Shown one piece after another: positions 1 through 64,000 of a stretch of DNA of 64,000 bases. The stretch is taken from positions 22,307 to 86,306 of the forward strand of contig JAQUYR010000001.1 of NCBI GenBank assembly GCA_028691715.1, read 5' to 3'. This stretch comes from Bacilli bacterium (lineage in GTDB: Bacteria; Bacillota_I; Bacilli_A; ML615J-28; CAG-698). Each line of letters begins with the position of its first letter. The first letter of the stretch is position 1. Under the pieces are notes generated by a model. The model made no database searches, was not told the origin of the DNA, and saw only the letters and a list, made by a program, of their open reading frames with translations. Position numbers and translations under genes: made by a program.

Positions 1-1527
1 CCTTTTGGTAAAATTAGCAACTAAAACCAATTTTTGATCCTCATAATTTCTTTCATAACAAACTATTTTTCTGTCGTTTGAATAGTGCTCAATAAAATCA
101 CCATAAACAATTATTTCATATTTCTTTCTTAAAGCTATTAATTTCTGATAATACTTTAAGATAGAGTTTTTATTTTTCAAATCGTTTTTAACGTTAATTG
201 TTGAATAATTAGAATTAGTTTCTATCCATGGTGTAGCTTCACTGAAACCGCCATTGACATCATCGTTCCATTGCATTGGAGTCCTAGCATTATCTCGGCT
301 AACTCTAGCCAGCCTTTTCAGTGTTTTGTGCTTTGACCACAACAACTTCTTAGTAGCAATTCTATAGATGTTGAGACTCTCAATGTCCCGATATTGGCTT
401 AAATTTGTGAAATTAGCATTGGTCATACCAATTTCTTGTCCTTGATAAATGAACGGTGTCCCCTGTTGAAAGTAAAGATAAGTTGCGAGCATTTTACCGC
501 TTTCCTCACGATATTTTAAACTACCAAACCGAGGAATACTCCTTGGTTGATCGTGGTTCTCAAAATATAAGGTATTCCATCCTTTACCATTAACTCCGTA
601 TTGCCATTTAGTCATAGCTTTCTTTAAGCGAACTGGTTTAAATTTTCTTGCAAACCATTTAACAAAATAGCAATCAGAATTCATATGATCAAATTGAAAC
701 AGCATACTCAACTCTTCCCGCCACTCAGCCGTATAGTCAAGGGAAATTTCAGGTGTTATAAAAACTGATTCTCCAACTGTAAAACAATTGTATTTACCCA
801 AAACATCTAAATATAGTTCATGTAAATATTCGTGAACCTTAGGACCATTAACATAATGCTCTGATCCTCTTATTGCTGGTTTCCACTTTCCTTCTGGTAA
901 TCCTTCAGCTTTAGAAATAATATTAATAACATCACATCTAAAACCATCAACCCCAAGATCTAACCAAAACGTCAATATTTTTTTAACTTCTTCTCTAACT
1001 TTGGGATTGTCCCAATTTAAATCTGGTTGCTTTTTAGAAAATAAATGCAAATAATATTCACCTGTTGCCTCATCTAATTCCCAGGCTGAGCCACCAAAAA
1101 AACTACCCCATTTATTTGGTTTTTTATCATCTTTTCCCTCACGCCAAATATAATAATCTCGATAAGGATTCTCTTTGCTTTTTCTTGATTCAATAAACCA
1201 TGGATGCTCGTCCGAAGTATGATTTACTACTAAATCCATAATTAGAGCAATTCCTCGATTGTGCAAGCCCTCTAAAAGCTCCTTAAAATCATCCATTGTT
1301 CCATATTCATCCAATATCTTATAATAATCAGAGATATCATAACCATTGTCATCAAGCGGAGACTCATAGATTGGACTTAACCAGACTATACTAATACCTA
1401 AATCTTTAAGGTAGTCGAGTTTTTCAATAATTCCCCTTAAATCTCCGATACCATCATTATTGGAATCCTTGAAGCTTCGTGGATAAATCTGATATACAAT
1501 CCCCTCTTTATACCATGTTTTTTTCAT
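1..1527 (-). CDS. GH13 alpha-glucosidase (oligo-1,6-glucosidase-like), partial: C-terminus lies before window start
   Basis: Reverse translation from ATG at 1525-1527 gives MKKTWYKEGIVYQIYPRSF...DGFRCDVINII...FENHDQPR (GH13 conserved regions I-IV). RBS AGGAAA upstream. Start abuts GH3 stop (1529-1531). Confidence 0.8.
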   Translation of the reverse strand, partial: MKKTWYKEGIVYQIYPRSFKDSNNDGIGDLRGIIEKLDYLKDLGISIVWLSPIYESPLDDNGYDISDYYKILDEYGTMDDFKELLEGLHNRGIALIMDLVVNHTSDEHPWFIESRKSKENPYRDYYIWREGKDDKKPNKWGSFFGGSAWELDEATGEYYLHLFSKKQPDLNWDNPKVREEVKKILTFWLDLGVDGFRCDVINIISKAEGLPEGKWKPAIRGSEHYVNGPKVHEYLHELYLDVLGKYNCFTVGESVFITPEISLDYTAEWREELSMLFQFDHMNSDCYFVKWFARKFKPVRLKKAMTKWQYGVNGKGWNTLYFENHDQPRSIPRFGSLKYREESGKMLATYLYFQQGTPFIYQGQEIGMTNANFTNLSQYRDIESLNIYRIATKKLLWSKHKTLKRLARVSRDNARTPMQWNDDVNGGFSEATPWIETNSNYSTINVKNDLKNKNSILKYYQKLIALRKKYEIIVYGDFIEHYSNDRKIVCYERNYEDQKLVLVANFTKR

Positions 1528-1528
1528 A

Positions 1529-3880
1529 CTATTTTTCCTTCTTCATTATCTTAATCAATCCTCTGATCACTCTGCCATTAGCAAAATCTACCATTCCCTC
1601 AGCATTAACAAGACTGATCCCCGCATCCCCAATTGCTACGATTCCTCTAAGTGGCATCTGGGTTGCTCCAGTAATATAATATTCTTTTTCGCTCTTGCTA
1701 GCATTCTTTGGAAGCATGGCTAGAGCCATTCTAATAATCTGTTTATATAGAACTCTTCCCCAAAAACTCGTCTTAAAATCCTCAGCCATAGAATTTAGAC
1801 TATAAGGTTTTTTTCTAATTGTTGATTTTGGTGGCAATGTTGTCTTCATTATTGAAGCGAAATCGGATTCTGTTACCTTCCATTCGCCAAGGTTATATGC
1901 TGTTTTTTGATGTTCAACAAAACCCTTATCGTTTTCTTTTCTTTCAACATCGCTTGATAAAATAACCTCATCAGCGTTTTTACATATCTGGATTTTATAT
2001 ATTCCCTTATCAACATGCCATTTTTTTAATAAAACATCATAATACGAGAAATCATTATAATCTAGGACAAAGGACACCTTTTTTTCTTCATTTGGTTCTA
2101 GATCAATCTTGACAAAATCTTTTAATTCACGCTTTGCTTTATATACAGAAGAATAATTATTTTCAATATATAATTGTACGACTTCCTTAGCCCTCATATT
2201 CCCTGTATTTTTTACTTTACAAAAAACAGTTATCTTTTCATCCTTTTCAATTGTTTTCTTGGAAACAATTAGGTCACTATATTCAAAACTGCTATAGCTT
2301 AAGCCATAACCAAAAGGATAATGAACTTTTTTATTAAAAGTAGTGAAATAGCGGTAACCAACAAAAATACTCTCCTCATAATATACAGCATTATTCCCAT
2401 CAGCAAAATTTTTTGATGTTATATAATCCTCTAGTTTATAGGCATATGTTTCACAAAGCCTTCCGCTTGGAGAAACTCTACCATATAAGATATCCAGAAC
2501 AGGAGTTCCACTAACCTGTCCTAAAAGATAACAATTTAGGATAGCTTTTACCTTTTTACTAAATGCAATTTCGATTGCTGATCCTAAAGACAGGGTAACA
2601 ATAATATTGGGATTAATCCTGCTGACCTCTTCAATAAGTTTGATTTGTCCATAAGGTAATTGAATATTATCGCGATCAATTCCTTCTGTTTCATTGACAA
2701 CCCCAACAACTATTACAACCTTGTCAAAGTTTTCGATTTCGGATTTAACTTCTTCTTGCAATAATTCATCATAGCAATCATCAGTTAAAGAATATCCTGG
2801 AAAATATTTATAATTCTTTGTGTAGTTATCGATTTCGGTTAAAATTGACTCCATTTTATAGGGATTAATATTAGAACTTCCTCCGCCCTGTGAACGAGGA
2901 TTCTTAGCAAATTCTCCAATTATTGCAACCTTGTCGCTTTCTTTTATTGGTAAAATCTTATCATTTTTAAGAAGTACTATTCCCTCTCTGGCAATATTTT
3001 TTGCAAGTTCATTGTGGGCTTCCATATCAGCTCTTTCAGAAGAAACATTTTTGAATTTGTTAACAGTTTCAATTACCTTTAAAGCTGCTTTGTCTATTTC
3101 TGCTTCGGATATCCTACCCTTTTTATATCCCTGATAAATTATTTTCCCGTTATAACCATTACTGTTAGGCATTTCAAGGTCAAGGCCATTCTTTATGCTT
3201 AAAACAGGATCATTAACAGCTCCCCAGTCAGACATGACCAATCCAGAATAATGCCATTCATCACGCAAAATATCCTGTAATAAATATTTATTCTGACAAG
3301 CATTGGTTCCATTCACTAAATTATAGCTAGCCATAACTGAAGAGACATTAACATCAACTGCTTGTTTGAATGCTTTTAAATATATCTCACGCAATGCTCT
3401 GTCATCAACAACCGAATCAATATTAAAACGATATTTTTCTTGTGAGTTGACAGCAAAATGCTTAATACAAGCACCAACATTTTCTTTTTGCATTCCCGTT
3501 ATAAAACTACTAGCCATTTTCCCCGCTAATATAGGGTCTTCTGAATAGTATTCAAAGTTTCGACCACAACGAGGATTCCTTTTTATATTAACTCCTGGTC
3601 CTAAAACTATCTGAACATCTTTTTCCTTAGCTTCTAACGCCAGAGCTTCACCCATTTTATATGCTAAATCTTTGTTAAAGGTGCAAGCCACTGTAGCTGC
3701 TGGAGGAAACAATGTTGCTGGATAAGAATCTTTAGTGTCATTGATTTCCTTACGAATGCCATGGGGGCCGTCAGCCATAAAAATGGATGGCAATCCAACC
3801 CGAGAAATATCTCTGGTCAACCATGGTGTTTTTCCGTTTAACAAACTAATTTTTTCTAAAATGGTCAGTTCTTTTAGCAT
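1529..3880 (-). CDS. GH3 family beta-glucosidase (BglX-like)
   Basis: 783-aa ORF; GH3 N-terminal (SDWGA...) and C-terminal domain signatures. Overlaps upstream GH2 stop by 7 nt (coupled). Confidence 0.85.
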   Translation of the reverse strand: MLKELTILEKISLLNGKTPWLTRDISRVGLPSIFMADGPHGIRKEINDTKDSYPATLFPPAATVACTFNKDLAYKMGEALALEAKEKDVQIVLGPGVNIKRNPRCGRNFEYYSEDPILAGKMASSFITGMQKENVGACIKHFAVNSQEKYRFNIDSVVDDRALREIYLKAFKQAVDVNVSSVMASYNLVNGTNACQNKYLLQDILRDEWHYSGLVMSDWGAVNDPVLSIKNGLDLEMPNSNGYNGKIIYQGYKKGRISEAEIDKAALKVIETVNKFKNVSSERADMEAHNELAKNIAREGIVLLKNDKILPIKESDKVAIIGEFAKNPRSQGGGSSNINPYKMESILTEIDNYTKNYKYFPGYSLTDDCYDELLQEEVKSEIENFDKVVIVVGVVNETEGIDRDNIQLPYGQIKLIEEVSRINPNIIVTLSLGSAIEIAFSKKVKAILNCYLLGQVSGTPVLDILYGRVSPSGRLCETYAYKLEDYITSKNFADGNNAVYYEESIFVGYRYFTTFNKKVHYPFGYGLSYSSFEYSDLIVSKKTIEKDEKITVFCKVKNTGNMRAKEVVQLYIENNYSSVYKAKRELKDFVKIDLEPNEEKKVSFVLDYNDFSYYDVLLKKWHVDKGIYKIQICKNADEVILSSDVERKENDKGFVEHQKTAYNLGEWKVTESDFASIMKTTLPPKSTIRKKPYSLNSMAEDFKTSFWGRVLYKQIIRMALAMLPKNASKSEKEYYITGATQMPLRGIVAIGDAGISLVNAEGMVDFANGRVIRGLIKIMKKEK

Positions 3881-6252
3881 TTTTGGATCCTTTCAACAAT
3901 TTTTAATTCCTCAGTTAAAACAATTCCATTTACTTCTATTTCTACTTTACCTGTATTACTCGTCTGATTAGTCTTAACCCAAAAACCAACAGCACCTCCT
4001 TGAAGTGGAAGGTTGCTTGGTCCTATCAAATCAATACCACCACTAACTTTTATATTACAACTAGCTATTCCATAAGGAACAACTATCTTATTTTGATCAA
4101 CCATTTTAACCACAAATCTTGTAACATCGTATGTGTTGTCAACTATCATCTCTTTTTTATCGATTTCTAGGACAAAGCTAGTTTTTCTGGTTTCGCTTAA
4201 TGTTTTAGTGATAACAACATTTTCATTAGCATAGCCATCAAAGCGGTAGTATTGATTTACTCCTGCTTTACCCATTGCATATTCATAAAAAATATCGACA
4301 ATTTTTACTCTTTTTAATTTATACTTAAACATTAAAAAGAGCATTCTCAGTAGATTTCTTAAAGATATTCTTCCTTGAGCAGCACTGACACTCTTAAATG
4401 CCTTTTTAGCCATTATGGATGATTTTCTTGTAAAGCCATACTTTTTTTCTAACTGAACACCGATAAAATCATCAACAATTATAACAGGATGTAAAAGATG
4501 TTTGTATTCCTTTTGATTAGGATAATAAGTACCAACATAATCATCATTCTTAAACATCTTGATATATTCACAATTAGTGGCAACATAAATCTTATCTAGT
4601 CGGCTTTCAGGATAATCTCCTCTAGCAAAAGTTGATAATACTTCCAAAACAAAAGGCTTTTCTCTTTGTGATGCAAAGGAGTAAGCAGCATATTTTGGTA
4701 TTCGATACATATCAACAACTCCATGATAACAAACATTATCGCCACTTCCAAAATCCTTATGAGTATTATAATCAGCAAAACACCAGCCGATTTCACCAAC
4801 AATATTGTCATCTTTCATCGATGCATTGATAACCCTTAAGTGCCTTAATGCCTGTTCTATTCTTATAGGATCATTATCGTATCGCTTTGTTGGAAACATG
4901 TGACCATTATTTTCGGTTACTAGATGAGGTGTCTTAGTCGGCTTTGCTAGCACCTTTTTACCACCATTATGTGAGAAATCATTAAATGTGTAGACATCCT
5001 CTAAAAACTTTGAGCCAAGGAAATTTCTGATTCCTCCTGTTGGTCTAGTATCGTCTAATTTATGAGCTAGTTCATTAGTTTTTTTATAAAATTCATCATC
5101 ATCAAAGGATTCATTTATTCTAACACCCCATAAAACTATTGACGGATGATTTTTATCTCTAGTTATCATTTTTTCAACATTGAGAATACTATTATTCTTG
5201 AACTCTTCATTTCCAATATGTTGCCAGCCAGGGATTTCTTCTAAAACCAGTAATCCTATTTCATCACAACGATTTAAAAAATGCTTTGATTGCATGTAAT
5301 GCGATGTTCTGACAATATTAACCCCTAAATCATACTTTAAAATATCAGCATCTTTTTCTTGGGCACTCTTTGGCATAGCATATCCAACATATGGATAACT
5401 CTGATGGCGATTAAGACCTCTGAGTTTAATTTTTTCTTCATTTAAATAGAAACCATTTTTTTCAAATTTTATTTCACGAAAGCCAAAACGATCTTTCATC
5501 TCATCCAATAAGACATTATCATCATACATCCTAACAATAATATCATACAAATAAGGATTGTCTAAATCCCAGATTTTTCTATCCTTCACGTCAAAATCAA
5601 CAGTTGTCTTTTCTCTATTGATATTGAAACGATTTAAAGAAACCTGCTTACCCTTATCCTGAACTTCCACTTCTATAATAACTGGTGTTTTATTAACTGT
5701 TATGTCACAAAAAGCAGTAATACTATTGTTAACATCCTTTGTCTTCACAAAAACATCAAGAATTCTATCTTTATCAGCAACTTCAAGATAAACCTCGCGA
5801 TAAATCCCTCCATAGCCCAGATAATCGACAATTCCTCCAAATGGAGGGACATTTGAATTCTCTCTGGAATCAACAATAACAGTTAGAATATTTTTTTCTC
5901 CATATTTAATGTATTCTGAAATATCCACTTTAAATTGATCATAGCCACCCTTATGAGTCGCTACAAAGTCATCGTTGATGTAAATTGTAGCTATATGAGC
6001 AACTCCTTCAAAAATAATAGTGATACTTTTATCCTTATATTCCTCTTTTATTTCAATATCGCGCTTATATGTAACCACTTTTTGAACATCTTTTTCATCA
6101 AAGTAGTTAAATGGTATTTCAAAACTGCTGTGAGGTATATTAACTTTCTCAAAACCAGTTATATTTGCATAGTCCTTTAAATGTTCATCTTGAAAACAAT
6201 CGGAAAAAAGCCAGTTAAAATTTAAATTTATATTTTCACGCATTAATATCAC
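3874..6252 (-). CDS. GH2 family glycoside hydrolase (beta-galactosidase/beta-mannosidase-like)
   Basis: 792-aa ORF; sugar-binding N-terminus and TIM-barrel region with NIVRTSHY and WGVRINES-type GH2 motifs. Confidence 0.75.
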   Translation of the reverse strand: MILMRENINLNFNWLFSDCFQDEHLKDYANITGFEKVNIPHSSFEIPFNYFDEKDVQKVVTYKRDIEIKEEYKDKSITIIFEGVAHIATIYINDDFVATHKGGYDQFKVDISEYIKYGEKNILTVIVDSRENSNVPPFGGIVDYLGYGGIYREVYLEVADKDRILDVFVKTKDVNNSITAFCDITVNKTPVIIEVEVQDKGKQVSLNRFNINREKTTVDFDVKDRKIWDLDNPYLYDIIVRMYDDNVLLDEMKDRFGFREIKFEKNGFYLNEEKIKLRGLNRHQSYPYVGYAMPKSAQEKDADILKYDLGVNIVRTSHYMQSKHFLNRCDEIGLLVLEEIPGWQHIGNEEFKNNSILNVEKMITRDKNHPSIVLWGVRINESFDDDEFYKKTNELAHKLDDTRPTGGIRNFLGSKFLEDVYTFNDFSHNGGKKVLAKPTKTPHLVTENNGHMFPTKRYDNDPIRIEQALRHLRVINASMKDDNIVGEIGWCFADYNTHKDFGSGDNVCYHGVVDMYRIPKYAAYSFASQREKPFVLEVLSTFARGDYPESRLDKIYVATNCEYIKMFKNDDYVGTYYPNQKEYKHLLHPVIIVDDFIGVQLEKKYGFTRKSSIMAKKAFKSVSAAQGRISLRNLLRMLFLMFKYKLKRVKIVDIFYEYAMGKAGVNQYYRFDGYANENVVITKTLSETRKTSFVLEIDKKEMIVDNTYDVTRFVVKMVDQNKIVVPYGIASCNIKVSGGIDLIGPSNLPLQGGAVGFWVKTNQTSNTGKVEIEVNGIVLTEELKIVERIQKC

Positions 6253-6317
6253 CTCTATCTTTTATTATAACATTAATCATATTTATATAAAAGCGTTTTT
6301 TTCTTAAAAATATGGCT

Positions 6318-6349
6318 TAAAAAAAGAAAAAGCACTAATTATTTAGTGC
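6318..6349 (-). terminator. Rho-independent terminator of the PI-PLC-like gene
   Basis: Minus-strand hairpin GCACUAA-AUAA-UUAGUGC (6332-6349, overlaps stop codon) followed by UUUUUCUUUUUUU. Confidence 0.5.
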
Positions 6350-7437
6350 AAATTTTCTTGATTATAAACGATGATATATTCATTTATTCTTTTATTGAAA
6401 TCCTTCTTTTGGGAAGTGGCATTGTCGACCATTAAAATCGGCATCGCTTTAAACCAATCATCAAGGTTATTTTGTTCTAAAATTAATGGATTAAAATTAG
6501 CCGCCATATCCAATAGGGACCACCCCACTAAAGTTGTAGCCACTTTATTTAAAGAATATAATCCTGTCTTCTGTGCTTGATTTACTCTAAATTTATCCTT
6601 ATCTAGATTGTTACTATTGATCAGTACTACTTCAGCATTTATTTTAGTCAACATGATTTCAGTTGAATTATCTTCGTGCCATGTTGAACGAATAGAATCC
6701 TGATAAACATAGTTGTATTCTCCAGCCTGTTCTGTTTTCATCAGAATTACAACTCCTGCTCTTGTACCATTTGTTGTAACATCATTATATTTTAGTTCTC
6801 CTAAAGAAATCTCCTGAGGATTATAGTTTATAAAAGATGTAAGTGTAATTCCTGGTAAGTTAAAGATTGGCTTAACTTCATGAAGTTCTAAATATTTTAA
6901 AAGATTATCATAAGTATTTTCTCCAAGATAGACATGTTGAAAATCAAGAATGGCTATTTCTCCAGTATTTTCATATAAAAAGCGAATTAATTCATCTAAG
7001 CTATCAGAAAACAATCCTGAGATTACTCCATGTTTTGTATACCAATTTCCATCAATAAAGGAAAGGCGGATATCAAAATAACGAACTCCTTGAACCAACA
7101 TGGTTGATGCTTCAACTTCCTGAGCTTTAGCTAACCTTGAGAAAAGGCCATTTGCTAGCAATCCTGCTACCCTGTTTCTTAAGATTGAACCCGCATCTTC
7201 AGCAATATCAACCTCAGATTTCTCGTCAATACCTGAGGTAAAGGCATCATGAGCACCAAGCATTGCAATATCAACAACTCTGGGGTTACTCGTTCCAACC
7301 CCCATTTTTATTACATCATTATATTCATTCCCGTCATATTTCCAACTAGTAAAATCAAAACTGGATTTACCAATCATGAGTAAAACAACAATCAAAAATA
7401 AAATGACTATTAAAATATTTTTTAGGATTTTTCTCAT
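6343..7437 (-). CDS. Membrane-anchored PI-PLC X-domain-like phosphodiesterase
   Basis: 364 aa; N-terminal hydrophobic signal-anchor (ILIVILFLIVVLLMIG). AMLGAHDAFTSG and YFDIRL...WYTKHG resemble the two catalytic-His regions of bacterial PI-PLC. Confidence 0.45.
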   Translation of the reverse strand: MRKILKNILIVILFLIVVLLMIGKSSFDFTSWKYDGNEYNDVIKMGVGTSNPRVVDIAMLGAHDAFTSGIDEKSEVDIAEDAGSILRNRVAGLLANGLFSRLAKAQEVEASTMLVQGVRYFDIRLSFIDGNWYTKHGVISGLFSDSLDELIRFLYENTGEIAILDFQHVYLGENTYDNLLKYLELHEVKPIFNLPGITLTSFINYNPQEISLGELKYNDVTTNGTRAGVVILMKTEQAGEYNYVYQDSIRSTWHEDNSTEIMLTKINAEVVLINSNNLDKDKFRVNQAQKTGLYSLNKVATTLVGWSLLDMAANFNPLILEQNNLDDWFKAMPILMVDNATSQKKDFNKRINEYIIVYNQENLH

Positions 7438-7448
7438 GTTTTCCTCCT

Positions 7449-8180
7449 TTAATCGTTGCTATTTTTAAAATCAATTTTCGCTTTTCTTGCTTGAATCGCC
7501 TGATCTTTTACTTTAATTCTATAAACTTTTCCATCCTTTAAAAATTTTGAACCTGTTTGTTTATAGAAAAACTCAATATTTCTTTTAACACATTCATTTC
7601 TTATTCTTAAAACCCAATCGTAATCACAAATCCTAGCTTCAATACCTGATTCTCCGGAAGCGACAACACTATATATTTGCCCATTTAAATACTTTGATAA
7701 ATCTATTTCACCTAATAAAGGAGCACATATGATTTGCTTGGTTTTGATTGGAAGTGCTAAGAGTAGCGGAATCCTTTCATCAGCACGTGTTTGATTCTCA
7801 CAAGAACAGCCAATAGTAACATTATTCCAGCCATCACCCCAGTCATCTGGTAAAGACACATTAAATCTTTCAATTCTCTTTGTGAGAAAGATAAAACTAC
7901 AGTCATGTCTCTCTCTTATTATATCCCATGCTTCCTTTCGCCATTCGTCAGCTTCTTCTAGAAAGAAGTCCGAAGTAAAACAAGTCCAAATAATTGATCC
8001 ACTGGGAATTTTGTATTCACCTCTTCGATTTTTTCTAATTGGCATATCAAAGTCTTTGACCTTATAAATAATGCTTGCATCTCCTCCATATCTGGCATCA
8101 TGGCGGTATACATAACAATTTAGACAGCCTTCACTCTTTTTTTTACATCCATGCCATGGATTCCAACTAAATATTGCCAT
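7449..8180 (-). CDS. Phage Gp37/Gp68 family protein (DUF5131)
   Basis: 243 aa; N-terminus MAIFSWNPWHGCKKKSEGCLNCYV matches the characteristic WNPxxGC...GCxxCY three-Cys (Cx6Cx2C) start of PF07505 proteins. Confidence 0.65.
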   Translation of the reverse strand: MAIFSWNPWHGCKKKSEGCLNCYVYRHDARYGGDASIIYKVKDFDMPIRKNRRGEYKIPSGSIIWTCFTSDFFLEEADEWRKEAWDIIRERHDCSFIFLTKRIERFNVSLPDDWGDGWNNVTIGCSCENQTRADERIPLLLALPIKTKQIICAPLLGEIDLSKYLNGQIYSVVASGESGIEARICDYDWVLRIRNECVKRNIEFFYKQTGSKFLKDGKVYRIKVKDQAIQARKAKIDFKNSND

Positions 8181-8235
8181 ATAATTATTTCCTTAATATG
8201 TTTTATTATATCACTGCTCTTCTATTTTTTCTACA

Positions 8236-8266
8236 ACAAAAGGCATATTTTATAATATGCCTTTAA
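8236..8266 (-). terminator. Hairpin terminator downstream of the M48 peptidase gene
   Basis: 10-bp perfect stem AAAGGCATAT/ATATGCCTTT (8238-8264) with T-rich flanks on both strands. Confidence 0.45.
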
Positions 8267-8269
8267 TTT

Positions 8270-9490
8270 TTATTTCTTCTCTTCTATGTTAGCAATTCTT
8301 TGACTTAGTGGCGGATGAGAATATTCAAGGGCCACAATTACTGGATGAGGGTTAAGATTTGAATAATTTGCTCTTGATATCTTCTTTAATCCTGAAATCA
8401 AATATTCGCCATAACCTTCTTTTTTAGCAAATTCATCGGCTTTATTTTCAAATTTTCGGCTTATTCTCTTAGTAATCAAAGACATTAAACTTGATATATA
8501 AGGTAGTGCCACTGAGAAAACTAGAATAAACATGAATCCATAATTCCTACCGCGGAAGCCAAAATCTCTAACAATTCCAAAATTTGAAACTAAATACCAT
8601 GATAAAACAACTATCAAGAAAACCTGAAAAAGTCCCATTGCATAACTTTTTATAATATGCTTATACTTTCCATGGCCCAGTTCATGGGCAAATACAGCAA
8701 CAATCTCATCCTCTGTTAAAACATCCATAATTGTATCATATAGAACTATATCCTTGGTTTTTCCCAAACCACTGAAATAAGCATTTGCCTTAGTACTCCT
8801 TCTAGAACCATCCATTACCTTTATTTCTTTAACTTTATAACCATTTTTATTCAATAAATTCTCTAACTTTGTTCGTAAACTTCCCTCCACTAATGGAGTA
8901 AATTTATTAAAAATCTTCGCAAATACTGGTGTTAAGAAATAAACCAAAAGGATTAATAAGAAGATTATTCCTGTGAAAGCTAATAAAACCCAGTTTTTAA
9001 AGATTATATAAGAAGCAACAAATAGACAAACTAAACCAAATGATATTATGAAACCTAAAATAAATTCTTTTATTCTATCTGTGAAGAACGTCTTTTTGGT
9101 GGTCTTATTGAAGCCATATTTAGTTTCTATTTTCATCGTATCAGTATAGCCAAAAATAGTATCAACTATGCCAGTTACAAGCTCATAGAAAGCTAGAATA
9201 GCAATTGCCTGAAGAATATCATTTTCACCAACATATCGAGAAATAAGAGCGAAAACATCAAAGACAATCAATATCATGAAAACAGCATATTGAGCGATAA
9301 TTCCATAAAGCTGATTGTTTATTTTTTCAGCGGAATAATTCTGCCATTTTTCATAGGCTTCGCTATCATATACATCCCTAACATTTTCAGGAACTGATCT
9401 CTTTGTTGAGCTTTTCATCAAAAATTTAATAATAACATTATAAATAAAAAGTATTGTTACTAAAACTAAAGTAATTGTTTTATAATTCAT
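8270..9490 (-). CDS. M48 family zinc metallopeptidase (Ste24/HtpX-like)
   Basis: 406 aa; multiple TM helices followed by HELGHGKYKH (HExxH). Confidence 0.75.
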   Translation of the reverse strand: MNYKTITLVLVTILFIYNVIIKFLMKSSTKRSVPENVRDVYDSEAYEKWQNYSAEKINNQLYGIIAQYAVFMILIVFDVFALISRYVGENDILQAIAILAFYELVTGIVDTIFGYTDTMKIETKYGFNKTTKKTFFTDRIKEFILGFIISFGLVCLFVASYIIFKNWVLLAFTGIIFLLILLVYFLTPVFAKIFNKFTPLVEGSLRTKLENLLNKNGYKVKEIKVMDGSRRSTKANAYFSGLGKTKDIVLYDTIMDVLTEDEIVAVFAHELGHGKYKHIIKSYAMGLFQVFLIVVLSWYLVSNFGIVRDFGFRGRNYGFMFILVFSVALPYISSLMSLITKRISRKFENKADEFAKKEGYGEYLISGLKKISRANYSNLNPHPVIVALEYSHPPLSQRIANIEEKK

Positions 9491-9537
9491 TTTTCCTCTC
9501 CTTTTTAGTTATTATATCATTTCTTCCTCTCTTAAGT

Positions 9538-9569
9538 AAATAAAAAAATTCAAGCTTTCGCCTGAATTT
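9538..9569 (-). terminator. Rho-independent terminator of rsmI
   Basis: Minus strand AAUUCAGGC-GAAA-GCUUGAAUU (GNRA loop) followed by UUUUUUUAUUU, 2 nt after the rsmI stop. Confidence 0.6.
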
Positions 9570-9570
9570 C

Positions 9571-10410
9571 CTATTTTACCTCTTTATAAACTTCACTTTT
9601 AGATATTTTTCGATCTTTAGCAACCAATTTCATCGCTTCTTTTTCTAATAATCCCTGTTTTAAATAATGGTTAAAATGCTCTTTGATCGATTTTTGATTA
9701 AGATCAATCTGTAAGTATGTCTCGCTGGTTCCCTTTATAATTACAACTATTTCTCCCTTTAAGGTGAGATCCAAAGAGGCAATCTCCTCTAGAGTACCCC
9801 TTGTATACTCTTCATACTTTTTAGTGAGTTCTCTGGCTATAACTACTTCGCGATTTCCTAAAATTTGATACATTAGATCAATGGTTTCTTTGATTCTCAT
9901 AGGAGATTCATAGAAAATAATGGTTTCTTTATTATCCCTTAAAAGCAATAATTCTTTTTCCTTTTGGCTTTTTTTATGATCTAAAAAGCCATAAAAGAAA
10001 AACTTATCACAGGGAAGTCCAGAAGCGATTAGAGCAGTTAAACTAGCACTAGCACCAGGAAGACTGACAACATCAAAACCAGAATCTAGCACTCTTTTCA
10101 CGAGTAAATACCCAGGATCACTAATACATGGAAGACCAGCATCGCTTACTAAAGCAATTTTTTTACCATCTCTTAAAACATCGATTATCTCATTGGATTT
10201 ATCTTCTTCATTAAAGATATGATAACTAGAAAGTGGTGTTTTAATATTAAAGTGACTAAGTAAAATCTTAGTCACTCGCGTATCTTCACAAAATATCATA
10301 TCCACCCTATTTAAAATATCAACACTCCTAAAGGTCATATCTTCAAAATTGCCAATAGGCGTTGGAACTAGATAAAGTGTTGGATTATTGGAAGCTTTCT
10401 GGATTCTCAT
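9571..10410 (-). CDS. rsmI: 16S rRNA (cytidine1402-2'-O)-methyltransferase
   Basis: 279 aa; tetrapyrrole-methylase fold start LYLVPTPIGNFEDMTFRSVDIL. Conserved position after yabB-like gene. Confidence 0.9.
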   Translation of the reverse strand: MRIQKASNNPTLYLVPTPIGNFEDMTFRSVDILNRVDMIFCEDTRVTKILLSHFNIKTPLSSYHIFNEEDKSNEIIDVLRDGKKIALVSDAGLPCISDPGYLLVKRVLDSGFDVVSLPGASASLTALIASGLPCDKFFFYGFLDHKKSQKEKELLLLRDNKETIIFYESPMRIKETIDLMYQILGNREVVIARELTKKYEEYTRGTLEEIASLDLTLKGEIVVIIKGTSETYLQIDLNQKSIKEHFNHYLKQGLLEKEAMKLVAKDRKISKSEVYKEVK

Positions 10411-10820
10411 TCGCTGATGATCCTTTTTACTTTTTCTTTTAAATCTCTATCAGCATATACTGCTTTTACTAAATCCGTTCTCTTTCTTCTTGGAATTTCT
10501 AAACTGTTTTGAATCTGCTCTAGAAGAAAGTGTTCTTCTACTGAATAAAACTCATCCGATAAAGAAGCACTTAAAAGATTTAGGAAAACAAGATTTTTTG
10601 TGACTTTAGGCTTTGTAGCAAAATAATCGATTAATTTTTCCAGTGATAAATTACTCTTGCGATATCTAAGAGCATCATCACCCATTTCATATTTCAGTTT
10701 ATTAACGATTTGCATTTCCAATTCGTTGGTTGCTCCATCAATAGAAATAACCTTTCCTAACAAGTCAATGAAATAATACTTTTCTTCTTTGGTTAATAAA
10801 TTTAAAAGCATTTTAATCAC
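10407..10820 (-). CDS. Hypothetical small helical protein (TerB-like?)
   Basis: 137 aa, no TM. Repeated D/E-rich helical segments (IDGATNELE...VEEHFLLEQIQ). Sits where yazA or yabA would be in Bacillus. Confidence 0.35.
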   Translation of the reverse strand: MIKMLLNLLTKEEKYYFIDLLGKVISIDGATNELEMQIVNKLKYEMGDDALRYRKSNLSLEKLIDYFATKPKVTKNLVFLNLLSASLSDEFYSVEEHFLLEQIQNSLEIPRRKRTDLVKAVYADRDLKEKVKRIISE

Positions 10821-10880
10821 TCCTTTTCCTGAATAAATTATATCACATCTTTATATTTTTTAAAATATACAATATTTAGT

Positions 10881-11609
10881 TTAATGCATATTAAATATTT
10901 GTCTAACTTCTTCGGTGTATGTTTTATCTTCGTTATAAACAAAAAGAGGCTTCACGACAGTAACATCCGCTTTTTTATTCTTCCTAGCTTCTATTAAAAC
11001 GAGAAGAGCTTTTTCATCTGTAATTTTCGAATGAACAAAGCGCATCTTTTTTATTCCAAAACCATGTTTTGTAAAGATTTCAATGATATCGGGAAGTCTT
11101 TCACAACGATGGACCATATACAAAAATCCACCATCCCCCAATAACTTTTTACTTTCTATGATGATATCCTCTAGAGTTATTAAAACTTCATGACGAGCGA
11201 TTGTCAAATAATCATTTTTATTGATATTGCTTGTTGGAATATATTTAAAATATGGAGGGTTAGTCGCGACTATATCAAATGTATTTGCGCCAACAATCTT
11301 ATATATTCCCTTAATATCACCATTTATTAGTTCTATCTGCTGAGTCAAATTGTTTAACTCAACACTTTTTTTTGCTAATTCGTAGACATCCTTCTGAATT
11401 TCAACTCCATATATTTTAGCCTTTGTTTTAATTGTTAAAAATAAAGGAATAGGACCATTACCAGTTCCCAAGTCGATTATTTTTTGAGGGCTATTGCTGA
11501 CATTGATGAAATCTGCGAGCAAGGTTGAGTCCAGAGAAAATCTTAACATATCATCTCTTTGAATTATTTTTATACGCTTATACCCTAATAATTCATGAAT
11601 GTTTTCCAT
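10881..11609 (-). CDS. tRNA (adenine-N6)-methyltransferase-like, YabB/TrmN6 family
   Basis: 242 aa; SAM motif DLGTGNGPIPL and N6-MTase motif NPPY (ATNPPYF). Confidence 0.7.
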   Translation of the reverse strand: MENIHELLGYKRIKIIQRDDMLRFSLDSTLLADFINVSNSPQKIIDLGTGNGPIPLFLTIKTKAKIYGVEIQKDVYELAKKSVELNNLTQQIELINGDIKGIYKIVGANTFDIVATNPPYFKYIPTSNINKNDYLTIARHEVLITLEDIIIESKKLLGDGGFLYMVHRCERLPDIIEIFTKHGFGIKKMRFVHSKITDEKALLVLIEARKNKKADVTVVKPLFVYNEDKTYTEEVRQIFNMH

Positions 11610-11617
11610 GTTTTTCC

Positions 11618-12475
11618 CTATTCGTCAATTACATCATCAGTCAAATCATTTTCTGAAATTACTTCTTTATGGCTAGAAACCTTTTCAACTTCTTTGGCTT
11701 CCCAGTCATCTATCTTTTCTTCATTATCGATTGTCTTTATTCTTTCTCTTAAGAAATCCACACTGATTACACGACAATTTTGGCATTTAGGAGTGTTAAC
11801 AATATCACCAACCAGAGGGATTCGGTTTCTTATTTCTTCATATGTTGAATTCTCATAACCGATACAACACATCAGTTTTCCACAAAGACCAGCAACTTTG
11901 GAAGCACTAAGGGTCATTCCCTGATCTTTAGCCATTTTCATCGTCACCAAATCGAATTCTCTTAAATGTGTTTTGCAACAAACCTCTCGTCCACAACAAC
12001 CAATACCACCCAAGAATTTTGCTCCTTCACGTGGTCCAACTTGTCTTAGTTCTATTCTTACCCGAAACTCTGCTGCCAAATCCTTTAACAACTCCCGGAA
12101 ATCAACCCTGCCGTCAGCATTATAATAGATTATAATCTTCTGGTGATCTAGAGTATACTCACAATCCAAAAGTTTCATTTCTAGTTTGTGCTTTTTTATT
12201 ATTCTAGCGCAATCCTTTAGAGCTTTTTTTGCTCTTTCTAAATTATCATTGTAATTCTTTATATCATATTTATTGGCAACTCGCATTACCGACTTTAATT
12301 CATGTTCAAGGCTGTCATCAGCTAATTCTCTAATTCCTAGAGTAACACATCCCAATTCAAGTCCTCTAATTGTCTCAACAATTACTTTGTCTCCTATATT
12401 TAAATTGAAAGGAGTGGGATTAAACCAATATACTTTACCAACATCCTTAAATGTTATTCCAACCACTTTTACCAT
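11618..12475 (-). CDS. ricT: PSP1-domain protein (RicT/YaaT family)
   Basis: 285 aa; PSP1 C-terminal domain with Cys cluster (GCCGREVCCKTH...CGKLMCC). Conserved position between holB and yabB. Confidence 0.8.
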   Translation of the reverse strand: MVKVVGITFKDVGKVYWFNPTPFNLNIGDKVIVETIRGLELGCVTLGIRELADDSLEHELKSVMRVANKYDIKNYNDNLERAKKALKDCARIIKKHKLEMKLLDCEYTLDHQKIIIYYNADGRVDFRELLKDLAAEFRVRIELRQVGPREGAKFLGGIGCCGREVCCKTHLREFDLVTMKMAKDQGMTLSASKVAGLCGKLMCCIGYENSTYEEIRNRIPLVGDIVNTPKCQNCRVISVDFLRERIKTIDNEEKIDDWEAKEVEKVSSHKEVISENDLTDDVIDE

Positions 12476-12477
12476 AA

Positions 12478-13449
12478 TTACCTCGCTATCTCAATTAACA
12501 TTTGTAGATACATCAATTCCAAATTAACGTTATATTTTATTCTTTGTTTATACTCTAAAATTTTTTCGACCCTAATAAATGCTTCTTTAATATTTTCATT
12601 ATCGTCAGATTCGACACTTGTGAAGACGATCTCTTCCATTTGGCCTAATTTTCGATAAATCCTATCATTGGTTATTGTTGCCATTAGATCAAGAAAAATA
12701 TTGTGATACTTCTTATCTTTTTCATATAGAAGAAATTTTCCTTCATCATTCATTATCAACTCAGGGTTTTCTTTCCCATATAACAATGCCCGATTTATTT
12801 TCTTAACGAGTTCTATTATTTGAACAATCTTATTTTCTTTGATCAAAGTTAGCCCTTCATCAATATCATTGGTCAAAAAGGATAAAACCCGAGAGATTTC
12901 CTCTTCGAATCCTCTTTCACGATATTCAGAGATGACAACATTTCTCGGTACCTTTGCAAAGGATACTATCTGTGATCGTGATTTGATTGTTGATATAACA
13001 TTTTGTAAACTTTCCGTTGTTAAAATACCGTAGGTCCCAATATTTGTTTCCTCCAAAAATTTTAACAATCTGTTAGCCGCCTCAGGAGTAGCCCTATCAA
13101 TATCTTCAATTATAAATACCCTGACACCCTTTTCTAAGGAAACCCTGGAGAATTCATGCTCAAGTTCATCAACCTGACTTTTTAGAATACTCCCCTTACC
13201 TTCTTGCTTTATTGTGAATATTCGGGGATGATTACCATTCCTGATTCTTTTGCATGACAAGCATTCACCACATGGTTTCTCTTCTCCTTCACACATAACT
13301 AAAGAAGCCAAGTAATAGGCTGCTTCCATTTTAGGAGTTCCTTTAGCGCCTTCAAATAAATAGATACCAACCAATCTATCCTTCTTCAGACTATTATGAA
13401 GTAGTTTTACTACTTGTGGCTGGGTCCTTTCTAAAGTGCTAAAATCCAT
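12478..13449 (-). CDS. holB: DNA polymerase III subunit delta'
   Basis: 323 aa; AAA+ clamp-loader fold, zinc module CGECLSCKRI. Follows tmk. Confidence 0.85.
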   Translation of the reverse strand: MDFSTLERTQPQVVKLLHNSLKKDRLVGIYLFEGAKGTPKMEAAYYLASLVMCEGEEKPCGECLSCKRIRNGNHPRIFTIKQEGKGSILKSQVDELEHEFSRVSLEKGVRVFIIEDIDRATPEAANRLLKFLEETNIGTYGILTTESLQNVISTIKSRSQIVSFAKVPRNVVISEYRERGFEEEISRVLSFLTNDIDEGLTLIKENKIVQIIELVKKINRALLYGKENPELIMNDEGKFLLYEKDKKYHNIFLDLMATITNDRIYRKLGQMEEIVFTSVESDDNENIKEAFIRVEKILEYKQRIKYNVNLELMYLQMLIEIAR

Positions 13450-13458
13450 TTTATCCTC

Positions 13459-14079
13459 CTAAATATTTTCAAAAACTATCTTTTTAACTGCAAGATAAAC
13501 CTCTTCAAGATTACCATTACCATCAACTATTTTAATTCTCTCAGGGAATCTTCTCACTAATTCCAAATATCCCTCGCGAACGCGATGATGAAAATCCATT
13601 TGTTCTAGATCAAGACGGTCCTTACTGCGATTGTTTTTGCTAATCCTGCTCAAACCCTCTTCAGGAATGACATCAATAAAAATGGTTAAGTCAGGAAGTA
13701 ATCCTCCTGTAGCATAGTAGTTTAAATTGTAAACCTCATCAATACCTAAACCCCTAGCATACCCCTGATATGCTAAAGAAGAATCAATATAGCGATCACA
13801 AATTACCAGATATCCTTCATTTAAAGCTGGCTTCACTATCTCTTCTAAATGTTGGCGCCTACTGGCAGCATATAGAAGCGCTTCTGTAATATAATCCATT
13901 TTAACATTTTCAACCCCTAGAATGACGTTTCTGATCTGCTCTGAAATTTTTGAGCCACCAGGTTCCCGCGATTTAAGAACTTTTATTCCTTTTTCTTCTA
14001 AGTCTTTAACCAAGCGATTAATAATTGTAGTCTTTCCACTACCCTCTCCGCCTTCAAATGTTATAAACCGTTTATTCAT
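13459..14079 (-). CDS. tmk: Thymidylate kinase
   Basis: 206 aa; P-loop FITFEGGEGSGKTT, DRY-like motif. Confidence 0.9.
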   Translation of the reverse strand: MNKRFITFEGGEGSGKTTIINRLVKDLEEKGIKVLKSREPGGSKISEQIRNVILGVENVKMDYITEALLYAASRRQHLEEIVKPALNEGYLVICDRYIDSSLAYQGYARGLGIDEVYNLNYYATGGLLPDLTIFIDVIPEEGLSRISKNNRSKDRLDLEQMDFHHRVREGYLELVRRFPERIKIVDGNGNLEEVYLAVKKIVFENI

Positions 14080-14206
14080 AATTCCACCTGCTCATTATCT
14101 TAAAATAGTTTATATTATATTATCTCACATTATGCATAAAAAGGAAAGTATTTTTCTTGTTTTAATCGCGCTTTTATGATAAAATTATTATGTATGGAGA
14201 TTCAAT

Positions 14207-14860
14207 ATGAGAGTAACTGTAAATAATCTGACTTTTGCATATACCCAAAAACTAGTTTTGAATAAAGTAAATTTCTCCTTAAAAAGTGGAGATTTTTTAA
14301 CCATTCATGGTAAAAACGGTAGTGGCAAGAGCACAATGATTAAGTGCTTTTTAAAACTTTTGAAAGTTCCTGATGGATCTATCCTTCTTGATGATGTTGA
14401 TATCAATCATTTAAAGACATTTTCCAATATTGGATATGTTCCTCAGAAAAATGAGTTTAATTATGAATTTCCAATCACCGTGTTTGAAATCCTGTCTTGT
14501 GCTTATAACAAAAAGCGAGATGCTTTCTATACTTCAATTATTAATTCCTTTGATTTAAATAAAATATATCATGAAAATATAAACAATCTCTCTGGGGGAC
14601 AAATCCAAAGAGTATTTATTGCCCGTAGTTTACTGAACAATCCTAAATTGTTGATTCTGGATGAACCAACAGTGGGAGTAGATGTTGACAATGTTAGAAC
14701 ATTGCACAGAATTCTAGCTGATTTAAAAAAACAATCGATAACAATTATTCTTGTCAGTCATGATCTCGACTTTTGCAAGGACTTAACTGATTATTGCCTG
14801 GTTTTGAATGAACTTGGTGATTATCACTTTGGAAAGTTAGGTGATGAAGATGTTTCTTGA
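14207..14860 (+). CDS. Metal (Zn/Mn-type, ABC-3 family) ABC transporter ATP-binding protein
   Basis: 217 aa; Walker A GKNGSGKST, signature LSGGQ, Walker B LLILDEP. Overlaps permease start (GTG at 14841). Confidence 0.7.
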   Translation: MRVTVNNLTFAYTQKLVLNKVNFSLKSGDFLTIHGKNGSGKSTMIKCFLKLLKVPDGSILLDDVDINHLKTFSNIGYVPQKNEFNYEFPITVFEILSCAYNKKRDAFYTSIINSFDLNKIYHENINNLSGGQIQRVFIARSLLNNPKLLILDEPTVGVDVDNVRTLHRILADLKKQSITIILVSHDLDFCKDLTDYCLVLNELGDYHFGKLGDEDVS

Positions 14861-15719
14861 TAGTTTTTTTAGAGCTGTCATTGAGTATGACTTCATTCTA
14901 TATGCTTTGATTGCTGGTATTATTGTTGGTGTCCTTGCCCCATTAATCGGTACTGTTGTTGTCATCAGACGTCTTGCCTTTATCGCTGATACCCTTAGTC
15001 ATTTTTCTTTAGCTGGAGTATGTTTTGGTGTCTTTCTTGCTAAATTAATCACCATTGATGGTTTCGATCCTGCTTTCATGGGAATTATCTTCAGTATAGC
15101 TGGTACATTTTTAATAGAAAAACTGCGAAGTTTCTATAAGAATTATAAAGAATTATCAATGCCTATTGTTATGAGTTTCGGAGTTGCTTTGAGTGGATTA
15201 TTCATCAATTTAAGCAACAATGTGGACTCCAAATTTACAACTAGTTTACTTTTCGGATCAATTTATTCTGTCTCTGTTACTAACCTGATTGTCATTATCG
15301 TTATTGCCATTGTCATATTCCTTTTTATCTTCACAAATTACAAAAAAATTGTTACTCTTTGTTTTGATGAAACTTATGCTGCTGTTGCTGGTATCAATGT
15401 TAAAGCCCTACAGCTGGTTTTAACGATTATTCTTGCTCTGGTAATCTCATTATTTATTGATATCGTTGGTGTTTTATTGATATCATCCCTGATGATTATC
15501 CCGGTAGCTGCTGCTATTTTAGTCGGTGATTCCTTCTTAAATACTGTTATCACCTCTATTGCATTTAGTGAGGTTTCTTTGCTCTTAGGTTTTGTTATCA
15601 GTTATCATGCCAACCTGACAACAGGTCCTGTAATAATTCTAATAAACATTCTAATTTTGATCATAATCATGTCTTTCAATAAGATTAAGAAATCGCATTA
15701 TAAAGCGAGTGAAAAATAA
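14841..15719 (+). CDS. Metal ABC transporter permease (ZnuB/MntB-like, ABC-3 family)
   Basis: 292 aa; 7-8 hydrophobic segments. GTG start overlapping the ATPase stop. Confidence 0.7.
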   Translation: MMKMFLDSFFRAVIEYDFILYALIAGIIVGVLAPLIGTVVVIRRLAFIADTLSHFSLAGVCFGVFLAKLITIDGFDPAFMGIIFSIAGTFLIEKLRSFYKNYKELSMPIVMSFGVALSGLFINLSNNVDSKFTTSLLFGSIYSVSVTNLIVIIVIAIVIFLFIFTNYKKIVTLCFDETYAAVAGINVKALQLVLTIILALVISLFIDIVGVLLISSLMIIPVAAAILVGDSFLNTVITSIAFSEVSLLLGFVISYHANLTTGPVIILINILILIIIMSFNKIKKSHYKASEK

Positions 15720-15755
15720 AAAATCGGACTACAATGGACCGATTTTTTATTTTGC
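15716..15755. terminator. Bidirectional terminator between the metal permease (+) and truA (-)
   Basis: AAAAAUCGG...CCGAUUUUU stem with T-runs on both strands, between convergent genes. Confidence 0.5.
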
Positions 15756-16484
15756 TCAATAATACACCTTATATAGATATAATCCTGAAGCAGGAGCAAT
15801 TTTAGGGGCAAAAACCCTGTTTTTTTCCTCTGTAATTACTTTTAGCTGTTCCTTTGAATATTTACCTCTTCCAACTTCTAGCCACATAGCAACCAAAATT
15901 CTAACCATGTTATGCATGAATCCTGAACCGATAATTTTAATCGTTAACAGGTCTTTATCCCAAAAAAAATCAATAGAATAAATTTCTCTGGTAGTATTTA
16001 ATAATTTCTTGTTTTTTGTAAAGGAACGAAAATCATGTTTACCAACAAATGATTTGGCAACCTCTTCTAAAAGTTGGCGGTCAATATTTCGAAAATGACA
16101 GTAATAGCGATAATTTCTATATAATGGATTGAATTCTCCAAAATCAATCATATAATGATATTCTTTCTTAACAGCATTAAATCTGGCATGAAATGAATCA
16201 TCAACCTTCTCCACCTTTGTCAGATAAATATCTTTGGGTAAGCGGGAATTAATCGCGTTTTGCATATTCCAACACCCCATAATTATATCACTGTCAAAAT
16301 GGAATACCTGTCCATAGGCATGAACACCAGTATCGGTTCTTCCAGAAGGATAAATTATCGTCTTACATTTATTGATTATCAATAAAACATCTTCGATTTC
16401 TTTCTGTACCGTTCTTAAATCATCTTGAATTTGAAAGCCATGAAAATTAGTACCATCATAACTAACTGTACATTTATAACGCAT
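15756..16484 (-). CDS. truA: tRNA pseudouridine(38-40) synthase
   Basis: 242 aa; MRYKCTVSYDGTNFHGFQIQ N-terminus, catalytic RTDTGVHA. Confidence 0.9.
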   Translation of the reverse strand: MRYKCTVSYDGTNFHGFQIQDDLRTVQKEIEDVLLIINKCKTIIYPSGRTDTGVHAYGQVFHFDSDIIMGCWNMQNAINSRLPKDIYLTKVEKVDDSFHARFNAVKKEYHYMIDFGEFNPLYRNYRYYCHFRNIDRQLLEEVAKSFVGKHDFRSFTKNKKLLNTTREIYSIDFFWDKDLLTIKIIGSGFMHNMVRILVAMWLEVGRGKYSKEQLKVITEEKNRVFAPKIAPASGLYLYKVYY

Positions 16485-17523
16485 AACAGATCCTCACAAT
16501 AATAGTAGCAGATAGCAGTAAAACACAAAAAGCTAGTGTTACATAGTCTTTCATCTGATATTTTAGTTCATTGACACTTGTTCGTGGCGCATCAGGAATA
16601 TAGCCTCTAGCTTCCATGGCATCAGCTAAATCGTATGCTCTTTTATAAGCAATAACAAACATCGGTACAAGTAGTGATATGATTTGCATCACTTTTGCGC
16701 CGATTTTCCCCTCTTTAAAATCCACTCCTCTTGAAGCTTGTGCCTTCAAAATTTTTTCTGCTTCATTTATCAATGTGGGGATAAATCTAAGCGCTATCGA
16801 AATCATCATTGTTAAGGTTGAAACCTTAACTCCTAGATATTTTAAAGGTTTTAAAATTGCTTCTAGACCATTATTTAAATCTGTTGGTTTAGTCGTTAAG
16901 GTTAGCAGTGAAGAGATGAATAGTAAAGATATAATTCTTAAAACGATATATAAAGACATCAACAATCCAGAATCATAAATCCTAATGTTGTAGCTAAACA
17001 AGGTATAGGAATAATTCATTTTGTATTGAATGAAAAAACTCAATAGTAAAATAAAAGTAAACAACAAAGTTCGTAAATTCTTAATAAATTTTTTTGATAA
17101 GAAATAAAAAACTAGCAGAAAAACTATTATTAAAGCGTTGATGATATCCATATTAAAGGATAAAGTCATCAACAAGGTTCCATCTTTACGAAAAATCAAC
17201 TGAAAAAAGAAAGTGAACAGAAGAATAAATGATACCATTTTTAAACTATTCAAAAATTTTAAAAGGGGAATTTTACTTGTAGCGATAATTACTAAAGTAA
17301 AGACTAAAATACCGCTTAAGATATAAACATTTTTTATTATAAATAACGATATCATATAGAGAAAAACAGCTATCAATTTAGTGCGAGGATCCAGGCGATG
17401 AATCCAGGAATCCGAATTATAATACTGTCCAAAAACAATTTTTTCATTCATGGCTTTCACCAAGAACCCGGTAGAGTTCAGAATAGGCATCCTTGATACT
17501 GTATTGATGAATATCAATATCAA
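16474..17523 (-). CDS. ecfT: ECF transporter transmembrane component EcfT (true start probably internal, near 17451)
   Basis: Multi-TM protein with the conserved EcfT C-terminal region. The ORF-track start overlaps ecfA2 by 80 nt; internal MNEKIVFGQYY...HRLDPRTKL fits typical EcfT N-termini. Confidence 0.8.
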   Translation of the reverse strand: MILIFINTVSRMPILNSTGFLVKAMNEKIVFGQYYNSDSWIHRLDPRTKLIAVFLYMISLFIIKNVYILSGILVFTLVIIATSKIPLLKFLNSLKMVSFILLFTFFFQLIFRKDGTLLMTLSFNMDIINALIIVFLLVFYFLSKKFIKNLRTLLFTFILLLSFFIQYKMNYSYTLFSYNIRIYDSGLLMSLYIVLRIISLLFISSLLTLTTKPTDLNNGLEAILKPLKYLGVKVSTLTMMISIALRFIPTLINEAEKILKAQASRGVDFKEGKIGAKVMQIISLLVPMFVIAYKRAYDLADAMEARGYIPDAPRTSVNELKYQMKDYVTLAFCVLLLSATIIVRICYAL

Positions 17524-18316
17524 TATTCAATTTTTCTTTGATTTCAATCATCAACTTCATCAATTCAGGATAGTCCAAATTGTGTTCCATTAAAATATCT
17601 TCTCTAGTAAACAATTCTTTTTTATCGCCATCGTAAACAATTCTAGCATCATCCATAACAATTACTCGCCTAGCAACGTCACTAACCACTTCCATGTCAT
17701 GGGTGATGATGATAATTGTCTTGTGCTCTTCCTCATTTATCTTTTTTAGTAAACTCAACAGTTCTTTTTTACCAAAAGGATCTAATCCGACCGTCGGCTC
17801 ATCTAAAATCAATATATCAGGATTGCTCGCTAATATTCCAGAGATAGCCACCTTACGCATTTGTCCTCCGGATATAGCAAAAGGACTTTTTTCAAGAATA
17901 TCCTCATCTAAGCCCACCATTTTGGCGACTTCTTTAGCTCTAGTTAAAGCCTCCTGAGAAGTCATACCAAAATTTTTAGGTCCAAAGATGATATCCTTGA
18001 TCACTGTTTCCTCAAAAAGCTGGTATTCAGGGAATTGAAAAACTAGTCCCACTTTTTTCCTGATGGGCTTTAGTTTAATATTGCTCTTTTTACTTATTAA
18101 TGTCCCTAAAATATTAACCTTACCATTTGTAGCAAAGAGAAGCGCGTTCATCAATTGAACCAGTGTACTCTTACCACTACCTGTGTGGCCAACTATCGCA
18201 ATAAACTCATCTCTTTCTTCAATGTTTAAATCTATATCCTTCAAGACGAAGTTTGCTTGTTGATTTTTTTTAGGAGCATAGTAAGCAAAATTTACTTTTT
18301 GAAAGTTAATTGCCAT
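17444..18316 (-). CDS. ecfA2: ECF transporter ATPase EcfA2
   Basis: 290 aa; Walker A GHTGSGKST, ABC signature, Walker B ILILDEP. Second ATPase of the ecfA1-ecfA2-ecfT-truA arrangement. Confidence 0.85.
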   Translation of the reverse strand: MAINFQKVNFAYYAPKKNQQANFVLKDIDLNIEERDEFIAIVGHTGSGKSTLVQLMNALLFATNGKVNILGTLISKKSNIKLKPIRKKVGLVFQFPEYQLFEETVIKDIIFGPKNFGMTSQEALTRAKEVAKMVGLDEDILEKSPFAISGGQMRKVAISGILASNPDILILDEPTVGLDPFGKKELLSLLKKINEEEHKTIIIITHDMEVVSDVARRVIVMDDARIVYDGDKKELFTREDILMEHNLDYPELMKLMIEIKEKLNIDIDIHQYSIKDAYSELYRVLGESHE

Positions 18317-19101
18317 AATAGATCCTCTATTTCTTCTCTATTCTTTAATTTATTATCCTCTTTTATTCTTTTAATCAATTTCATACTGCACAGAATATCG
18401 AGATTTGCTTCTAATAAAATCTCTTTTTCCTTAAACACATTTTCTGGAGTATCATTTAAAACTATTTCTCCATCATTCATAACAATCACTCTGTCCGCAT
18501 ATAAGGCTTCTTGAAGATTATGAGTAATCGAAATTATCGTTTTAAATCCCTTAAGCTTGTTAATCATCGCTGTTACTTCTCTTACTCCCTTTGGGTCTAG
18601 CATCGATGTCGCTTCATCAAAAATAATAACCTCAGGATGGCATGCTAAAACACCAGCAATCGCTACTCTTTGTTTTTCGCCACCGGATAGATTTTCTGGA
18701 TTGTAGTCCATAAATTTAGACATGTTTGTTAGATTAGCATATTGCTCAATTCTACTAAGCATTTCTTCTCTTTCAATCTGGCGATTCTCTAAGCCAAAGG
18801 CAATATCATCCTTAACAGTTACCCCAACAAATTGATTATCCGGATTCTGAAATACTATCCCAACATTTCTCCTCACTTCATCAATGGTGTTTTCCGATAT
18901 CAAAATATTATTGACATATATTTCCCCACTTTTTGGTTCCAATAAACCAACTATCAATTTCGCTAAGGTTGATTTACCACTACCATTATGCCCCAATATA
19001 CAAACAAATTCCCCTTTTTCAATTTCTAATGATATATTCTTAATGGCAACATCTTTCCTTGTATACTGAAAATTTAAATCCTTAATTTCAATTATTTTCA
19101 T
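18292..19101 (-). CDS. ecfA1: ECF transporter ATPase EcfA1
   Basis: 269 aa; Walker A GHNGSGKST, LSGGEKQR signature. Confidence 0.85.
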   Translation of the reverse strand: MKIIEIKDLNFQYTRKDVAIKNISLEIEKGEFVCILGHNGSGKSTLAKLIVGLLEPKSGEIYVNNILISENTIDEVRRNVGIVFQNPDNQFVGVTVKDDIAFGLENRQIEREEMLSRIEQYANLTNMSKFMDYNPENLSGGEKQRVAIAGVLACHPEVIIFDEATSMLDPKGVREVTAMINKLKGFKTIISITHNLQEALYADRVIVMNDGEIVLNDTPENVFKEKEILLEANLDILCSMKLIKRIKEDNKLKNREEIEDLLWQLTFKK

Positions 19102-19111
19102 ATATCTTCTC

Positions 19112-19552
19112 CTAAGATATTATTTCGATTTCACTGGTTACTAATTTAACCACTATTCCATTTGTACAAACTATTGGTGATCCTAAAAATTTATATATTC
19201 GCATCTTCATACAATAGTGATTTTTACAGCTCGCATCAATCATTTTTATTTCATCATAGGTTATCGATACTGTATTATAAAAATCTTTACTGATATCATA
19301 AATGAATTCGTATTCCTGACCATCAGCGTTTATCTTCAGTAAATCATTACTCCCAGTAATAGAAACTTCAATATTGGTATCTTCTTTTAAATCAACACTA
19401 TAAATAACATCATTATTATATAAAACCTGAACACTGATGTTATCCCCCTCAAGTTTGTTACTTATGTAGCCAAAATAAAAGGCTATGGATATCATTAAAA
19501 CTATTCCTATAATCAAATAATCAAGTTTTTTCATAGTCGCCTCTATTAACAT
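19112..19552 (-). CDS. NusG domain II-containing membrane-anchored protein (DUF1312-like)
   Basis: 146 aa; N-terminal TM helix then a beta-rich domain with CKNHYC...IVCTNG Cys pairs. This family commonly precedes ECF modules. Confidence 0.55.
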   Translation of the reverse strand: MLIEATMKKLDYLIIGIVLMISIAFYFGYISNKLEGDNISVQVLYNNDVIYSVDLKEDTNIEVSITGSNDLLKINADGQEYEFIYDISKDFYNTVSITYDEIKMIDASCKNHYCMKMRIYKFLGSPIVCTNGIVVKLVTSEIEIIS

Positions 19553-19643
19553 ATTATTTTACCATTTTTTATTGATATATGCAAATCATTTGTCCTCAAG
19601 GTATAAGCATTAAAAAAGACATGAAATATATCATGTCCTTTAA

Positions 19644-19745
19644 TCAAACCGTGAATCCAATACAGATAATCAATCCCAGTAAACATATTAAAATAAACAG
19701 AAAAATCATTTTTTCTTCTCGAGAAAGCAAGCGATTTTTATCCAT
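19644..19745 (-). CDS. Candidate 33-aa hydrophobic micro-protein (MDKNRLLSREEKMIFLFILICLLGLIICIGFTV)
   Basis: Not in ORF track (under 60 aa). ATG preceded by GGAGG at 5-nt spacing; TATAAT-like -10 upstream; one predicted TM helix; lies upstream of the ECF operon. Confidence 0.25.
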   Translation of the reverse strand: MDKNRLLSREEKMIFLFILICLLGLIICIGFTV

Positions 19746-19819
19746 ATTGACCTCCAAAAATAACATTATACTTATATAACAAATAACTCCTCGTTTTTTA
19801 TTGTATAAATTTTATTTTT

Positions 19820-22168
19820 TTATTCGTTTCTTAAAGCTTCTACTGGAGATTTATAAGAAGCCACTATTGATGGAATCATTCCAGCAATTATTGTTAAAAC
19901 AACACTGCCTATTAATAGCATTACCAGATACTCCGGTTTTGTCTGCACAACATTAAATGTTGTTAATCCAGTTGTTAAAGATGTATTTTCAGCAATTATA
20001 CTCTTAACAAGACTGTCTATTGGATTACTCAACAGATACACCCCAATTATTCCTAGTATTCCAGAAGCCAGACCGATAAGCATCGTCTCAGCATTAAACA
20101 CTCTAGTGATGTCAAGCCTTCTTGCTCCAATGCTCCTCAGTATCCCAATTTCCTTCGTCCTTTCAATTACTGATATATAAGTTATGACTGCAATCATAAT
20201 TGAAGATACCACTAAAGAAATAGAGGCAAAAATGATTAATACTTTTGTCAGAACCGTGACGAATGTTGAAAACTCATTGGTAATTCGACTAGTATAATCG
20301 GAATAATTAACTTTTACATTGGCATCAGGATTATCATACGCCTTGATATAATTGGTTATACTCGTTCTATCATCAAACTTATCCGTATAGATATATAATC
20401 TGTTTATTTTTTTCATTCCATTCAATGTTATTAAGGTGGTTTCATATTGATATGATTTCGTCTGCGTAGAACTTATACCCACACTATCTTCAAATGGCAG
20501 GCCTGTAAAAACACTCTTATCGGTTTTATTAGCTATTTGTTCCTGAACTATTTGAGAGTCGAGAGCATTTTGATAAATCATTTCTGTCAATTTTTTGGTA
20601 TATAAAATACCAGAAGAATATAACTGTGTTGTGGCATTCTTCTCTATTCTCATAATGCCAACAATCTTTAAAGTTGTCTTTGCATTGTTGTATAAATCAG
20701 CATATCCTGATTTCCCTGTTGAATAGTACTTATCATCAACCTTCACATAATAATCATCATTTTCTATTAGTTTGAATTCCTTGCCAATGAATTCTTCAAA
20801 AGTGTATTCTGTTACTTCAGTGTAGTCTATCCCTAAATAATATAGCAGCATAGCACTAATACAGTTATAGCTATCAACAACCAGTGCAATTTCATCCGTC
20901 TCTGTTGGGATTTTGCCCTCTAGTACTGTATATTGCTCATCAACAAATTCAGTGTTATCAGTCATCTCATAGAAATAGGAATCAGTAACCTTTTGATAAG
21001 CTTCACCCTCTTTATACAAAAGATTTAAGCTGACCGAAGTTCCATAACTGATTAAGGTATACCAATCACTAGGCATCAGATCAATATATTCAAAAAACTC
21101 ATCCTCAATAGCATTGTAATGCTCATATTGGGTATTTCCCCGAACTACAGTTATTTTATTATCTGTTGGGAATTCAGTTAGTTTGCTATAAATAGATACT
21201 TCAGGAGAAGTTATCACCGAACTGCTCACCGTTATTGGATAATCACCTAAAGCAACTTTTTGAACATCATCAATATAAATATTTACCCCGTTTGATACCG
21301 ATAAAACTAAACCAACAGCTACGATTCCAATACAACCAGCAATAGTGGTTAACAATGTTCTTGTTATTTTTGATCTCAAGTTCAGAAAAGAAAGCGAAAT
21401 AGCTGTAAAGAATGGCATAGCTGTTTTCTTCTTTTTATCTTTAACATCTCTTTCTTCTTCAACATTTATAGGATTGCTGTCTGCAATTATTCTACCATCT
21501 AAGAGATTTATTTTTCTTGTAGCATACTGCTCAGCTAACTCCTGATTATGAGTTACCATCACCACCAGTCTATCCTTTGCTATTTCTTTTAAAATATCTA
21601 AAACTTGAATTGATGTTGTTGTGTCCAAAGCTCCTGTTGGTTCATCAGCTAATATTATCTGAGGGTTATTGACAATTGCTCTAGCGATAGCAACACGTTG
21701 CATTTGTCCACCGCTCAGTTGATTAGGCCTTTTATTTATCTGATCGATTAATCCAACATCCTCTAAAGCTTTAATTGCCTTTTCACGACACTTTTTCTTA
21801 GAAATCCCAGATAGTGTCAATGATAGTTCAACATTTCCCAATACCGAAAGGTGAGAGATTAGATTAAAACTCTGAAAGACAAAACCGACCCTTGTATTGC
21901 GATAGTTATCCCAATCAGAACTCTTATACATTTTAGTATTCTTACCATCTATATAGAAGTCTCCATCGGTATATCTATCTAGACCCCCAATGATATTTAG
22001 CAATGTTGTTTTACCACAGCCTGATGGCCCTAAAATACTAACAAATTCTTTTTCCCTAAACTTTAAATTGATTTTATCAAGTGCTCTTGAAGATATATTT
22101 CCTACCTTGTAATCTTTAATAATTTCTTTTAATTCAATCATAATATACCTCCAATGATATTTAATCAT
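19820..22168 (-). CDS. ABC transporter ATP-binding/FtsX-permease fusion (MacB-like)
   Basis: 782 aa; N-terminal ABC ATPase (GPSGCGKTT, LSGGQMQR). C-terminal 4-TM FtsX-type domain with large extracytoplasmic region. Confidence 0.8.
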   Translation of the reverse strand: MIKYHWRYIMIELKEIIKDYKVGNISSRALDKINLKFREKEFVSILGPSGCGKTTLLNIIGGLDRYTDGDFYIDGKNTKMYKSSDWDNYRNTRVGFVFQSFNLISHLSVLGNVELSLTLSGISKKKCREKAIKALEDVGLIDQINKRPNQLSGGQMQRVAIARAIVNNPQIILADEPTGALDTTTSIQVLDILKEIAKDRLVVMVTHNQELAEQYATRKINLLDGRIIADSNPINVEEERDVKDKKKKTAMPFFTAISLSFLNLRSKITRTLLTTIAGCIGIVAVGLVLSVSNGVNIYIDDVQKVALGDYPITVSSSVITSPEVSIYSKLTEFPTDNKITVVRGNTQYEHYNAIEDEFFEYIDLMPSDWYTLISYGTSVSLNLLYKEGEAYQKVTDSYFYEMTDNTEFVDEQYTVLEGKIPTETDEIALVVDSYNCISAMLLYYLGIDYTEVTEYTFEEFIGKEFKLIENDDYYVKVDDKYYSTGKSGYADLYNNAKTTLKIVGIMRIEKNATTQLYSSGILYTKKLTEMIYQNALDSQIVQEQIANKTDKSVFTGLPFEDSVGISSTQTKSYQYETTLITLNGMKKINRLYIYTDKFDDRTSITNYIKAYDNPDANVKVNYSDYTSRITNEFSTFVTVLTKVLIIFASISLVVSSIMIAVITYISVIERTKEIGILRSIGARRLDITRVFNAETMLIGLASGILGIIGVYLLSNPIDSLVKSIIAENTSLTTGLTTFNVVQTKPEYLVMLLIGSVVLTIIAGMIPSIVASYKSPVEALRNE

Positions 22169-22244
22169 TATTACATTAAATGTATCTTAACTTTAAATAT
22201 TATACTCTATTTTTCATCTTCTGTCGAGTTTCAATAACTCTAAA

Positions 22245-22287
22245 AATAAAAAGCATCATTTATCTGATTTATTTGATGCTTTTTATT
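22245..22287 (-). terminator. Rho-independent terminator of nrdDG
   Basis: AAAAAGCAUCA...UGAUGCUUUUU 11-bp stem (22248-22284) followed on minus strand by UUUUUAUUUUU; 3 nt after the nrdG stop. Confidence 0.6.
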
Positions 22288-22289
22288 TA

Positions 22290-22784
22290 CTATATATTAA
22301 CAATTACTACTTCTTTTTTTTCATATGTTTTTTTAACATCTATTATTCTCTGATTCGTACTTCCACGATATTTAATATCCAAACTCTTCTTTTCCTCGAC
22401 AAACTCACCATCAACAATCCAGTCAACATTTTCTAAGAGTTGTGATATGTTTGGTATTTTAACAATCTTTTCAAATTCATATCCCGTATACATCATTACA
22501 TTTAGTTTTCTTTCTTTAGCTTTTTTTGCCAGAATTGCACACTTACTCCATTGTAAAATTGGTTCTCCTCCAGAAATGGTAATCCCTGATAACAGTGGAT
22601 TACTATCAACCATCTCCATAATATCATCAATACTCATTTTAAATCCACCATTGATGTCATGAGTTTCTGGATTGTGGCATCCTTTACAAGCATGATAACA
22701 TCCCTGAGTAAATATTGTAAGTCTGAGCCCTGGACCATCAACTATTGAGTCGTTTATTATACCGGCTATTCTAATTAAATCCAT
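22290..22784 (-). CDS. nrdG: Anaerobic ribonucleoside-triphosphate reductase activating protein (radical SAM)
   Basis: 164 aa; CYHACKGCHNP cluster motif typical of NrdG. Overlaps the nrdD stop. Confidence 0.85.
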   Translation of the reverse strand: MDLIRIAGIINDSIVDGPGLRLTIFTQGCYHACKGCHNPETHDINGGFKMSIDDIMEMVDSNPLLSGITISGGEPILQWSKCAILAKKAKERKLNVMMYTGYEFEKIVKIPNISQLLENVDWIVDGEFVEEKKSLDIKYRGSTNQRIIDVKKTYEKKEVVIVNI

Positions 22785-25080
22785 GTTTTACTCTCTCTTT
22801 AACCTCTTGGAATTTAGCATCATTAAAGCGATCCAAGGTTCCAACAAGATATCCCGTTATTCTTCTGATCCTTTCAAACTTGATTTTTCCTTCAGTTCGT
22901 CCACATTTTGGGCAAACATCATTAATTATTCCATTATAACCACAGACAGGATCTCTATCAATTGGATGATTTACTGAACCATAACCGATTTTTTCATCAT
23001 GCATACATCTGATAATTTTTTCAAAAGCTTCAACATTATTAGCGATATCACCATCCACTTCTACATAGGTGATATGTCCAGCATTTGTCAGCTCATTGTA
23101 AGGAGCTTCTTTTTTTATCTTATTGTATATAGAGATATCATAATACACTGGTATATGAAAAGAGTTCGTATAAAATTCTCTATTTGTTACGCCTTCAATA
23201 CTACCATACTTCTTTTTGTCTATTTTAACAAATCTTCCCGATAAGCCTTCAGCTGGAGTAGCTAAAAGAGTGAAGTTCAATTGGTATTTCTCAGTATACT
23301 CATCACATTTCTTTCTCATAAATTTGATTATCTCTAAACCCAATTTTTGTGCTTCATCACTCTCCCCATGATGACATCCAATCAAACATTTTAAGGCCTC
23401 AGCTAGACCAATAAAACCAATCGAGAGTGTTCCGTGTTTTAAAACCTCACGGATTTCATCTCCTGTTTCTAATTTATCGGAATCAAGCCATATTCCCTGA
23501 CCCATTAAAAAGGGAAAATTATAGACCTTTTTTTGGCATTGAATTGCAAATCTCTCTAGAAGTTGATCTTTTACCAGATTCATCAAATATTCTAAGCGTT
23601 TATAGAAATCATCTATATTTCTATTTTCCAAAGCAATTCTTGGCAAGTTTATTGAAGTAAAACTCAGATTTCCTCTTCCACAGGTTATCTCTTTTTCTTT
23701 ATCAACGTTTGCTAGAACCCTTGTTCGACAGCCCATATAAGCAACTTCGCTGTTATAATCCCCTTTTTTATAATATTTTAAATTATATGGAGCATCTATG
23801 AAAGAGAAGTTGGGAAACAATCTCTTCCCCGATGTATAAATAGCTTTTTTAAATAAATCATAATTTATATCTTCTTTATTATAATTTATCCCCTCTTTTA
23901 CCTTAAATATTTGAATGGGAAATATCGGTGTTTCCCCGTCACCAAGCCCTTTTAGAGTTGCTTCAAGAAGACAATCGACTACCATTCTTCCCTCTTCTGA
24001 TGTATCAGTACCATAATTTAAGGAACTAAATGGAACCTGTGCTCCAGCTCGCGAATGCATCGTATTTAGATTATGAATTAGCGCTTCCATTGCTTGAAAA
24101 GTATCATCCCATGTTTCCTCACAAGTGTATTTGATTATTTTAGGATACAAATTTTTGATATCTACTTGGGGATATTCTTTTGATAATTCAACAATCATGA
24201 AATCATCAAAGGTTGGATTTTTTAATCTCAAATCCTCTTTAGAGACCTCTAAAACCTTGTTTATTGTAATCTTAAGATCATCAATGGTAAGATTATCAAC
24301 AAACAAAGAGAGTACTTTATATAAATTTTTCTGATAATTTTTTTTATATGTTTTTCTAACTCCATCAGCCATGGCATAATCAAAATTAGGAATGCTCTGA
24401 CCACCGTGTTGGTCATTTTGATTAGCCTGAATCGCAATACAAGCAAGCGAAGCATAGCTCCTGATACTATTGGGTTCTCTGATATAGCCATCTCCAGTTG
24501 AAAAACCATCCTTAAATAGTTTTATTAAATCCATCTGACAACATGTCATTGTTAAAGAATAGAAATCGAGATCGTGGATATGGATATCGCCATTGATATG
24601 GGCTTTAGAAAAAGCAGGGTTAATCACTTCTTGTAAATAGAACTCCTTTGCTGATTCACTACCATATTTTAACATGGTTCCCATAGCGGTATTCCCATCA
24701 ATATTAGCATTTTCTCTTAAAACATTGCTCTCTTTAGAATCACTAAAGGTTATTTCTCTGAGAGTCTTCATCAGTCTTGTTTTCGAATCACGAATCCTCG
24801 TTCTTTCTGCCCGATATAAAATATATTCTTTGGCAATATCAGAATGATTTTCCATAATCAAAGTTTTTTCGATTTCATCCTGAATCTGTTCAACTGTTGG
24901 GATTGTTTCTCCATATTTCTGATCTAAAATATGAATTACCTTATCCGTTATTTCCTCAGAAACTTTATTTGTTTCAAAAGTTGTTTTATTAACAACTTCG
25001 CTGGCCTTCTTGATGGCATTGAATATTTTATTCTGGTCAAATAAAACCTTTCTTCCATCTCTTTTAACAATGTACTTCAT
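22771..25080 (-). CDS. nrdD: Anaerobic ribonucleoside-triphosphate reductase (class III)
   Basis: 769 aa; N-terminal ATP-cone (VKRDGRKVLFDQNKI), C-terminal glycyl-radical region and Zn-ribbon CPKCG. RBS GGAGG 6 nt upstream. Confidence 0.9.
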   Translation of the reverse strand: MKYIVKRDGRKVLFDQNKIFNAIKKASEVVNKTTFETNKVSEEITDKVIHILDQKYGETIPTVEQIQDEIEKTLIMENHSDIAKEYILYRAERTRIRDSKTRLMKTLREITFSDSKESNVLRENANIDGNTAMGTMLKYGSESAKEFYLQEVINPAFSKAHINGDIHIHDLDFYSLTMTCCQMDLIKLFKDGFSTGDGYIREPNSIRSYASLACIAIQANQNDQHGGQSIPNFDYAMADGVRKTYKKNYQKNLYKVLSLFVDNLTIDDLKITINKVLEVSKEDLRLKNPTFDDFMIVELSKEYPQVDIKNLYPKIIKYTCEETWDDTFQAMEALIHNLNTMHSRAGAQVPFSSLNYGTDTSEEGRMVVDCLLEATLKGLGDGETPIFPIQIFKVKEGINYNKEDINYDLFKKAIYTSGKRLFPNFSFIDAPYNLKYYKKGDYNSEVAYMGCRTRVLANVDKEKEITCGRGNLSFTSINLPRIALENRNIDDFYKRLEYLMNLVKDQLLERFAIQCQKKVYNFPFLMGQGIWLDSDKLETGDEIREVLKHGTLSIGFIGLAEALKCLIGCHHGESDEAQKLGLEIIKFMRKKCDEYTEKYQLNFTLLATPAEGLSGRFVKIDKKKYGSIEGVTNREFYTNSFHIPVYYDISIYNKIKKEAPYNELTNAGHITYVEVDGDIANNVEAFEKIIRCMHDEKIGYGSVNHPIDRDPVCGYNGIINDVCPKCGRTEGKIKFERIRRITGYLVGTLDRFNDAKFQEVKERVKHGFN

Positions 25081-25085
25081 TTCAT

Positions 25086-25125
25086 ACCTCCATAAAAAAA
25101 ATTCTAATTAAAAAACTAGAATCTT
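25086..25125 (-). terminator. Putative expression-platform terminator between riboswitch aptamer and nrdD RBS
   Basis: Minus strand AGAUUCUAG-uuuuuuaa-UUAGAAU followed by U8, directly abutting the GGAGG RBS. AT-rich weak stem. Confidence 0.4.
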
Positions 25126-25199
25126 AAAAATGCGAAAATAGTATAAAAATATTCTCGTATTTCTCAAATCCCAGGAGAAATTAAATAATTTCTTTTAAA

Positions 25200-25335
25200 A
25201 GGCAAGTCTACCGGCTTAATTTCATTTTACTCACCAGCCTTCCCATAGTTTCCTACAGTGGCGTAAATTGGTTTTCATCGATAACACGGTTGCTGGGACA
25301 GCTTAGGCCTGATACCTAATTCCTTTTTAAACAAA
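25200..25335 (-). promoter_or_regulatory. Cobalamin (B12) riboswitch aptamer in the nrdDG leader
   Basis: Minus strand reads ...CGCCACUGU (B12 box; plus ~25255-25263) ...GGGAAGGCUGGUGAG... AAGCCGGUAGACUUGCC (3' end; plus 25201-25217). The 3' end matches the canonical AAGCCAGGAGACCUGCC. The segment is distinctly GC-richer than flanking DNA. Confidence 0.55.
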
Positions 25336-25421
25336 AGTCAGTTAATCTAATCTTTTGTACCTTTTATGCCATTATATGCTTACTATTGCCTCAAGTCAAT
25401 ATGAAAACATATTTACATTTT

Positions 25422-25460
25422 CCAAATTAAAAGGTTGCTTAGCAATTTCTGCTAGCAACC
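25422..25460 (-). terminator. Rho-independent terminator of the ribosomal alpha operon (after rplQ)
   Basis: Minus strand GGUUGCUAGCAGAAAUUGCUAAGCAACC hairpin followed by UUUUAAUUU; ~9 nt after the rplQ stop. Confidence 0.65.
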
Positions 25461-25468
25461 CATATGTT

Positions 25469-25831
25469 TTAAACGAATTCTATAATCGCCATAGATGCAG
25501 AATCTCCGCGTCTAGGACCTGTTTTTAATACTCTTGTATATCCGCCTTTTCTGTCTTGATATTTTGGAGCAATTTCTGAGAATAGTTTTTGAACTGCATA
25601 TTCCTTCTCATTTGCCATTTCAAATCTAACAAGCTCAGCAGCTTGGCATCTTGCAGCTAAAGTACCTTTTTTACCAAGAGTAACCATTTTATCGGCCAAT
25701 CTTTGTAGTTCTTTAGCTTTATAAAGAGTAGTTTCAATACGTTCATTAATTATAAGATCGGTAATTAAATCTCTAAGTAAAGCCTTACGTTGAGCAGAAT
25801 TACGACCTAATCTTCGATAACCTAATGACAT
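25469..25831 (-). CDS. rplQ: 50S ribosomal protein L17
   Basis: 120 aa; [22 protein letters not shown] typical bL17. Last gene of alpha operon. Confidence 0.93.
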
Positions 25832-25860
25832 TAATTTAGTCCTCCCTTTGGTTTTTTTGA

Positions 25861-26937
25861 CTAGAAAATATCATCATCAGATGAAATATCATCATCGTCT
25901 TTTTCGATATCTTCATTGTCTAAGTAACTAGTATCAGCATCATAAGTACGGCGTAAATCTAAACCTATTTCTCGAAGTTTTTGAACAACTTCTTTTAGTG
26001 ATTTACGGCCTAGGTTTCTTACTCTCATCATTTCTTCTTCATTCTTTTGAGTAAGATCACCAACAGTATTAATGCCAGCACGTTTTAAGCAATTGTAAGA
26101 ACGAACCGATAAATCTAGTTCTTCAATCTTCTTTTCAAATTTCTTGTTAGAAACTTTTTCTTCTCGTTCATACATATATTGTTCTTGAACAACAATCTCG
26201 TTCAAGTGTGATACAACTTCAAAATGCTCTAGTAAAAACTTAGAAGCCAGTGAAATAGCATCAGCTGGTTTAATGGAATTGTTTGTCCAAACTTCCATTG
26301 TAAGCTTGTCAAAATCAACATCTTCATCAACCCTGGTTTTTTCAGAAATATATTTAACTTTTGTGATTGGTGTATATATTGAATCGATAGCAATTCGTGT
26401 AGTTATGATATTTCCACTCTTGTCTTTACAAAAGATTTTATTTTCATCAGCACTAACATATCCAACACCTCTTCTCGCATAGAATCTAGCCTTAAATTTT
26501 CCGCCTTTTTCTAATGTAGCAATAACTTGTTTTGGATTTACTATCTTTAATTCACTACTGCACTCTAAATCTCCAGCAGTTACAACTCTTTCTCCTTCCA
26601 CATTAACGCTAAGTTCGTATAGATCTTGAACATCCTGTGGCATTGATTTAAATAATTTATCCTCATCTATAGAGATGATTACATTTTTTAAATTTAATAT
26701 TATTTCTGTTACGTCTTCTAGAAATCCACTTAAAGCCATGAATTCATGTGCAACCCCTTCAACATCCATAGCTACAATTGCCACCCCTGGCATAGATGAT
26801 AGCAATACACGCCTAAGTGCATTACCCAAAGTAATTCCATATCCTCTTTCTAATGGAGAGATAATGAATTTACCATAATTCTCTGAATCGCTTGATTCAG
26901 CAGTGGTTTGAGGTTTAATAAATTCGAATTTTCTCAT
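25861..26937 (-). CDS. rpoA: DNA-directed RNA polymerase subunit alpha (with ~30-aa acidic C-terminal extension)
   Basis: 358 aa; alpha NTD and CTD conserved. Ends ...[19 protein letters not shown]. Confidence 0.93.
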
Positions 26938-26969
26938 TCGTTCCTCCTTTAAATTTTAATTGTATATTT

Positions 26970-27353
26970 CTATCCTCTAGGTTGTTTAGGTGGACGACAG
27001 CCATTATGTGGTACTGGAGTAACATCTTTAATTGATGTAATTTCAAGTCCAGCAACTTGTAGTGATCTAATAGCAGCCTCACGCCCAGGACCTGGGCCCT
27101 TAACAGAAACTTCAACTTTAATCATTCCGCTATCTAAAGCAGCCTTTGCACAAGCTTCTGATGCTTGTGATGCAGCAAACGGAGTTGATTTTTTACTACC
27201 TTTAAAGCCAAGTGCTCCAGCACTGCTCCAAGCAATGGCATTACCAACTGTATCAGTAATGGTAATGATTGTATTATTAAAAGTAGAATGAATATGCGCT
27301 ACTCCATTGGGAATATTCTTTTTAACTTTACGTTTACGAATTTTACGAGCCAT
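26970..27353 (-). CDS. rpsK: 30S ribosomal protein S11
   Basis: 127 aa; [18 protein letters not shown] typical uS11. Confidence 0.93.
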
Positions 27354-27365
27354 TATTCTACCCTC

Positions 27366-27731
27366 CTATTTCTTCTTATTAGCTACAGTTTTTACTTTAC
27401 CTTTACGAGTACGAGCATTACATCTAGTATTTTGTCCTCTTACTGGTAATCCTTTACGGTGACGGATTCCTCTGTAGCATCCAATTTCCATCAATCTCTT
27501 AATATTCATAGCAACTTCTCGACGTAAATCACCTTCAACTTTTAGTGAGGCTATCTCACGTCTAATTGCTGCTAGTTCTTCTTCACTTAAATTTTTTACG
27601 CGTTTGTTTTCATCAACGCCAGCCTTTTGTAATACTTCAATAGCTGTTGGTTTTCCAATTCCATAAATGTATGTTAGCGAAATTACTACTCGCTTGTCAC
27701 GTGGAATGTCAACACCAGAAATACGTGCCAT
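27366..27731 (-). CDS. rpsM: 30S ribosomal protein S13
   Basis: 121 aa; [15 protein letters not shown] typical uS13. AGGAGG RBS. Confidence 0.93.
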
Positions 27732-27746
27732 ATTTGCACCTCCTAA

Positions 27747-27860
27747 TTATCCTTGTCTTTGTTTGTGTTTTGGATTTTTACAAATAACCATAACTTTTCC
27801 GTTACGTTTAATTACTTTACATTGATCACACATTGGTTTTACTGATGGTCTAACCTTCAT
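27747..27860 (-). CDS. rpmJ: 50S ribosomal protein L36 (not in ORF track; 37 aa)
   Basis: Reverse translation gives [37 protein letters not shown], canonical bL36 with C-x2-C...C-x4-H zinc ribbon. Between infA and rpsM as expected. Confidence 0.9.
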
Positions 27861-27915
27861 TTAAATTCCTCCTTAAATCGTCCCTTCCGGAACTGGGTTT
27901 GAATTGATATATTAC

Positions 27916-28134
27916 TTATTTGTGTCGATAAGTAATACGGCCACGTGTTAAGTCGTATGGTGATAGTTCTACAGTTACTCTATCACCTGGTAAAATGAAT
28001 ATGAAGTTCATACGGATTTTACCAGAAACGTGGGCAATTATTTGATGTCCATTATCCAATTTTACTCTAAAAATAGAATTTGGTAAGGACTCAGTAACTG
28101 TACCTTTTAGTTCTATTACATCACTTTTCGACAT
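27916..28134 (-). CDS. infA: Translation initiation factor IF-1
   Basis: ORF track begins at an upstream ATG (28152). Internal ATG at 28134 ([13 protein letters not shown]...) has GGAGG 8 nt upstream and gives the usual 72-aa IF-1. Confidence 0.9.
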
Positions 28135-28906
28135 TGGCAATGCCTCCTTCAATCGTTAATATTTCATATCCTTGTTCAGTGATAACAATGGAATGTTCAA
28201 AATGAGCACTATCGCTTCCATCGGCTGTTACAGTTGTCCAATCATCTTTTAAAATTCTGACATCAGATTTTCCTGTGTTTACCATTGGTTCAATAGCTAA
28301 AGTCATTCCTACTCTTAATACAGGTCCATGACCTGCAGGTCCATAATTAGGAATCATTGGATCCTCATGTAAATCTCTGCCAACGCCATGACCTGTAAAG
28401 TCTTTAACGACACTAAAGCCATTAGCTAGAACATATTCTTCAATTGCATGAGAAATATCGGATAAACGATTTTGGGGTTTAGCAAATTCTAAGCCTCTAT
28501 AAAGAGATTCTTTTGTTACTTCAAGAAGTTTCTTTCTAGATTGGCTTATCTCACCAACACCATGAGTCATAGCGCTATCACCATGGTAACCTTTATAATT
28601 AGCTCCGATGTCGATAGCGATAATATCACCGCTTTTTAATTTAATTTTTTCACTTGGGATACCATGAATGACAACATTATTTATTGAAGCGCAAATAGAT
28701 CCAGGAAAATCACCATATCCTTTGAATGATGGTGTTGCTCCTGCTGCTCTAATTACATCCTCAGCAATCTTATCGAGTTGGGCAGTAGAAACCCCTGGAG
28801 CTATTGCTTCTTTTACTGCTCTGTGAGCATGAGCAACAATTCTTCCCGCTTCTTTCATCAACTCTATTTCACGATTACTCTTAATTAAAATCATCAATGC
28901 CTCCAA
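28121..28906 (-). CDS. map: Type I methionine aminopeptidase
   Basis: 261 aa; metal ligands in D..D..H..E..E arrangement ([14 protein letters not shown]...HGVG...). Between adk and infA. Confidence 0.9.
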
Positions 28907-29540
28907 GAAGATTTTTTACCTTCTCAAATATTTTTTCGATATCACCAAAGCCATCTACACTTTTTACCAGCCCCTGATTATTATAATAATCCATAACTGG
29001 TTCTGTTTGTAAATGATAAACGTTTAATCTGTTTTTAATAGTTTCTTCAGTATCATCAACTCTTTGAATTAAAGTCCCACCACACAAATCGCAAATACCT
29101 TCAACTTTAGGTTTTTTGTTAGTCATGTGATAGCTCTCTTTACATTTTGAACAAGTTCTTCTACCGACAATTCTCTCTATTAAAATTCTGTCATCAATAT
29201 CAACGTTTAAAACAGCGTCTAATTTGATTTCTAGATTTTTTAACATCTGATCTAGTGCTTTCGCCTGAGCTATTGTTCTAGGGAAGCCATCTAAAAGAAA
29301 ACCATTTTTGCAGTCGTCCTTAAGAAGTCTTTCCCTAACTAGTTCAATAGTCACGCTGTCAGGGACTAAATCACCTTTATCAATATAGCTTTTTGCCTCT
29401 AAACCTACTTTTGTTTGTTTAGAGATTGCTTCTCTAAACATATCACCAGTAGAAATATGAGGTATTTTATAATAGTCTTTAATTAATGCAGCTTGAGTGC
29501 CTTTACCAGCCCCCGGAGCTCCCATTATTAATAAACGCAT
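28881..29540 (-). CDS. adk: Adenylate kinase
   Basis: Internal ATG at 29540 ([17 protein letters not shown]) with AGGAG RBS. ORF-track start 29558 runs through the RBS. LID domain has a Cys4 zinc knuckle (CSKC...CDLC). Confidence 0.9.
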
Positions 29541-29550
29541 AATCTCTCTC

Positions 29551-30837
29551 CTAGTCAATAAAGCCGCGATATTGCTTTTCTTGGCTTTGAGTCTTTATTT
29601 GTTTAGCAGTTTCAATAGCAACACCTACAACGATGATTAAACTTGTTCCACCAACTCTAACTGAAGATGGTAGGTCAAAGATATTCGAAATGACAATTGG
29701 TAAGGCAGCAACGAATGCTAAATATGTTGCACCAACCATCGTGATTTTGAATAACACTCTTGAAATATAGGATGCAGTTTCATCACCAGGTCTGATACCA
29801 GGAATATAGGCATTTTGTTTTTGTAAATTTTCTGACATCTTCTCTGGATCCATTTGCAAGAACGCATAGAAGAAAGAGAACACAAAAATTAAAACGATAT
29901 ATAGTACAAATCCTATTGGTTCATCAGTCGAAAAGATATTATTTATCCATGTTTTCGCAGTTGAAGCCGATAAGAAATTTGAAATTGTTGTTGGTAAACT
30001 CATCAATGTTGAGGCAAAGATAACGGGAATAACGTTTGCTGAATTCAATTTAATTGGAACGTTAGAATCACTTTTACCTCTAAAAGATGCTGTTGCCGGT
30101 CTGTTTGCATATTGAATAGGAATTTTTCTTTGAGCGGTTTCCATAAAGATAACACCGATAATAATAACGATCATTAGTATTATAACGCCGAAGAAAATGA
30201 AAATATTTCCTATTTTTTCGCCACCAGAGATTATATATGTTTGAATTAAATCATTGATCATATCAGGGAAACTAGCAATAATACCAGCAACGATAATCAT
30301 AGAAGTTCCGTTACCAACACCTTTTTGAGTAATTCTTTCAGCAATCCATAAAACAAACGCTGTACCAGCAGTCATTACCACTGATAAGTATATATATGTA
30401 AGTGGTGTTATAGGAGTTCCAGGACCAAACAAAGCATTATTATATGATACTGAAATACCAATAGTCAATGTCATCGCTTGTACGAAGGCTAGACCTAAGG
30501 CAACATATCTTGTCAATTGGTTTAATTTTTCTTTACCAATTTCTCCCTCATCAGCCCATTCTTTTAAAACAGGAACGATATCCATTTGTAATAATTGGAT
30601 AACGATTGATGATGTGATATAAGGAGTTATACCTAATGCTACAATTGAGAAATTAGATAAGGCTCCACCACTGAAGACATCTAAGAAACCAAACATTGAT
30701 TCTCCAGAAGAGAACAATTGTTTTACATACTCTATTTTAACAAATGGTACTTGAATAAAATAACCAAAACGATATATGAAAAGAAATAATGCAGTAAATA
30801 ATAAGCTAATCCATATTTTTTTATTTTTGATTGCCAT
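29551..30837 (-). CDS. secY: Preprotein translocase subunit SecY
   Basis: 428 aa, 10 TM segments, conserved SecY plug and hinge regions. Between rplO and adk. Confidence 0.9.
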   Translation of the reverse strand: MAIKNKKIWISLLFTALFLFIYRFGYFIQVPFVKIEYVKQLFSSGESMFGFLDVFSGGALSNFSIVALGITPYITSSIVIQLLQMDIVPVLKEWADEGEIGKEKLNQLTRYVALGLAFVQAMTLTIGISVSYNNALFGPGTPITPLTYIYLSVVMTAGTAFVLWIAERITQKGVGNGTSMIIVAGIIASFPDMINDLIQTYIISGGEKIGNIFIFFGVIILMIVIIIGVIFMETAQRKIPIQYANRPATASFRGKSDSNVPIKLNSANVIPVIFASTLMSLPTTISNFLSASTAKTWINNIFSTDEPIGFVLYIVLIFVFSFFYAFLQMDPEKMSENLQKQNAYIPGIRPGDETASYISRVLFKITMVGATYLAFVAALPIVISNIFDLPSSVRVGGTSLIIVVGVAIETAKQIKTQSQEKQYRGFID

Positions 30838-30839
30838 AT

Positions 30840-31286
30840 TTAGATTACCTCTATTTTTCCACCAGCTTCAACGATTTCCTTTTCTGCTGATTTAGAAAAT
30901 TTATGAGCACATACTATTAGATTTTTCTCTAATTTACCATTTCCTAAAACCTTAATATTTTTTGCATTTTTGCTTATTAGTCCCGCTTTAACTAATATTT
31001 CAGAAGTAACTTTACTTCCAGCTTCGAAACAATCACAGTTTAAGTCAGCAACATTAACAACGGCATAATCTTTTCTGTTCATGTTTGTGAATCCACGTTT
31101 TGGCAATCTCTTGAATAATGGAGTTTGACCACCCTCAAAACCTGGGCGAACACCACCACCACTACGAGAATTTTGTCCTTTGCTTCCACGACCACTTGTT
31201 TTTCCGTGACCGCTGCCTGTTCCGCGACCAATACGTTTTTTACTATGTCTTGCGCCATCTACAGGCTTTAAATCATGTAATTCCAT
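30840..31286 (-). CDS. rplO: 50S ribosomal protein L15
   Basis: 148 aa; Gly/Arg-rich N-terminus typical uL15. Confidence 0.92.
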
Positions 31287-31296
31287 GTGAGCCTCC

Positions 31297-31488
31297 TTAA
31301 TCTTCTAACACTTCTATTAAATGACTAACAGTTGCAACCATACCACGAACTGCTTCGTTATCTGGTCTTGTTACCACTTGGTTAATCTTAGATAGTCCTA
31401 AAGCTTTTAAAGTCTTTCCTTGATTGGGTTTACGACCAAATGAGCTTTTAACTAATTTAATAGTAATAGTTTTTTCTTTTTTTGCCAT
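31297..31488 (-). CDS. rpmD: 50S ribosomal protein L30
   Basis: 63 aa; [15 protein letters not shown] typical uL30. Confidence 0.9.
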
Positions 31489-31494
31489 ATTTCT

Positions 31495-32025
31495 CTACCC
31501 CAAAATTTCCTCAGGCTTTTTTCCTCTAATTTCAGCAACTTGTTCTACTGTTCTTAGAGATTCAAGTCCTTGCATAGTCGCTCTAACTATGTTAATAGGA
31601 GTACTTGAGCCTATTGATTTTGATAATATATCAGAAATTCCTGCCAATTCAACAACGGCACGAACAGGTCCACCGGCGATAACTCCAGTTCCATCTGGTG
31701 CTGGTTTTAAGAATACTCTTCCTGCTCCATAAATTCCTGTTACAGAATGAGGAATTGTTGTGTTTACAATTGGAACATTGATTAAGTTTCTCTTAGCATC
31801 TTCAACTGCTTTTTTAATAGCATCAGGAATTTCAATAGCTTTACCAGTACCAAGTCCTACACGACCTTTTCTATCGCCTACTACTACTAAAGCACTAAAG
31901 CGATATCTTCTACCACCTTTAACAACCTTAGTTACATGGTTGATACTTACAACACGTTCCTCGAACTCTTTAACGACTTCTTCAACAACTTTTCTACTTT
32001 TTCTATTATCTTTATCTTGTTTCAT
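31495..32025 (-). CDS. rpsE: 30S ribosomal protein S5
   Basis: 176 aa; dsRBD-like N domain plus conserved C domain ([14 protein letters not shown]). Confidence 0.93.
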
Positions 32026-32035
32026 CGTTAACCTC

Positions 32036-32398
32036 CTAGAACTTCAATCCAGCGTCTCTAGCAGCATCGGCTAAAGCCTTAACTCTTCCGTGATATAGGT
32101 ATCCACCACGGTCAAAGACAACGCCTTCAATCTTTTTCTCTAACGCTCTTTTTGCTATTAAAGCACCAACTTGTTTTGCTGCTTCAACATTTGAACCATT
32201 TTCTAATTTTAATTCTTTGTCTATACTAGATGCACTTACGATAGTTACACCTTCTACATCATCGATTACTTGAGCATAAATATGTGCATTTGATCTGAAC
32301 ACATTTAAACGAGGTAAGGTAGATGTTCCACTAATATTCTTACGAATTCTTAAATGACGAATACTGCGTGTTTCATTACGCGATTTTTTTGTGATCAC
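32036..32398 (-). CDS. rplR: 50S ribosomal protein L18
   Basis: 120 aa; [18 protein letters not shown] typical uL18. Confidence 0.93.
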
Positions 32399-32415
32399 TA
32401 CTCATACGCTCCTTT

Positions 32416-32955
32416 CTATTTAGCTTTCTTTCCTTCTTTACGACGAACTATTTCGCCTTTATAACGAATACCTTTACCTAGATAAGGTTCTGGTTTTCTT
32501 ACTTCTCTAATTTCTGCAGCAAATTGACCAACAGCTTGTTTGTCAATTCCTTTAACAACTACTTCTGTTTGTGTTGGAACTTCAACAGTAATTCCTTGAG
32601 GAATTTCCATTTCGATTAGATGAGAATATCCAGCGGCAATCACTAAAACATTTCCTTTCAAAGAAGCACGATAACCTGTTCCTTGAATTTCTAATCCCTT
32701 TACGAAACCATTAGTAACACCTTCTACCATATTGTGTAAAAGGGCTCTAGTTGTTCCGTGAAGAGTTTTATGTTCTTGTGAATCGCTTGGTCTAGCAATC
32801 TTAACATCTGTTCCACTAACAGTGATAGTCATTTCTGGACATAATTTTTGACTGATCTCACCTTTAGGTCCTTTGACTACTACTAAATTTTCAGGTTGTA
32901 CCTCAACAGATACACCTTCTGCTAACTTAATTACTTTATTACCGACTCTTGACAT
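32416..32955 (-). CDS. rplF: 50S ribosomal protein L6
   Basis: 179 aa; MSRVGNKVIKLAEGV typical uL6. Confidence 0.93.
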   Translation of the reverse strand: MSRVGNKVIKLAEGVSVEVQPENLVVVKGPKGEISQKLCPEMTITVSGTDVKIARPSDSQEHKTLHGTTRALLHNMVEGVTNGFVKGLEIQGTGYRASLKGNVLVIAAGYSHLIEMEIPQGITVEVPTQTEVVVKGIDKQAVGQFAAEIREVRKPEPYLGKGIRYKGEIVRRKEGKKAK

Positions 32956-32967
32956 ACTAAAACCTCC

Positions 32968-33378
32968 TTACCAAACATAAGCTACAACTTCGCCACCAAA
33001 ATTTTTTTGGCGTGCTTCTTTGTCAGTCATAACTCCATTTGATGTTGAAACAATAGCGATACCTAAGCCATTTAATACTTTGGGCATTTCGCTTGCTTTA
33101 GCATAAACTCTTAAACCAGGTTTTGATATACGAGTTAAGCCTTTAATTACTCTTTCTTTTTTATCAGTATATTTAAGAGCAACTTTAAGGGTATTCTTTG
33201 TAACACCTTTTTCTGTAACAGAAACAAGTTCTACATCTTTGATATATCCTTCATTCTTGATAACATTTAAAATTTCTTGTTTGATTTTTGATGCTGGAAT
33301 CTCCACATATTCATGCTTCATTTGATTGGCATTACGAATACGAGTAAGCATATCAGCAATTGGATCTGTCATTACCAT
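32968..33378 (-). CDS. rpsH: 30S ribosomal protein S8
   Basis: [15 protein letters not shown] typical uS8 (true start likely 33372). Confidence 0.93.
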
Positions 33379-33392
33379 AGATAGTCTCCTTT

Positions 33393-33578
33393 CTACCAGC
33401 TAGATTTAGTTACGCCAGGAATTTGTCCCTTATTGGCTAACTCTCTAAAGCAGACACGGCATAATTTGAATTTACGGTATACAGCATGTGGTCTTCCACA
33501 ACGCTCGCAACGAGTATATTCTCTAACTTTGAACTTTTGAGTTCTTTTATTTCTAATTTTTAATGATGTTTTAGCCAT
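33393..33578 (-). CDS. rpsN: 30S ribosomal protein S14 type Z (zinc-binding short form)
   Basis: 61 aa; [21 protein letters not shown]-x2-C...C-x2-C. Confidence 0.93.
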
Positions 33579-33593
33579 AGTTCTACTCCCTCA

Positions 33594-34133
33594 CTACTTC
33601 TTAAATGGCATTCCCAATAGGCTTAATAATTCTCGGCCTTCTTCATCGGTTTTTGCTGTTGTAACAATTACGATATCCATACCACGAATTTTTAATACTT
33701 TGTCATAATTGATTTCTGGAAAAATCAATTGTTCTTTAATACCTATTGTATAATTACCACGACCATCAAAAGAGTCTTTGCTTAAGCCTCTGAAGTCTCT
33801 AACTCGAGGAAGAGCAACAGATACTAATTTGTCATAAAATTCGTACATTCTTTCTCCTCTAAGAGTTACTTTACATCCGATTGCAACACCTTCACGAAGT
33901 TTAAATGCAGCTATTGATTTCTTAGCTTTTGTAATAATTGGTTTTTGACCAGTTATTTGTGTTAAATCTTCAACAGCAGCATCTAATGCTTTAGCATTTA
34001 CGATAGCATCACCAACGCCCATATTTACTACAATCTTCTCTAATTTAGGAGCTTGCATAGCGGAAGTATAAGAGAACTTCTTGATTAATGCGCTTTTTAC
34101 ATTTTCATTGTAATTTAATTGTACACGATTCAT
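33594..34133 (-). CDS. rplE: 50S ribosomal protein L5
   Basis: 179 aa, typical uL5. Confidence 0.93.
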
Positions 34134-34143
34134 ATTTCTCCTC

Positions 34144-34455
34144 CTACTTATCTAGCAAGTTTCCAGATTTTTTAGCGAAACGAACTTTCTTACCATTTTC
34201 TTCTTTATAGCCTACTCTAGAAACTTGACTAGCCTTAGTATCGTAAACCATAACATTTGAAATAGCAATTGGAGCTTCCTTTTTAATAATTCCGCCGTCT
34301 GGATTTGCATTTGATGGTCTAGTATGACGTGAAATAATGTTTACGCCTTCAACAACAACGCGATTATCGCTGACTAAAACCTTCAAAACCTTTCCTATTT
34401 TGCCTTTATTATCACCGCTAATTACTTTAACGGTATCACCTTTTTTAACAAACAT
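34144..34455 (-). CDS. rplX: 50S ribosomal protein L24
   Basis: 103 aa; KOW motif [16 protein letters not shown]. Confidence 0.93.
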
Positions 34456-34465
34456 ACTTTCCTCC

Positions 34466-34834
34466 TTATAAAACCTCAGGAGCTAAGGAAATTATTTTCA
34501 TAAAGTCCTTATCACGTAATTCACGGGCAACTGGGCCAAAAATACGTGTTCCTTTAGGAGTTTTATCATCACGAATAATAACTGCAGCATTATCATCAAA
34601 TTTAATGTAACTACCATCAGTTCTTCTTAAAGCGCTCCTTGTTCTAACAATTACTGCTTTAACAACTTCACCTTTTTTAACAGTGCCACCAGGAGTTGCA
34701 CTTTTTACAGTAGCAACAATAATATCGCCAACACTTGCATATCTGCGTCTTGTTCCGCCTAATACTTTAATTGTTAAGATTTCTTTAGCACCTGAATTGT
34801 CGGCTACTTTTAATCTCGATTCTTGTTGTATCAT
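34466..34834 (-). CDS. rplN: 50S ribosomal protein L14
   Basis: 122 aa; [18 protein letters not shown] typical uL14. Confidence 0.93.
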
Positions 34835-34846
34835 TATTTTCGCCTC

Positions 34847-35107
34847 CTATAGTTGGACAGCACGTTCAACTATTTCAACTAAACGGAATTTCTTTGTTTT
34901 TGATAATGGTCTTGTTTCCATAATCTTAACGATATCTCCCATCTTAGCATCATTAGTTTCATCATGAGCTGTGAACTTCTTAGTATATTCAACGCGCTTT
35001 CCATATAGAGGATGCTTGCGATATGTAGTAATTAAAACTTTGATAGTTTTATCTTCTTTAGTTGATACAACTTTACCAGTGTATTCTTTTCTACTATTTC
35101 TTTCCAT
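34847..35107 (-). CDS. rpsQ: 30S ribosomal protein S17
   Basis: ORF-track start 35137 is probably over-extended; [15 protein letters not shown] matches uS17 N-termini. Confidence 0.9.
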
Positions 35108-35117
35108 AGTCTCCTCC

Positions 35118-35360
35118 TTATTTAGCCTCGTTTGCACGTTCAGTTAAAATTGTCTTCATACGAGCAATTTGCTTTTTTGTTTTACTGATTTGTGCTGTAT
35201 TTTCCAATTTACCTACTGCAGCTTGGAAACGCAAATTAAACAATTCTTGCTTTAATTCCTTAATATTTTCTTCAATAGTGGTAACGTCTAATTTACGAAG
35301 TTTGTCTGTTTCTGACTCTCTAATGATTGGAGCAACAACTTTATTTTCTTTCTTAGCCAT
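35118..35360 (-). CDS. rpmC: 50S ribosomal protein L29 (N-terminally extended form)
   Basis: [21 protein letters not shown] core of uL29. Start taken at MAKKEN (overlaps rplP end as usual). Confidence 0.88.
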
Positions 35361-35778
35361 TATTCTCACCACTTTCTTTCTTGATTATTTTTGTTGGAAT
35401 AGGTAATTTATGAGCAGCAAGTCTTAATGCTTCACGAGCAATTTCTTCACTTACTCCACCAATTTCAAACATAACTGTACCTCTTTTTACTACAGCAACG
35501 TAGCAATCAGGAGCACCTTTACCACCACCCATACGAACTTCAAGAGGCTTATGAGTTTGTGCCATATGAGGGAATATTCTAATCCAAACAGCACCTTCAC
35601 GCTTCATATAACGAGTCATCGCAATACGAGCTGCCTCAATTTGTTGAGTAGTAAGCCAAGTTCCAAGTTGAGCTTGTAATCCGTATTCACCAAAATTAAT
35701 TTCTTTAGCACCTTTTGCCTTACCTTCATAACTTACACGATGAGGACGACGATACTTTGTTCTTTTAGGCATCAACAT
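35353..35778 (-). CDS. rplP: 50S ribosomal protein L16
   Basis: 141 aa; [14 protein letters not shown] typical uL16. Confidence 0.93.
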
Positions 35779-35780
35779 AA

Positions 35781-36437
35781 TTAATTTGCCTCCTTCTTAG
35801 TCTTCTTGGCTGGTAAAACTTCTCCTTTACAAATCCAAACTTTTACACCTAGTTTACCATAAGTTGTATTTGCTTCTGCAAGAGCATAGTCAATGTCAGA
35901 TCTAAGAGTGTGTAGAGGAACAGTTCCTTCACTGTAACCTTCACGACGAGCCATTTCAGCGCCTCCTAAACGGCCAGCGATTGAAGTCTTGATACCTTTG
36001 GCACCAGCCTTCATACATCTTTGAATAGCCATTTTTTGAACACGTCTAAATGATGCTCTGTTCTCCAATTGTTCTGCCATATTTCTAGCAACCAACATTG
36101 CATCTAAGTCTGGATTTTTGATCTCGACAACACTTAAAAATATTGTCTTACCAGTCATCTTTTGTAATTTTTCTACTATTTGAGCTTTAATAGCTCCGTC
36201 ACGGCCAATAACTACACCTGGTTTAGCAGTGTGAATAGTTAACATGATTTTAGTTTTTGTACGTTCGATTTCTACTGTTGACACATATGCCTTTTTATAG
36301 AAATCTTGAATTGTTTCACGAATCTTAAAATCTTCGTGTAATAATGCAGGAACTTCTAATTTATTTGCATACCATTTAGATTCCCAGTCACGAATTATAC
36401 CAACTCTTAATCCTATTGGATTAACTTTTTGTCCCAT
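35781..36437 (-). CDS. rpsC: 30S ribosomal protein S3
   Basis: 218 aa; [16 protein letters not shown] domain. Confidence 0.93.
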
Positions 36438-36446
36438 GTGTTCCTC

Positions 36447-36800
36447 CTATTCCCTTTCTGCAAGAACAATTGTTATATGACTTGTTCTTTTTAAAAGTGC
36501 ACTACCACTACCTTTTGCTCTAGGCAACATACGTTTTAAAGTTGGTCCTTCGTTAACATAGCCTTCTTTAACAAATAATAGTTTTTGATCCATCTTTTTA
36601 TTATTAACAGCATTTGCTGTTGCTGATTTTAAAACTTTTTCGATTACTTCTGTTGATCCTTTAGGAGTTAACTTAAGAATAGCAACAGCCTCACCGATAC
36701 TTTTTCCTCTTATCATATCCATAACTAAACGGGCTTTACGAGGAGTAACACGAACAGTTTTAGCGATAGCTTTAGCTTCTAATTTTACTACTTCTTCCAT
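36447..36800 (-). CDS. rplV: 50S ribosomal protein L22
   Basis: 117 aa, typical uL22. Confidence 0.93.
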
Positions 36801-36812
36801 TATGCCATCCTC

Positions 36813-37091
36813 CTATTTCTTAACTGTAGCCTTTTTATCTTTACCGTGTCCACGGTAAGTTCTAGTAGGTGCAAATTCACCTAATTTATGTCCGACCATA
36901 TCTTCAGTAACATATACTGGAATGTGACTCTTACCATTATAAACGGCAATTGTACGGCCGATAAATTCAGGAAAAATTGTTGAACGACGTGACCATGTTT
37001 GAATAACCTTTTTTGTGTTTTCTCCTTGTTCAACGATTTTCTTCATCAAATGTTCATCACAAAAAGGTCCTTTTTTAATTGAGCGTGCCAT
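36813..37091 (-). CDS. rpsS: 30S ribosomal protein S19
   Basis: 92 aa; [10 protein letters not shown] typical uS19. Confidence 0.93.
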
Positions 37092-37107
37092 TGTTTATTT
37101 CTCCTTT

Positions 37108-37938
37108 CTATCCATTGCGGCGACGTACTATTAAGTCGCTAGATTTTTTCTTTTTATTACGAGTCTTAAGACCAAGAGCAACTTTACCCCAAGGAGTAAG
37201 TGGAGCTTTTCTTCCGACTGGAGCTTTACCTTCACCACCACCATGAGGATGATCGTTAGGGTTCATAACTGATCCACGAACTGTTGGTCTGACACCTAGA
37301 TATCTAGTTCTACCAGCTTTACCAATATTCACGTTCATGTAATCAGAATTGCCTACTTCACCGATAGTAGCACGGCAAACAGCTAATATTTTTCTAACTT
37401 CTCCACTAGTCAAACGAACTAATGTATATTTATCTTCACGCCCTAAAATCTGAGCGCTAGTACCAGCTGAACGAACTAATTGTCCACCTTTACCAGGATA
37501 CAATTCAATATTATGAATTACTGTACCAACTGGAATCTTACCTAATGGTAAGCTATTACCAACAATAATATCAGCACTTTCACCAGATACAATTTTTTGT
37601 CCGATAGTTAATCCTTTAGGAGCAATGATATATCTCTTTTCACCATCAACATAGCTGATTAAAGCGATATTTGCTGATCTGTTAGGATCGTATTCAATTG
37701 TTGACACAGTTCCAACAATACCATCTTTATTGCGTTTGAAGTCAATAATACGATATTTTTGTTTATGTCCACCGCCTTGATGACGGACAGTTATTTTACC
37801 TGTGTTGTTACGACCTCCATTTTTCTTTAGTGGAGCCAGTAAACTTTTTTCAGGAGTAGATGTTGTAATTTCATCAAACACCAACACTGACATGCCACGA
37901 CGGCCGTTAGTCGTTGGATTGTATTTTTTAATAGCCAT
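37108..37938 (-). CDS. rplB: 50S ribosomal protein L2
   Basis: 276 aa; [14 protein letters not shown] typical uL2. Confidence 0.93.
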
Positions 37939-37956
37939 TTTACGCTACCTCCTATA

Positions 37957-38241
37957 TTACACTTCAAAAACGTCTAATGTTTGACCTTCTGCTAATGTCA
38001 CAATTGCTTTGCGGACTGCAGGGCGGAAACCTTCATATTTTCCTACACGACGTTCTTTTTTTCTAACGTTAATGACATTTACTTTAACAACATTAACTTT
38101 AAATATTTCTTCGATTGCTTTTTTTATTTCGACTTTATTTGCACCTTGCATTACTTCGAAAGTATACTTTCTTGCCTCAACAAGTTTTGTTGATTTTTCA
38201 GTAATCAAAGGGCGGACAATAATATCATAAGGATTTTTCAT
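37957..38241 (-). CDS. rplW: 50S ribosomal protein L23
   Basis: 94 aa, typical uL23. Confidence 0.92.
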   Translation of the reverse strand: MKNPYDIIVRPLITEKSTKLVEARKYTFEVMQGANKVEIKKAIEEIFKVNVVKVNVINVRKKERRVGKYEGFRPAVRKAIVTLAEGQTLDVFEV

Positions 38242-38864
38242 TATTTAAGATCCTCCTCGTATTTTTTTGCTACACTTTCAGTCATTACATACAAATTAGA
38301 GTTAATTAAGTCATAAACACTTAAATGAGCTTTTGTTTGTACATAAACACCAGGAATATTACTTCCTGCTTTTACCAAATTGTAGTTTTCTTCATCGGTA
38401 ATAACTAAAACTTTACCTTCTGCTTTGATATTGTTCAATACAGCAACTAATGTCTTTGTCTTGAAATCTTCTAAATTAAATTGATCAACAACAATAATTT
38501 TTTCTTGTTGACATCTATCAGATAACAATGATTTAACAGCTAGTTTTGTAACTTTTTTATTAACTTTAACACTATAACTTCTAGGTGTTGGACCAAAAAC
38601 AATACCTCCACCGCGCCATTGAGGAGATCTTATAGATCCTTGTCGCGCACGTCCTGTACCTTTTTGACGCCAAGGTTTTCTACCACCACCACTAACTTCA
38701 CTACGACCTTTAGTTTTGTGGGTTCCTTGACGCATAGCAGCTCTTTCAGCATTTACTACATCGTAAACTACTTGCATATTGGGTTCGATTCCAAACACTT
38801 CATTATTTAAATCGACTTTTCCAACTTCTGCACCAGATTGGTTTAATACAACTATACTAGGCAT
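38241..38864 (-). CDS. rplD: 50S ribosomal protein L4
   Basis: 207 aa, typical uL4 with Gly/Arg-rich loop. Confidence 0.93.
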   Translation of the reverse strand: MPSIVVLNQSGAEVGKVDLNNEVFGIEPNMQVVYDVVNAERAAMRQGTHKTKGRSEVSGGGRKPWRQKGTGRARQGSIRSPQWRGGGIVFGPTPRSYSVKVNKKVTKLAVKSLLSDRCQQEKIIVVDQFNLEDFKTKTLVAVLNNIKAEGKVLVITDEENYNLVKAGSNIPGVYVQTKAHLSVYDLINSNLYVMTESVAKKYEEDLK

Positions 38865-38879
38865 CTTTATTCTCCTTTC

Positions 38880-39539
38880 CTAAGCTAACGCTTCGGGGTT
38901 AATGGCAGCAGATGATTTTTTAACTGCATTTGAAACGAATACAAATGAGTTTTTAGATCCTGGTACATTACCTCTAATTAGCATTACATTTTTTTCTAAA
39001 TCAATTTTTACAACTTCTAAGTTTTGAACAGTAACTTGTTCTCCACCCATTCTACCAGCTAATTTTTTACCTTTTTTAATTCTAGCAGCATCAATAGAAC
39101 CCATTGAACCAGTTCCGCGATGATAACCAGATCCATGAGCCATAGGGCCTGTATGAAAATTCCAGCGTTTAATAACACCTTGGTAACCTTTACCTTTACT
39201 AGTTCCAGTTACATCTACAATTTCACCCTCTACAAATATATTTGCTTTTACCTCTTGACCTACTTCAAAGACAGCCATTTCCTCCCCAGCGATCTCTTTA
39301 ATGAAGCGCTTAGGGGTAGTTTGTGCCTTTGCAGCATGTCCTTTTTCAGGATTTATAGCGCGACTTTCTTTTTTCTCGCCAAATCCCAACTGTACAGCCT
39401 GATACCCATCAGTATCAACTGTCTTTTTTTGCAACACAACGTTTCCACCAACTTCTATAACTGTTACAGGAATTAGTTCACCTTGAGCTGAAAAAATTTG
39501 TGTCATACCAATTTTTTTACCTAAGATTCCTTTGGCCAT
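38880..39539 (-). CDS. rplC: 50S ribosomal protein L3
   Basis: 219 aa; [16 protein letters not shown] typical uL3. Confidence 0.93.
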
Positions 39540-39560
39540 GAGTGTTTCCTCCTTTACTCA

Positions 39561-39866
39561 TTATTTTAAAATGATGTCAACACCTGCTGGAATCTCTAAG
39601 TGAATTAAAGCATCCATAGTTTTTGGTGTTGTTTCCACAATATCGATAAGACGTTTGTGGGTTCTTCTCTCGAATTGTTCACGACTATCTTTATGTTTGT
39701 GTGGTGAACGAATTACAGTAAAGACTTCTTTTTCTGTTGGTAGTGGGATTGGTCCAGATACCTTAGCACCTGTCTTTTTCGCCGTCTCAACAATTTTCTT
39801 AGCTGACTCATCAATTAGTCTGTGATCATAAGAAATTAACTTAATTCTTAATGCTGTTTTTGCCAT
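39561..39866 (-). CDS. rpsJ: 30S ribosomal protein S10
   Basis: ORF track extends upstream to 39905. [10 protein letters not shown]... start has GAGGAGG RBS and matches uS10 length (101 aa). Confidence 0.92.
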
Positions 39867-39997
39867 GTTTTTTTCCTCCTCTTGCATCCATTTTAAATGT
39901 AGCATCGACTCAACACGAATTCCCTAATAACAAGGACTTTGGCAACGCGTCCGTGTGTATCAGCAACCTCGCATATCATTGTCTCTCTCTAACCTTA

Positions 39998-40032
39998 CGT
40001 ATTATACTAGAATTACTCGGGAAAGTCAACTG
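39998..40032 (-). promoter_or_regulatory. Sigma-A promoter of the S10-spc-alpha ribosomal operon
   Basis: Minus strand TTGACT-17 nt-TATAAT (both hexamers near-perfect consensus), ~127 nt upstream of rpsJ. A second weaker TTGACA-17-TATTCT lies ~75 nt further upstream. Confidence 0.65.
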
Positions 40033-40099
40033 TTTTTTAAATTTTAACATCCTAATATTTTTTATTTTCAATAAAGAATAAAAATGTCCATATTTATTG

Positions 40100-40140
40100 T
40101 CAAAATAAAAACCCCCAATTATTCTATAATTGAGGGAAAA
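40100..40140 (-). terminator. Rho-independent terminator of the YebC-family gene
   Basis: Minus strand CCCUCAAUUAU-AGA-AUAAUUGGGGG followed by UUUUUAUUUUG, immediately after the stop. Confidence 0.6.
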
Positions 40141-40143
40141 CTT

Positions 40144-40869
40144 TTATTCACCTTTTTTTACATTGTCATATACATCTTGAACATCTTCGATTTCATCCAT
40201 CATTTCTTGGAATCTTTCATATTTACGAATGTCGTTTTCATCGGTTAATTCTGTATATGTTTGAGGTATCCATGTGGTCTCATCTTCTTCAAACTCAATT
40301 CCTGGAAAACTCTCTTGTAAAGCTGTCTTAATCTTTGAATATTCTGTTTGTGGAGCATATACTGTTACGTACTCTTCATCTTTTTCAACATCATTGACAT
40401 CACAATCAGCCATGATTAAAGCGTCAAGTACCTCTTCATCGCCATAACCCTTAAAGGTAAATATGGCTAGGTTATCAAACATATGAGCAACACATCCTGA
40501 TACTCCTAGTTTAAATCCGCATCTTCCAAAAGCGGTTTTAACGGTAGTGTAAGTTCTATTCACATTATCTGTTAGGCAATCAACTATTACCATACAGTTA
40601 TTTGGACCAAATCCTTCATAGCGAATGAAATTATATGCTTCTCCTGCCCCACCTTTGGCTTTCTCAATTGCTCTTTTGATAACATCAACGGGTACATTAT
40701 TTTTCTTTGCTTTTTCTATTTCTTTTTTTAGAGTTTGATTCAAGTCAGGATCAGGTACACCAGACTTTGCTGCTACATAAACCGCTGTAGCATATTTGGC
40801 GTTATTTTTACTTTTGATAGCTGCCGTTTTCGCCATAGAAGCGGCTCTAACTTCATGTGCTCTTCCCAT
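40144..40869 (-). CDS. YebC/PmpR family DNA-binding transcriptional regulator
   Basis: 241 aa; MGRAHEVRAASMAKTAAIKSK...YEGFGPNN hallmark of YebC/TACO1 family. Confidence 0.9.
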   Translation of the reverse strand: MGRAHEVRAASMAKTAAIKSKNNAKYATAVYVAAKSGVPDPDLNQTLKKEIEKAKKNNVPVDVIKRAIEKAKGGAGEAYNFIRYEGFGPNNCMVIVDCLTDNVNRTYTTVKTAFGRCGFKLGVSGCVAHMFDNLAIFTFKGYGDEEVLDALIMADCDVNDVEKDEEYVTVYAPQTEYSKIKTALQESFPGIEFEEDETTWIPQTYTELTDENDIRKYERFQEMMDEIEDVQDVYDNVKKGE

Positions 40870-41011
40870 AAATTCTTCTCCTGTTCTTTTCTTTCAAATT
40901 TATTACTTTTCTATTATATCATGATTTCCTGAAAATTTAAAGGCTTTTTTCATTTTTTCTTATACAAACAATTTCCATTGATTAATCTTTAATCATGTTT
41001 TTATTCACAAC

Positions 41012-41038
41012 AATAAAAACCCCTCTAATAGAGGCGGT
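41012..41038 (-). terminator. Weak hairpin terminator after the GNAT gene
   Basis: CCGCCUCUAUUAGAGGGG stem followed by UUUUUAUUG on minus strand. Confidence 0.35.
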
Positions 41039-41040
41039 TA

Positions 41041-41793
41041 TTAATCTTCTAAATATCTCTTCAAATATCGAGGATTTATTCGACTGGTTTCTAAAAGAAT
41101 AAACACATCAACGCTTTTAAATGGTTCATCAATATAGACTCCCTCGCCAACAGTAGCCCCTAGCTTAGCATATCCTTTGACTAAAGGGGGAACCTCTTTT
41201 TTTACCATATTCAAGTCAATTTTATCCTGCTCTAGCATTTTCATATCGCAACAAGAATCTTCTTGAGCATATGCCCTAATCTCATCGGGTGATAAATAGT
41301 TATAATACAAATATGATAAACAATTTTTATATTCCGAAGGATCGGTGCCATGAAATGATGCAGTTCCAAACAAAAATTTGATATTTAAATCCATAGAATA
41401 TCTAATTACTGCTTTCCAAAGCAAACCGATAACTAGACCATCGCGATACTTTTCTTTAACAACGGCTCTTCCAATTTCTAGAATGTCACCATTTTTATCC
41501 TTGATTTTATCAATGTTAAATTCACCCTCTGTTAGAAATTGACCAACTTTTTGAGCATGTTCTCTTCTGATTAAACGATATGTCCCAACAACTTCATCAA
41601 TATCTGTATCAACAGCGATTAAATAATCACAATAGTTATCATAATCATCTCTATCTATCTCTAAATTATTTACCTTACTTTTGTTGTAATCAAGAATTAA
41701 ATCCTGATAGCGAAGACGATAAACCTGCTGTTTTTCTTCCTCAGTTTCGGCTATTTTAATTAAAATATTATTCACTGAAAACTCTTGAAACAT
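41041..41793 (-). CDS. GNAT-fold N-acyltransferase of the N-acyl amino acid synthase / OlsB / putative-hemolysin family (PF13444-like)
   Basis: 250 aa; YRLRYQDLILDY near N-terminus and EVPPLVKGYAKLGATVGEG resembling the PPLxKGYxRxGA motif of OlsB/FeeM-type N-acyl amino acid synthases. Confidence 0.5.
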   Translation of the reverse strand: MFQEFSVNNILIKIAETEEEKQQVYRLRYQDLILDYNKSKVNNLEIDRDDYDNYCDYLIAVDTDIDEVVGTYRLIRREHAQKVGQFLTEGEFNIDKIKDKNGDILEIGRAVVKEKYRDGLVIGLLWKAVIRYSMDLNIKFLFGTASFHGTDPSEYKNCLSYLYYNYLSPDEIRAYAQEDSCCDMKMLEQDKIDLNMVKKEVPPLVKGYAKLGATVGEGVYIDEPFKSVDVFILLETSRINPRYLKRYLED

Positions 41794-41865
41794 TTTTTTT
41801 ACCTCAAAATAATCCCATTAGACAATATGGTATCATATTTGTGGAATGTTTTCAAGACCTTTATA

Positions 41866-42870
41866 TTATTTACCGAAGATTCGCACCACTCTTTTTAATT
41901 TTCGGGGAATGTCAAGTCCATATGGACATTTTTTTATACAAGCCTGACAATTAACACAGGCACTAGCAAAATGTTTCATATTCCCATATCTCTCTTTTGC
42001 CCAGTCGACTAACCCATAACGGTCAAAATATCCTTCAAAAACAAAACAACTAGGAATATCAATACCCTGTGGACACGGCATACAATAACCACATCGACGG
42101 CAGAAATCCTTATCCAGGGTTTCTCTTATTTCTTTGATATACATCTTTTCATCATCGGTAAAGTCTCCTGATATTACAGTGGCATTTTGTTTGACCTCTA
42201 AAACACTGGCCATTCCAGGAATGGCAACACTGATGAAATCAGCATTGATTATATATTTTAGAGCAATCTTCCCGTTTTCAATCGCCCCACCAGCCAATGG
42301 TTTCATAACAATGACACCAACATCTTTTCTAATAGCCTTTTGAAACAGACTTTCAGCTTTAGTCTCAATTATGTTATATGGAAATTGGATAGTTGCAAAA
42401 GGATTATTATCAATTATCTTTTCTAGAAAATCAAGACTATGAGAAGTTATCCCAATATACCCTATTTTTCCACTTGCCTTAGCCTCAAGAAGAGCTTTAT
42501 ATGCTCCATTTAGAGACATAACCTGAAAATACTCCTCTTCAGTTTTTACGTTGTGGAGTTGATAAATATCTATGTAATCTGTCTTTAAGTTGCTTAGACT
42601 TATATCGATATCTTTTTTCATCATATCATAAGTGCGAGCCATTGATTTTGTACAAAGAACAAATTTGTCGCGTTTTCCCACTAAAGCTTCACCTAAATAC
42701 GCCTCAGAGCAGGTATATCCTCTAGCTGTATCAATGAAATTGATCCCTTGATTTATCAATTCATCAATAATCTTATTTACCTCTTCTTGGGTTGTTCTTT
42801 GAATTGGTATTCCCCCAAGACCAATTTCACTGACATATAGCCCTGTTTTCCCTAGTTTTCTCTTATTCAT
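41866..42870 (-). CDS. Aldo/keto reductase with C-terminal Fe-S cluster-binding extension
   Basis: 334 aa; AKR TIM-barrel N-terminus (GLGGIPIQR...IDTARGY) plus CRRCGYCMPCPQG and CVNCQACIKKCPYG ferredoxin-like Cys motifs. Confidence 0.75.
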   Translation of the reverse strand: MNKRKLGKTGLYVSEIGLGGIPIQRTTQEEVNKIIDELINQGINFIDTARGYTCSEAYLGEALVGKRDKFVLCTKSMARTYDMMKKDIDISLSNLKTDYIDIYQLHNVKTEEEYFQVMSLNGAYKALLEAKASGKIGYIGITSHSLDFLEKIIDNNPFATIQFPYNIIETKAESLFQKAIRKDVGVIVMKPLAGGAIENGKIALKYIINADFISVAIPGMASVLEVKQNATVISGDFTDDEKMYIKEIRETLDKDFCRRCGYCMPCPQGIDIPSCFVFEGYFDRYGLVDWAKERYGNMKHFASACVNCQACIKKCPYGLDIPRKLKRVVRIFGK

Positions 42871-43378
42871 TAAATTTCACTTCCAAATTCTTTTTATATT
42901 TCTCAATGTAGATTATTTTACCAAATTTTCTTTCTGATGAAAATAACTCAATAGCATCGACTTTATTATTAATTTCAATAGGCTTATCAATAACCAAATT
43001 TGTCTCTCTAATCAGAGTTATGTGGGGATAGTATCTTCTCTTCTCAAGTTTAAATCCTTTATCCATCAATTCTTCTTCTAGATCTTTTTGAAGAACAAGT
43101 AATTCATCAGTCAAAGCAATTTCTAAAATAATCATGTCTTTTAATGTTTTAATTCTCTTGATTGTAATCTCAAAAGTTCGATTTTTTCTTTCTTCAATAA
43201 TATTTTTAACAATGTCTACTTGATCATCTCTAATTTCTCCCAAAAAATTTAGAGTTATATGAATATTATTTATGTCGGTATAATTGCCTATAAATTTGTT
43301 CCTGTGAAAATTTTGCATGAGTAAAGAGATTCGCCTTAAAGTTTCGTTACTTGGTTTAATTCCAATAAAAGCTCGCAT
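42863..43378 (-). CDS. thpR: RNA 2',3'-cyclic phosphodiesterase (2H phosphoesterase, LigT/ThpR family)
   Basis: 171 aa; two H-x-T-x motifs (HITLNFLGE and HITLIRE). Confidence 0.75.
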   Translation of the reverse strand: MRAFIGIKPSNETLRRISLLMQNFHRNKFIGNYTDINNIHITLNFLGEIRDDQVDIVKNIIEERKNRTFEITIKRIKTLKDMIILEIALTDELLVLQKDLEEELMDKGFKLEKRRYYPHITLIRETNLVIDKPIEINNKVDAIELFSSERKFGKIIYIEKYKKNLEVKFNE

Positions 43379-43416
43379 AATTTTCTCCTCTGTTACAAAT
43401 ATTAACCAATAATTTT

Positions 43417-44262
43417 TTATATTTTAAAATCAATAGGCACTAAAGCTTCAAAACTAACTTCTTCAAAAGTTCTAGGATGAATAAATGTTAATTTCTTCGA
43501 AAAAAGCATCAGCTTTTCCCCTTCTTTTCCGTATATTTTATCTCCTATAATCGGGTGTTTCAAGTGACTTAGATGAACTCTAATCTGATGAGTTCTTCCA
43601 GTTTTTATAATAACTCTTAACAAGCTTTTTTTGTTTTTTGATTCGACTGTTTCGTATTCAGTTACAGCCCTTTTCCCACTAGTAGTTACCAAATACTGGT
43701 TTGAAAAATGGCGGTTCTTGCCTATATTCAATTCGATTATTCCCCTTTCAGGAGATAACTTCCCTTCTATAAGGGCTAAATATTCCTTGGTCATTTGATT
43801 ATTTTCCAATTGATAACTTAGAGAGGATTGAGCCAATGGATGTTTAGCGAATAAGACTAGTCCTCTTGTCTCAAAATCAAGGCGATGAACACAATAGCAA
43901 TTACTTTCTTCACCTTTCTTGTCCAAGTAATAATTCACAGCATTTGTTAAAGTGTGAATATCTTCTCCATCGCTATGAAGTAAAATCTTTTCTGGTTTAT
44001 TGACAAGTAAAATATCTTTATCCTCATAAATAATCTCTATTTTTTGACGCCATAAGTGCGGTCTTTCTTGTTCGAGAACACCAAAATCAAGAGTAATAAT
44101 ATCTCCAACTACTATTTCAGTAGAGCCTTTTGCAGTCATTCCATTAACCTTTATAGCATCTGCTACTTCTAATTTATATATCTTACTTTTAGCCAGATGA
44201 AATTCTTCAAAAAAGCCTCTTACTGTCAAACTTTTTTTATTGATGAATTCTATCTCTTTCAT
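43417..44262 (-). CDS. RluA family pseudouridine synthase (no S4 domain evident)
   Basis: 281 aa; catalytic HRLDFETRGLVLFAKH motif. Confidence 0.8.
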   Translation of the reverse strand: MKEIEFINKKSLTVRGFFEEFHLAKSKIYKLEVADAIKVNGMTAKGSTEIVVGDIITLDFGVLEQERPHLWRQKIEIIYEDKDILLVNKPEKILLHSDGEDIHTLTNAVNYYLDKKGEESNCYCVHRLDFETRGLVLFAKHPLAQSSLSYQLENNQMTKEYLALIEGKLSPERGIIELNIGKNRHFSNQYLVTTSGKRAVTEYETVESKNKKSLLRVIIKTGRTHQIRVHLSHLKHPIIGDKIYGKEGEKLMLFSKKLTFIHPRTFEEVSFEALVPIDFKI

Positions 44263-45122
44263 TTTAACATCCTCATTATTTGTTCTTCATCCAATTCTTT
44301 TATTAGGCAGCCTCTATCTTTATATAACTTCAATTGTTCTATTTTTGTTTTAGGACAGTTTTCAAAAATTATGAAATAATCTAGGCCTCTATTTATTCCC
44401 TTTGCCAGATAAGCACCATTAATCAATAGTTTTCGGGAAAATTCTTTCCTAGTTAGTCCCTTTGGTTTGCCACCAAAAGCCACAACTTTGTTTTTAATAT
44501 CAGGATTATCTATTATTTCCCCGGGTTTTGCTTTATGATACTGGGTAAAAGACCCCCAATACTTGTCTTTGTTATAACCCCCAAAAATCAATCCCAAAGC
44601 TTCATATAATTCTTCTTCTGAAGAAACGTTCTTAACCCTCTTAGCTCTTTCAATTATTTTTGTACAGACGAGAGCATCGCTCAAAGAATCATGATGATTG
44701 TGATCAACCTCTAAATATTTTGATAATGTTCCAAGTTTACAATTGGGAACTATCCCTTTCCAAATGCGTTGTGCCACCTTCAAAGTACAACCAACTTTTA
44801 TACTAGGAGTATCTAGTTGATATTTTTCAACAAGAGCTTTTAAAACAGCAATATCGAATTCAGCATTATGAGCAAAAACTAAAGTGTTTTGGAAAAAACC
44901 TCTTATTTCTGGCCACAATTCCGAAAAGGTTTTTTCATCTGCTACCATTTTTGAAGTTATTCCGTGAATCGTTATATTAAATTCAGAAAATGACTCTTGA
45001 GGATTGATTAAGTATTCCTTCTCAAAGACAATCCTATCATTAGTGATCGCGACTATTCCTATGCTACAAGCACTTGTCAGTGATGCATTAGCCGTTTCAA
45101 AATCAATTGCTACATAATCCAT
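44259..45122 (-). CDS. DEDDh 3'-5' exonuclease (DnaQ-like) with C-terminal BRCT-like domain
   Basis: 287 aa; Exo I AIDFETAN, Exo II/III motifs (HNAEFDIAVL; HHDSLSDAL). C-terminal ~80 aa (GGKPKGLTRKEFSRKLLINGAYL) BRCT-like. Confidence 0.7.
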   Translation of the reverse strand: MDYVAIDFETANASLTSACSIGIVAITNDRIVFEKEYLINPQESFSEFNITIHGITSKMVADEKTFSELWPEIRGFFQNTLVFAHNAEFDIAVLKALVEKYQLDTPSIKVGCTLKVAQRIWKGIVPNCKLGTLSKYLEVDHNHHDSLSDALVCTKIIERAKRVKNVSSEEELYEALGLIFGGYNKDKYWGSFTQYHKAKPGEIIDNPDIKNKVVAFGGKPKGLTRKEFSRKLLINGAYLAKGINRGLDYFIIFENCPKTKIEQLKLYKDRGCLIKELDEEQIMRMLK

Positions 45123-45159
45123 ACTCTACCTCTTTTATTCTCACAAATTATAACATGTT

Positions 45160-45193
45160 TTTTATAAAAAAATCGAACCTTTATGATTCGACT
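45160..45193 (-). terminator. Weak terminator after the 642-aa lipoprotein gene
   Basis: GUCGAA-ucauaaagg-UUCGAU stem followed by U7 on minus strand. Confidence 0.35.
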
Positions 45194-45203
45194 TCTATAT
45201 TTA

Positions 45204-47132
45204 TTATTCAACGACGTAAACTACTCCTCGCCAAAAGCTCATAAATGTTTCTAAAGGAAATTCATAATATACAAATAGCCCTTCACCAAAACGTGAATTA
45301 ATATTAGGATCATTACAGATAACATATGTTTTCCCATTTACTTGTTTATAGCCCCGAACAACAATTAAGTGTCCTCCTGTAGTATACAGACCAGTGTTTC
45401 CCTTTATGCTTGCTCCAACAGGACCGACTGTAGCCAAATGGTATTTTAATTCATTCCAAGAATACATCCTTTGTACATAAGCATTTAGTCCAAAAGCTCC
45501 CATAGTAACAGTGTTGTATACCCAATTACCATATGTTGGATTATTATGTCCACGGTCAGCAACAAGACCTGCTATATAACGATGTTCATATAGAGGATCT
45601 TTATCAGTAAAATTAAATCCTTTGTATTTAAGAAGCATTGTTGAAGTGGTAGCACTACAAATAGAACCGCCAATTTCAGGAACCTCATTTTGATTTAATT
45701 TAGGAACATCATAATCAACCTCAACTGGTAGATTCTCCATATTTGGGGTATATGTATAATTAGGAATATCCAAAGTAACTGCCACCAAAGAAACTTTAGG
45801 TGATTCATCAGTAGTACTATTTCTTCTCAAAGTTATTTTATATTGGAAGGCGTTTCCTTTGTAAGGATCAATCAATAAAATCTCATCAGTATTCATTTTT
45901 ACTTTTGTATCATCCTGATTATAATAGAGATTATTTCTTCCCAGTCCCCAAACACCATATGTGAAATATTTACTCCAACTAGTGCCTACTTTAACCTTTA
46001 TCTGCAATTCACAAGTTGATACCGTACTAGATATCGCCGCCCATGAAGCAACAAGTTCTGTAAAGTTCTTTGTATTGAATATCAAAGATTCATAACTTCC
46101 TTCAACTGCTCCGTCAACAAGAATTAGTTTTCCCTCTTCTAACATAACATTTTCCATGTTTGTCTGACGATATGTTTCTACCCTATCCACTAAAATATGA
46201 TTTGCCATATTGACTTCTTTTTCTTCCATCATTTTCGTTTTCACCTCGAATGTTTTATCCATAGTTGTTGTTCCTGAAATTAATTGAACCCTTAAAGTTA
46301 TTGTTTCTTCAGCATATGTTAAATTAACAGTTCCATTAGAAGAAATAACCTTGTCATTTGATGATGTCCATATCGCTTTTACTCCAAAGCCGTATTCACC
46401 TTTTAAATCTAGATTTGTTTCTACAATTTCTGGTATAGAGATGGTTGCCATTGCCAATTCTAATTTTTGGCTATCCGGATAAGTTTTTACCAGAATTATA
46501 AAATCCTTACTTTCAATGTACTTATCATTATCACCATAGATTAAAGTAGCTGATAAAGTTATATACAAATCAGCAGGAACATAAGAATATTTTCCCTCAC
46601 CAGAGAGAACATTCTTATCCGATGAAGCCCAAACTATTCTGACCCCGTTAATCATTGTTGGTAAAACAATATCTTCACTTACTTCTAGTGGTATTGTTAA
46701 TTCATCCAGAACATTATAGAAGAGTTCTTTCTCATATGATTCAACCAACACCTGGCCAATATTTTTTTCTTCAGTAAATAAGTCTATACTCGCTTTAACC
46801 GTGATGGTTACCCAAATATCATCCTTTTGTTGAACAACTATTCCAGCATTACTTATTGCCGGGCTATTTGTAATCCATTCCAGTTCTATATTCTTCCCTT
46901 TATAAACAACAGCAGATTCAAACTCCAAATCTGTCTTTGTTTTTTGAGGTAGAGTAATTGTTTCTAAATATTCTTTTATTAGATCCCTTGTTTCCCTCTC
47001 GTTTTTTATACTATCTTCAATATCTTCTTCATTGTCTTCATCAGGTAAATCATTATTATCAACACCACTATTAACACAGCCATTCAAAAAAATAAATCCA
47101 AGCATCAAAAAAAAGATCACAATTTTCTTCAT
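45204..47132 (-). CDS. Secreted lipoprotein with Ig-like repeat region and C-terminal C39-like (papain-fold) cysteine peptidase domain
   Basis: 642 aa; lipoprotein signal MKKIVIFFLMLGFIFLNGC. C-terminal GGSICSATTSTMLL (Cys nucleophile) ...GGHLIVVRGY (His) ...ICNDP, as in Peptidase_C39_2 proteins. Confidence 0.5.
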   Translation of the reverse strand: MKKIVIFFLMLGFIFLNGCVNSGVDNNDLPDEDNEEDIEDSIKNERETRDLIKEYLETITLPQKTKTDLEFESAVVYKGKNIELEWITNSPAISNAGIVVQQKDDIWVTITVKASIDLFTEEKNIGQVLVESYEKELFYNVLDELTIPLEVSEDIVLPTMINGVRIVWASSDKNVLSGEGKYSYVPADLYITLSATLIYGDNDKYIESKDFIILVKTYPDSQKLELAMATISIPEIVETNLDLKGEYGFGVKAIWTSSNDKVISSNGTVNLTYAEETITLRVQLISGTTTMDKTFEVKTKMMEEKEVNMANHILVDRVETYRQTNMENVMLEEGKLILVDGAVEGSYESLIFNTKNFTELVASWAAISSTVSTCELQIKVKVGTSWSKYFTYGVWGLGRNNLYYNQDDTKVKMNTDEILLIDPYKGNAFQYKITLRRNSTTDESPKVSLVAVTLDIPNYTYTPNMENLPVEVDYDVPKLNQNEVPEIGGSICSATTSTMLLKYKGFNFTDKDPLYEHRYIAGLVADRGHNNPTYGNWVYNTVTMGAFGLNAYVQRMYSWNELKYHLATVGPVGASIKGNTGLYTTGGHLIVVRGYKQVNGKTYVICNDPNINSRFGEGLFVYYEFPLETFMSFWRGVVYVVE

Positions 47133-47207
47133 ACAAATTACCTCTTCACAATTGTATCACTTTTATTTATAAAAAAAAAGATTTATTTAATTTTACCCCA
47201 GAAATTA

Positions 47208-47236
47208 GGAAACCGAGCTTGGGTAAGCTCGGTTTA
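47208..47236. repeat. GC-rich 11-bp-stem hairpin (AAACCGAGCTT-GGGT-AAGCTCGGTTT) in divergent intergenic region
   Basis: Perfect inverted repeat, strongly GC-rich relative to the ~25% GC surroundings. No adjacent T-run on either strand. Confidence 0.5.
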
Positions 47237-47248
47237 GGAAGGGGATGT

Positions 47249-47270
47249 TGTGAATAAATAAATTTATTCA
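47249..47270. promoter_or_regulatory. Perfect 10-2-10 palindrome GTGAATAAAT-AA-ATTTATTCAC (candidate operator)
   Basis: Read directly; ~100 bp upstream of the SGNH/sigma operon promoter and ~120 bp upstream of the divergent lipoprotein gene. Confidence 0.35.
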
Positions 47271-47372
47271 CCGCTTTATGTAGGGGATAAGTACAATTCT
47301 TTCGAATTGCGTATGTAGTATAGCAAGTTTTTATTAAAAAAGCAAGTCTTTTGTGTTAATATTTTCTTTTTA

Positions 47373-47402
47373 ATGACAAATGGGCTACTTTTGTTGTATA
47401 AT
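47373..47402 (+). promoter_or_regulatory. Putative sigma-A promoter of SGNH-sigma-antisigma operon
   Basis: ATGACA-18 nt-TATAAT. Overlaps the ORF-track start codon, so the true CDS start is downstream. Confidence 0.4.
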
Positions 47403-47417
47403 TTATGTGGTGATAAA

Positions 47418-48464
47418 ATGAATATTGGAAAAATAGATAAAAATATGCTTGATGACAAAAAAAATGAAATCGGTACCATTTGGTATGGTCGACCAGATAT
47501 TGATTATTCTGTTCATGGGTTGTATTGGTTTAAGGAGAACAACTCCTATTGTCGATTAAAAGAAGATACTTTTGTTAGTGATAATGTTAGTCAATTATCC
47601 TACCATCCTTCTGGTGCTTACTTAGCCTTTATGACCAATACGACTTCAATATCGTTGAGGGTTTCGCTTTCTTCTGCTGCATATATGTCCCATATGAGCG
47701 CTTGTGGCCAATGTGGCTTGGATTTATATTTCTTAAACAAGGACAACTATGTCTTTTTAGCGACTACTAAAATTAATAAAGCTGAATACGAAATAACCAT
47801 TATCTCAGGAATGTCAAAAAAAATGCGCGAATACCGTTTATATTTACCAATATATACGAAATTGATCAGCATTGAAATTGGTATTGACAGTGATGCCAAT
47901 ATTAATAAATGTGAAGATTTTAAGCCAGAAGCCATTGTTTGTTATGGTACTTCAATAACCCAAGGAGGTTGTGCTACTCGTCCTGGAATGAATTACTCCA
48001 GTATTTTGGGAAGACATTTAAATTACGAAATTTATAATTTAGGCTTTTCGGGAAGTGCGAAGTTAGAGGAAAATATGGCTTATCAAATATCATTGATTAA
48101 GGAGATGAAATATTTGATTATTGAAGCGGAAGCTAATTCTGGTTATTCAGATATCCTTGAAAACAGATTGAAAGCTTTCTTAGATATCATTGTGAAGAGC
48201 AGTAAAACAGATATTTTCATTATTTCTCACTACCCAAGACCTGATACTTTGATAAAATCTGATATCAGAAAAAAATTGCAAAAAAACGCATTGTTTCAAA
48301 AAAATATCTGCTCTTTATATAAAAATGTTAGTTTTGTTGATGGCAAAAAACTTCTTCGTTCTTATCAATTTGAAGAAACCGTTGATGGTACTCATTTAAC
48401 AGATTTAGGTTTTTTTGCTGTTGCAAAGTTTTTTATAAAATTAATTGAAAAAAAAGGTAATTAG
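47418..48464 (+). CDS. SGNH/GDSL-like hydrolase family protein
   Basis: Start moved to ATG with GGTGA RBS (MNIGKIDKN...). GTSITQGG block I and DGTHLTDLG block V (catalytic Asp/His) consistent with SGNH hydrolases. Confidence 0.6.
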   Translation: MNIGKIDKNMLDDKKNEIGTIWYGRPDIDYSVHGLYWFKENNSYCRLKEDTFVSDNVSQLSYHPSGAYLAFMTNTTSISLRVSLSSAAYMSHMSACGQCGLDLYFLNKDNYVFLATTKINKAEYEITIISGMSKKMREYRLYLPIYTKLISIEIGIDSDANINKCEDFKPEAIVCYGTSITQGGCATRPGMNYSSILGRHLNYEIYNLGFSGSAKLEENMAYQISLIKEMKYLIIEAEANSGYSDILENRLKAFLDIIVKSSKTDIFIISHYPRPDTLIKSDIRKKLQKNALFQKNICSLYKNVSFVDGKKLLRSYQFEETVDGTHLTDLGFFAVAKFFIKLIEKKGN

Positions 48465-48499
48465 TTTGTTTAATAAGTGAGCAAACGGAAAGGCAATTT

Positions 48500-49006
48500 A
48501 TGAATGCTCGAGAACTGGACAATTATATTAATTTATATTTATCTGGACAGGAAGATGCTTTTGATGTTATATACTATGAAACTCAAAAAACAGTATATTT
48601 ATCAATATATAATATTATCAAAGATAGAAGCCTAATTGAAGACATTATGCAAGATACCTATCTTAAAGCTATAAACTCAATTGAATACTACAAAAAAGGG
48701 ACCAATTTTCAAGCTTGGATTTCAACAATTGCTAGAAATCAAGCTATCAATGTTTATAATAAGCGTAAGAAGGAAACTTTGGTCGATCCTGTTGATAATA
48801 TAAAATTCTTTGAAAGTCCTGTTGAGAAAAATAGTTTACTTGAAAAGGCTCTAAAAGTTTTGGACGGTTTAGAAAAAGATATCATTGTTTACCATATAGT
48901 TCTCAATTTTAAATTTCAAGACATTGCCAATATTTTAGAAATTCCTTTAAGTACTGTTTTCTTTATGTATAAAAAGGCACTTTCAAAAATTAAAAAAGAG
49001 GTGTAA
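48500..49006 (+). CDS. ECF-type RNA polymerase sigma-70 factor
   Basis: 168 aa; region 2 (DTYLKAINSIEYY...WISTIARNQAIN) and region 4 HTH (DIANILEIPLSTVFFMYKKA). Confidence 0.85.
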   Translation: MNARELDNYINLYLSGQEDAFDVIYYETQKTVYLSIYNIIKDRSLIEDIMQDTYLKAINSIEYYKKGTNFQAWISTIARNQAINVYNKRKKETLVDPVDNIKFFESPVEKNSLLEKALKVLDGLEKDIIVYHIVLNFKFQDIANILEIPLSTVFFMYKKALSKIKKEV

Positions 49007-49010
49007 TACC

Positions 49011-49631
49011 ATGAAAATTAAAAAATTTAAAAATATTGTTAGTGCTGAGAAAATAGATATTCCCGATATTTTTGAGAAAATCAAACCTATTGCTTATGCA
49101 AAAAAAGTTCCTGCTCTAGCAACTATTAAACCATCATATAGAAAAAGAATCATCTTTGCTTCTTTGGTAACAGTAACCTGCGCTTTTCTATTGATTTTCT
49201 TTGTTCCTGGAGGCTTAAAGGAAGTAATTGATTTTGATCCTATGAATACAGAATCATCTTTGGATGATCCTACACTAGACCCCAACGTTCCCAAAGATAG
49301 TGAAAACGAAAGCGAAGATCCAGAAGTTCCAACCGATAACCCCAGAACATATCAACAGGATTATTATTATTCCTTGTTTAATAGTATTGGTAGTGAAGTA
49401 GAACCATCAGATAGTGAGGGTGTTGTTTTGACCGAAGAGCAAAAAGAGACAGTCTTACCTCCTTCAGTTTTTTACGCTATGTATGATATAATCATCACTT
49501 CTGGAATTACCGATTATGATATGGTTATCAATGATCTAATCGCCTGGGGTAAAGATTATTCTTATGATGCCACCTATTTTCACGATAACAATGATAAGAT
49601 CTTATATGTTTATGATTTACTAATTGGATAA
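49011..49631 (+). CDS. Putative single-pass anti-sigma factor
   Basis: 206 aa; ~45-aa cytoplasmic N-terminus, one TM (IIFASLVTVTCAFLLIFFV), acidic extracytoplasmic domain. 4 nt after the sigma gene. Confidence 0.5.
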   Translation: MKIKKFKNIVSAEKIDIPDIFEKIKPIAYAKKVPALATIKPSYRKRIIFASLVTVTCAFLLIFFVPGGLKEVIDFDPMNTESSLDDPTLDPNVPKDSENESEDPEVPTDNPRTYQQDYYYSLFNSIGSEVEPSDSEGVVLTEEQKETVLPPSVFYAMYDIIITSGITDYDMVINDLIAWGKDYSYDATYFHDNNDKILYVYDLLIG

Positions 49632-49647
49632 TTTGATATCATGTGTT

Positions 49648-49670
49648 AAAGGGCTTATAAACAGCCCTTT
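49648..49670 (+). terminator. Terminator of sigma/anti-sigma operon
   Basis: AAAGGGCU-uauaaac-AGCCCUUU followed by UCAUUUUGUU. Confidence 0.6.
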
Positions 49671-49689
49671 TCATTTTGTTATAAATTAA

Positions 49690-49720
49690 AAACCTCTTAA
49701 GTTTTACTTAAGAGGTTAAT
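49690..49720 (-). terminator. Terminator of the DUF2779-lipoprotein operon
   Basis: AACCUCUUAAG-uaaaa-CUUAAGAGGUU 11-bp stem followed by UUUUAAUUUAU on minus strand, just after the lipoprotein stop. Confidence 0.6.
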
Positions 49721-49721
49721 T

Positions 49722-52307
49722 TTATTTAGTATAGATTAGATAAGATTCTGCTTGGTAAATGCTTATTTCCAAGACATTTAAATACTCTTGTAAAGTATAT
49801 GTATCATATCTGAATGTAAATTCATAATTCAATTGATCTTTATAAAAAGTTCTAGCAACGTTATATATAGTACCAAGTTCAGCTGATAAAGGAACATATA
49901 TATCATCGATAACAGTCATTTCATCCTCTGTAAGTAATGTAGTATCTTCATCAGCAAGATAAAGTTGAATTTCTTCAAGTGTAGGAATTATTCTTTCTCC
50001 TTCATCACCAATTCTAGTCATATCATAACATTTAATATTAATATATATTTGATATCCATCTTCACTCTTAATATATTTTGGATCCTCAGAAGTTCCATAT
50101 ATTTCCGGCTCTTCTGATTCTGGATTCTTATCCCAAATATATTTGGCAGCAGCATCGATTTCTTCTCCATATGTTCCGCCAGCAAAGACATCTAGATCTA
50201 TGCTATAAATTTTTATACCAGCAGTTTTATACTTAGACATCTCTATTCCCGCAAAACTTGAATTTGCTGGGCTGGTTTCATCGCCTAATAGATATGGGGC
50301 AATGTTATAGGCGTAAATAAGAGCATTAATGTTTTCTTCATAATTTGCTGGATTAATTTCAATATACTTTAATATTTCTAGATAGAATTCTTCGACTAAA
50401 GCTTTTTGCTCATCTGTCCAAGTGCTTGGATCGGTTCCCCTCTCATCAGCACCTTCGTAAGTAATTAGAACAGTCCAGGCGTCAACCTTGAAATATGTAT
50501 CGGCAATCTCTTGCATTTTTTCCTTGAAATATCTCCATAAGTCAGAATCTTCGCTGACACCAGTTAGGTCACTCGTGTTATTGATATAGGTATTCATCAA
50601 GTCACGGCGTAAATATAACAAGGCTAATTCTTTTTCTGTTCTAACACCATATGCCTCCATTAGGAAGTTTTCCCATCCATAACTTGCTGGATATCCATAT
50701 TGTGTATAATCATCAGATAAGAAATTATCCTTTTCCAAAGCGACATCGGAAACCATTGCTTCCCAAACATCTTCATTAAGAACTCTTTTACTATCATCAT
50801 CTGTTTTCATCTGTAAATCATATACATTATTAATATTTAAATCATATAAAAAGTTGTGATAATTTACAAGTTCTATAGCTACATATGGCCCATATGAATA
50901 ATCTAAATCCAAAAACATCTGTTCTTTTGTATACATACCGATTAATGCTGAATTATCGTTTTTATCAGTAATGTCCATAACAGCTACATATGTTTCATGA
51001 TTCCTTGCAGCTTCAGTTACTTTCTTATCAAAAAGATTGTTGTATGAATACTGTATATAACCATCATATATTACTAGATTGTGTAGCCATCTAATATATG
51101 CCATTTCTTCGTCAATCTCGCCATCAGTCAAATCTTCCATTACCATTTCTGATACAATGCCTTCTTTAGCTTCTTCGTATGTGATTGGCTCGATTTCTTT
51201 GATATTCAATATAAGATAATTTACATCGTTAAAGACTTGAACTCTTGGAGTATACCAACTCGCATTCTCAACACTATTATCAGTAGTATATGATGACATA
51301 GTGTTAATATATGTTGATAAGTCACTACTAAGTTGTGTTAATTCTTTTCCAGTATAATATAGTTGACTACTGGTGTCCTCAGTATTAAAGACTATTTTAT
51401 CATCAACAATATTGTAGTCAGTGCCTTCTTCTATTTCAAGGACTGTTTGAGCATCAGCTTTCTTAACCATTGTTTTATTATATAAATCAATGAATACCTG
51501 GGTTATTTCCTTTGTTGTAGCCACATTCCCTGTTTCATCGTTGATCCATTTGTTGTAATCACCTTCAACAGAGCTATCTGCAGGGCTTATTGTATATCCA
51601 AGTTGAGCTAAAGTATTCTCAATTTCTAGATAGCTGTTAAAAGGAATTATTATGCTCCAGAAAGAGCTAAGATAATTTTCTTTATAAAAAGTTTTCTTTT
51701 CTCCTTCAGTAAAAGGATCAGCCTGTTTTAACAGAGTATAATAATCAGTTACACACTTATATTTAGCAAGTTTTAAATGGTGATATTCTATTAAATCATC
51801 AAATTTTCGATAACCATGGCTATAAGAATCAAGAAGATAATTCTTTTGAAGAATTTCCATAACCTCTTCATCAGTATAATTAGCCGTTCCATCAGTAAAA
51901 TAATAAGCAATCATATCATCAATAATTTCTTCATCAGTAACTTGATCCCAGTAAGTGATATCGCTAATGTCTAAAAATTCTTCGCTTGTCTTAGATAGTT
52001 TCTTATAAAGATCTCTTTTACTGAAATTTTTCAAAATTGTTTTATCCGACCAATTAATGACAGCATCAATTCCCGCTTGATTGCGCAAATTAATATACAT
52101 TTCATCAACAGTAATATCATATGATAAAGTTCCTTGCTTTACTGTCATATAAGTCTCTTGACCTTCAGCAAGAATTTGTTCTGGATTATCTTCTATTTCA
52201 GGAGTAGGTTTGCATCCATCGCAACCAGCCATACAAAAGATTCCTAATATTGTGATTATTAATAATAAAATTTTTTTCATCGTCACTCGCTCCTTATTTG
52301 GGTTCAA
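49722..52307 (-). CDS. Large lipoprotein of unknown function
   Basis: 861 aa; lipobox ...ILGIFCMAGCDGC after MKKILLLIITIL (ORF-track N-term extended). Acidic, Tyr/Asp-rich, no recognisable catalytic motif. 9 nt downstream of the DUF2779 gene. Confidence 0.5.
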   Translation of the reverse strand: MNPNKERVTMKKILLLIITILGIFCMAGCDGCKPTPEIEDNPEQILAEGQETYMTVKQGTLSYDITVDEMYINLRNQAGIDAVINWSDKTILKNFSKRDLYKKLSKTSEEFLDISDITYWDQVTDEEIIDDMIAYYFTDGTANYTDEEVMEILQKNYLLDSYSHGYRKFDDLIEYHHLKLAKYKCVTDYYTLLKQADPFTEGEKKTFYKENYLSSFWSIIIPFNSYLEIENTLAQLGYTISPADSSVEGDYNKWINDETGNVATTKEITQVFIDLYNKTMVKKADAQTVLEIEEGTDYNIVDDKIVFNTEDTSSQLYYTGKELTQLSSDLSTYINTMSSYTTDNSVENASWYTPRVQVFNDVNYLILNIKEIEPITYEEAKEGIVSEMVMEDLTDGEIDEEMAYIRWLHNLVIYDGYIQYSYNNLFDKKVTEAARNHETYVAVMDITDKNDNSALIGMYTKEQMFLDLDYSYGPYVAIELVNYHNFLYDLNINNVYDLQMKTDDDSKRVLNEDVWEAMVSDVALEKDNFLSDDYTQYGYPASYGWENFLMEAYGVRTEKELALLYLRRDLMNTYINNTSDLTGVSEDSDLWRYFKEKMQEIADTYFKVDAWTVLITYEGADERGTDPSTWTDEQKALVEEFYLEILKYIEINPANYEENINALIYAYNIAPYLLGDETSPANSSFAGIEMSKYKTAGIKIYSIDLDVFAGGTYGEEIDAAAKYIWDKNPESEEPEIYGTSEDPKYIKSEDGYQIYINIKCYDMTRIGDEGERIIPTLEEIQLYLADEDTTLLTEDEMTVIDDIYVPLSAELGTIYNVARTFYKDQLNYEFTFRYDTYTLQEYLNVLEISIYQAESYLIYTK

Positions 52308-52316
52308 TACACCCGC

Positions 52317-54122
52317 TTATACTCCACATTTTTTTCTTATGCCCGCCAATACGACCACCATTGACCACGTATCCTGCGAACAATAAGTTATTAATTCTTG
52401 TCTTAATTCCTCTATTTTTTCTCTGTCTAAAACTTTAAATCGGGAATAAGCTACTATTGCTTCTGTTCCATTAGCAATTACTAAGTCCTTATATGATAAA
52501 TTAGAGAAAAGTGGTAGAACTTTTTTTATCGAATAACTTCCATGAAGCCCGTTATGATAATAGTTAACTCTCTTGCTTTCTCTTTCATCGAAACCCAGTG
52601 CCTGATATAAAGAAGATCTACTCTTAACAATATCCATCAAATCAAAGATGCTATCATTTATCTTTTGTAACTCTTTTTCATACTTTGGAAATATTTTGCT
52701 CAGCTCGCTTATCCTTGTATACTCATAGCTTTTATTATAAACCAGAACACTTCCACCATTTGTCAAGTCTATGAGTCTTATTAATTCCTTGACTAATTCT
52801 TCTCGGCAGTCATTGAAATCCTTTGCTAGAAAGGAATAACGATCTTTTATAAAGTCACATTCACCTGGTTTTTTTTCAATATGTAAAGAAAATTGGAATA
52901 AAGATTGAGAATAGGGATTTTCTCCAAAAAACCTTGGTAATGGTCCAGGAAAGCCTTCAAAATCCAAATGATATATCGGATAACGAAGTTCATCTAATCC
53001 CAACAATATTTTTCTTTCGTCAATATACTCACAATTTCTATCAAAACAGTCTCTTTGTATCAGTTTATTATCATCTTTTAACCAAGTATATGGAACATCG
53101 CCTAGACTATAATACTCTAAATTAATCATTTTTTCAAGAGAATATTTATTTTTATCTTCGTCGATAAACTCCTTTTTCCCAATTGTTTCCAAAATGGAGC
53201 CACTCTCTTTAAGTCTTTTCCAGCATACAGGAAAATAATGGCATTCATCAGTCTTCTTTACTCGACAATCAGGAACCATTTTATATGGTGTAAGCTTGCA
53301 TTCTTCGATATATCTAACAATCTTCTGTCTGTTTTTTTCAATCTCTGGTAAATATTGAGATGTAACTTCTGTTAGATCGATAAAGCAAATCAAATTTTCT
53401 CCATTTATCTGATTATAAATAGCATTCCCATTATCGTATTTGCCATCAAAAACATACTTGTTATTTAATACAGCTAGATAATACTTATAATTTTTATTCT
53501 CAGCCCTCTTATCACTGTTTTCAATGATATATCTCTCAATAGCAATATCAAAAACATACTTGCCAACTTCGTTATAGCGATCAAAAAGTTTCTCATATGA
53601 AGATAACAATTTCTCACTATCCTCAAAATTATTCCTGATTTTCAAAACTCCATCATCATCAATAAACAAACTGAAAAATTCTTTTTTTTCAGTATAACCC
53701 ATTTTTCTGAACTTCGAAGTTGTCGTTGCTTTTACTTCAATTACTATCGCTTCATTCTCATTTTCAAAATAACCATCTAAATAACTATAATATGTGTGCC
53801 CCTTTTCATCAGTGAATGAAAACTTCATCTGATCTTTTGTTGATTCCTTATATTCAAAATGACCATCGAATGTTTTATTTGCCTGGATAATTGCTTCTCT
53901 TTCAACATCTTTGTAAAAATCAAGCATTGCTTCAGTTTGAGCATCAACTTTAAATAATTCATCTCCTGTTTCAAAATCAAACATCGACGATAAAATGTCG
54001 ATGATATCATCTTCCTCGTAATCCCCGATTTCACTATCAAGCTTCTTTAAATATATTTGATCCAGCGGGTAATACCTATGGCATTTTGTATATTTTTTAA
54101 ACTGCGTCTTCGAAATGTTCAT
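52317..54122 (-). CDS. DUF2779-type protein: PD-(D/E)XK (Cas4-like) nuclease domain fused to RNase H-like/DnaQ-like exonuclease domain
   Basis: 601 aa; MNISKTQFKKYTKC... N-terminus characteristic of DUF2779. D...EAIVIEVK PD-(D/E)XK core, Cys cluster CRVKKTDECHYFPVC. C-terminal YHLDFEGF...YCSQDTW exonuclease-like motifs; SIKKVLP conserved tail. Confidence 0.6.
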   Translation of the reverse strand: MNISKTQFKKYTKCHRYYPLDQIYLKKLDSEIGDYEEDDIIDILSSMFDFETGDELFKVDAQTEAMLDFYKDVEREAIIQANKTFDGHFEYKESTKDQMKFSFTDEKGHTYYSYLDGYFENENEAIVIEVKATTTSKFRKMGYTEKKEFFSLFIDDDGVLKIRNNFEDSEKLLSSYEKLFDRYNEVGKYVFDIAIERYIIENSDKRAENKNYKYYLAVLNNKYVFDGKYDNGNAIYNQINGENLICFIDLTEVTSQYLPEIEKNRQKIVRYIEECKLTPYKMVPDCRVKKTDECHYFPVCWKRLKESGSILETIGKKEFIDEDKNKYSLEKMINLEYYSLGDVPYTWLKDDNKLIQRDCFDRNCEYIDERKILLGLDELRYPIYHLDFEGFPGPLPRFFGENPYSQSLFQFSLHIEKKPGECDFIKDRYSFLAKDFNDCREELVKELIRLIDLTNGGSVLVYNKSYEYTRISELSKIFPKYEKELQKINDSIFDLMDIVKSRSSLYQALGFDERESKRVNYYHNGLHGSYSIKKVLPLFSNLSYKDLVIANGTEAIVAYSRFKVLDREKIEELRQELITYCSQDTWSMVVVLAGIRKKCGV

Positions 54123-54240
54123 TTTCAGTCTCCTAAAAAATCTTGTATATCATTCTACCATTTTTAGCCACAAAAAACAAGTACAGACTTTTTTTATAAA
54201 AACATTATTATTCATATTACCTTTTTTAACTTAAAGTTAA

Positions 54241-54277
54241 CTTAAAAAAAGCCGACTCCCTTAAAGGCATCAGCTTA
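54241..54277 (-). terminator. Terminator of SBP-permease operon
   Basis: AAGCUGAUGCC-uuuaa-GGGAGUCGGCUU hairpin overlapping the stop, followed by U7 on minus strand. Confidence 0.5.
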
Positions 54278-55018
54278 TAATAATTTTAATTTAATTATTT
54301 TTAAAATTTCTTCTACAATTAGAATAAAAATTATCAGAACTATTGTCCAGGCAAAAACATTTGCCATCTCCAAAAAGTTTTTTTCTTGAAGCATCATATA
54401 ACCAATCGTGTTATTTGGCTGTGCAATGAATTCTGACATAACCATAACCTTTAATCCAAGACCGATTGTTGAAACAAGAGCACTAAAAATTTGAGGCATT
54501 ATTAGGGGTATATAAACCCCTTTTATTGTTTCAAAGTTAACTCCTGAAATCATTTTAATCTCATCGGTAATTCCTCTATCAATTGATTGAAAGCTCAATA
54601 GAAATGCTTCATACATGATTGGAAGAACTATCAATAGAGTAATAATATATGGGCTCTTAACATTTCCAAAAATCATCAGAAGTATTATTATGATGGCAGC
54701 AACGGGAATTGTTCTCATCAGCGTCATTAAAGGTCTAATAAACTCTCGGAATTTCGAAGAGACATAAGAAATAAGCGATAAGATCAAAGCTATTACAAAA
54801 GATACTCCAACTGTCATAAGTAGCCTTAACATTGTATTAAATATTACTAAGTATGTTTGCTTTTCCTTAAACATATTTATAAAAGCCGAAAAAACCTCAG
54901 ATATTTTGGGAATGACTAAAGAATTATCCATCAAATAAGAAGCAATAAACCATAAAAGAAAAATAAATACTATTCCGTAAAAAAACCAATAATTGATTTT
55001 AATAGTATATTTCTTCAT
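54275..55018 (-). CDS. ABC transporter permease (binding-protein-dependent, NitT/TauT-like)
   Basis: 247 aa; 6 TM segments, EAA-like loop region. Overlaps SBP gene end. Confidence 0.7.
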   Translation of the reverse strand: MKKYTIKINYWFFYGIVFIFLLWFIASYLMDNSLVIPKISEVFSAFINMFKEKQTYLVIFNTMLRLLMTVGVSFVIALILSLISYVSSKFREFIRPLMTLMRTIPVAAIIIILLMIFGNVKSPYIITLLIVLPIMYEAFLLSFQSIDRGITDEIKMISGVNFETIKGVYIPLIMPQIFSALVSTIGLGLKVMVMSEFIAQPNNTIGYMMLQEKNFLEMANVFAWTIVLIIFILIVEEILKIIKLKLL

Positions 55019-55949
55019 CTACAACCAATCCACCCAATATTTTATCGTTATATTTGTTCAGTAAATTGCAATAAGCAATAATAATGTTTTTATTATCTTT
55101 TGCTGATATATATTCGATATTACTTCTTGGTATACTTCTTTTGAGAATATCGCTTCCTGTTTTTGTGAAGAAATCATTGAGATTTATTATTCTATCAACA
55201 TACTCATCGGTTTTATTATTCATTTGCTCAATATTTTTTTCTAGTTTACTCATAAAAGTTTCAATATCTTTGATGTATGGCGAGTCTGGATTTATAAAAA
55301 CGGCTGCTTGAGGAATATTTGACAGCTCTTCTTTCATAACATCCTGAAGATTAATGATATTTAATTCAACTCCATATTTTACTTCCAGAGTCGTAATTGT
55401 TGGTTCAGCTGATAAAATATATTTTGGAGCATCGCATTCTTCAGTATTATCAGTACTACATACAAAGAAGGGAACGATATCGTTAACTCCCGCCTGATAG
55501 GTAATATTCGCCTCATAATTATTTGCTTCTAATGCTGCCTTTAAAATGATATCAGGAACATTGTTTTGCCCATATGCCAAAATATCTTGGCCATCTACAT
55601 CAGAAATGCTATCTAAGGTTGTAGATTTTCGGCTTACAAGATAGGTATTACCTAGTGTTATTATGGAAAATAGTTTATATGTTGATGACCCATTCATAAA
55701 CAATTTCATTCCTACAGTTAAAGGAGCAATTATAATATCATGTGATTTTGAAATCATAGCTGTAGTTAATAAATCAGCGCCACTAACAACTGTATATTCA
55801 ACATTCTCCTCTTCTAGTAATCCTCCAACTGCAATTAGTGGTGTTCCAGCTGGTAAAATAACCTCTATTTTATTCTCAATTTTCTTAGTACATCCTCCTA
55901 AAAATAAAGATATAAACAAACTTATTAAAACTATTACAATTTTTTTCAT
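54999..55949 (-). CDS. ABC transporter substrate-binding lipoprotein (NMT1/SsuA-like)
   Basis: 316 aa; lipoprotein signal MKKIVIVLISLFISLFLGGC; periplasmic-binding-protein-like fold. No ATPase gene in the operon. Confidence 0.55.
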   Translation of the reverse strand: MKKIVIVLISLFISLFLGGCTKKIENKIEVILPAGTPLIAVGGLLEEENVEYTVVSGADLLTTAMISKSHDIIIAPLTVGMKLFMNGSSTYKLFSIITLGNTYLVSRKSTTLDSISDVDGQDILAYGQNNVPDIILKAALEANNYEANITYQAGVNDIVPFFVCSTDNTEECDAPKYILSAEPTITTLEVKYGVELNIINLQDVMKEELSNIPQAAVFINPDSPYIKDIETFMSKLEKNIEQMNNKTDEYVDRIINLNDFFTKTGSDILKRSIPRSNIEYISAKDNKNIIIAYCNLLNKYNDKILGGLVVDEEIYY

Positions 55950-55976
55950 TTTATTACCTTTCCTTCTTTATAATTC

Positions 55977-56005
55977 TTGACATTATTATATCATTACAGT
56001 AAAAT
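55977..56005 (+). promoter_or_regulatory. Putative promoter of the Crp/Fnr-family regulator gene
   Basis: TTGACA-17 nt-TAAAAT. Confidence 0.45.
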
Positions 56006-56011
56006 GTTTAT

Positions 56012-56027
56012 TGTAACATTTGTTACA
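56012..56027. promoter_or_regulatory. CRP/FNR-type operator TGTAA-CATTTG-TTACA
   Basis: Perfect 5-N6-5 inverted repeat. Overlaps +1 of the crp-like promoter, and sits at about -41.5 relative to a TATAAT -10 of the divergent SBP-permease operon. Confidence 0.45.
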
Positions 56028-56040
56028 GAAAGGAAACGAT

Positions 56041-56652
56041 ATGAACGTTTACACTCATCCTTTTCTATTGGGGCATTCTATTGATTGCAACAGATATATT
56101 ACCATCAAACATTATAAGAAGGGTGATATTATCCATTCTGAAGGAGATATTTGTGATCATTTATCCCTGGTTTCTTTAGGAAATGTTTCTGTTTCTACAT
56201 ATACTTATTCGGAAAAAGAGTATTCAATAGCCAGCATTAACTCTGGTGGAATATTCGGACAGTTCTTACTCTTCTCCGATAATCCCCATTTCCTTGGTAA
56301 TGTTATAGCAACCACTAAAGCAACGATAATCAGAATAAATAAAGATAACTTATTAAGAATGTTAAGTGAGGATAGAGTTATTTTAACAAACTTCTTAGGA
56401 ATAGTAGCAACTTCTTTTATTTCTATTCAAGAGAGAGTAAAAATTCTATCTCAGAAATCGATAAAAGACAGCATTATGTTCTACATAAATGAGATAACAA
56501 AAAAGACAAAGCAAAAAACAATTTATATCAAGAGCAAAGAAACTTTAGCAAAATATCTAAACATTCCCAGGCCTTCACTTTCACGTTCTTTGATCGCCCT
56601 AAAAAAAGAGGGGCTTATCAGTATTAATGGAAAATATATTACAAAAATATAA
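56041..56652 (+). CDS. Crp/Fnr family transcriptional regulator (cNMP-binding domain + C-terminal HTH)
   Basis: ORF track uses TTG at 56020; ATG at 56041 has AAAGGAAA RBS. Beta-roll cNMP-binding region and HTH LAKYLNIPRPSLSRSLIALKKEGLI. No FNR-type N-terminal Cys cluster. Confidence 0.8.
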   Translation: MNVYTHPFLLGHSIDCNRYITIKHYKKGDIIHSEGDICDHLSLVSLGNVSVSTYTYSEKEYSIASINSGGIFGQFLLFSDNPHFLGNVIATTKATIIRINKDNLLRMLSEDRVILTNFLGIVATSFISIQERVKILSQKSIKDSIMFYINEITKKTKQKTIYIKSKETLAKYLNIPRPSLSRSLIALKKEGLISINGKYITKI

Positions 56653-56653
56653 A

Positions 56654-56694
56654 AAGCATAAATCAAAAATATGATTTATGCTTGTTTTTTTTAT
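56654..56694. terminator. Bidirectional terminator between crp-like gene (+) and hydA (-)
   Basis: 12-bp perfect stem AAGCAUAAAUCA/UGAUUUAUGCUU with U-runs on both strands. Confidence 0.7.
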
Positions 56695-58526
56695 TTAGAA
56701 TACTTTTCACGTTTAATATAATGAGTGTGTAATAGATGATGGGATACATGTCCACAAGGCTCTTTCAAGAATTCATCATATAAACGTATAACCTCTGGAT
56801 TTTTATGAGATTCTCTCAGTTTAGATGTATCATCAATGCCATAAATAGCTTTTGCTCTTTCTTTTCTGACATCGATCTTATCTTGAACTTTAGCACTAAT
56901 TACTGGTTGTCCACCACCATTAACGCATCCTCCCGTACATCCCATAACTTCAATAAAGGCGTATTGTTTTTCACCTTTCTTGATTTTTTCGAACATTTCT
57001 GGAACATTAACTGTACCATGAACAACAGCGAAATTTAAATCCAGACCATTAATATTTAGTGTGGCTTCTTTGATACCATTTTCTGTACCACGAACTTCAC
57101 TAATTACAACATCTTTCATATCCTTCTTCTCTAAAAGTTCTTTGACTGTTCGTAATGCTGCTTCCATAACTCCACCAGTAACGCCGAAGATTGCTCCAGC
57201 ACCAGTATATTTTCCAAATGGACTTTCGATTTTAGCATCAGGAAGCTCTCTGAAGTTGATATCTTGACGTTTAATCAGTCTTGCTAATTCTCTTGTTGTT
57301 AAAACATAGTCAACATCGCGTAAACCATCTACTTCCATCTCTGGACGATGAGCTTCAAATTTCTTAGCGATACAAGGCATAATTGAAACAACTTTAATCT
57401 TTTCTTTAGCGATTCCAATCTTATCTGCATAATAATGTTTTATCAAAGCTCCTTGCATTTGTTGAGGAGATTTGCAACTAGAAAGATTCTTTAAATATTC
57501 AGGATAATATGTTTCAATATATCTAATCCATCCTGGAGAACAAGAAGTAAGCAGTGGTAAAGCAACTTCCTCTTTGTTTAAAAACTTAGTAAGTCTTTGA
57601 ATAAGCTCTGTTCCTTCTTCCATGATAGTAACATCGGCAGCAAAATTGGTATCAGTAACATCATCAAATCCTAATTCCTGAAGGGCTTTATACATTTTGC
57701 CTTCAACATTAGTTCCAATTGGATAATCAAATTCTTCTCCTAAGGCAGCTCTAACTGATGGAGCAGTTTGAGCTATAACATAGTATTCTTTCTTTTCTAA
57801 CAACTCAATGACAGAATCAACATCATCTTTCTCTTTGATAGCGCCAACTGGGCAAGCTTGAATACACTTACCACAGAAGATACATCCAGAGTCTTCCATG
57901 TTGTGATTAAGTGCTGGTCCAACATATGTTTCAAAACCACGGTTATTAAAATCTAACACCTTAGTTCCTGCTAATTTTTCACAAGCACCTACGCATCTTC
58001 CACAAAGAATACATTTTGAACTATCTAAAACAATTGAATCAGTGATATTTAAAACTGCTTCTTTTGTTGAGAAAGTATTGTTTTCGCCTATAACATTAGG
58101 AATGTTATATTTTCTTAATAGATGTAACAATTCACAATTATGTTCACGAGGACAGCGCCAGCATTCAAATCGATGATTAGCAGCGATTAATTCTAAATTG
58201 TTTTTAACTGTTTTCTTAACTCTTTCAGTGTTTGTTCTAACAACTACAGAATCAGCTCCACGGCCTAAGCACTCTCTTACTTTAACAGTACAAGAGTTTT
58301 TTAATGTCCTAATTCCTTCTATTTCAACAACGCAAATACGACAAGCTGAAGTTTCATTGATACCCTTTAAGAAACAAAGACGAGGAATATCAACACCAGC
58401 AGCATAGGCAGCATCCATGACAGTATAATCGCCAGGTACTTCTACAACCTTGTTGTTTATGATTACTTTTATTAAATCACTCATATCTATTCCTCCTAAG
58501 CCGTAATAATAGCATTCTTTGGACAA
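56691..58526 (-). CDS. hydA: [FeFe] hydrogenase catalytic subunit HydA (M3-type; L1 motif variant TSCSPGW)
   Basis: N-terminal [2Fe-2S] (CRICVV), His-ligated [4Fe-4S] (HRFECWRCPREHNC), two ferredoxin-like CxxCxxCxxxCP motifs. H-cluster motifs L2 MPCIAKKFE and L3 EVMGCTGGCVNGGGQP. Likely true start ATG at 58484 (MSDLIKV, AGGAGG RBS); ORF track uses upstream TTG. Confidence 0.9.
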   Translation of the reverse strand: MSKECYYYGLGGIDMSDLIKVIINNKVVEVPGDYTVMDAAYAAGVDIPRLCFLKGINETSACRICVVEIEGIRTLKNSCTVKVRECLGRGADSVVVRTNTERVKKTVKNNLELIAANHRFECWRCPREHNCELLHLLRKYNIPNVIGENNTFSTKEAVLNITDSIVLDSSKCILCGRCVGACEKLAGTKVLDFNNRGFETYVGPALNHNMEDSGCIFCGKCIQACPVGAIKEKDDVDSVIELLEKKEYYVIAQTAPSVRAALGEEFDYPIGTNVEGKMYKALQELGFDDVTDTNFAADVTIMEEGTELIQRLTKFLNKEEVALPLLTSCSPGWIRYIETYYPEYLKNLSSCKSPQQMQGALIKHYYADKIGIAKEKIKVVSIMPCIAKKFEAHRPEMEVDGLRDVDYVLTTRELARLIKRQDINFRELPDAKIESPFGKYTGAGAIFGVTGGVMEAALRTVKELLEKKDMKDVVISEVRGTENGIKEATLNINGLDLNFAVVHGTVNVPEMFEKIKKGEKQYAFIEVMGCTGGCVNGGGQPVISAKVQDKIDVRKERAKAIYGIDDTSKLRESHKNPEVIRLYDEFLKEPCGHVSHHLLHTHYIKREKYSK

Positions 58527-60292
58527 GCAACTTTACATGCTCCACACTTAATACAAATGCTAGTATCAATTTTATGCATTTCTTTAATATTACCTGTAAT
58601 CGCACCAACAGGACATCCTCGTTTACATTTACCGCAACCGATACAATTTTCAGTAATATAATATTTGATCAAAGCTTTACATACGCCAGCTGGACATTTT
58701 TTGTCAACAACATGGGCAATATATTCATCTCTAAAATTCTTTAATGTTGAAAGAACAGGATTTGGAGCTGTTTGTCCTAATCCACAAAGAGCAGAATCCT
58801 TGATTGATAGAGCTAAAGCTTCTAATTCATCAATATCTTCTAATGTTCCATCACCATTTGTAATCTTTTGTAAGATTTCAAGCATTCTTCTTGTTCCCTC
58901 GCGACATGGAGTACATTTACCACATGATTCATCAACTGTGAATTCCAAAAAGAATCTGGCAACATCTACCATACAGTTATCTTCATCCATAACTATCATA
59001 CCACCGCTACCCATCATTGATCCTAGAGCAATTAGGTTATCATAGTCAATCTTGGTATCCAAATCTCTGAATGTTAAACATCCACCTGATGGTCCACCGG
59101 TTTGAACCGCTTTGAAAGCTTTTCCTTTAGGAATACCACCACCGATGTTATAAATAACATCTCTAAGAGTAGTACCCATAGGTATTTCAAGCAATCCTGT
59201 ATTGTTAATCTTGCCACCTAAGGCAAAAACTTTTGTTCCTTTTGATTTTTCTGTACCGATAGTACTAAACCATTCAGCTCCCTTATTAAGAATCTGAGGA
59301 ATATTTGCATAAGTTTCTACATTATTAATAATTGTTGGTTTTCCCCATAATCCTTTATCAGCTGGAAATGGTGGTTTATTTCTAGGCATTCCCCGTTCTC
59401 CTTCAATAGAAGCCATAAGGGCTGTTTCTTCTCCACAAACAAACGCACCTGCACCTAATCTTGCTTCTAAATCAAATGAAAAGTCAGTGCCAAATATATT
59501 TTTACCTAATAAGCCATTTTCATAGGCTTGTTTAATAGCAAAATTTAATCTCTCTACAGCTAGTGGATACTCAGCTCTGATATAGACATATCCTTGGCTT
59601 GCTCCAATAGCATATCCGCCAATTGCCATAGCTTCAATTACACTGTGAGGATCTCCCTCTAAAACAGCACGATCCATAAATGCTCCTGGATCTCCTTCAT
59701 CAGCATTACAAATAATATACATTTGTCCTTCACCGCGATGTTTAGATGCCAATTTCCATTTTAAACCAGTAGGGAATCCGCCTCCGCCTCTTCCTCTTAA
59801 TCCTGATTTTAGAATTTCATCAATGATTCCATCAGGAGTCATTTCCGTTAAGGCCTTTCCTAAAGCCATATAACCATCACGGGCGATATATTCATTAATA
59901 TCAAAAGGATTGATTATACCACAATTTCTTAAAGCTATACGTTCTTGCTTAGCATAAAAATTCATTTCCTGGAATTTCTTGATTTTGACTTCATCTTCTG
60001 GAGTCATTTCTGTATATGCTTTTCTAGCAACAATTCTTCCCTTTAACAAATGTTCCTTACAAATTTCTTCAACATCTTCAACTTTCATATGTGAGTAGAA
60101 AGTCATATCAGGATAGACAACAACAACTGGTCCTTTTTCACAAAGACCAAAGCATCCGCTCATAAAAACAGCTACTTCATCCTGTAAATCCAATTCTTTT
60201 ATCTTTTCTACAAATTGATTTTTAATGGCTTCTGATTTTGAAGACATACAGCCTGTGCCACCACAGACAACTACTTGCGCTCTAATTGCCAT
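58496..60292 (-). CDS. hydB: NADH-binding flavoprotein subunit HydB (NuoF-like, with N-terminal Trx-like [2Fe-2S] and C-terminal 2x[4Fe-4S])
   Basis: 598 aa; N-terminal CGGTGC...CFGLC; FMN/NADH-binding core; C-terminal CIGCGKCKRGCP and CIKCGACKVACP. Confidence 0.9.
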   Translation of the reverse strand: MAIRAQVVVCGGTGCMSSKSEAIKNQFVEKIKELDLQDEVAVFMSGCFGLCEKGPVVVVYPDMTFYSHMKVEDVEEICKEHLLKGRIVARKAYTEMTPEDEVKIKKFQEMNFYAKQERIALRNCGIINPFDINEYIARDGYMALGKALTEMTPDGIIDEILKSGLRGRGGGGFPTGLKWKLASKHRGEGQMYIICNADEGDPGAFMDRAVLEGDPHSVIEAMAIGGYAIGASQGYVYIRAEYPLAVERLNFAIKQAYENGLLGKNIFGTDFSFDLEARLGAGAFVCGEETALMASIEGERGMPRNKPPFPADKGLWGKPTIINNVETYANIPQILNKGAEWFSTIGTEKSKGTKVFALGGKINNTGLLEIPMGTTLRDVIYNIGGGIPKGKAFKAVQTGGPSGGCLTFRDLDTKIDYDNLIALGSMMGSGGMIVMDEDNCMVDVARFFLEFTVDESCGKCTPCREGTRRMLEILQKITNGDGTLEDIDELEALALSIKDSALCGLGQTAPNPVLSTLKNFRDEYIAHVVDKKCPAGVCKALIKYYITENCIGCGKCKRGCPVGAITGNIKEMHKIDTSICIKCGACKVACPKNAIITA

Positions 60293-60301
60293 AATTTCCT
60301 C

Positions 60302-60670
60302 CTACTTCAAGAACTTAGTTATTAGTAAGTCTTCAACAACTTTTCCACCAATAACGTGTTCTGAGATTATTCTTTCGGCATCCTTTGCCTTAACCTTGCA
60401 GTATGTTGTTCTATTTCCAGCAGCATCATATACTTCTACAATTGGTTCTAGGGCACATTGTCCCATACAGCCAACTTGTGTAACTGTTGTATTCAATAGA
60501 TTTCTCTTAGAAACTTCTTCGACCAAAGCGTTAAGGACTGGTCTTGCTCCTGCTGTAATTCCACATGTAGCCATACCAACAACTACTCGATATCCATCTT
60601 TTTGTTGACGCATGCTCATCTTTTGAGCAGCGGCTTCTCTAATTTTCTTTAAATCTTCTAAAGATTTCAT
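60302..60670 (-). CDS. Thioredoxin-like [2Fe-2S] ferredoxin
   Basis: 122 aa; four Cys (ATCG...GCMGQC...YCK) in NuoE/HydD-like spacing. Confidence 0.7.
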   Translation of the reverse strand: MKSLEDLKKIREAAAQKMSMRQQKDGYRVVVGMATCGITAGARPVLNALVEEVSKRNLLNTTVTQVGCMGQCALEPIVEVYDAAGNRTTYCKVKAKDAERIISEHVIGGKVVEDLLITKFLK

Positions 60671-61218
60671 AGTTCCTCCTCTTTAATAGACTGCAAACCC
60701 TCTCTTATATAATCCTTAATCCATATCATTACATCGATTTGCTTCAAGGATACACCATCAAGAATTTGTTTTATTTCTTTTGTATCAAAAGTAAATTTTT
60801 TATTATTGTATAAATGATTGTAGACAATGTCAATGTCTTCATCATTTATAACTAAAATATAAATAGTTTCAACAATATCACCGAGTGGTGGTCGATCAAT
60901 ATTGTCATATTCAAAGGTTCCTGTTAGTCTTGTACCAATTCCTTCTTGGGATTCTATATGAAAACTACCCAAGCATGTTTCACATAACTCTTTAAATAAA
61001 GGGATTCCCATTCCCACTTTCCTTGTCTTTCGACTGGTAAAAAAGGGATCCGTTACTTTTTCAAGAGTTTTATCACTCATTCCTATACCATCATCAATAA
61101 TTTCTACAATCAAAATATTATTCTGAATGTCTTCATTAATATTAATAACTATATTTTTACTTTTAGCCTTAATAGAATTCTGAACAATATCAAGAATATA
61201 TAGAGATAGTTCATTCAT
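60667..61218 (-). CDS. Small GHKL-type (histidine-kinase-like) ATPase
   Basis: 183 aa; N-box/G1 IIDDGIGM, G2 GMGIPL, G3 GTRLT. No sensor, DHp or receiver domain. Overlaps neighbours by 4-8 nt. Confidence 0.7.
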   Translation of the reverse strand: MNELSLYILDIVQNSIKAKSKNIVININEDIQNNILIVEIIDDGIGMSDKTLEKVTDPFFTSRKTRKVGMGIPLFKELCETCLGSFHIESQEGIGTRLTGTFEYDNIDRPPLGDIVETIYILVINDEDIDIVYNHLYNNKKFTFDTKEIKQILDGVSLKQIDVMIWIKDYIREGLQSIKEEEL

Positions 61219-61927
61219 GATTTTTCTCCAAATACTCTCTGAATCCCTTAAATGATAATTCAGTGAGTTCTAGATAATTGATTCTCTCATTAATAATTTC
61301 TAAAGAATGAGCATCTGAGTTATAGATTATTGGTAACTTTTTCAAGTATGGATATTTTTTAATTACTTCTTCAGTATTTTCCTTACCATATATCTCAATA
61401 CCATCTATATCAAACACACCTAGGTCTTGATATACATTTAGCATCCAGCATTCACCACGGTTTACATGTGCTAAGATAACAATTCCCTCTAAACTATGAA
61501 CTTTTTCTATTAGTTCTTTTAATGTTATATCTAGGGGATAATTTAAGTGATATTCTATTTCCTTTATTTTTAAATCATACTCATCAAAAATATCCTGTGA
61601 TCCGAATTTATCCCTGTCGTGAGGTTCTTTGGTGTTTATATCTTCTAAAATCTTATCAAATAGAAGGGCTTTTTCCAAAGTTTCAAAATATGTCAATACA
61701 TGAAATCCCTCTTTAACTGTAACTTCACAGCCATATAGAAATAAAAAGTCATAACTGGATATAATTTTTTGAAATGTTGGTAAATGTTTTAGAGTATTAT
61801 GATCGGTAATGCTGATCATATTTAACCCTTTTAACATCGCCATATTTAAAATATTATTTGGTGTTTGTAATTCATCAGCACAAGCAGAAAGTGTCGAATG
61901 AATATGAATATCATAATATACTTTCAT
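61211..61927 (-). CDS. PHP-domain phosphoesterase
   Basis: 238 aa; MKVYYDIHIHSTLSACAD...ISITDHNT PHP motif I/II histidines, further His/Asp ligands downstream. Confidence 0.75.
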   Translation of the reverse strand: MKVYYDIHIHSTLSACADELQTPNNILNMAMLKGLNMISITDHNTLKHLPTFQKIISSYDFLFLYGCEVTVKEGFHVLTYFETLEKALLFDKILEDINTKEPHDRDKFGSQDIFDEYDLKIKEIEYHLNYPLDITLKELIEKVHSLEGIVILAHVNRGECWMLNVYQDLGVFDIDGIEIYGKENTEEVIKKYPYLKKLPIIYNSDAHSLEIINERINYLELTELSFKGFREYLEKNHE

Positions 61928-62252
61928 ATTCCCAAATCAGTTTCAGCGTGTCAGCGCTTGATAAACTCGTTTTAAATAGTGGAATATTCTCACTATTAGC
62001 TTTAACAACGATTTCTTCATTAGGGGTAACATCTTCACAAAAAATGACCGCAGAAAAATCTAATAAAACCGCAACAGCTACGACATTCAAACTATTTAGT
62101 ACCGTCAGCAGTACTGTGTTTTCCTCTTTTGCATGCCCCATGACCCAACTCAGCAAATCCGAAACATACATTCCTTTTATCGGCTTTGTTAAATCAACAT
62201 TTGGTGTTATGCATTCGATTTCTTCTATTTTCACTAGATCCTTTACTATCAT
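61911..62252 (-). CDS. DRTGG-like domain protein (paralog of 62667-63041)
   Basis: 113 aa; alignable with the upstream 124-aa DRTGG protein (shared LV..., SDLLS, VAVLL..., terminal segments). Confidence 0.45.
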   Translation of the reverse strand: MIVKDLVKIEEIECITPNVDLTKPIKGMYVSDLLSWVMGHAKEENTVLLTVLNSLNVVAVAVLLDFSAVIFCEDVTPNEEIVVKANSENIPLFKTSLSSADTLKLIWEYESIL

Positions 62253-62259
62253 AAACCAC

Positions 62260-62667
62260 CTATAAATTAAAGATAATTGTTACTATAGTTCCCTCTTCAC
62301 TGGATTTAATATCGAATTCATCACAAGATTTACGAATATTAGGAAGTCCCATTCCTGCACCAAAACCATTTTCTCGGGCAAATAATGAAGCCGTCGAAAA
62401 TCCTTCTGACATTGCTGCATCGATATTCTTTATACCTGGACCTTTATCAGAAAAGACCATCTTCAACTTATCCTTGGTATATTCAATATCACAAGTTCCT
62501 CCAAAGGAATGAATAACAACATTTATTTCTGCTTCGTATGTTGCTATAGAAACCCTTCTTACTATAATTTTACTAACATTATCGGCTACTAATAATCTCT
62601 TCACAAAACTGGAAATATATCCAGCCTGTTCTAGATTCATTGGTAAAATCTCAAACGAATAGTTCAT
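62260..62667 (-). CDS. GHKL ATPase of the anti-sigma-factor/Ser-kinase-like type
   Basis: 135 aa; GPGIKNID...GFGAGMGLPNI resembles G1/G2 boxes of RsbW/SpoIIAB-like kinases. Confidence 0.5.
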   Translation of the reverse strand: MNYSFEILPMNLEQAGYISSFVKRLLVADNVSKIIVRRVSIATYEAEINVVIHSFGGTCDIEYTKDKLKMVFSDKGPGIKNIDAAMSEGFSTASLFARENGFGAGMGLPNIRKSCDEFDIKSSEEGTIVTIIFNL

Positions 62668-63041
62668 TATATTTCACTAATGCCTTTTATACCTGCTTCA
62701 TACATTTTTCCGTTAGAAGAAAACATAGTATATGAAGTTCCAAGCATAATGATATCATTTTCTTCAGCTGCTAAAACTACTTGATCTGTTGGTTTCTTAT
62801 CTCTAACTAATAAAACTACTTTCACATCAAGCATCTCAGCTGTTCTGACACCTTGAATAGTAACCAATCCTGTTGATAAAATTCCTTCTTCACAAAACTC
62901 CAGAGGAACATTTCTTAGCATCATCAAAGCATCACTCATCAAATCACAACTAAATGCAAAATTTACTTGTCGATCAGGATTATATGTTTTAGTTGTATAA
63001 ACTGTAGCGTTTAATAGTTTAACCAATTCACTTAGTTTCAT
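62667..63041 (-). CDS. DRTGG domain protein
   Basis: 124 aa; fold-level resemblance to DRTGG domains (as in CBS-DRTGG and Pta N-terminus). Confidence 0.5.
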   Translation of the reverse strand: MKLSELVKLLNATVYTTKTYNPDRQVNFAFSCDLMSDALMMLRNVPLEFCEEGILSTGLVTIQGVRTAEMLDVKVVLLVRDKKPTDQVVLAAEENDIIMLGTSYTMFSSNGKMYEAGIKGISEI

Positions 63042-63042
63042 A

Positions 63043-63528
63043 TTATTTTTCCATTAATTTTCTTAGTGCTTCTCTAGCTATTGTTGGATTAGAACTGCCG
63101 TAGACATTACCATCAATAGTGAATACTGGGGCTAAACCACATGCGCCAATACATCTTGTTGCTTCTAATGTAAACTTACCATCTTCTGTTGTTTCGCCTG
63201 GTTTGACTTTTAAAACGTCAGACATAGCGTCAATGATAGATTGCGAGCCACGAACATAACAAGCAGTACCTAAGCATACACTGATTACATGTTGTCCCTT
63301 AGGTTCTATTGAAAAATGAGAATAGAAAGTAACAACACCATTGATTTTTGCAATGCTTTCATCAAGCTCTTCAGCAATGATTTTTTGTACTGCTAATGGA
63401 ATACATCCAAATATCTTTTGAGCATCGTGTAATGTTGGCATTAATGGACCTGGTTTTTTCTTGTGTTCTTGAATTCTCTCTTTAAGTTCTTTAACCTGTT
63501 CGTCATTCATAACAAATTTAACTGCCAT
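63043..63528 (-). CDS. hydC: NuoE-like [2Fe-2S] subunit HydC
   Basis: 161 aa; CLGTACYVRG...CIGACGLAP NuoE-type motif. First gene of the operon. Confidence 0.85.
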   Translation of the reverse strand: MAVKFVMNDEQVKELKERIQEHKKKPGPLMPTLHDAQKIFGCIPLAVQKIIAEELDESIAKINGVVTFYSHFSIEPKGQHVISVCLGTACYVRGSQSIIDAMSDVLKVKPGETTEDGKFTLEATRCIGACGLAPVFTIDGNVYGSSNPTIAREALRKLMEK

Positions 63529-63608
63529 AATTTTTCACTCCTTTTTGCTATTATATATTTTAACACTTTTGACCACGAAAATAAATGTTTTTTTAACTTT
63601 TGTTTTCG

Positions 63609-64000
63609 TTAGTTAAGAGCTGTTAATGTTGAATTGAAGTTGTAAATCTTTGATACACCATCATAAGTCACGGTTACCTGATATTCTATATTCGCTTCAG
63701 CACCAGACTTACTGATAATTTCACCATTGTCATTCATAATTGTTGGTGACAAACTCTTCCATTCAAAAGTAACACCAGATAGATTATTCTTTGCAAAATA
63801 CTCCAGTTGTACTAAGAACATAAATTCATCCCAACGACCAGCATGCCTCATTGCCATTGGACAATCTTTTCCTGAAAAGGCATTGTGCTGTTTAACTCTA
63901 TCAAATCCTAAATTATACTGAATTAATAATTCAGCAACCAATTTTGCTGTGTGTCTCATCGTATTGTTATACTCTGATCCAGCATCAACACAAGTTTCAA
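63609..64000 (-). CDS. N-acetylmuramoyl-L-alanine amidase (amidase_2/PGRP type), partial: N-terminus beyond window end
   Basis: In-frame continuation upstream of the ORF-track Met (...TCVDAGSEYNNTMRHTAKL...). QHNAFSGKDCP matches the C-terminal Zn-ligand region (H-x7-K-x-CP) of amidase_2. Confidence 0.55.
   Translation of the reverse strand, partial: ETCVDAGSEYNNTMRHTAKLVAELLIQYNLGFDRVKQHNAFSGKDCPMAMRHAGRWDEFMFLVQLEYFAKNNLSGVTFEWKSLSPTIMNDNGEIISKSGAEANIEYQVTVTYDGVSKIYNFNSTLTALN

Follow-up and report, generated by a model that had tools for sequence, protein, structure and literature searches.

A cobalamin riboswitch in the nrdD-nrdG leader of a Bacilli-type MAG: sequence elements and proposed function as a transcriptional OFF switch

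We show here that the nrdDG operon, which encodes a class III anaerobic ribonucleotide reductase (RNR) and its activase, is preceded by a cobalamin riboswitch in a 64 kb stretch of DNA from a low-GC Bacilli-type MAG (the whole stretch is termed the window in the following). The leader matches the Rfam Cobalamin family, RF00174, with 100.4 bits and an E value of 6.5e-24, about three times the gathering threshold of 31.5 bits. The match covers model positions 1-189 of 189 and is not truncated, and it is the only gathering-level Rfam match in the window. An initial annotation of the region had proposed a cobalamin riboswitch leader of nrdDG and had named the covariance-model search as a check, which the proposal has passed. 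Taking aptamer and expression platform together, we consider it likely that this leader is a class-I-type (P6-extension-bearing) cobalamin/corrinoid riboswitch that acts as a transcriptional OFF switch in front of nrdD and nrdG. The conserved core motifs of the family, GCCACUG and GGGAAGG, as well as the 3' B12 box AGCCnGnAGACnUGCC, are all found intact in the aptamer (Table 1), and every motif quoted in the initial annotation, CGCCACUGU, GGGAAGGCUGGUGAG and AAGCCGGUAGACUUGCC, is present on the minus strand. One of these had been called the B12 box; the sequence is there, but the name seems misplaced, since the original nomenclature (Vitreschak/Rodionov 2003) reportedly reserves this term for the 3' AGCCGGUAGACUUGCC element and treats the GCCACUG core as a separate conserved element. 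Likewise, a GC-enriched element had been described correctly (GC content 0.45 in 25200-25299, compared to 0.20-0.22 in the expression platform and about 0.30 nearby), but its extent of about 135 nt was too short. With a 5' start at 25335, P1 and the P2 hairpin are left out: the P1 5' arm reaches about 25366 and the Rfam match 25379, and counted from one P1 arm to the other the element is therefore about 170 nt long. In a MAFFT alignment of 11 related sequences, 5 of the 25 consensus pairs carry changes on both sides, located in the P4 stem and in the GCCACUG-proximal stem/P6 region; the 5' end (P1/P2) is poorly aligned and pairs were counted elsewhere.

Table 1. Positions of the riboswitch, its expression platform and the flanking genes in the window, ordered in the direction of transcription
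Feature	Position	Strand	Details
rplQ (L17)	25831-25469	-	
rplQ terminator hairpin	~25460-25429	-	G+C-rich; read from sequence
Inverted repeat GAAAA-N10-TTTTC	25403..25422	-	AT-rich, directly 5' of -35; possible operator; read from sequence
Sigma-70-type promoter TTGACT-17-TATAAT	25371..25399	-	11/12 consensus matches
Cobalamin riboswitch aptamer	25184..25379	-	RF00174, full model
P1 arms of aptamer	25366-25360 + 25202-25196	-	sequence coordinates
Loop L5 UCCCAG of aptamer	25298-25293	-	
CGCCACUGU	~25263-25255	-	motif quoted in initial annotation
GCCACUG core motif	25262-25256	-	
GGGAAGG core motif	25244-25238	-	
GGGAAGGCUGGUGAG	from 25244	-	segment quoted in initial annotation
3' B12 box AAGCCGGUAGACUUGCC	25217-25201	-	
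Hairpin H1 GAAAUUA/UAAUUUC	25177..25192	-	
P13 hairpin AUUUCUC/GAGAAAU	25159..25181	-	
Loop L13 CUGGGAUUU of P13	25174-25166	-	complementary to L5
Predicted antiterminator	25116..25174	-	folding
Hairpin H3 CGAGAAUA/UAUUUUCG	25157-25133	-	
Intrinsic terminator (accepted on folding and conservation)	25094..25125	-	AT-rich stem AAGAUUCUAGUU/AAUUAGAAUUUU, 12 bp, UUUU loop, U8 tract
Shine-Dalgarno GGAGG (25091-25087) and nrdD start codon ATG (25080-25078)	25078..25091	-	
nrdD, class III anaerobic ribonucleoside-triphosphate reductase	22771..25080	-	NF005497 1113 bits; PF13597 E 6.6e-199
nrdG, radical-SAM activase of NrdD	22290..22784	-	overlaps nrdD end; TIGR02491 146.9 bits
Terminator-like hairpin AAAAAGCAUCA...UGAUGCUUUUU + U run	22244..22284	-	3' of nrdG; read from sequence

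The riboswitch lies between rplQ and nrdD, just where the initial annotation had placed it. The sigma-70-type promoter puts the predicted start of the riboswitch-nrdDG transcript at about 25365-25363, and with a start at about 25364 the P1 helix has only 5-6 bp. The -35 block CATATTGACT of this promoter is kept in relatives. From the 3' end of the aptamer it is about 100 nt to the nrdD start codon on the same strand, and an open-reading-frame check of this interval found no ORF between riboswitch and nrdD. The NrdD protein (MDD3170734.1; the locus tags of the MAG begin with PHO86_) contains ATP-cone, NRDD and glycyl-radical domains. Behind nrdG, the terminator-like hairpin with its U run, which the strict terminator scan did not list, is followed by a separate promoter-like site for a MacB-like ABC gene. 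Thus, the regulated unit is nrdDG.

The linkage of riboswitch and nrdDG is found in four other distinct lineages with NrdD proteins 62-76% identical to that of the window and with differing gene neighbourhoods. These are L044/L045 (NrdD 76% identical, RF00174 89.1 bits), in which GHL10 lies upstream and SecA downstream, unlike in the window, L050/L051/L054 (73%), L060 (66%) and L049/L057 (62-63%). In L046-L048 (NrdD 73% identical) nrdDG occurs without the riboswitch, no B12-box motif was found within 800 nt upstream of nrdD in 42 species-representative genomes (NrdD 52-70% identical, including Tissierella), and RF00174 had no match in seven Tissierella-group loci. The absence from L046-L048 and from the 42 representative genomes gives the linkage a patchy distribution, which is what one would expect of a regulatory add-on that goes with gene content. 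Six further metagenomic cobalamin riboswitches share the lineage-specific 3' signature and the P13/L13 platform (L061 7450-8398; L052; L055; L059; L056, oriented 1679-3063; L053, oriented 5521-6911); they stand on metagenomic contigs other than that of the window. All six precede a gene for a DUF4430 lipoprotein and one for a CbrT-like polytopic ECF S-component, and two of the loci, L056 and L053, have a gene for a PduO-type adenosyltransferase next to these (TIGR00636, 127-135 bits). The CbrT-like protein is similar to CbrT of PDB 6FNP chain A (E 1.3e-10; the variant in L056/L053 reaches E 0.07 only), and no Pfam or NCBIfam model matched the CbrT-like proteins. Judging from this gene content, the sibling riboswitches would control genes for B12 uptake and adenosylation (DUF4430, CbrT-like, sometimes PduO).

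Several of these nrdD promoters have a further element in common. Directly upstream of the -35 box CATATTGAC of the window lies the inverted repeat GAAAATGTAAATATGTTTTC, with the general form TGAAAA...TTTTCA. L050/L051/L054 and L049/L057 have the same AT-rich block before the -35, and the nrdD upstream regions of L044 and of L046, which lacks the riboswitch, contain a related palindrome. The repeat is kept in nrdD promoters with and without riboswitch and is unlike the NrdR box; it may be an operator for a further regulator. NrdR boxes were searched with ACACWATATWTWGTGT, allowing up to 3 mismatches: no site was found near the nrdDG promoter, and window-wide there were 4 against 7.9 expected. 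In the Tissierellaceae locus L038 (NrdD 70% identical), which has no riboswitch, two NrdR-box-like sequences, ACACTATATATTGAGG and TAACAATATGTAGCGT, were recognized by eye at 5915-5975. Their position around the nrdD promoter suggests that the neighbouring lineage controls this operon differently.

Sequence elements of two alternative conformations are present between aptamer and nrdD. The AT-rich hairpin and U8 tract before the GGAGG of nrdD, already seen in the initial annotation, were recovered here: the hairpin (25125-25098) and the U8 tract (25101-25094) are followed by AU (25093-25092) and then by GGAGG. Folding assigns the stem, which contains a single G-C pair, -8.3 to -8.5 kcal/mol. 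A strict terminator scan of 24900-25600 gave no match because the stem has only this one G-C pair, but we accept the hairpin in view of its folding and its conservation: all 11 related leaders contain an equivalent hairpin with U6-8 behind it. According to our models, hairpin and U tract would act like a terminator inside a coherent kissing-loop/antiterminator platform. Within the loop of P13, CUGGGA (25174-25169) is perfectly complementary to UCCCAG of the aptamer loop L5, and therefore L13 is the likely kissing-loop partner of L5. This complementarity (CCCAG/CUGGG, at least 5 nt) is kept in 11 of 11 distinct related leaders; since L5 and L13 are invariant among them, the kissing loop is supported by conservation and not by covariation. 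When the platform is folded without the aptamer, it adopts a long antiterminator, in which CUGGGAUUU/AGAUUCUAG (9 bp), AGAAAU/AUUUUU (6 bp) and H3 are stacked, and which draws on L13, the P13 3' arm and the terminator 5' arm. The hairpin H1, for which one compensatory change was seen (GAAAUAA/UUAUUUC in L044), is assigned to the ligand-free state because it competes with the 5' arm of P13.

We propose that in the ligand-bound state a corrinoid, probably adenosylcobalamin, binds the aptamer and that L5 then kisses L13. This would lock P13 and leave the terminator 5' arm free, so that the AT-rich terminator with its U8 tract could form just 5' of the Shine-Dalgarno sequence and transcription would halt before nrdD. 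In the ligand-free state, L13 and the P13 3' arm would pair across H3 with the terminator 5' arm, and with the antiterminator formed RNA polymerase would read into nrdDG. Hence, B12 availability most likely stops transcription before nrdDG in this model. A transcriptional OFF switch is proposed because P13 and the terminator do not overlap (they are 33 nt apart and both can form together), which matches the repressing architecture of the Priestia megaterium metE switch. In that corrinoid riboswitch, whose architecture was established by compensatory mutagenesis, P13 is stabilised by the kissing loop, which allows the terminator to form; when this does not happen, the 3' half of P13 base-pairs with the 5' half of the terminator (PMC10327014). 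Both leaders share the L5-L13 kissing loop, P13 and a terminator apart from P13, but P. megaterium controls metE and the window nrdDG, in the window L13 additionally contributes to the predicted antiterminator, and all helices are much more A/U-rich. Moreover, the metE switch has been dissected by mutagenesis, whereas that of the window is known from sequence and folding.

For the window platform, the antiterminator is predicted at -17.6 kcal/mol compared to -9.7 for P13 plus H3, and the complete bound-like and free-like states differ little in energy (-18.5 and -19.5). In equilibrium folding the terminator of the window has a probability of 0.78 when the platform is free and of 0.94 with L13 blocked, which is a modest shift. 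Equilibrium thus already favours the terminator, and the switch would have to be kinetic. Blocking L13 in silico also raises the terminator probability in L060 (0.01 to 0.96), L049 (0.13 to 0.98), L055 (0.03 to 0.96) and L050 (0.59 to 0.96). An antiterminator is predicted in the window, L050, L049, L060 and L055 and is not evident in four of the eleven homologues, L044, L052, L053 and L059. Because the equilibrium probabilities are mixed across homologues, the antiterminator model relies on kinetic reasoning. Inside the platform and downstream of the aptamer there is also a promoter-like site, TTGAGA-16-TATACT (10/12; 25140-25167, minus strand), that could yield riboswitch-independent transcripts; 2.8 such matches are expected per 700 nt of A/T-rich DNA.

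The terminator stem is very weak and the Shine-Dalgarno sequence begins just 2 nt past the U tract, and both features would suit a riboswitch that acts mainly on translation. The bound state would then sequester GGAGG, for example by UCUCC (25178-25174) or by the P1-proximal CCUUUU, similar to the E. coli btuB and env8 riboswitches, and the hairpin with U8 would be no working terminator. Such masking does appear in folding: in the minimum-free-energy fold of the full leader with P1, the region around UUUCUCC is base-paired to that of the U tract and GGAGG, and the platform-only fold pairs CCUUUUAAAAGAAAUU with the U tract and GGAGG. However, these pairings consume nucleotides of L13 or P13 and are therefore incompatible with the conserved kissing loop between L5 and L13. 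They are A/U-rich and not conserved, the Shine-Dalgarno context of L044 being different (GAGGUG), and in the bound-like model the Shine-Dalgarno sequence stays unpaired. The retention of hairpin and U run in each of the 11 leaders, as well as the G+C-rich classical terminators that leaders of CbrT-type operons have 15-40 nt 5' of the Shine-Dalgarno sequence, also speak against it, and we regard a mainly translational mode as unlikely.

Even less probable are a reversed sign and a loss of function. Activating corrinoid riboswitches are known (PMC10327014), and a switch like that of A. halodurans cobT would induce nrdDG when B12 is present. Yet P13 and terminator can coexist here, there is no known rationale for B12 inducing a B12-independent enzyme, and the documented nrdDG cases (PMC545781, PMC3848588) are all interpreted as repression, so that we give an ON switch very little weight. 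Just as hard to believe is a decaying, non-functional remnant, or a riboswitch that regulates something other than nrdDG. The patchy linkage, with L046-L048 and the Tissierella group lacking the element, would fit with decay, but the score far above the gathering threshold and the intact core motifs do not, and aptamer and platform are conserved down to 62% NrdD identity across differing gene neighbourhoods, with no ORF separating the riboswitch from nrdD.

If the leader is a transcriptional OFF switch, the B12-independent, oxygen-sensitive class III RNR would be made only under B12 scarcity, and with B12 at hand its role would presumably pass to a class II RNR that depends on B12 (NrdJ). That the genome carries NrdJ is predicted on this established logic. 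In the window, Pfam and NCBIfam scans of 45 ORFs (minus- and plus-strand ORFs of at least 100 aa) revealed no nrdJ, btuFCD or cob/cbi genes, nor did the short contig extensions L062/L063 with a few kb of extra flank or any of the fetched loci, and a scan for the motif NxCxE had no match in 152 long ORFs. Second ATP-cone ORFs, detected by ATP-cone BLAST in the fetched loci, were considered as NrdJ candidates and turned out to be NrdD paralogues of RF39-like MAGs instead. In these RF39-like 'Bacilli' MAGs the second, divergent NrdD paralogue is about 720-745 aa long, contains an ATP-cone, carries a glycyl-radical motif at its C terminus, and sits 3.5-5 kb upstream of the query-matching NrdD (L041 2485-, L030 1363-, L022 2492- and about 12 other loci). 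A MAG without any B12-dependent RNR, in which the riboswitch gates the sole RNR and corrinoid throttles dNTP synthesis, appears improbable to us; if true, the gating would be a growth or community signal instead of an isozyme choice. As a milder alternative, the operator-like repeat at 25422-25403 may mark a regulator that takes the place of NrdR in this lineage.

The window encodes an ECF energising module EcfA1/EcfA2/EcfT, of which EcfA1 and EcfA2 pass the NCBIfam cut-offs and EcfT belongs to the CbiQ family; an ECF S-component was not found in the 64 kb. Together with the operons under the sibling riboswitches, this module points indirectly to B12 uptake of the ECF-CbrT type in these bacteria; the initial annotation had predicted a route for B12 uptake or salvage along with NrdJ. 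The genes ecfA1-ecfA2-ecfT-truA (16474-19101 and 15756-16484, minus strand) come after the ribosomal cluster, which is the usual order in Firmicutes, and between rplQ and ecfA1 lie nrdDG, a MacB-like ABC/FtsX fusion (19820-22168) and a NusG_II-domain gene (19112-19552). Further away, a cluster for a HydABC-type electron-bifurcating [FeFe]-hydrogenase (56691-63528, minus strand) is interleaved with genes for small histidine-kinase-like ATPase and PHP-domain proteins, and a gene for a Crp/Fnr-family regulator (56020-56652) is divergent from it. The hydrogenase cluster fits a strictly anaerobic host. The methionine aminopeptidase gene, one ORF of 261 aa in the window (28121-28906), is called as two fragments in the near-identical ENA contig L043 (2187-2960); either a frameshift or a difference between the assemblies could be behind this.

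B12 elements in front of nrdDG were reportedly first noted by Rodionov et al. in 2003. For the nrdABS genes of Streptomyces coelicolor, Borovok et al. (2006) are said to have found that coenzyme B12 represses the B12-independent RNR via a leader riboswitch while NrdJ supplies dNTPs; that case concerns a class Ia RNR in an aerobe, whereas the window encodes a class III RNR and its host is probably a strict anaerobe. The precedent that the initial annotation had named, B12 riboswitches before B12-independent RNR operons, is indeed on record (PMC545781, PMC3848588). In Desulfovibrio vulgaris and Desulfuromonas, both of which also have NrdJ, B12 elements lie upstream of nrdDG and are interpreted as a means by which B12 represses the B12-independent isozyme, a finding attributed to earlier work (PMC545781). 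As in the window, the cobalamin riboswitch is found directly 5' of the class III RNR operon and the repression logic would be the same; however, these are Deltaproteobacteria that encode NrdJ, while for the low-GC Bacilli-type MAG NrdJ is only predicted. The nrdDG and nrdAB leaders of Propionibacterium (Cutibacterium) acnes carry annotated cobalamin riboswitches, nrdJ is expressed, and RNA-seq data for the nrdAB leader agree with premature termination there (PMC3848588). The riboswitch in the nrdDG 5' UTR is thus common to both, but P. acnes belongs to the actinobacteria, has RNRs of three classes and possesses NrdR boxes, whereas no NrdR-like box was found at the nrdDG promoter of the window. 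In Lactobacillus delbrueckii, which has the ECF-CbrT transporter (PDB 6FNP), nrdJ, cbrS, cbrT and pduO form a cluster (PMC5997447). The sibling loci with DUF4430, CbrT-like and sometimes PduO genes mirror the cbrS-cbrT-pduO part of this cluster, and the window carries the EcfA1/A2/T module that such transporters need. In contrast to L. delbrueckii, the sibling loci have no adjacent nrdJ and stand on other metagenomic contigs.

Thus, both the riboswitch class and its association with nrdDG are already established, and the window case is an ordinary member, since the arrangement has been well documented (2003-2004). Current understanding is not challenged by this nrdDG riboswitch. What it contributes is a further presumed case in which cofactor supply decides between RNR isozymes, here in anaerobic low-GC Bacilli of an uncultured lineage that has received little study. 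With its explicit kissing loop, antiterminator and terminator, the A/U-rich platform would illustrate, in compact natural form, how the transcriptional corrinoid switches that were dissected recently are designed, and the organism is predicted to be a B12 scavenger with NrdJ.

Follow-up and report, generated by a model that had tools for sequence, protein, structure and literature searches.

A predicted DUF2779-family dual nuclease gene and a predicted double PrsA-like lipoprotein gene, adjacent in one small lineage of Bacilli

The domain family PF11074 (DUF2779) was placed in the exonuclease clade of the RNase H-like superfamily as family F.17 (Majorek et al., 2014, NAR), and MMSYN1_0389 of JCVI-syn3.0 was described as a Cas4-like PD-(D/E)XK nuclease joined to a DEDD exonuclease and reported to be quasi-essential (mSphere, 2026). 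The latter paper treats the family under 'immunity connections' and concludes, since MMSYN1_0389 is needed in parasite-free culture, that the gene must also serve some purpose beyond immunity. The combination of a Cas4-like nuclease with a DEDDy 3'-5' exonuclease has thus been published before and is not new. An initial annotation of the locus studied here had stated that DUF2779 proteins lack an established function, which holds for experimental work but overlooks this published two-nuclease architecture.

We analyzed a 64,000-nucleotide stretch of DNA from a Bacilli bacterium (the window), in which two adjacent ORFs lie on the minus strand, as had been annotated: 52317..54122 (601 aa) and, as first called, 49722..52307 (861 aa). 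All features described below are on this strand. We consider it likely that these are two functionally unrelated genes, arranged head to tail and probably co-transcribed in one narrow lineage, the first encoding a dual nuclease and the second a double-PrsA lipoprotein.

The 601-aa protein, whose gene is preceded by the ribosome-binding site AGGAG (54134..54130), matched PF11074 at aa 384-531 over the full model (1-126), with E = 1.9e-35 and 122.3 bits against a Pfam cutoff of 23.3. This search corrects the accession given previously for DUF2779 (PF10926), and it places the Pfam domain in the C-terminal RNase H-like exonuclease rather than at the N-terminus, which had been called characteristic of the family. 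The nuclease motifs quoted in the initial annotation (MNISKTQFKKYTKC, EAIVIEVK, CRVKKTDECHYFPVC, YHLDFEGF, and YCSQDTW) are all present in the translation and map onto invariant or near-invariant columns of a 38-sequence alignment. An AF2 model of the protein had a pLDDT of 92.5 and a pTM of 0.87. Foldseek was queried with this whole two-domain model, for which the best E-values were only about 1e-3; sequence-only profile matches were weak (Cas4, E = 0.17; DEDD structures, about 1). Conservation, the AF2 model, and the Foldseek matches back the earlier domain reading of a Cas4-like PD-(D/E)XK core, a Cys cluster, and a DnaQ-like exonuclease.

This layout is the same as that of MMSYN1_0389 and family F.17, with a D...ExK nuclease at the N-terminus and a DEDDy domain (Tyr for His) at the C-terminus. 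MMSYN1_0389 is reported to have only two Cas4-type cysteines, whereas the window protein and its relatives have all four. The window nuclease also scores below the curated cutoff of the UU173 subfamily (NCBIfam NF045869; 61.3 bits against 225), and by this score it is related to UU173 but belongs to another subfamily.

The N-terminal domain (about aa 1-310; 53193..54122) is predicted from conservation and Foldseek to be a Cas4/RecE/MGME1-like PD-(D/E)XK nuclease. Its catalytic D...(D/E)xK residues, D116, E129, and K131, are invariant in the 38 sequences, and the fold and D-ExK triad are those of Cas4 (SSO0001, PDB 4IC1), RecE, MGME1, lambda exonuclease, and the AddB nuclease domain. Foldseek matches on this side included RecE (probability 1.00), MGME1 (0.99), Cas4 SSO0001 (0.89-0.90), and lambda exonuclease (0.87), with E-values from 2e-3 to 0.1. 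Four cysteines stand out in the same alignment: C14 is near-invariant, and C286, C294, and C300 (53223..53267) are invariant and spaced as C-x7-C-x5-C. The arrangement of one N-terminal and three C-terminal cysteines is shared with Cas4, and the Cys cluster of the nuclease family profile aligned, weakly (E = 0.17), to that of Cas4 8d3l. Together, these residues may form a 4Fe-4S-type site. In contrast to Cas4, the window nuclease is a larger protein with insertions and a fused DEDDy exonuclease, and the Pfam Cas4 model found no match in it at E up to 1.

The C-terminal domain (about aa 381-601; 52320..52982) has the features expected of a DEDDy 3'-5' exonuclease, as judged from PF11074, the invariant residues, and Foldseek. 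Exo I corresponds to D387-x-E389, Exo II to N463-x2-Y-E467, and Exo III to Y580-x3-D584, and D387, E389, N463, E467, Y580, and D584 are invariant in the alignment, in which D494 also occupies an invariant or near-invariant column. The best-matching structures were Pop2p (E = 1.2e-3, probability 0.99) and the PolB exonuclease domain (probability 1.00), with further matches to the WRN exonuclease, TREX1/2, Pol nu, and the DinG exonuclease domain; the YCxQDTW motif aligned to the ExoIII motif of Pol gamma. The RNase H-like fold and Exo I-III are therefore those of the DEDDy/DEDDh exonucleases (Pop2/CAF1, WRN, TREX1/2, PolB, Pol gamma, MrfB), and the Y-x3-D of Exo III is that of the DEDDy group. 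The domain differs from these enzymes in that Exo II has Glu where Asp is usual, E467 being the presumed acidic residue from the motif pattern, and in its fusion to a PD-(D/E)XK nuclease rather than to a polymerase or helicase.

The second gene encodes a lipoprotein, and its start had to be revised. The 861-aa call and the 9-nt intergenic gap reported with it both depend on a TTG codon. The ORF and lipobox were confirmed, but the likeliest start is the ATG at 52280, because it is preceded at 9 nt by the ribosome-binding site AAGGAG (52295..52290) and because the alignments with homologs begin at MKK... and reach 100% coverage. The gene would then span 49722..52280 (852 aa), leaving a gap of 36 nt. 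A Sec/SPII signal peptide (52221..52280) with the lipobox MAGC (MKKILLLIITILGIFCMAGC, Cys20) is kept in homologs. The protein is acidic, as had been described, with a mature pI of 4.16 and 160 Asp and Glu residues against 65 Lys and Arg. The accompanying statement that it has no recognizable catalytic motif is correct for a single-sequence Pfam search but fails by structure and profile comparison, where the protein is clearly PrsA-like. Its AF2 model (pLDDT 87.1) has a PrsA/SurA-type fold rather than a nucleic-acid-related one: nearly all of the top 27 Foldseek matches were PrsA/SurA-type chaperones, among them PrsA from six species, SurA, PEB4, Cbf2, and PpiD. Reciprocal HMMER searches between the lipoprotein family and canonical PrsA gave E-values down to 4e-23 and 3e-20.

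Alignment with hhalign to 16 canonical PrsA sequences (a reference set that was itself checked as Rotamase, E = 2e-22) shows that the lipoprotein consists of two PrsA/SurA-like foldase modules duplicated in tandem. Module 1 (aa 36-425; 51006..52175) aligned to PrsA residues 24-330 of 340 with a probability of 99.3% and E = 3.5e-20, and module 2 (aa 426-852; 49725..51005) aligned with a probability of 98.4% and E = 5.6e-15. The lipoprotein anchor is shared with PrsA of B. subtilis (4WO7), B. cereus (6VJ6), and Listeria (PrsA1, 5HTF), and the order of a SurA-N-like domain, a parvulin domain, and a C-terminal helix is shared with PrsA and the SurA-like proteins (SurA 1M5Y, PEB4, Cbf2, PpiD). At about 850 aa, the window lipoprotein is larger than PrsA (about 300 aa) because it contains two complete PrsA-like modules in tandem.

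A further difference from PrsA concerns the parvulin sites. In module 1, where a SurA-N-like domain is followed by a strongly diverged parvulin-like domain and a C-terminal helix, the catalytic His pair is absent throughout the family. Most family members keep the pair in module 2 (His in 31/44 and 38/44 sequences at the two columns), but it is lost in the clade of the window, whose protein has T603 and Q744 instead. The window module 2 also carries G697D, M704Y, V705G, and F708I, of which the last three leave it lacking the Met/Phe substrate pocket. The Pfam parvulin models PF00639 and PF13616 found no match in the window lipoprotein, and neither it nor the 44 family members reached the Pfam Rotamase gathering threshold; relatives gave sub-threshold matches, the best at 22.3 bits against a cutoff of 22.5. 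PrsA and SurA are known to act as chaperones even without PPIase activity. Given the replacement of the catalytic His residues, the window lipoprotein is probably a chaperone only and not a prolyl isomerase.

Could it instead be a structural surface protein or adhesin built on a PrsA-derived scaffold and devoid of chaperone function? The degeneracy of both parvulin sites in the window copy, the very large size and high acidity of the protein, and the fast divergence of the family, in which just 8 homologs reach 55% identity, would all fit such a role. We regard it as quite unlikely, as loss of PPIase activity would leave chaperone function intact, no repeat is better conserved than the SurA-N-like chaperone segments, and the His pair of module 2 persists in most of the family.

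Several features are consistent with the operon that had been proposed. The genes are co-oriented and separated by a 36-nt spacer (52281..52316) that contains no terminator-like hairpin or site, and an intrinsic terminator (49691..49717; 12-bp stem, 3-nt loop, T-run) directly follows the lipoprotein stop codon, in agreement with the terminator claimed for the pair. This hairpin is bidirectional, being found on both strands, and is common to a convergent sigma/anti-sigma unit. A candidate extended -10 sigma-70 promoter (54152..54180; TTGTTT, 17-nt spacer, TGgTAGAAT) was read from the sequence between the end of an upstream permease gene (54275) and the DUF2779 start. It is an inference only, because it was missing from the output of a consensus promoter scan and matches resembling promoters occur at chance level in this AT-rich region. 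Taken together, the layout suggests that the two genes are probably co-transcribed.

The initial annotation had proposed that the nuclease inside and the lipoprotein outside the cell act as one module in the uptake or processing of DNA, in nucleotide scavenging, in defence, or in toxin action, and had named a lack of conservation of the partnership among the results that would refute it. Across 80 species-level DUF2779 loci, the lipoprotein gene follows DUF2779 in only 5 and is absent from 75. Even within the 14-member subclade of the window's DUF2779 protein the distribution is patchy, with 7 species lacking the lipoprotein at that position. One locus (L003) keeps DUF2779 and the neighboring sigma, esterase, and peptidase genes without the lipoprotein; another (L087) retains the lipoprotein and these neighbors, but the position of DUF2779 is taken by a TetR-family gene. 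More distant homologs of the lipoprotein occupy another, unrelated conserved housekeeping context, and most sampled family members lie elsewhere. The adjacency is confined to one small lineage of Acholeplasmataceae-like Bacilli. In favor of a joint function, the two genes are co-oriented, lie 10-40 nt apart with no terminator between them, and share a terminator in the window and 7 related loci, including diverged ones, and the short spacing is kept even where the lipoproteins of the pairs share just 34-37% identity. In addition, 22/80 loci have a PrsA-type gene downstream of DUF2779 at a distance of no more than 6 kb. These fall into two different arrangements, however, and in 17 loci the gene is a canonical PrsA convergent to DUF2779, so that co-transcription is impossible there. 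Inherited synteny would be the simplest explanation for both the retained spacing and the proximity. The partner, a PrsA-like foldase, has no domain related to nucleic acids, and a search of both proteins against PADLOC-DB v2 returned no defence-model match at E up to 1. The one-module proposal is largely refuted by the distribution of the pair, and we hold it to be extremely improbable.

A separate question is whether the nuclease acts in immunity or against mobile elements, as a defence nuclease of the 'solo-Cas4' type, rather than as a housekeeping repair enzyme. The Cas4-like fold, the Cys cluster, and the treatment of the family under immunity in the mSphere paper speak for this possibility; the requirement in parasite-free culture, from which the same paper concludes that there must be a wider role, and the lack of a PADLOC match speak against it. 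Gene context points the same way. We found at least 1803 DUF2779 homologs and a homolog in at least 572 species-level genomes, and over hundreds of species the gene occurs in stable, housekeeping contexts, apparently as a single copy. RecX lies downstream in 19/80 loci and SSB upstream in 10/80; CysS, mini-RNase III, and pyrimidine-nucleoside phosphorylase are among the other housekeeping genes nearby, and ABC transporter, Crp-family, sigma factor, esterase, and peptidase genes were also seen. No cas genes and no defence-island or mobile-element neighbors were seen around the DUF2779 loci examined. An immunity role therefore appears unlikely.

Under the reading we favor, of two unrelated neighboring genes, the first would encode a cytoplasmic enzyme combining a PD-(D/E)XK nuclease that bears a four-cysteine (4Fe-4S type) site with a DEDDy 3'-5' exonuclease. 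Acting together, the two domains could trim DNA ends from both polarities, and the enzyme may serve housekeeping DNA-end processing, repair, or recombination, a role suggested by gene context and by one essentiality report for a distant family member. The second gene would encode an extracytoplasmic, membrane-anchored lipoprotein of two tandem PrsA-like foldase modules, which most likely assists secreted and surface proteins as a holdase or chaperone. The two genes probably have no functional link.

It is very unlikely that the proximity of DUF2779 to PrsA-type foldase genes is ancient and functional rather than leftover synteny. If this were so, a surface nuclease or a DNA-uptake component might, for example, be an extracytoplasmic client matured by the foldase, and its products would then be processed by the dual nuclease. 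Separately, the double-PrsA proteins would represent a hitherto unrecognized class of giant, largely PPIase-dead chaperones specific to Acholeplasma-like Bacilli. On the favored reading of two functionally unrelated genes, the adjacency is no sign of a system for DNA uptake or defence that the two would form together, and the finding is an ordinary one; the modest novelty of the locus lies in a hitherto unannotated family of double-PrsA lipoproteins.

The two co-oriented minus-strand ORFs described in the initial annotation, a DUF2779 nuclease of 601 aa (52317..54122) and a lipoprotein called at 861 aa from a TTG start (49722..52307), are both present, and all of the motifs it quoted were found in the two translations. 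The 9-nt gap reported between them depends on the TTG start. Inspection of the junction sequence identified a better start, the ATG at 52280, which has AAGGAG 9 nt 5' of it and yields MKKILLLIITILGIFCMAGC, a standard lipoprotein signal peptide. Given this RBS-preceded ATG and the alignment of 850–852-aa homologs from its Met with 100% coverage, the lipoprotein is most likely 852 aa long (49722..52280, minus strand) and the intergenic gap 36 rather than 9 nt. The mature protein is acidic, as described (pI 4.16), and the pair does have its own terminator, a minus-strand hairpin with a 12-bp stem and a T-run (49717..49691) directly 3' of the lipoprotein stop. A hairpin scan found no terminator-like element between the two genes, which are probably co-transcribed in this lineage. 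Upstream of the DUF2779 gene, a candidate extended -10 promoter (TTGTTT-17-TGgTAGAAT; 54180..54152, minus strand) was read by eye. Since promoter-like matches occur at chance level in this AT-rich DNA (25 from a consensus scan versus 28.6 expected at 31% G+C), we only infer that this element serves the gene. Two hairpins lie back to back at 49648-49717, between the lipoprotein gene and a convergent anti-sigma gene. One (49648-49670) is oriented toward the plus strand; the other (49691-49717) is perfectly palindromic with T-runs on both strands and could be a bidirectional terminator.

The 601-aa protein combines two nuclease domains. In an alignment of 38 sequences with identity down to 42%, the PD-(D/E)XK residues Asp116, Glu129, and Lys131 are invariant, as are Cys286, Cys294, and Cys300; Cys14 is near-invariant, giving the one-plus-three cysteine arrangement of the Cas4/AddB type. 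The exonuclease residues are likewise invariant: Asp387 and Glu389 of Exo I, Asn463 and Glu467 of an Exo II-like N-x2-Y-E motif, Asp494, and Tyr580 and Asp584 of Exo III (Y-x3-D). AF2 modelled the protein with high confidence (pLDDT 92.5, pTM 0.87). When this model was searched against the PDB with Foldseek, its N-terminal half matched RecE, MGME1, lambda exonuclease, Cas4 SSO0001, and SOX, and its C-terminal half matched Pop2p/CAF1, TREX1/2, and the WRN exonuclease, PolB, Pol nu, and DinG exonuclease domains. Probabilities reached 1.00, with E-values of only ~1e-3 because the query was the entire two-domain model. A nuclease-family profile gave only sub-significant matches to PDB sequences, located on the Cas4 cysteine cluster and the ExoIII motif of Pol gamma. 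Conservation, model, structural matches, and profile motifs thus bear out the original domain parsing. The family assignment needs correction: the accession is PF11074 rather than PF10926, and the Pfam match (E = 1.9e-35, aa 384-531) is to the C-terminal exonuclease, not the N-terminus. Against the NCBIfam UU173 family the protein scores far under the cutoff. A word-indexed search returned at least 1803 matches, and at least 572 DUF2779 loci were confirmed among species-representative genomes.

The Cas4-like plus DEDDy architecture has already been described, and the window nuclease is a further member of this family. PF11074 has been assigned to a 3'-5' exonuclease clade and co-occurs with the DUF83 PD-(D/E)XK domain (Majorek et al., NAR 2014, PMC3985635). 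In MMSYN1_0389 of JCVI-syn3.0, a nuclease of the Cas4 type is described as joined to a DEDD(y) nuclease; activity is predicted for each domain, the gene is quasi-essential, and the authors conclude that it must serve beyond immunity (mSphere 2026, PMC13621843). A Mycoplasma bovis DUF2779 transposon mutant was among those selected in a cell-culture study (PMC7373297). Whereas MMSYN1_0389 is reported with only two of the cysteines, the subfamily represented here retains all four.

The lipoprotein was described as having no recognisable catalytic motif, and single-sequence searches of Pfam, NCBIfam, PADLOC, and the PDB (by sequence) were indeed blank; profiles and structure nevertheless identify it as PrsA-like. 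The family is visible only by exhaustive profile search: a word-indexed search gave just 8 relatives at ≥55% identity, whereas the profile search of 1.84 billion representatives recovered 112 members of ~800-1250 aa. The family consensus contains the parvulin-like motifs GxHLLI, LGTFxNGxMVxxF, and FGYHVYVN. From 44 aligned sequences, AF2 produced a good model (pLDDT 87.1), which Foldseek matched almost exclusively to PrsA foldases (B. cereus, Listeria, S. pneumoniae, B. subtilis, S. mutans, L. lactis, E. faecium) and SurA-type chaperones (SurA, PEB4, Cbf2, PpiD), with probabilities up to 1.00. For profile-profile comparison, the reference was 16 canonical PrsA genes of ~320 aa from other DUF2779 loci, verified by Rotamase (E = 2e-22). 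Residues 36-425 span an entire PrsA (probability 99.3%, E = 3.5e-20), and so do residues 426-852 (98.4%, E = 5.6e-15). HMMER comparisons of the lipoprotein family with canonical PrsA were reciprocally significant (4e-23 to 7e-11; reverse, 3e-20 to 1e-12). The lipoprotein therefore consists of two complete PrsA-like modules that arose by tandem duplication, a conclusion resting mainly on the match of each half to full PrsA, because direct alignment of the halves (hhalign) recovers only a 35-column SurA-N-like repeat (E = 3.6e-4). Against PDB sequences, the family profile matched an ssDNA-binding protein over a short helical stretch (E = 8e-4), which we regard as spurious because it contradicts the structural and profile-profile evidence; otherwise there was a marginal match to Pin1 (E = 0.73).

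The two modules differ in their parvulin sites. The N-terminal module lacks the parvulin histidines across the whole family, whereas in the C-terminal module they are kept in 31 and 38 of 44 family sequences. In the window protein, Thr603 and Gln744 replace these two histidines, and the pocket carries further substitutions. Pfam Rotamase models gave no match to this protein and sub-threshold scores for its relatives (at best 22.3 versus 22.5 bits). From these substitutions and scores, we predict a protein that is PrsA-like in architecture, with a probable chaperone function, and that is not an active parvulin PPIase. In PrsA and SurA, PPIase activity is dispensable for chaperone function. Most likely, this new, unannotated tandem PrsA variant would serve secreted proteins as a holdase or foldase, working outside the membrane. 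Some genomes encode two giant PrsA-like paralogs, which adjoin in locus L089 (1964-4582 and 4700-7285) and in L086 (1435-4089 and 4983-7445) flank an MBL-fold gene.

Comparison of homologous loci (L numbers) argues against a conserved partnership. A lipoprotein homolog lies 3' of DUF2779 in only 5 of 80 species-representative loci: L006, L007, and L008 (63-64% identity), L012 (34%), and L018 (37%). The pair also occurs in metagenome contigs L001 and L002. Where present, the genes are co-oriented and 10-40 nt apart. A neighbour-joining tree of nuclease sequences places the pair-bearing loci within one 14-member clade, in two sub-branches interleaved with 7 species lacking the lipoprotein at that position. 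L003 (nuclease 53% identical) retains the sigma-70, GxDLY esterase, and aBig_2/Peptidase_C39_2 neighbours without the lipoprotein, and L005 has a convergent Rrf2 gene in its stead. Conversely, L087 matches the window's order (Crp, binding protein, permease, lipoprotein, anti-sigma, sigma, esterase, peptidase); a TetR-family gene occupies precisely the DUF2779 slot. DUF2779 is absent beside the distant lipoprotein homologs in L086, L088, L089, and L090, which share a different, conserved housekeeping context: CCA-adding enzyme, HD protein, 1-2 giant lipoproteins, MBL-fold protein, RlmH, UvrB, MnmA, and RecD2. With the partner not conserved beside DUF2779 homologs, the proposed partnership is largely refuted on the initial annotation's own terms, and the pairing looks like a chance outcome of gene order.

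Clustering of flanking ORFs revealed no universal DUF2779 partner across the 80 loci. RecX lies ~300 nt 3' on the same strand in 19 (e.g. L082 8153-8974; RecX_HTH1 E = 2e-14), and an SSB-like gene lies 5' in 10; these neighbours hint at a link to recombination or repair. CysS and mini-RNase III are each nearby in 13 loci, and a pyrimidine-nucleoside phosphorylase-like gene, so named from sequence only, in 14. A canonical PrsA gene is convergent to DUF2779 in 16-17 loci, encoding a ~320-aa lipoprotein 0.9-3.5 kb 3' in 17 species (L027-L029, L032-L035, L038, L040, L042, L044, L054, L056, L065, L076, L084, L085). Counting the 5 giant forms, a PrsA-type gene occurs <6 kb 3' of DUF2779 in 22 of 80 loci. 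Each of the two arrangements is limited to its own subclade. Inherited synteny is the simplest and likely explanation for this proximity, and we consider it very improbable that anything more is reflected.

Next to the lipoprotein gene lies an envelope-related block. Convergent with that gene are those for an ECF-type sigma factor (168 aa; Sigma70_r2/r4) and for a putative anti-sigma membrane protein of 206 aa that lacks a Pfam match (48500-49631, plus strand), beside a GxDLY/SGNH esterase (47373-48464, plus strand) and a 642-aa aBig_2/Peptidase_C39_2 lipoprotein (45204-47132, minus strand). Synteny of these four genes holds in relatives (L001, L003, L087), whether or not DUF2779 or the giant lipoprotein is present. 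On the other side, a 316-aa lipoprotein gene (54999-55949, minus strand) overlaps a BPD_transp_1 ABC permease gene (54275-55018, minus strand) by 20 nt; its product has no Pfam match and presumably represents an unannotated substrate-binding protein family. This lipoprotein is conserved 5' of DUF2779 in ~10 related loci. Beyond them, a Crp/Fnr-type regulator (56020-56652, plus strand) adjoins a monomeric [FeFe]-hydrogenase (56691-58526, minus strand; Fe_hyd_lg_C E = 1e-96), which also carries ferredoxin domains of the 2Fe-2S and 4Fe-4S types and indicates a fermentative anaerobe. GC skew (~-0.2) is negative in almost all 2-kb bins of positions 1-64000, and its cumulative curve drops near-monotonically apart from a single slight rise at 48-50 kb; the 64,000-nt window therefore contains no turning point marking a replication origin or terminus.

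The pair had been proposed to act together in DNA uptake or processing, nucleotide scavenging, defence, or a toxin-related module. Functional coupling is not supported, given a PrsA-like lipoprotein and a pair confined to 5 of 80 loci. The PrsA-like character of the lipoprotein also speaks against a DNA-uptake role, and a defence system was rejected because the nuclease has no PADLOC match and DUF2779 occurs in housekeeping contexts. We infer instead a housekeeping role for the nuclease in repair or recombination: it is distributed broadly and stably in contexts that are not mobile, RecX and SSB are frequent neighbours, no defence model matches it, and essentiality has been published for one member of the family. 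Most likely, it would process DNA ends of both polarities: 5' ends or ssDNA would be the substrates of its Cas4/RecE/MGME1-like domain, and 3' ends would be trimmed by its DEDDy domain.

Since the nuclease-lipoprotein module does not hold up, the locus matters little as a system; its two proteins have separate significance. DUF2779 is a widespread, reportedly quasi-essential, and experimentally uncharacterised family, and because this subfamily retains the full four-cysteine Cas4-type site, it is a better candidate for biochemistry than the Mycoplasma protein. The lipoprotein family illustrates how a whole module can be duplicated and the PPIase site then lost. Its roughly 110 clusters of lipoproteins (800-1250 aa), without Pfam, NCBIfam, or PDB annotation, can now be annotated as tandem PrsA/SurA-like foldases, an aid to annotating the machinery for secretion and folding in metagenome-assembled genomes of Acholeplasma-like and gut Bacilli.

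Follow-up and report, generated by a model that had tools for sequence, protein, structure and literature searches.

Genes that flank the putative H2 sensor HydS are kept without hydS in a bifurcating-type [FeFe]-hydrogenase operon of a Bacilli bacterium

What are six small genes, several of them signalling-like, doing between the structural genes of a trimeric [FeFe]-hydrogenase? The question is raised by a 64-kb stretch of DNA from a Bacilli bacterium (the window), in which hydC, six genes named here P2 to P7, hydB and hydA form a series of nine same-strand genes (Table 1). The layout of six tightly packed genes inside the hydrogenase operon, first described from the sequence only, was confirmed. 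The junctions from hydC through P2, P3, P4, P5, P6 and P7 to hydB are +1, −1, +7, −17, −8, −4 and +9 nt, respectively. The 9 nt reported between P7 and hydB is therefore correct, and so are the overlaps or gaps of up to 10 nt at the other junctions, but P4 and P5 overlap by 17 nt. A ribosome-binding site and a TATAAT-like box were located 5′ of hydC, within 63529-63600, and the hairpin 3′ of hydA is the sole convincing terminator. It is shared with a convergent crp/fnr-family gene, a neighbour common only to loci L014 and L083. The sequence-only reading had proposed gene-neighbourhood conservation as a check, and the linkage was found to be kept: the nine-gene order is identical in 8 Acholeplasma/Izemoplasma/Anaeroplasma genomes and close relatives, and the arrangement is therefore not due to chance.

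Our best explanation, to which we give somewhat less than an even chance as a whole, is that hydC to hydA is one operon holding two accessory gene sets, P6+P7 and P2–P5, and that the second set would regulate NADH/ferredoxin enzymes as an ATP-driven device similar to a partner switch, present here without an H2 sensor. The two sets are independent; P6 and P7 accompany hydC and hydB, while P2–P5 move as a block.

Table 1. Features of the hydrogenase operon, with positions counted from the first nucleotide of the window
Feature	Position	Strand	Remarks
hydC (NuoE-like [2Fe-2S] subunit)	63043..63528	-	first gene of the operon; Pfam 2Fe-2S_thioredx, 157.7 bits
P2, DRTGG-like small protein 'a', 124 aa	62667..63041	-	translationally coupled to P3
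P3, SpoIIAB/RsbW-type GHKL ATPase, 135 aa	62260..62667	-	HATPase_c_2
P4, DRTGG-like small protein 'b', 113 aa	61911..62252	-	overlaps P5; Hpr_kinase_N
P5, stand-alone PHP metal-dependent phosphoesterase, 238 aa	61211..61927	-	PHP profile
P6, GHKL ATPase without DHp domain, 183 aa	60667..61218	-	HATPase_c
P7, Trx-like fold protein, 122 aa	60302..60670	-	2Fe-2S_thioredx
hydB (NuoF-like flavoprotein)	58496..60292	-	Complex1_51K, NADH_4Fe-4S, 2Fe-2S_thioredx and Fer4 matches
hydA ([FeFe]-hydrogenase catalytic subunit)	56691..58526	-	Fe_hyd_lg_C and Fe_hyd_SSU
Bidirectional terminator hairpin	56654..56683	both	12-bp stem, T runs on both strands; closes the operon

The HydABC-type trimeric set is complete, with a HydA that has the H-cluster domain, the small-subunit motif and N-terminal Fe-S domains, a NuoF-like HydB and a NuoE-like HydC. 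HydA matched Fe_hyd_lg_C of Pfam at 323.6 bits, along with Fe_hyd_SSU, and FeFe_hydrog_A6 of NCBIfam at 790 bits (cut-off 765). Its true start is likely the ATG at 58484 and not position 58526, and the resulting 597 aa equals the length of the L083 ortholog. In HydB, Pfam revealed a Trx-like domain at the N-terminus and a 2×[4Fe-4S] domain at the C-terminus, and by this domain architecture HydABC is predicted to be of the bifurcating type.

Judged by sequence, P6 and P7 represent the HydE/HydD pair often found in hydCEDBA operons of Firmicutes. In the hydC-hydE-hydD-hydB-hydA operon of the Acetobacterium woodii HydABCD bifurcating hydrogenase, the counterparts of P6 (HydE) and P7 (HydD) lie in the same order between hydC and hydB, whereas the window has four additional genes, P2–P5, between hydC and P6 (PMC3315566). 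A. woodii HydE carries the ATP-binding domain of histidine kinases and is absent from the purified enzyme, and 'assembly or signalling' was suggested for it; HydD was described as a small subunit in which no cofactor site is evident (PMC3315566). P6 matched HATPase_c at 56.9 bits and HATPase_c_3 at 36 bits, and its 2038 homologs include a 'histidine kinase' of T. mathranii with 53% identity. The AF2 model of P6 (pLDDT 88.6) aligned structurally over ~100 columns with histidine-kinase CA domains and over 170-230 columns with MutL, PMS2 and TopoVI-B. The call of a second GHKL ATPase lacking sensor and DHp domains was thus upheld. A two-component histidine kinase was rejected, as P3 and P6 have no domain beyond the ATPase (P6 adds an 80-aa C-terminal extension) and gave no HisKA or Response_reg match.

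P7 passed the 2Fe-2S_thioredx cut-off of 24.8 barely, with 25.4 bits. Alignment with HydC and the N-terminus of HydB places a Gly at the first Cys position, so that 3 of the 4 canonical ligands are kept; the same 3-Cys pattern was observed in 50 orthologs. With 3 Cys left, P7 was rejected as a four-Cys (C-x4-C ... C-x3-C) thioredoxin-like [2Fe-2S] ferredoxin. From the earlier description as a Trx-like [2Fe-2S] protein, the fold can be retained, but the '[2Fe-2S]' label is not secured because one of the four cluster Cys is lost.

Sequence comparison by tblastn across 80 loci and the TamHydS locus gave solid grounds to regard P2–P5 as orthologs of the genes flanking HydS, the putative H2-sensing [FeFe]-hydrogenase of group D (M2e). 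Where the P3-to-P4 interval could be read, it holds a gene of ~415-450 aa in 57 of 66 genome loci, with a 2×Fer4, Fe_hyd_lg_C and PF04060 FeS architecture according to Pfam for L010 and to precomputed Pfam for L081/L082. In T. mathranii A3 the order is DRTGG, HATPase_c_2, TamHydS, DRTGG, PHP, HydC, HATPase_c, a 121-aa protein, HydB and HydA, the identity of TamHydS having been checked by C20, D378-C379 and D403-C404 (PMC13104023). In Clostridia and Thermoanaerobacter, HydS is bracketed by DRTGG-a and the SpoIIAB-like ATPase on one side and by DRTGG-b and PHP on the other. Group D loci (TamHydS; also Cthe_0335, Csac_1857 and Teth39_1463) thus share the whole accessory set with the window, from the two DRTGG proteins, HATPase_c_2 and PHP to the GHKL ATPase and Trx-like protein among HydC, HydB and HydA, and like the window they adjoin a trimeric bifurcating-type hydrogenase (PMC3561251; PMC8163306). 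They differ in that the window has no hydS between P3 and P4 and that hydC leads its operon.

The M2e enzymes were called sensory for their proximity to kinases and bifurcating hydrogenases (PMC3561251), and as late as 2026 no signalling partner of theirs was known (PMC13104023). In the published descriptions of M2e loci we found no DRTGG or PHP genes named, only 'a histidine kinase-like ATPase' or 'protein kinases'. The kind of module is already known but uncharacterised, and the sensor-less variant is new.

That hydS is missing was seen at several scales. Only the 7-nt gap lies between P3 and P4, with no hydS (2×[4Fe-4S], H-domain, C-terminal FeS, no PAS); tblastn found no second hydrogenase-like gene in the 64-kb window; and hydS is absent from the ±8-10 kb flanks in 8 Mollicutes loci and in L083-L085. 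The window and the 8 Mollicutes loci form one HydS-less clade, and a separate HydS-less copy lies beside rnf in a Clostridiaceae genome (L035). The statement that no PAS-containing sensory hydrogenase occurs in the window agrees with tblastn, but the relevant absentee is the PAS-less group D HydS between P3 and P4. A PAS domain is carried by the group C (M2f) sensors, such as HydS of Ruminococcus albus and of Thermotoga maritima and HfsB of T. saccharolyticum, which also lie beside kinase-like/phosphatase-like genes and a bifurcating hydrogenase, whereas the module of the window has neither PAS nor sensor gene (PMC5707799; PMC3561251). The group C systems, with their Ser/Thr kinase/phosphatase, are thought to regulate H2 metabolism (PMC5707799; PMC3561251).

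Within the module, the DRTGG calls find their support at the family level. P2 itself has no Pfam match, while DRTGG was matched in 16 of 20 orthologs, and the family profile matches the DRTGG structure 2IOJ (E 3e-5) and the DRTGG domain of a CBS pyrophosphatase. P4 exceeded the cut-off of Hpr_kinase_N (25.8 bits; cut-off 24) and fell under that of DRTGG (20.6 bits; cut-off 25.2), and the L010 orthologs exceed the DRTGG (PF07085) cut-off. The two families are paralogs (hhalign probability 99.65%, E 5e-25). Residues D33, S36, D37, R80 and K82 are invariant in P2, and a D-L-L-S motif is conserved in P4. No STAS domain was matched in either of these DRTGG/HPrK-N-like proteins. The P2-to-P3 and P4-to-P5 junctions both have a median of −1 nt (66 and 67 loci, respectively), by which P2+P3 and P4+P5 are paired sub-modules.

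P3 matched HATPase_c_2 at 38.5 bits (cut-off 27.4), and its best NCBIfam match is SpoIIAB, the anti-sigma F factor, at 40 bits, a score that does not reach the equivalog cut-off of 135. The proposal of an anti-sigma-type GHKL ATPase thus stands. The E44-x3-N48-x3-H52, DxGPGI and GFGAGMGLPN motifs are conserved among 67 orthologs, and the N, G1 and G2 boxes are present. The 150 best representatives of the P3 homologs include ~36 P3::HydS, ~34-38 CBS::P3 and ~11 DRTGG-P3 fusions, some of which, in metagenome-derived proteins, may be gene-calling artefacts. These natural fusions with HydS, CBS and DRTGG suggest that P3 is the hub of the module. A minimal pair, DRTGG and P3::DRTGG, was found with no redox enzyme nearby.

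The ATPases also admit an explanation outside signalling, which we consider unlikely: P3 and P6 could be clamp- or chaperone-type GHKL ATPases like MutL or Hsp90, with DRTGG and PHP proteins aiding cofactor insertion or the assembly of HydABC/HydS-type complexes. The tight coupling of the genes within a structural operon suits such a role, as does the suggestion made for A. woodii HydE, not found in the purified enzyme (PMC3315566). So does P6, which matches HATPase_c_3 and in full length aligns better with the ATPase domains of MutL, PMS2, MLH1 and TopoVI-B (TM 0.5-0.58) than with histidine-kinase CA. However, P3 belongs to the SpoIIAB/RsbW subfamily with its E-N-H, G1 and G2 motifs kept, the CBS::P3 fusions point to ligand sensing, and the module occurs also with rnf and, as the minimal pair, away from redox enzymes.

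For P5, the PHP assignment (PF02811, 31.6 bits; cut-off 26.4) is supported by the metal ligands, the AF2 model (pLDDT 94) and Foldseek in agreement. The conserved metal-binding set comprises H8, H10, H43, E68, H76, H154, D205 and H207. The nearest solved fold is the PHP domain of EndoQ (E 2e-11, TM 0.70-0.73), followed by TM0559, RNase AM and pAp phosphatase. Two specific identities were rejected: a YwqE/CpsB-type PHP protein tyrosine phosphatase, with which Foldseek gave only E 0.4-0.5 and TM 0.36-0.40, and endonuclease Q, since P5 is PHP only (against ~400 aa) and scored 25.4 bits with TIGR00375 against a cut-off of 326.6. The Zn-finger and the C-terminal helical DNA-binding domain of EndoQ are missing. 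The modelled fold of P5 thus appears closest to nucleic-acid/nucleotide phosphoesterases, not protein phosphatases. Some versions of the module (L090; P0308 context) have no PHP gene, so that PHP cannot be an obligatory reset enzyme.

The fold of P5 bears on another explanation, control of expression, in which P3 would be an anti-sigma factor or anti-activator sequestering a regulator whose gene lies elsewhere, or P5, being EndoQ/RNase AM-like, would process hyd mRNA, or both, so that transcript levels and not enzyme activity are set. We hold this to be quite unlikely. It accords with the SpoIIAB match of P3, the nuclease and nucleotide phosphoesterase neighbours of P5, the published expectation that M2e enzymes regulate the bifurcating hydrogenase (PMC3561251; PMC8163306), the regulator-like divergent orientation of the module from hydC-P6-P7-hydB-hydA in 12 loci and a sigma54 NtrC-type activator just 5′ of one fused-module locus (L088). 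Nevertheless, the module has no conserved DNA-binding protein or sigma factor, the convergent crp/fnr-family gene is limited to the two loci named above, and P5 is optional and without the EndoQ domains for DNA binding.

P2–P5 are kept under purifying selection despite the absence of hydS from the cluster. In comparison with the close relative L083, the six genes have a dN/dS of 0.07-0.13 and hydCBA one of 0.08-0.13, values that are rough because dS is near saturation (0.9-2.3). P3, P5 and P6 have kept their catalytic motifs, and the ORFs and their order are intact across clade members with only 38-45% P5 identity. It is thus very improbable that P2–P5 are functionless passengers left after the loss of hydS: hydS, the defining gene of the module in other genomes, is indeed absent here, but dN/dS equal to that of hydCBA, complete motifs, kept order at such divergence and the independent HydS-less copy beside rnf (L035) contradict decay. 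Hardly credible is a DNA-targeting or anti-phage system in which an EndoQ-like PHP nuclease would act together with MutL-like GHKL ATPases. The folds of P5 and P6 might suggest one, as might a weak match in NCBIfam between P5 and the PHP domain of Ppl, an anti-phage protein. However, PADLOC yields only a 15.7-bit Ppl match, no mobile-element context was seen around the genes, and the operon is a metabolic one, conserved across hundreds of genomes, in which the constant neighbours are HydS, hydCBA or rnf.

The module was found directly upstream of rnfCDGEA in L035, L047, L055, L073, L074 and L090. Since rnf operons are also preceded by it, the module is not hydrogenase-specific, and the earlier idea of a device controlling the hydrogenase has to be widened to that extent.

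For P2–P5 as a partner-switch-like regulator, to which we return, the computed gene order, domains and folds, HydS-flank orthology, purifying selection, fusions and rnf link form the frame in which we infer a kinase activity, an acceptor residue, a role for P5, a target and a signal. P3 would be an ATP-dependent switch protein that binds, and probably serine-phosphorylates, a DRTGG partner. For the acceptor, the best candidate is the Ser in the D-[LM]-[LM]-S motif; it is invariant in P2, and the P4 family conserves it. P5 may undo the modification or clear the nucleotide product. The resulting state would gate, at the protein level, the adjacent NADH/ferredoxin enzyme, which is HydABC here and Rnf elsewhere. 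In genomes that have them, HydS would feed P3 with an H2 input, or a CBS pair with one from adenine nucleotides; in the Acholeplasma/Izemoplasma-like lineage either HydABC or the DRTGG proteins themselves would have to supply the input.

The likeness to known partner-switching modules (SpoIIAA/SpoIIAB/SpoIIE and RsbV/RsbW/RsbU) lies in a small SpoIIAB/RsbW-type ATPase gene just 3′ of that of a small α/β partner and in a metal-dependent phosphoesterase encoded in the same operon. The module of the window differs in having DRTGG in place of STAS, PHP in place of PP2C, and redox enzymes as neighbours. No SpoIIE/RsbU-type PP2C phosphatase occurs in the operon, whose only phosphoesterase is the PHP-family P5, and neither a sigma factor nor another defined output protein was found among the nine genes with Pfam and NCBIfam. 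The fusions of module parts in other genomes are comparable to the multidomain partner-switching protein Rv1364c. Taken together, the partner-switch-style device of the sequence-only reading is a fair analogy, favoured by the fusions of P3 with DRTGG, CBS and HydS, but in that device the fold of P5 is off that of protein phosphatases, PHP is dispensable in certain versions and P7 is short of one ligand.

A further step, speculative and in our opinion rather unlikely, is that DRTGG, SpoIIAB-like ATPase and second DRTGG, with PHP optional, constitute an unrecognised class of partner switch, in which DRTGG would correspond to STAS and PHP to PP2C, swappable inputs, H2 through HydS and adenine nucleotides through CBS pairs, would act on the ATPase, and the output would be direct post-translational gating of NuoF/RnfC-type enzymes (HydABC, Rnf). 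If true, the Mollicute operon would be a natural minimal sensor-less version, in which the DRTGG proteins read the energy or redox state of the cell. Partners retained without hydS would moreover offer a handle on how HydS signals.

The six small genes between hydC and hydB, P2 to P7 (DRTGG-a, SpoIIAB-like ATPase, DRTGG-b, PHP, HydE-like GHKL and HydD-like proteins), are a real finding: a variant, lacking the putative H2-sensing group D hydrogenase HydS, of an accessory module that is known though uncharacterised, and not a new kind of system. The nine genes of the operon run head-to-tail, with spacings along hydC-P2-P3-P4-P5-P6-P7-hydB of +1, -1, +7, -17, -8, -4 and +9 nt. The tight packing, of 10 nt or less, described in the sequence-only reading therefore holds for six junctions and fails at P4/P5, which overlap by 17 nt. 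An RBS and a TATAAT-like box were found 5' of hydC, and a bidirectional hairpin 3' of hydA is the sole convincing terminator; the nine genes would be co-transcribed. Promoter matches in a scan were not commoner than in shuffles, and an internal TTGACA-17-TACAAT at 60833-60805 was given no weight as a promoter. The sole Rfam match over the whole window was a cobalamin riboswitch at a great distance from the operon; a hyd leader RNA was not found.

Positions and strands of the hyd operon genes and of other features of the window
Feature	Position	Strand	Remark
hydC	63528-63043	-	ORF, first of nine head-to-tail
P2	63041-62667	-	ORF
P3	62667-62260	-	ORF
P4	62252-61911	-	ORF
P5	61927-61211	-	ORF
P6	61218-60667	-	ORF
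P7	60670-60302	-	ORF
hydB	60292-58496	-	ORF
hydA	to 56691	-	ORF, last of nine
Bidirectional hairpin	56654-56683		terminator
Amidase gene	63609-64000	-	Amidase_2-type, clipped by window end
DUF2779 protein gene	52317-54122
861-aa ORF	49722-52307	-	no Pfam match at E <= 1e-5
Cobalamin riboswitch	25184-25379	-	100 bits
nrdD	22771-25080	-	class III anaerobic, with ATP-cone

The surroundings of the operon gave several observations in their own right. It is preceded by a cell-wall amidase gene, and four tandem Amidase_2-type paralogs, two with aBig_2 domains, occupy 885-7601 of L083, the locus of a close relative. At the other end (56020-56691), hydA abuts a convergent crp/fnr-family gene across the shared bidirectional terminator, while a zinc-ribbon protein and trkA/trkH separate the two in L083 (14543-18969), an indel of ~3.8 kb. 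The crp/fnr-family gene was rejected as a conserved part because the window shares it only with L014 and L083. Elsewhere in the window, the 861-aa ORF adjoins the DUF2779 protein gene, and the riboswitch lies directly upstream of nrdD. NrdD is a B12-independent enzyme, which here appears to be under B12 control via this riboswitch.

Relatives of P5 were found at no fewer than 595 genome loci, and all nine window proteins were mapped onto 80 of these. The neighbourhood is conserved in relatives: the exact nine-gene order recurs in eight Acholeplasma/Izemoplasma/Anaeroplasma genomes and in close metagenomic relatives (62-89% protein identity). The P3-P4 interval holds a gene of ~415-450 aa in 57 of the 66 readable loci among the 80 mapped. 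To its copy in L010, Pfam assigns a pair of [4Fe-4S] motifs, an H-cluster domain and, at the C terminus, the FeS domain PF04060; a PAS domain was not found. Precomputed Pfam annotation gave the same architecture for L081 and L082. Judged by its domains, the interval gene is an M2e/group D putative sensory hydrogenase. The equivalence of P2-P5 with the genes flanking HydS is settled by the gene order in Thermoanaerobacter mathranii A3, which reads DRTGG, HATPase_c_2, 435-aa HydS, DRTGG, PHP, HydC, HATPase_c, 121-aa protein, HydB, HydA; the 435-aa protein contains C20, D378-C379 and D403-C404, matching TamHydS as reported in PMC13104023. The comparative map and the T. mathranii locus thus sort the six genes into two sets: P6 and P7 travel with hydC and hydB and are the counterparts of A. 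woodii HydE and HydD, and P2-P5 are the flank of HydS. The P2-P5 block was observed in three positions, namely upstream of hydC, between hydC and P6, and divergent from hydC-P6-P7-hydB-hydA. Pfam-less proteins of 263 and 299 aa upstream of the module (T. mathranii, L035) are not conserved elsewhere and were dismissed as parts of it.

In the case of the window, the defining gene of the group D module, hydS, is absent. That no PAS-containing sensory hydrogenase lies there had been noted already and is borne out: tblastn with group D HydS on the window matched hydA and ferredoxin-like parts of hydB and nothing else, revealing no HydS remnant and no second hydrogenase-like gene, and the gap between P3 and P4 is 7 nt. 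Likewise, no second hydrogenase-like gene was found within 8-10 kb on either side in the eight Mollicutes loci and L083-L085. Neighbour-joining on P2+P3+P4+P5 groups the window with the Mollicutes in a single clade that is sister to the HydS-bearing loci as a whole, and for this clade loss of HydS and its never having been gained fit the tree alike. The HydS-less L035 (Clostridiaceae) is nested among HydS-bearing loci and is the only clear secondary, independent loss.

Profile searches support the six domain calls made earlier, with qualifications for the DRTGG scores of P2 and P4 and for P7. P3 is a SpoIIAB/RsbW-type HATPase_c_2 protein with conserved ATP-binding motifs (E44-x3-N48-x3-H52, DxGPGI and GFGAGMGLPN); a PDB sequence search with P3 alone gave no match. 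P4 scores above the Hpr_kinase_N cut-off and below that of DRTGG. The window P2 itself gave no profile match, and 16 of 20 P2 orthologs matched DRTGG; since the P2 family profile also picks up 2IOJ, a DRTGG structure, as well as the DRTGG domain from a CBS pyrophosphatase, P2 is classed as DRTGG-like at family level. The P2 and P4 families align with 99.65% probability across 111 columns, which identifies them, at the level of profiles, as true paralogs. Both share a D-[LM]-[LM]-S motif, in which Asp and Ser (D33 and S36 of P2) never vary across the P2 family and are conserved across that of P4; the Ser is our best guess for a candidate phospho-acceptor.

P5 belongs to the PHP phosphoesterase family and retains the metal ligands. 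Its AF2 model (pLDDT 94) has its nearest structural match in the EndoQ PHP domain (E 2e-11, TM 0.70-0.73); P5 is devoid of the DNA-binding domains of EndoQ. TM0559, BAD_1165, RNase AM, a pAp phosphatase and polymerase PHP domains follow, and the PHP tyrosine phosphatases YwqE/CpsB match at E about 0.4 only. P6 is a GHKL ATPase without DHp domain and with conserved ATP-binding motifs, and its AF2 model (pLDDT 88.6, Bergerat fold), taken over the full length, aligns better to MutL, PMS2 and TopoVI-B than to histidine-kinase CA domains. The assignment of P7 as a Trx-like [2Fe-2S] protein stands marginally in its fold, barely above the model cut-off, but not in its ligands: P7 and 50 of 50 orthologs examined have three of the four cluster cysteines and Gly at the first. 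P7 may lack the cluster or use a non-Cys ligand. The three-cysteine pattern agrees with A. woodii HydD, for which PMC3315566 reports the absence of a cofactor site.

A full-library phmmer search with P3 gave 1125 homologs, and architectures were scored in the 150 best cluster representatives: P3 stands alone in 59 and is fused to HydS in about 36, while 34-38 carry an N-terminal CBS pair and about 11 include a fused DRTGG domain. Fused modules are seen in L088 (113 aa, P3::HydS, 115 aa, PHP, P6, HydC, P7, HydB) and L090 (DRTGG, CBS::P3, HydS, DRTGG, rnfCDGEAB). P3 is taken as the hub because its fusions with HydS, CBS and DRTGG sit in the same module; it would contact a DRTGG partner and take input from HydS or a CBS ligand sensor. 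The median junction of -1 nt for both P2-to-P3 and P4-to-P5 in 66-67 loci suggests two coupled pairs, P2/P3 and P4/P5. The PHP gene is missing in L090 and in a minimal pair, DRTGG + P3::DRTGG, which exists without a nearby redox enzyme. With or without HydS, rnfCDGEA lies directly downstream of the module in L035, L047, L055, L073, L074 and L090. Given these rnf neighbours and the redox-free minimal pair, the module is not hydrogenase-specific.

Some loci show further arrangements. In three Clostridiaceae (L016 5571-16128, L030 and L077), the HydS module, HydC, P6, P7 and HydB are followed directly by rnfCDGE, with no HydA-type catalytic subunit; in these genomes HydB/HydC may have no hydrogenase partner other than the 'sensory' group D enzyme. 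In L090 (397-16169), a hydrogenase whose 1039-aa HydB is a fusion with a GltD-like pyridine-nucleotide oxidoreductase precedes DRTGG/CBS::P3/506-aa HydS/DRTGG/rnfCDGEAB, and P6 is lacking as well as PHP. L088 (2-3160) carries, upstream of its P3::HydS module, another pair of small genes (for a protein of 120 aa and a HATPase_c protein of 138 aa) together with a sigma54-dependent NtrC-type response regulator, which might serve that lineage as a transcriptional output.

We tentatively read P2-P5, at somewhat less than even confidence, as an ATP-driven, partner-switch-like device acting on an NADH/ferredoxin enzyme; the homology on which this builds, shown here along with the architecture, is held with much more confidence. 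We infer its kinase activity, acceptor, target and signal as follows. P3 would bind, and probably phosphorylate, a DRTGG partner, P5 would revert the modification or clear a nucleotide product, and the resulting state would act on the adjacent NADH/ferredoxin enzyme. Inputs would be exchangeable, HydS for H2 and CBS for adenylates. Operating without HydS in this lineage, the device must read something else. Candidates for this are the DRTGG proteins, given that Pta, CBS pyrophosphatase and HPr kinase have DRTGG domains in their regulatory portions. The likeness to a partner switch would lie in the working, as STAS domain, PP2C phosphatase and sigma factor are all absent here.

Among the alternatives, a role of the accessory genes in assembly or as chaperones is unlikely, though it ranks first; expression control, whether a regulator is sequestered or P5 processes RNA, is a little less probable again. 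That P2-P5 are decaying remnants is very improbable, being contradicted by dN/dS against L083 of 0.07-0.13 for the six small genes, as compared with 0.08-0.13 for hydC, hydB and hydA, values that are rough because dS is 0.9-2.3. With the ATP-binding motifs of P3 and P6 and the metal ligands of P5 also kept, P2-P7 are not decaying. A DNA-targeting or defence system is the least credible, contradicted by the locus mapping of the nine proteins and by PADLOC, which found no defence family among the six.

M2e hydrogenases have carried the label sensory since about 2010-2012, on the strength of nearby 'protein kinases' and of their position upstream of bifurcating hydrogenases (PMC3561251). A histidine-kinase-like ATPase was reported to flank TamHydS (PMC8163306), and HydE and HydD of A. 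woodii were already known, unexplained (PMC3315566). DRTGG or PHP genes named together with hydrogenases were not found in a literature search of incomplete coverage. The T. saccharolyticum hfsABCD operon was set aside, being of the PAS type (group C) and distinct from this module.

Research treats group D [FeFe]-hydrogenases as H2 sensors, and the identification of their interaction partners was called the critical next step in 2026 (PMC13104023). Concrete partners are now nominated: P3, which dozens of protein clusters show in fusion with HydS, along with both DRTGG proteins and the PHP enzyme as constant neighbours. The module seems able to work without HydS, and beside Rnf as well as HydABC, which moves the question from an H2 sensor regulating a hydrogenase to a switch that acts on NADH/ferredoxin enzymes generally and whose sensors can be exchanged. 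The value is comparative: with the fusions and the rnf link, the question of group D signalling and target becomes a short list of protein pairs, and sets of two to four proteins offer small testable systems. Bifurcating hydrogenases and Rnf govern the H2/ethanol/acetate balance in fermenters and in gut or rumen anaerobes, so a means of controlling them, post-translational or regulatory, would be of practical use.
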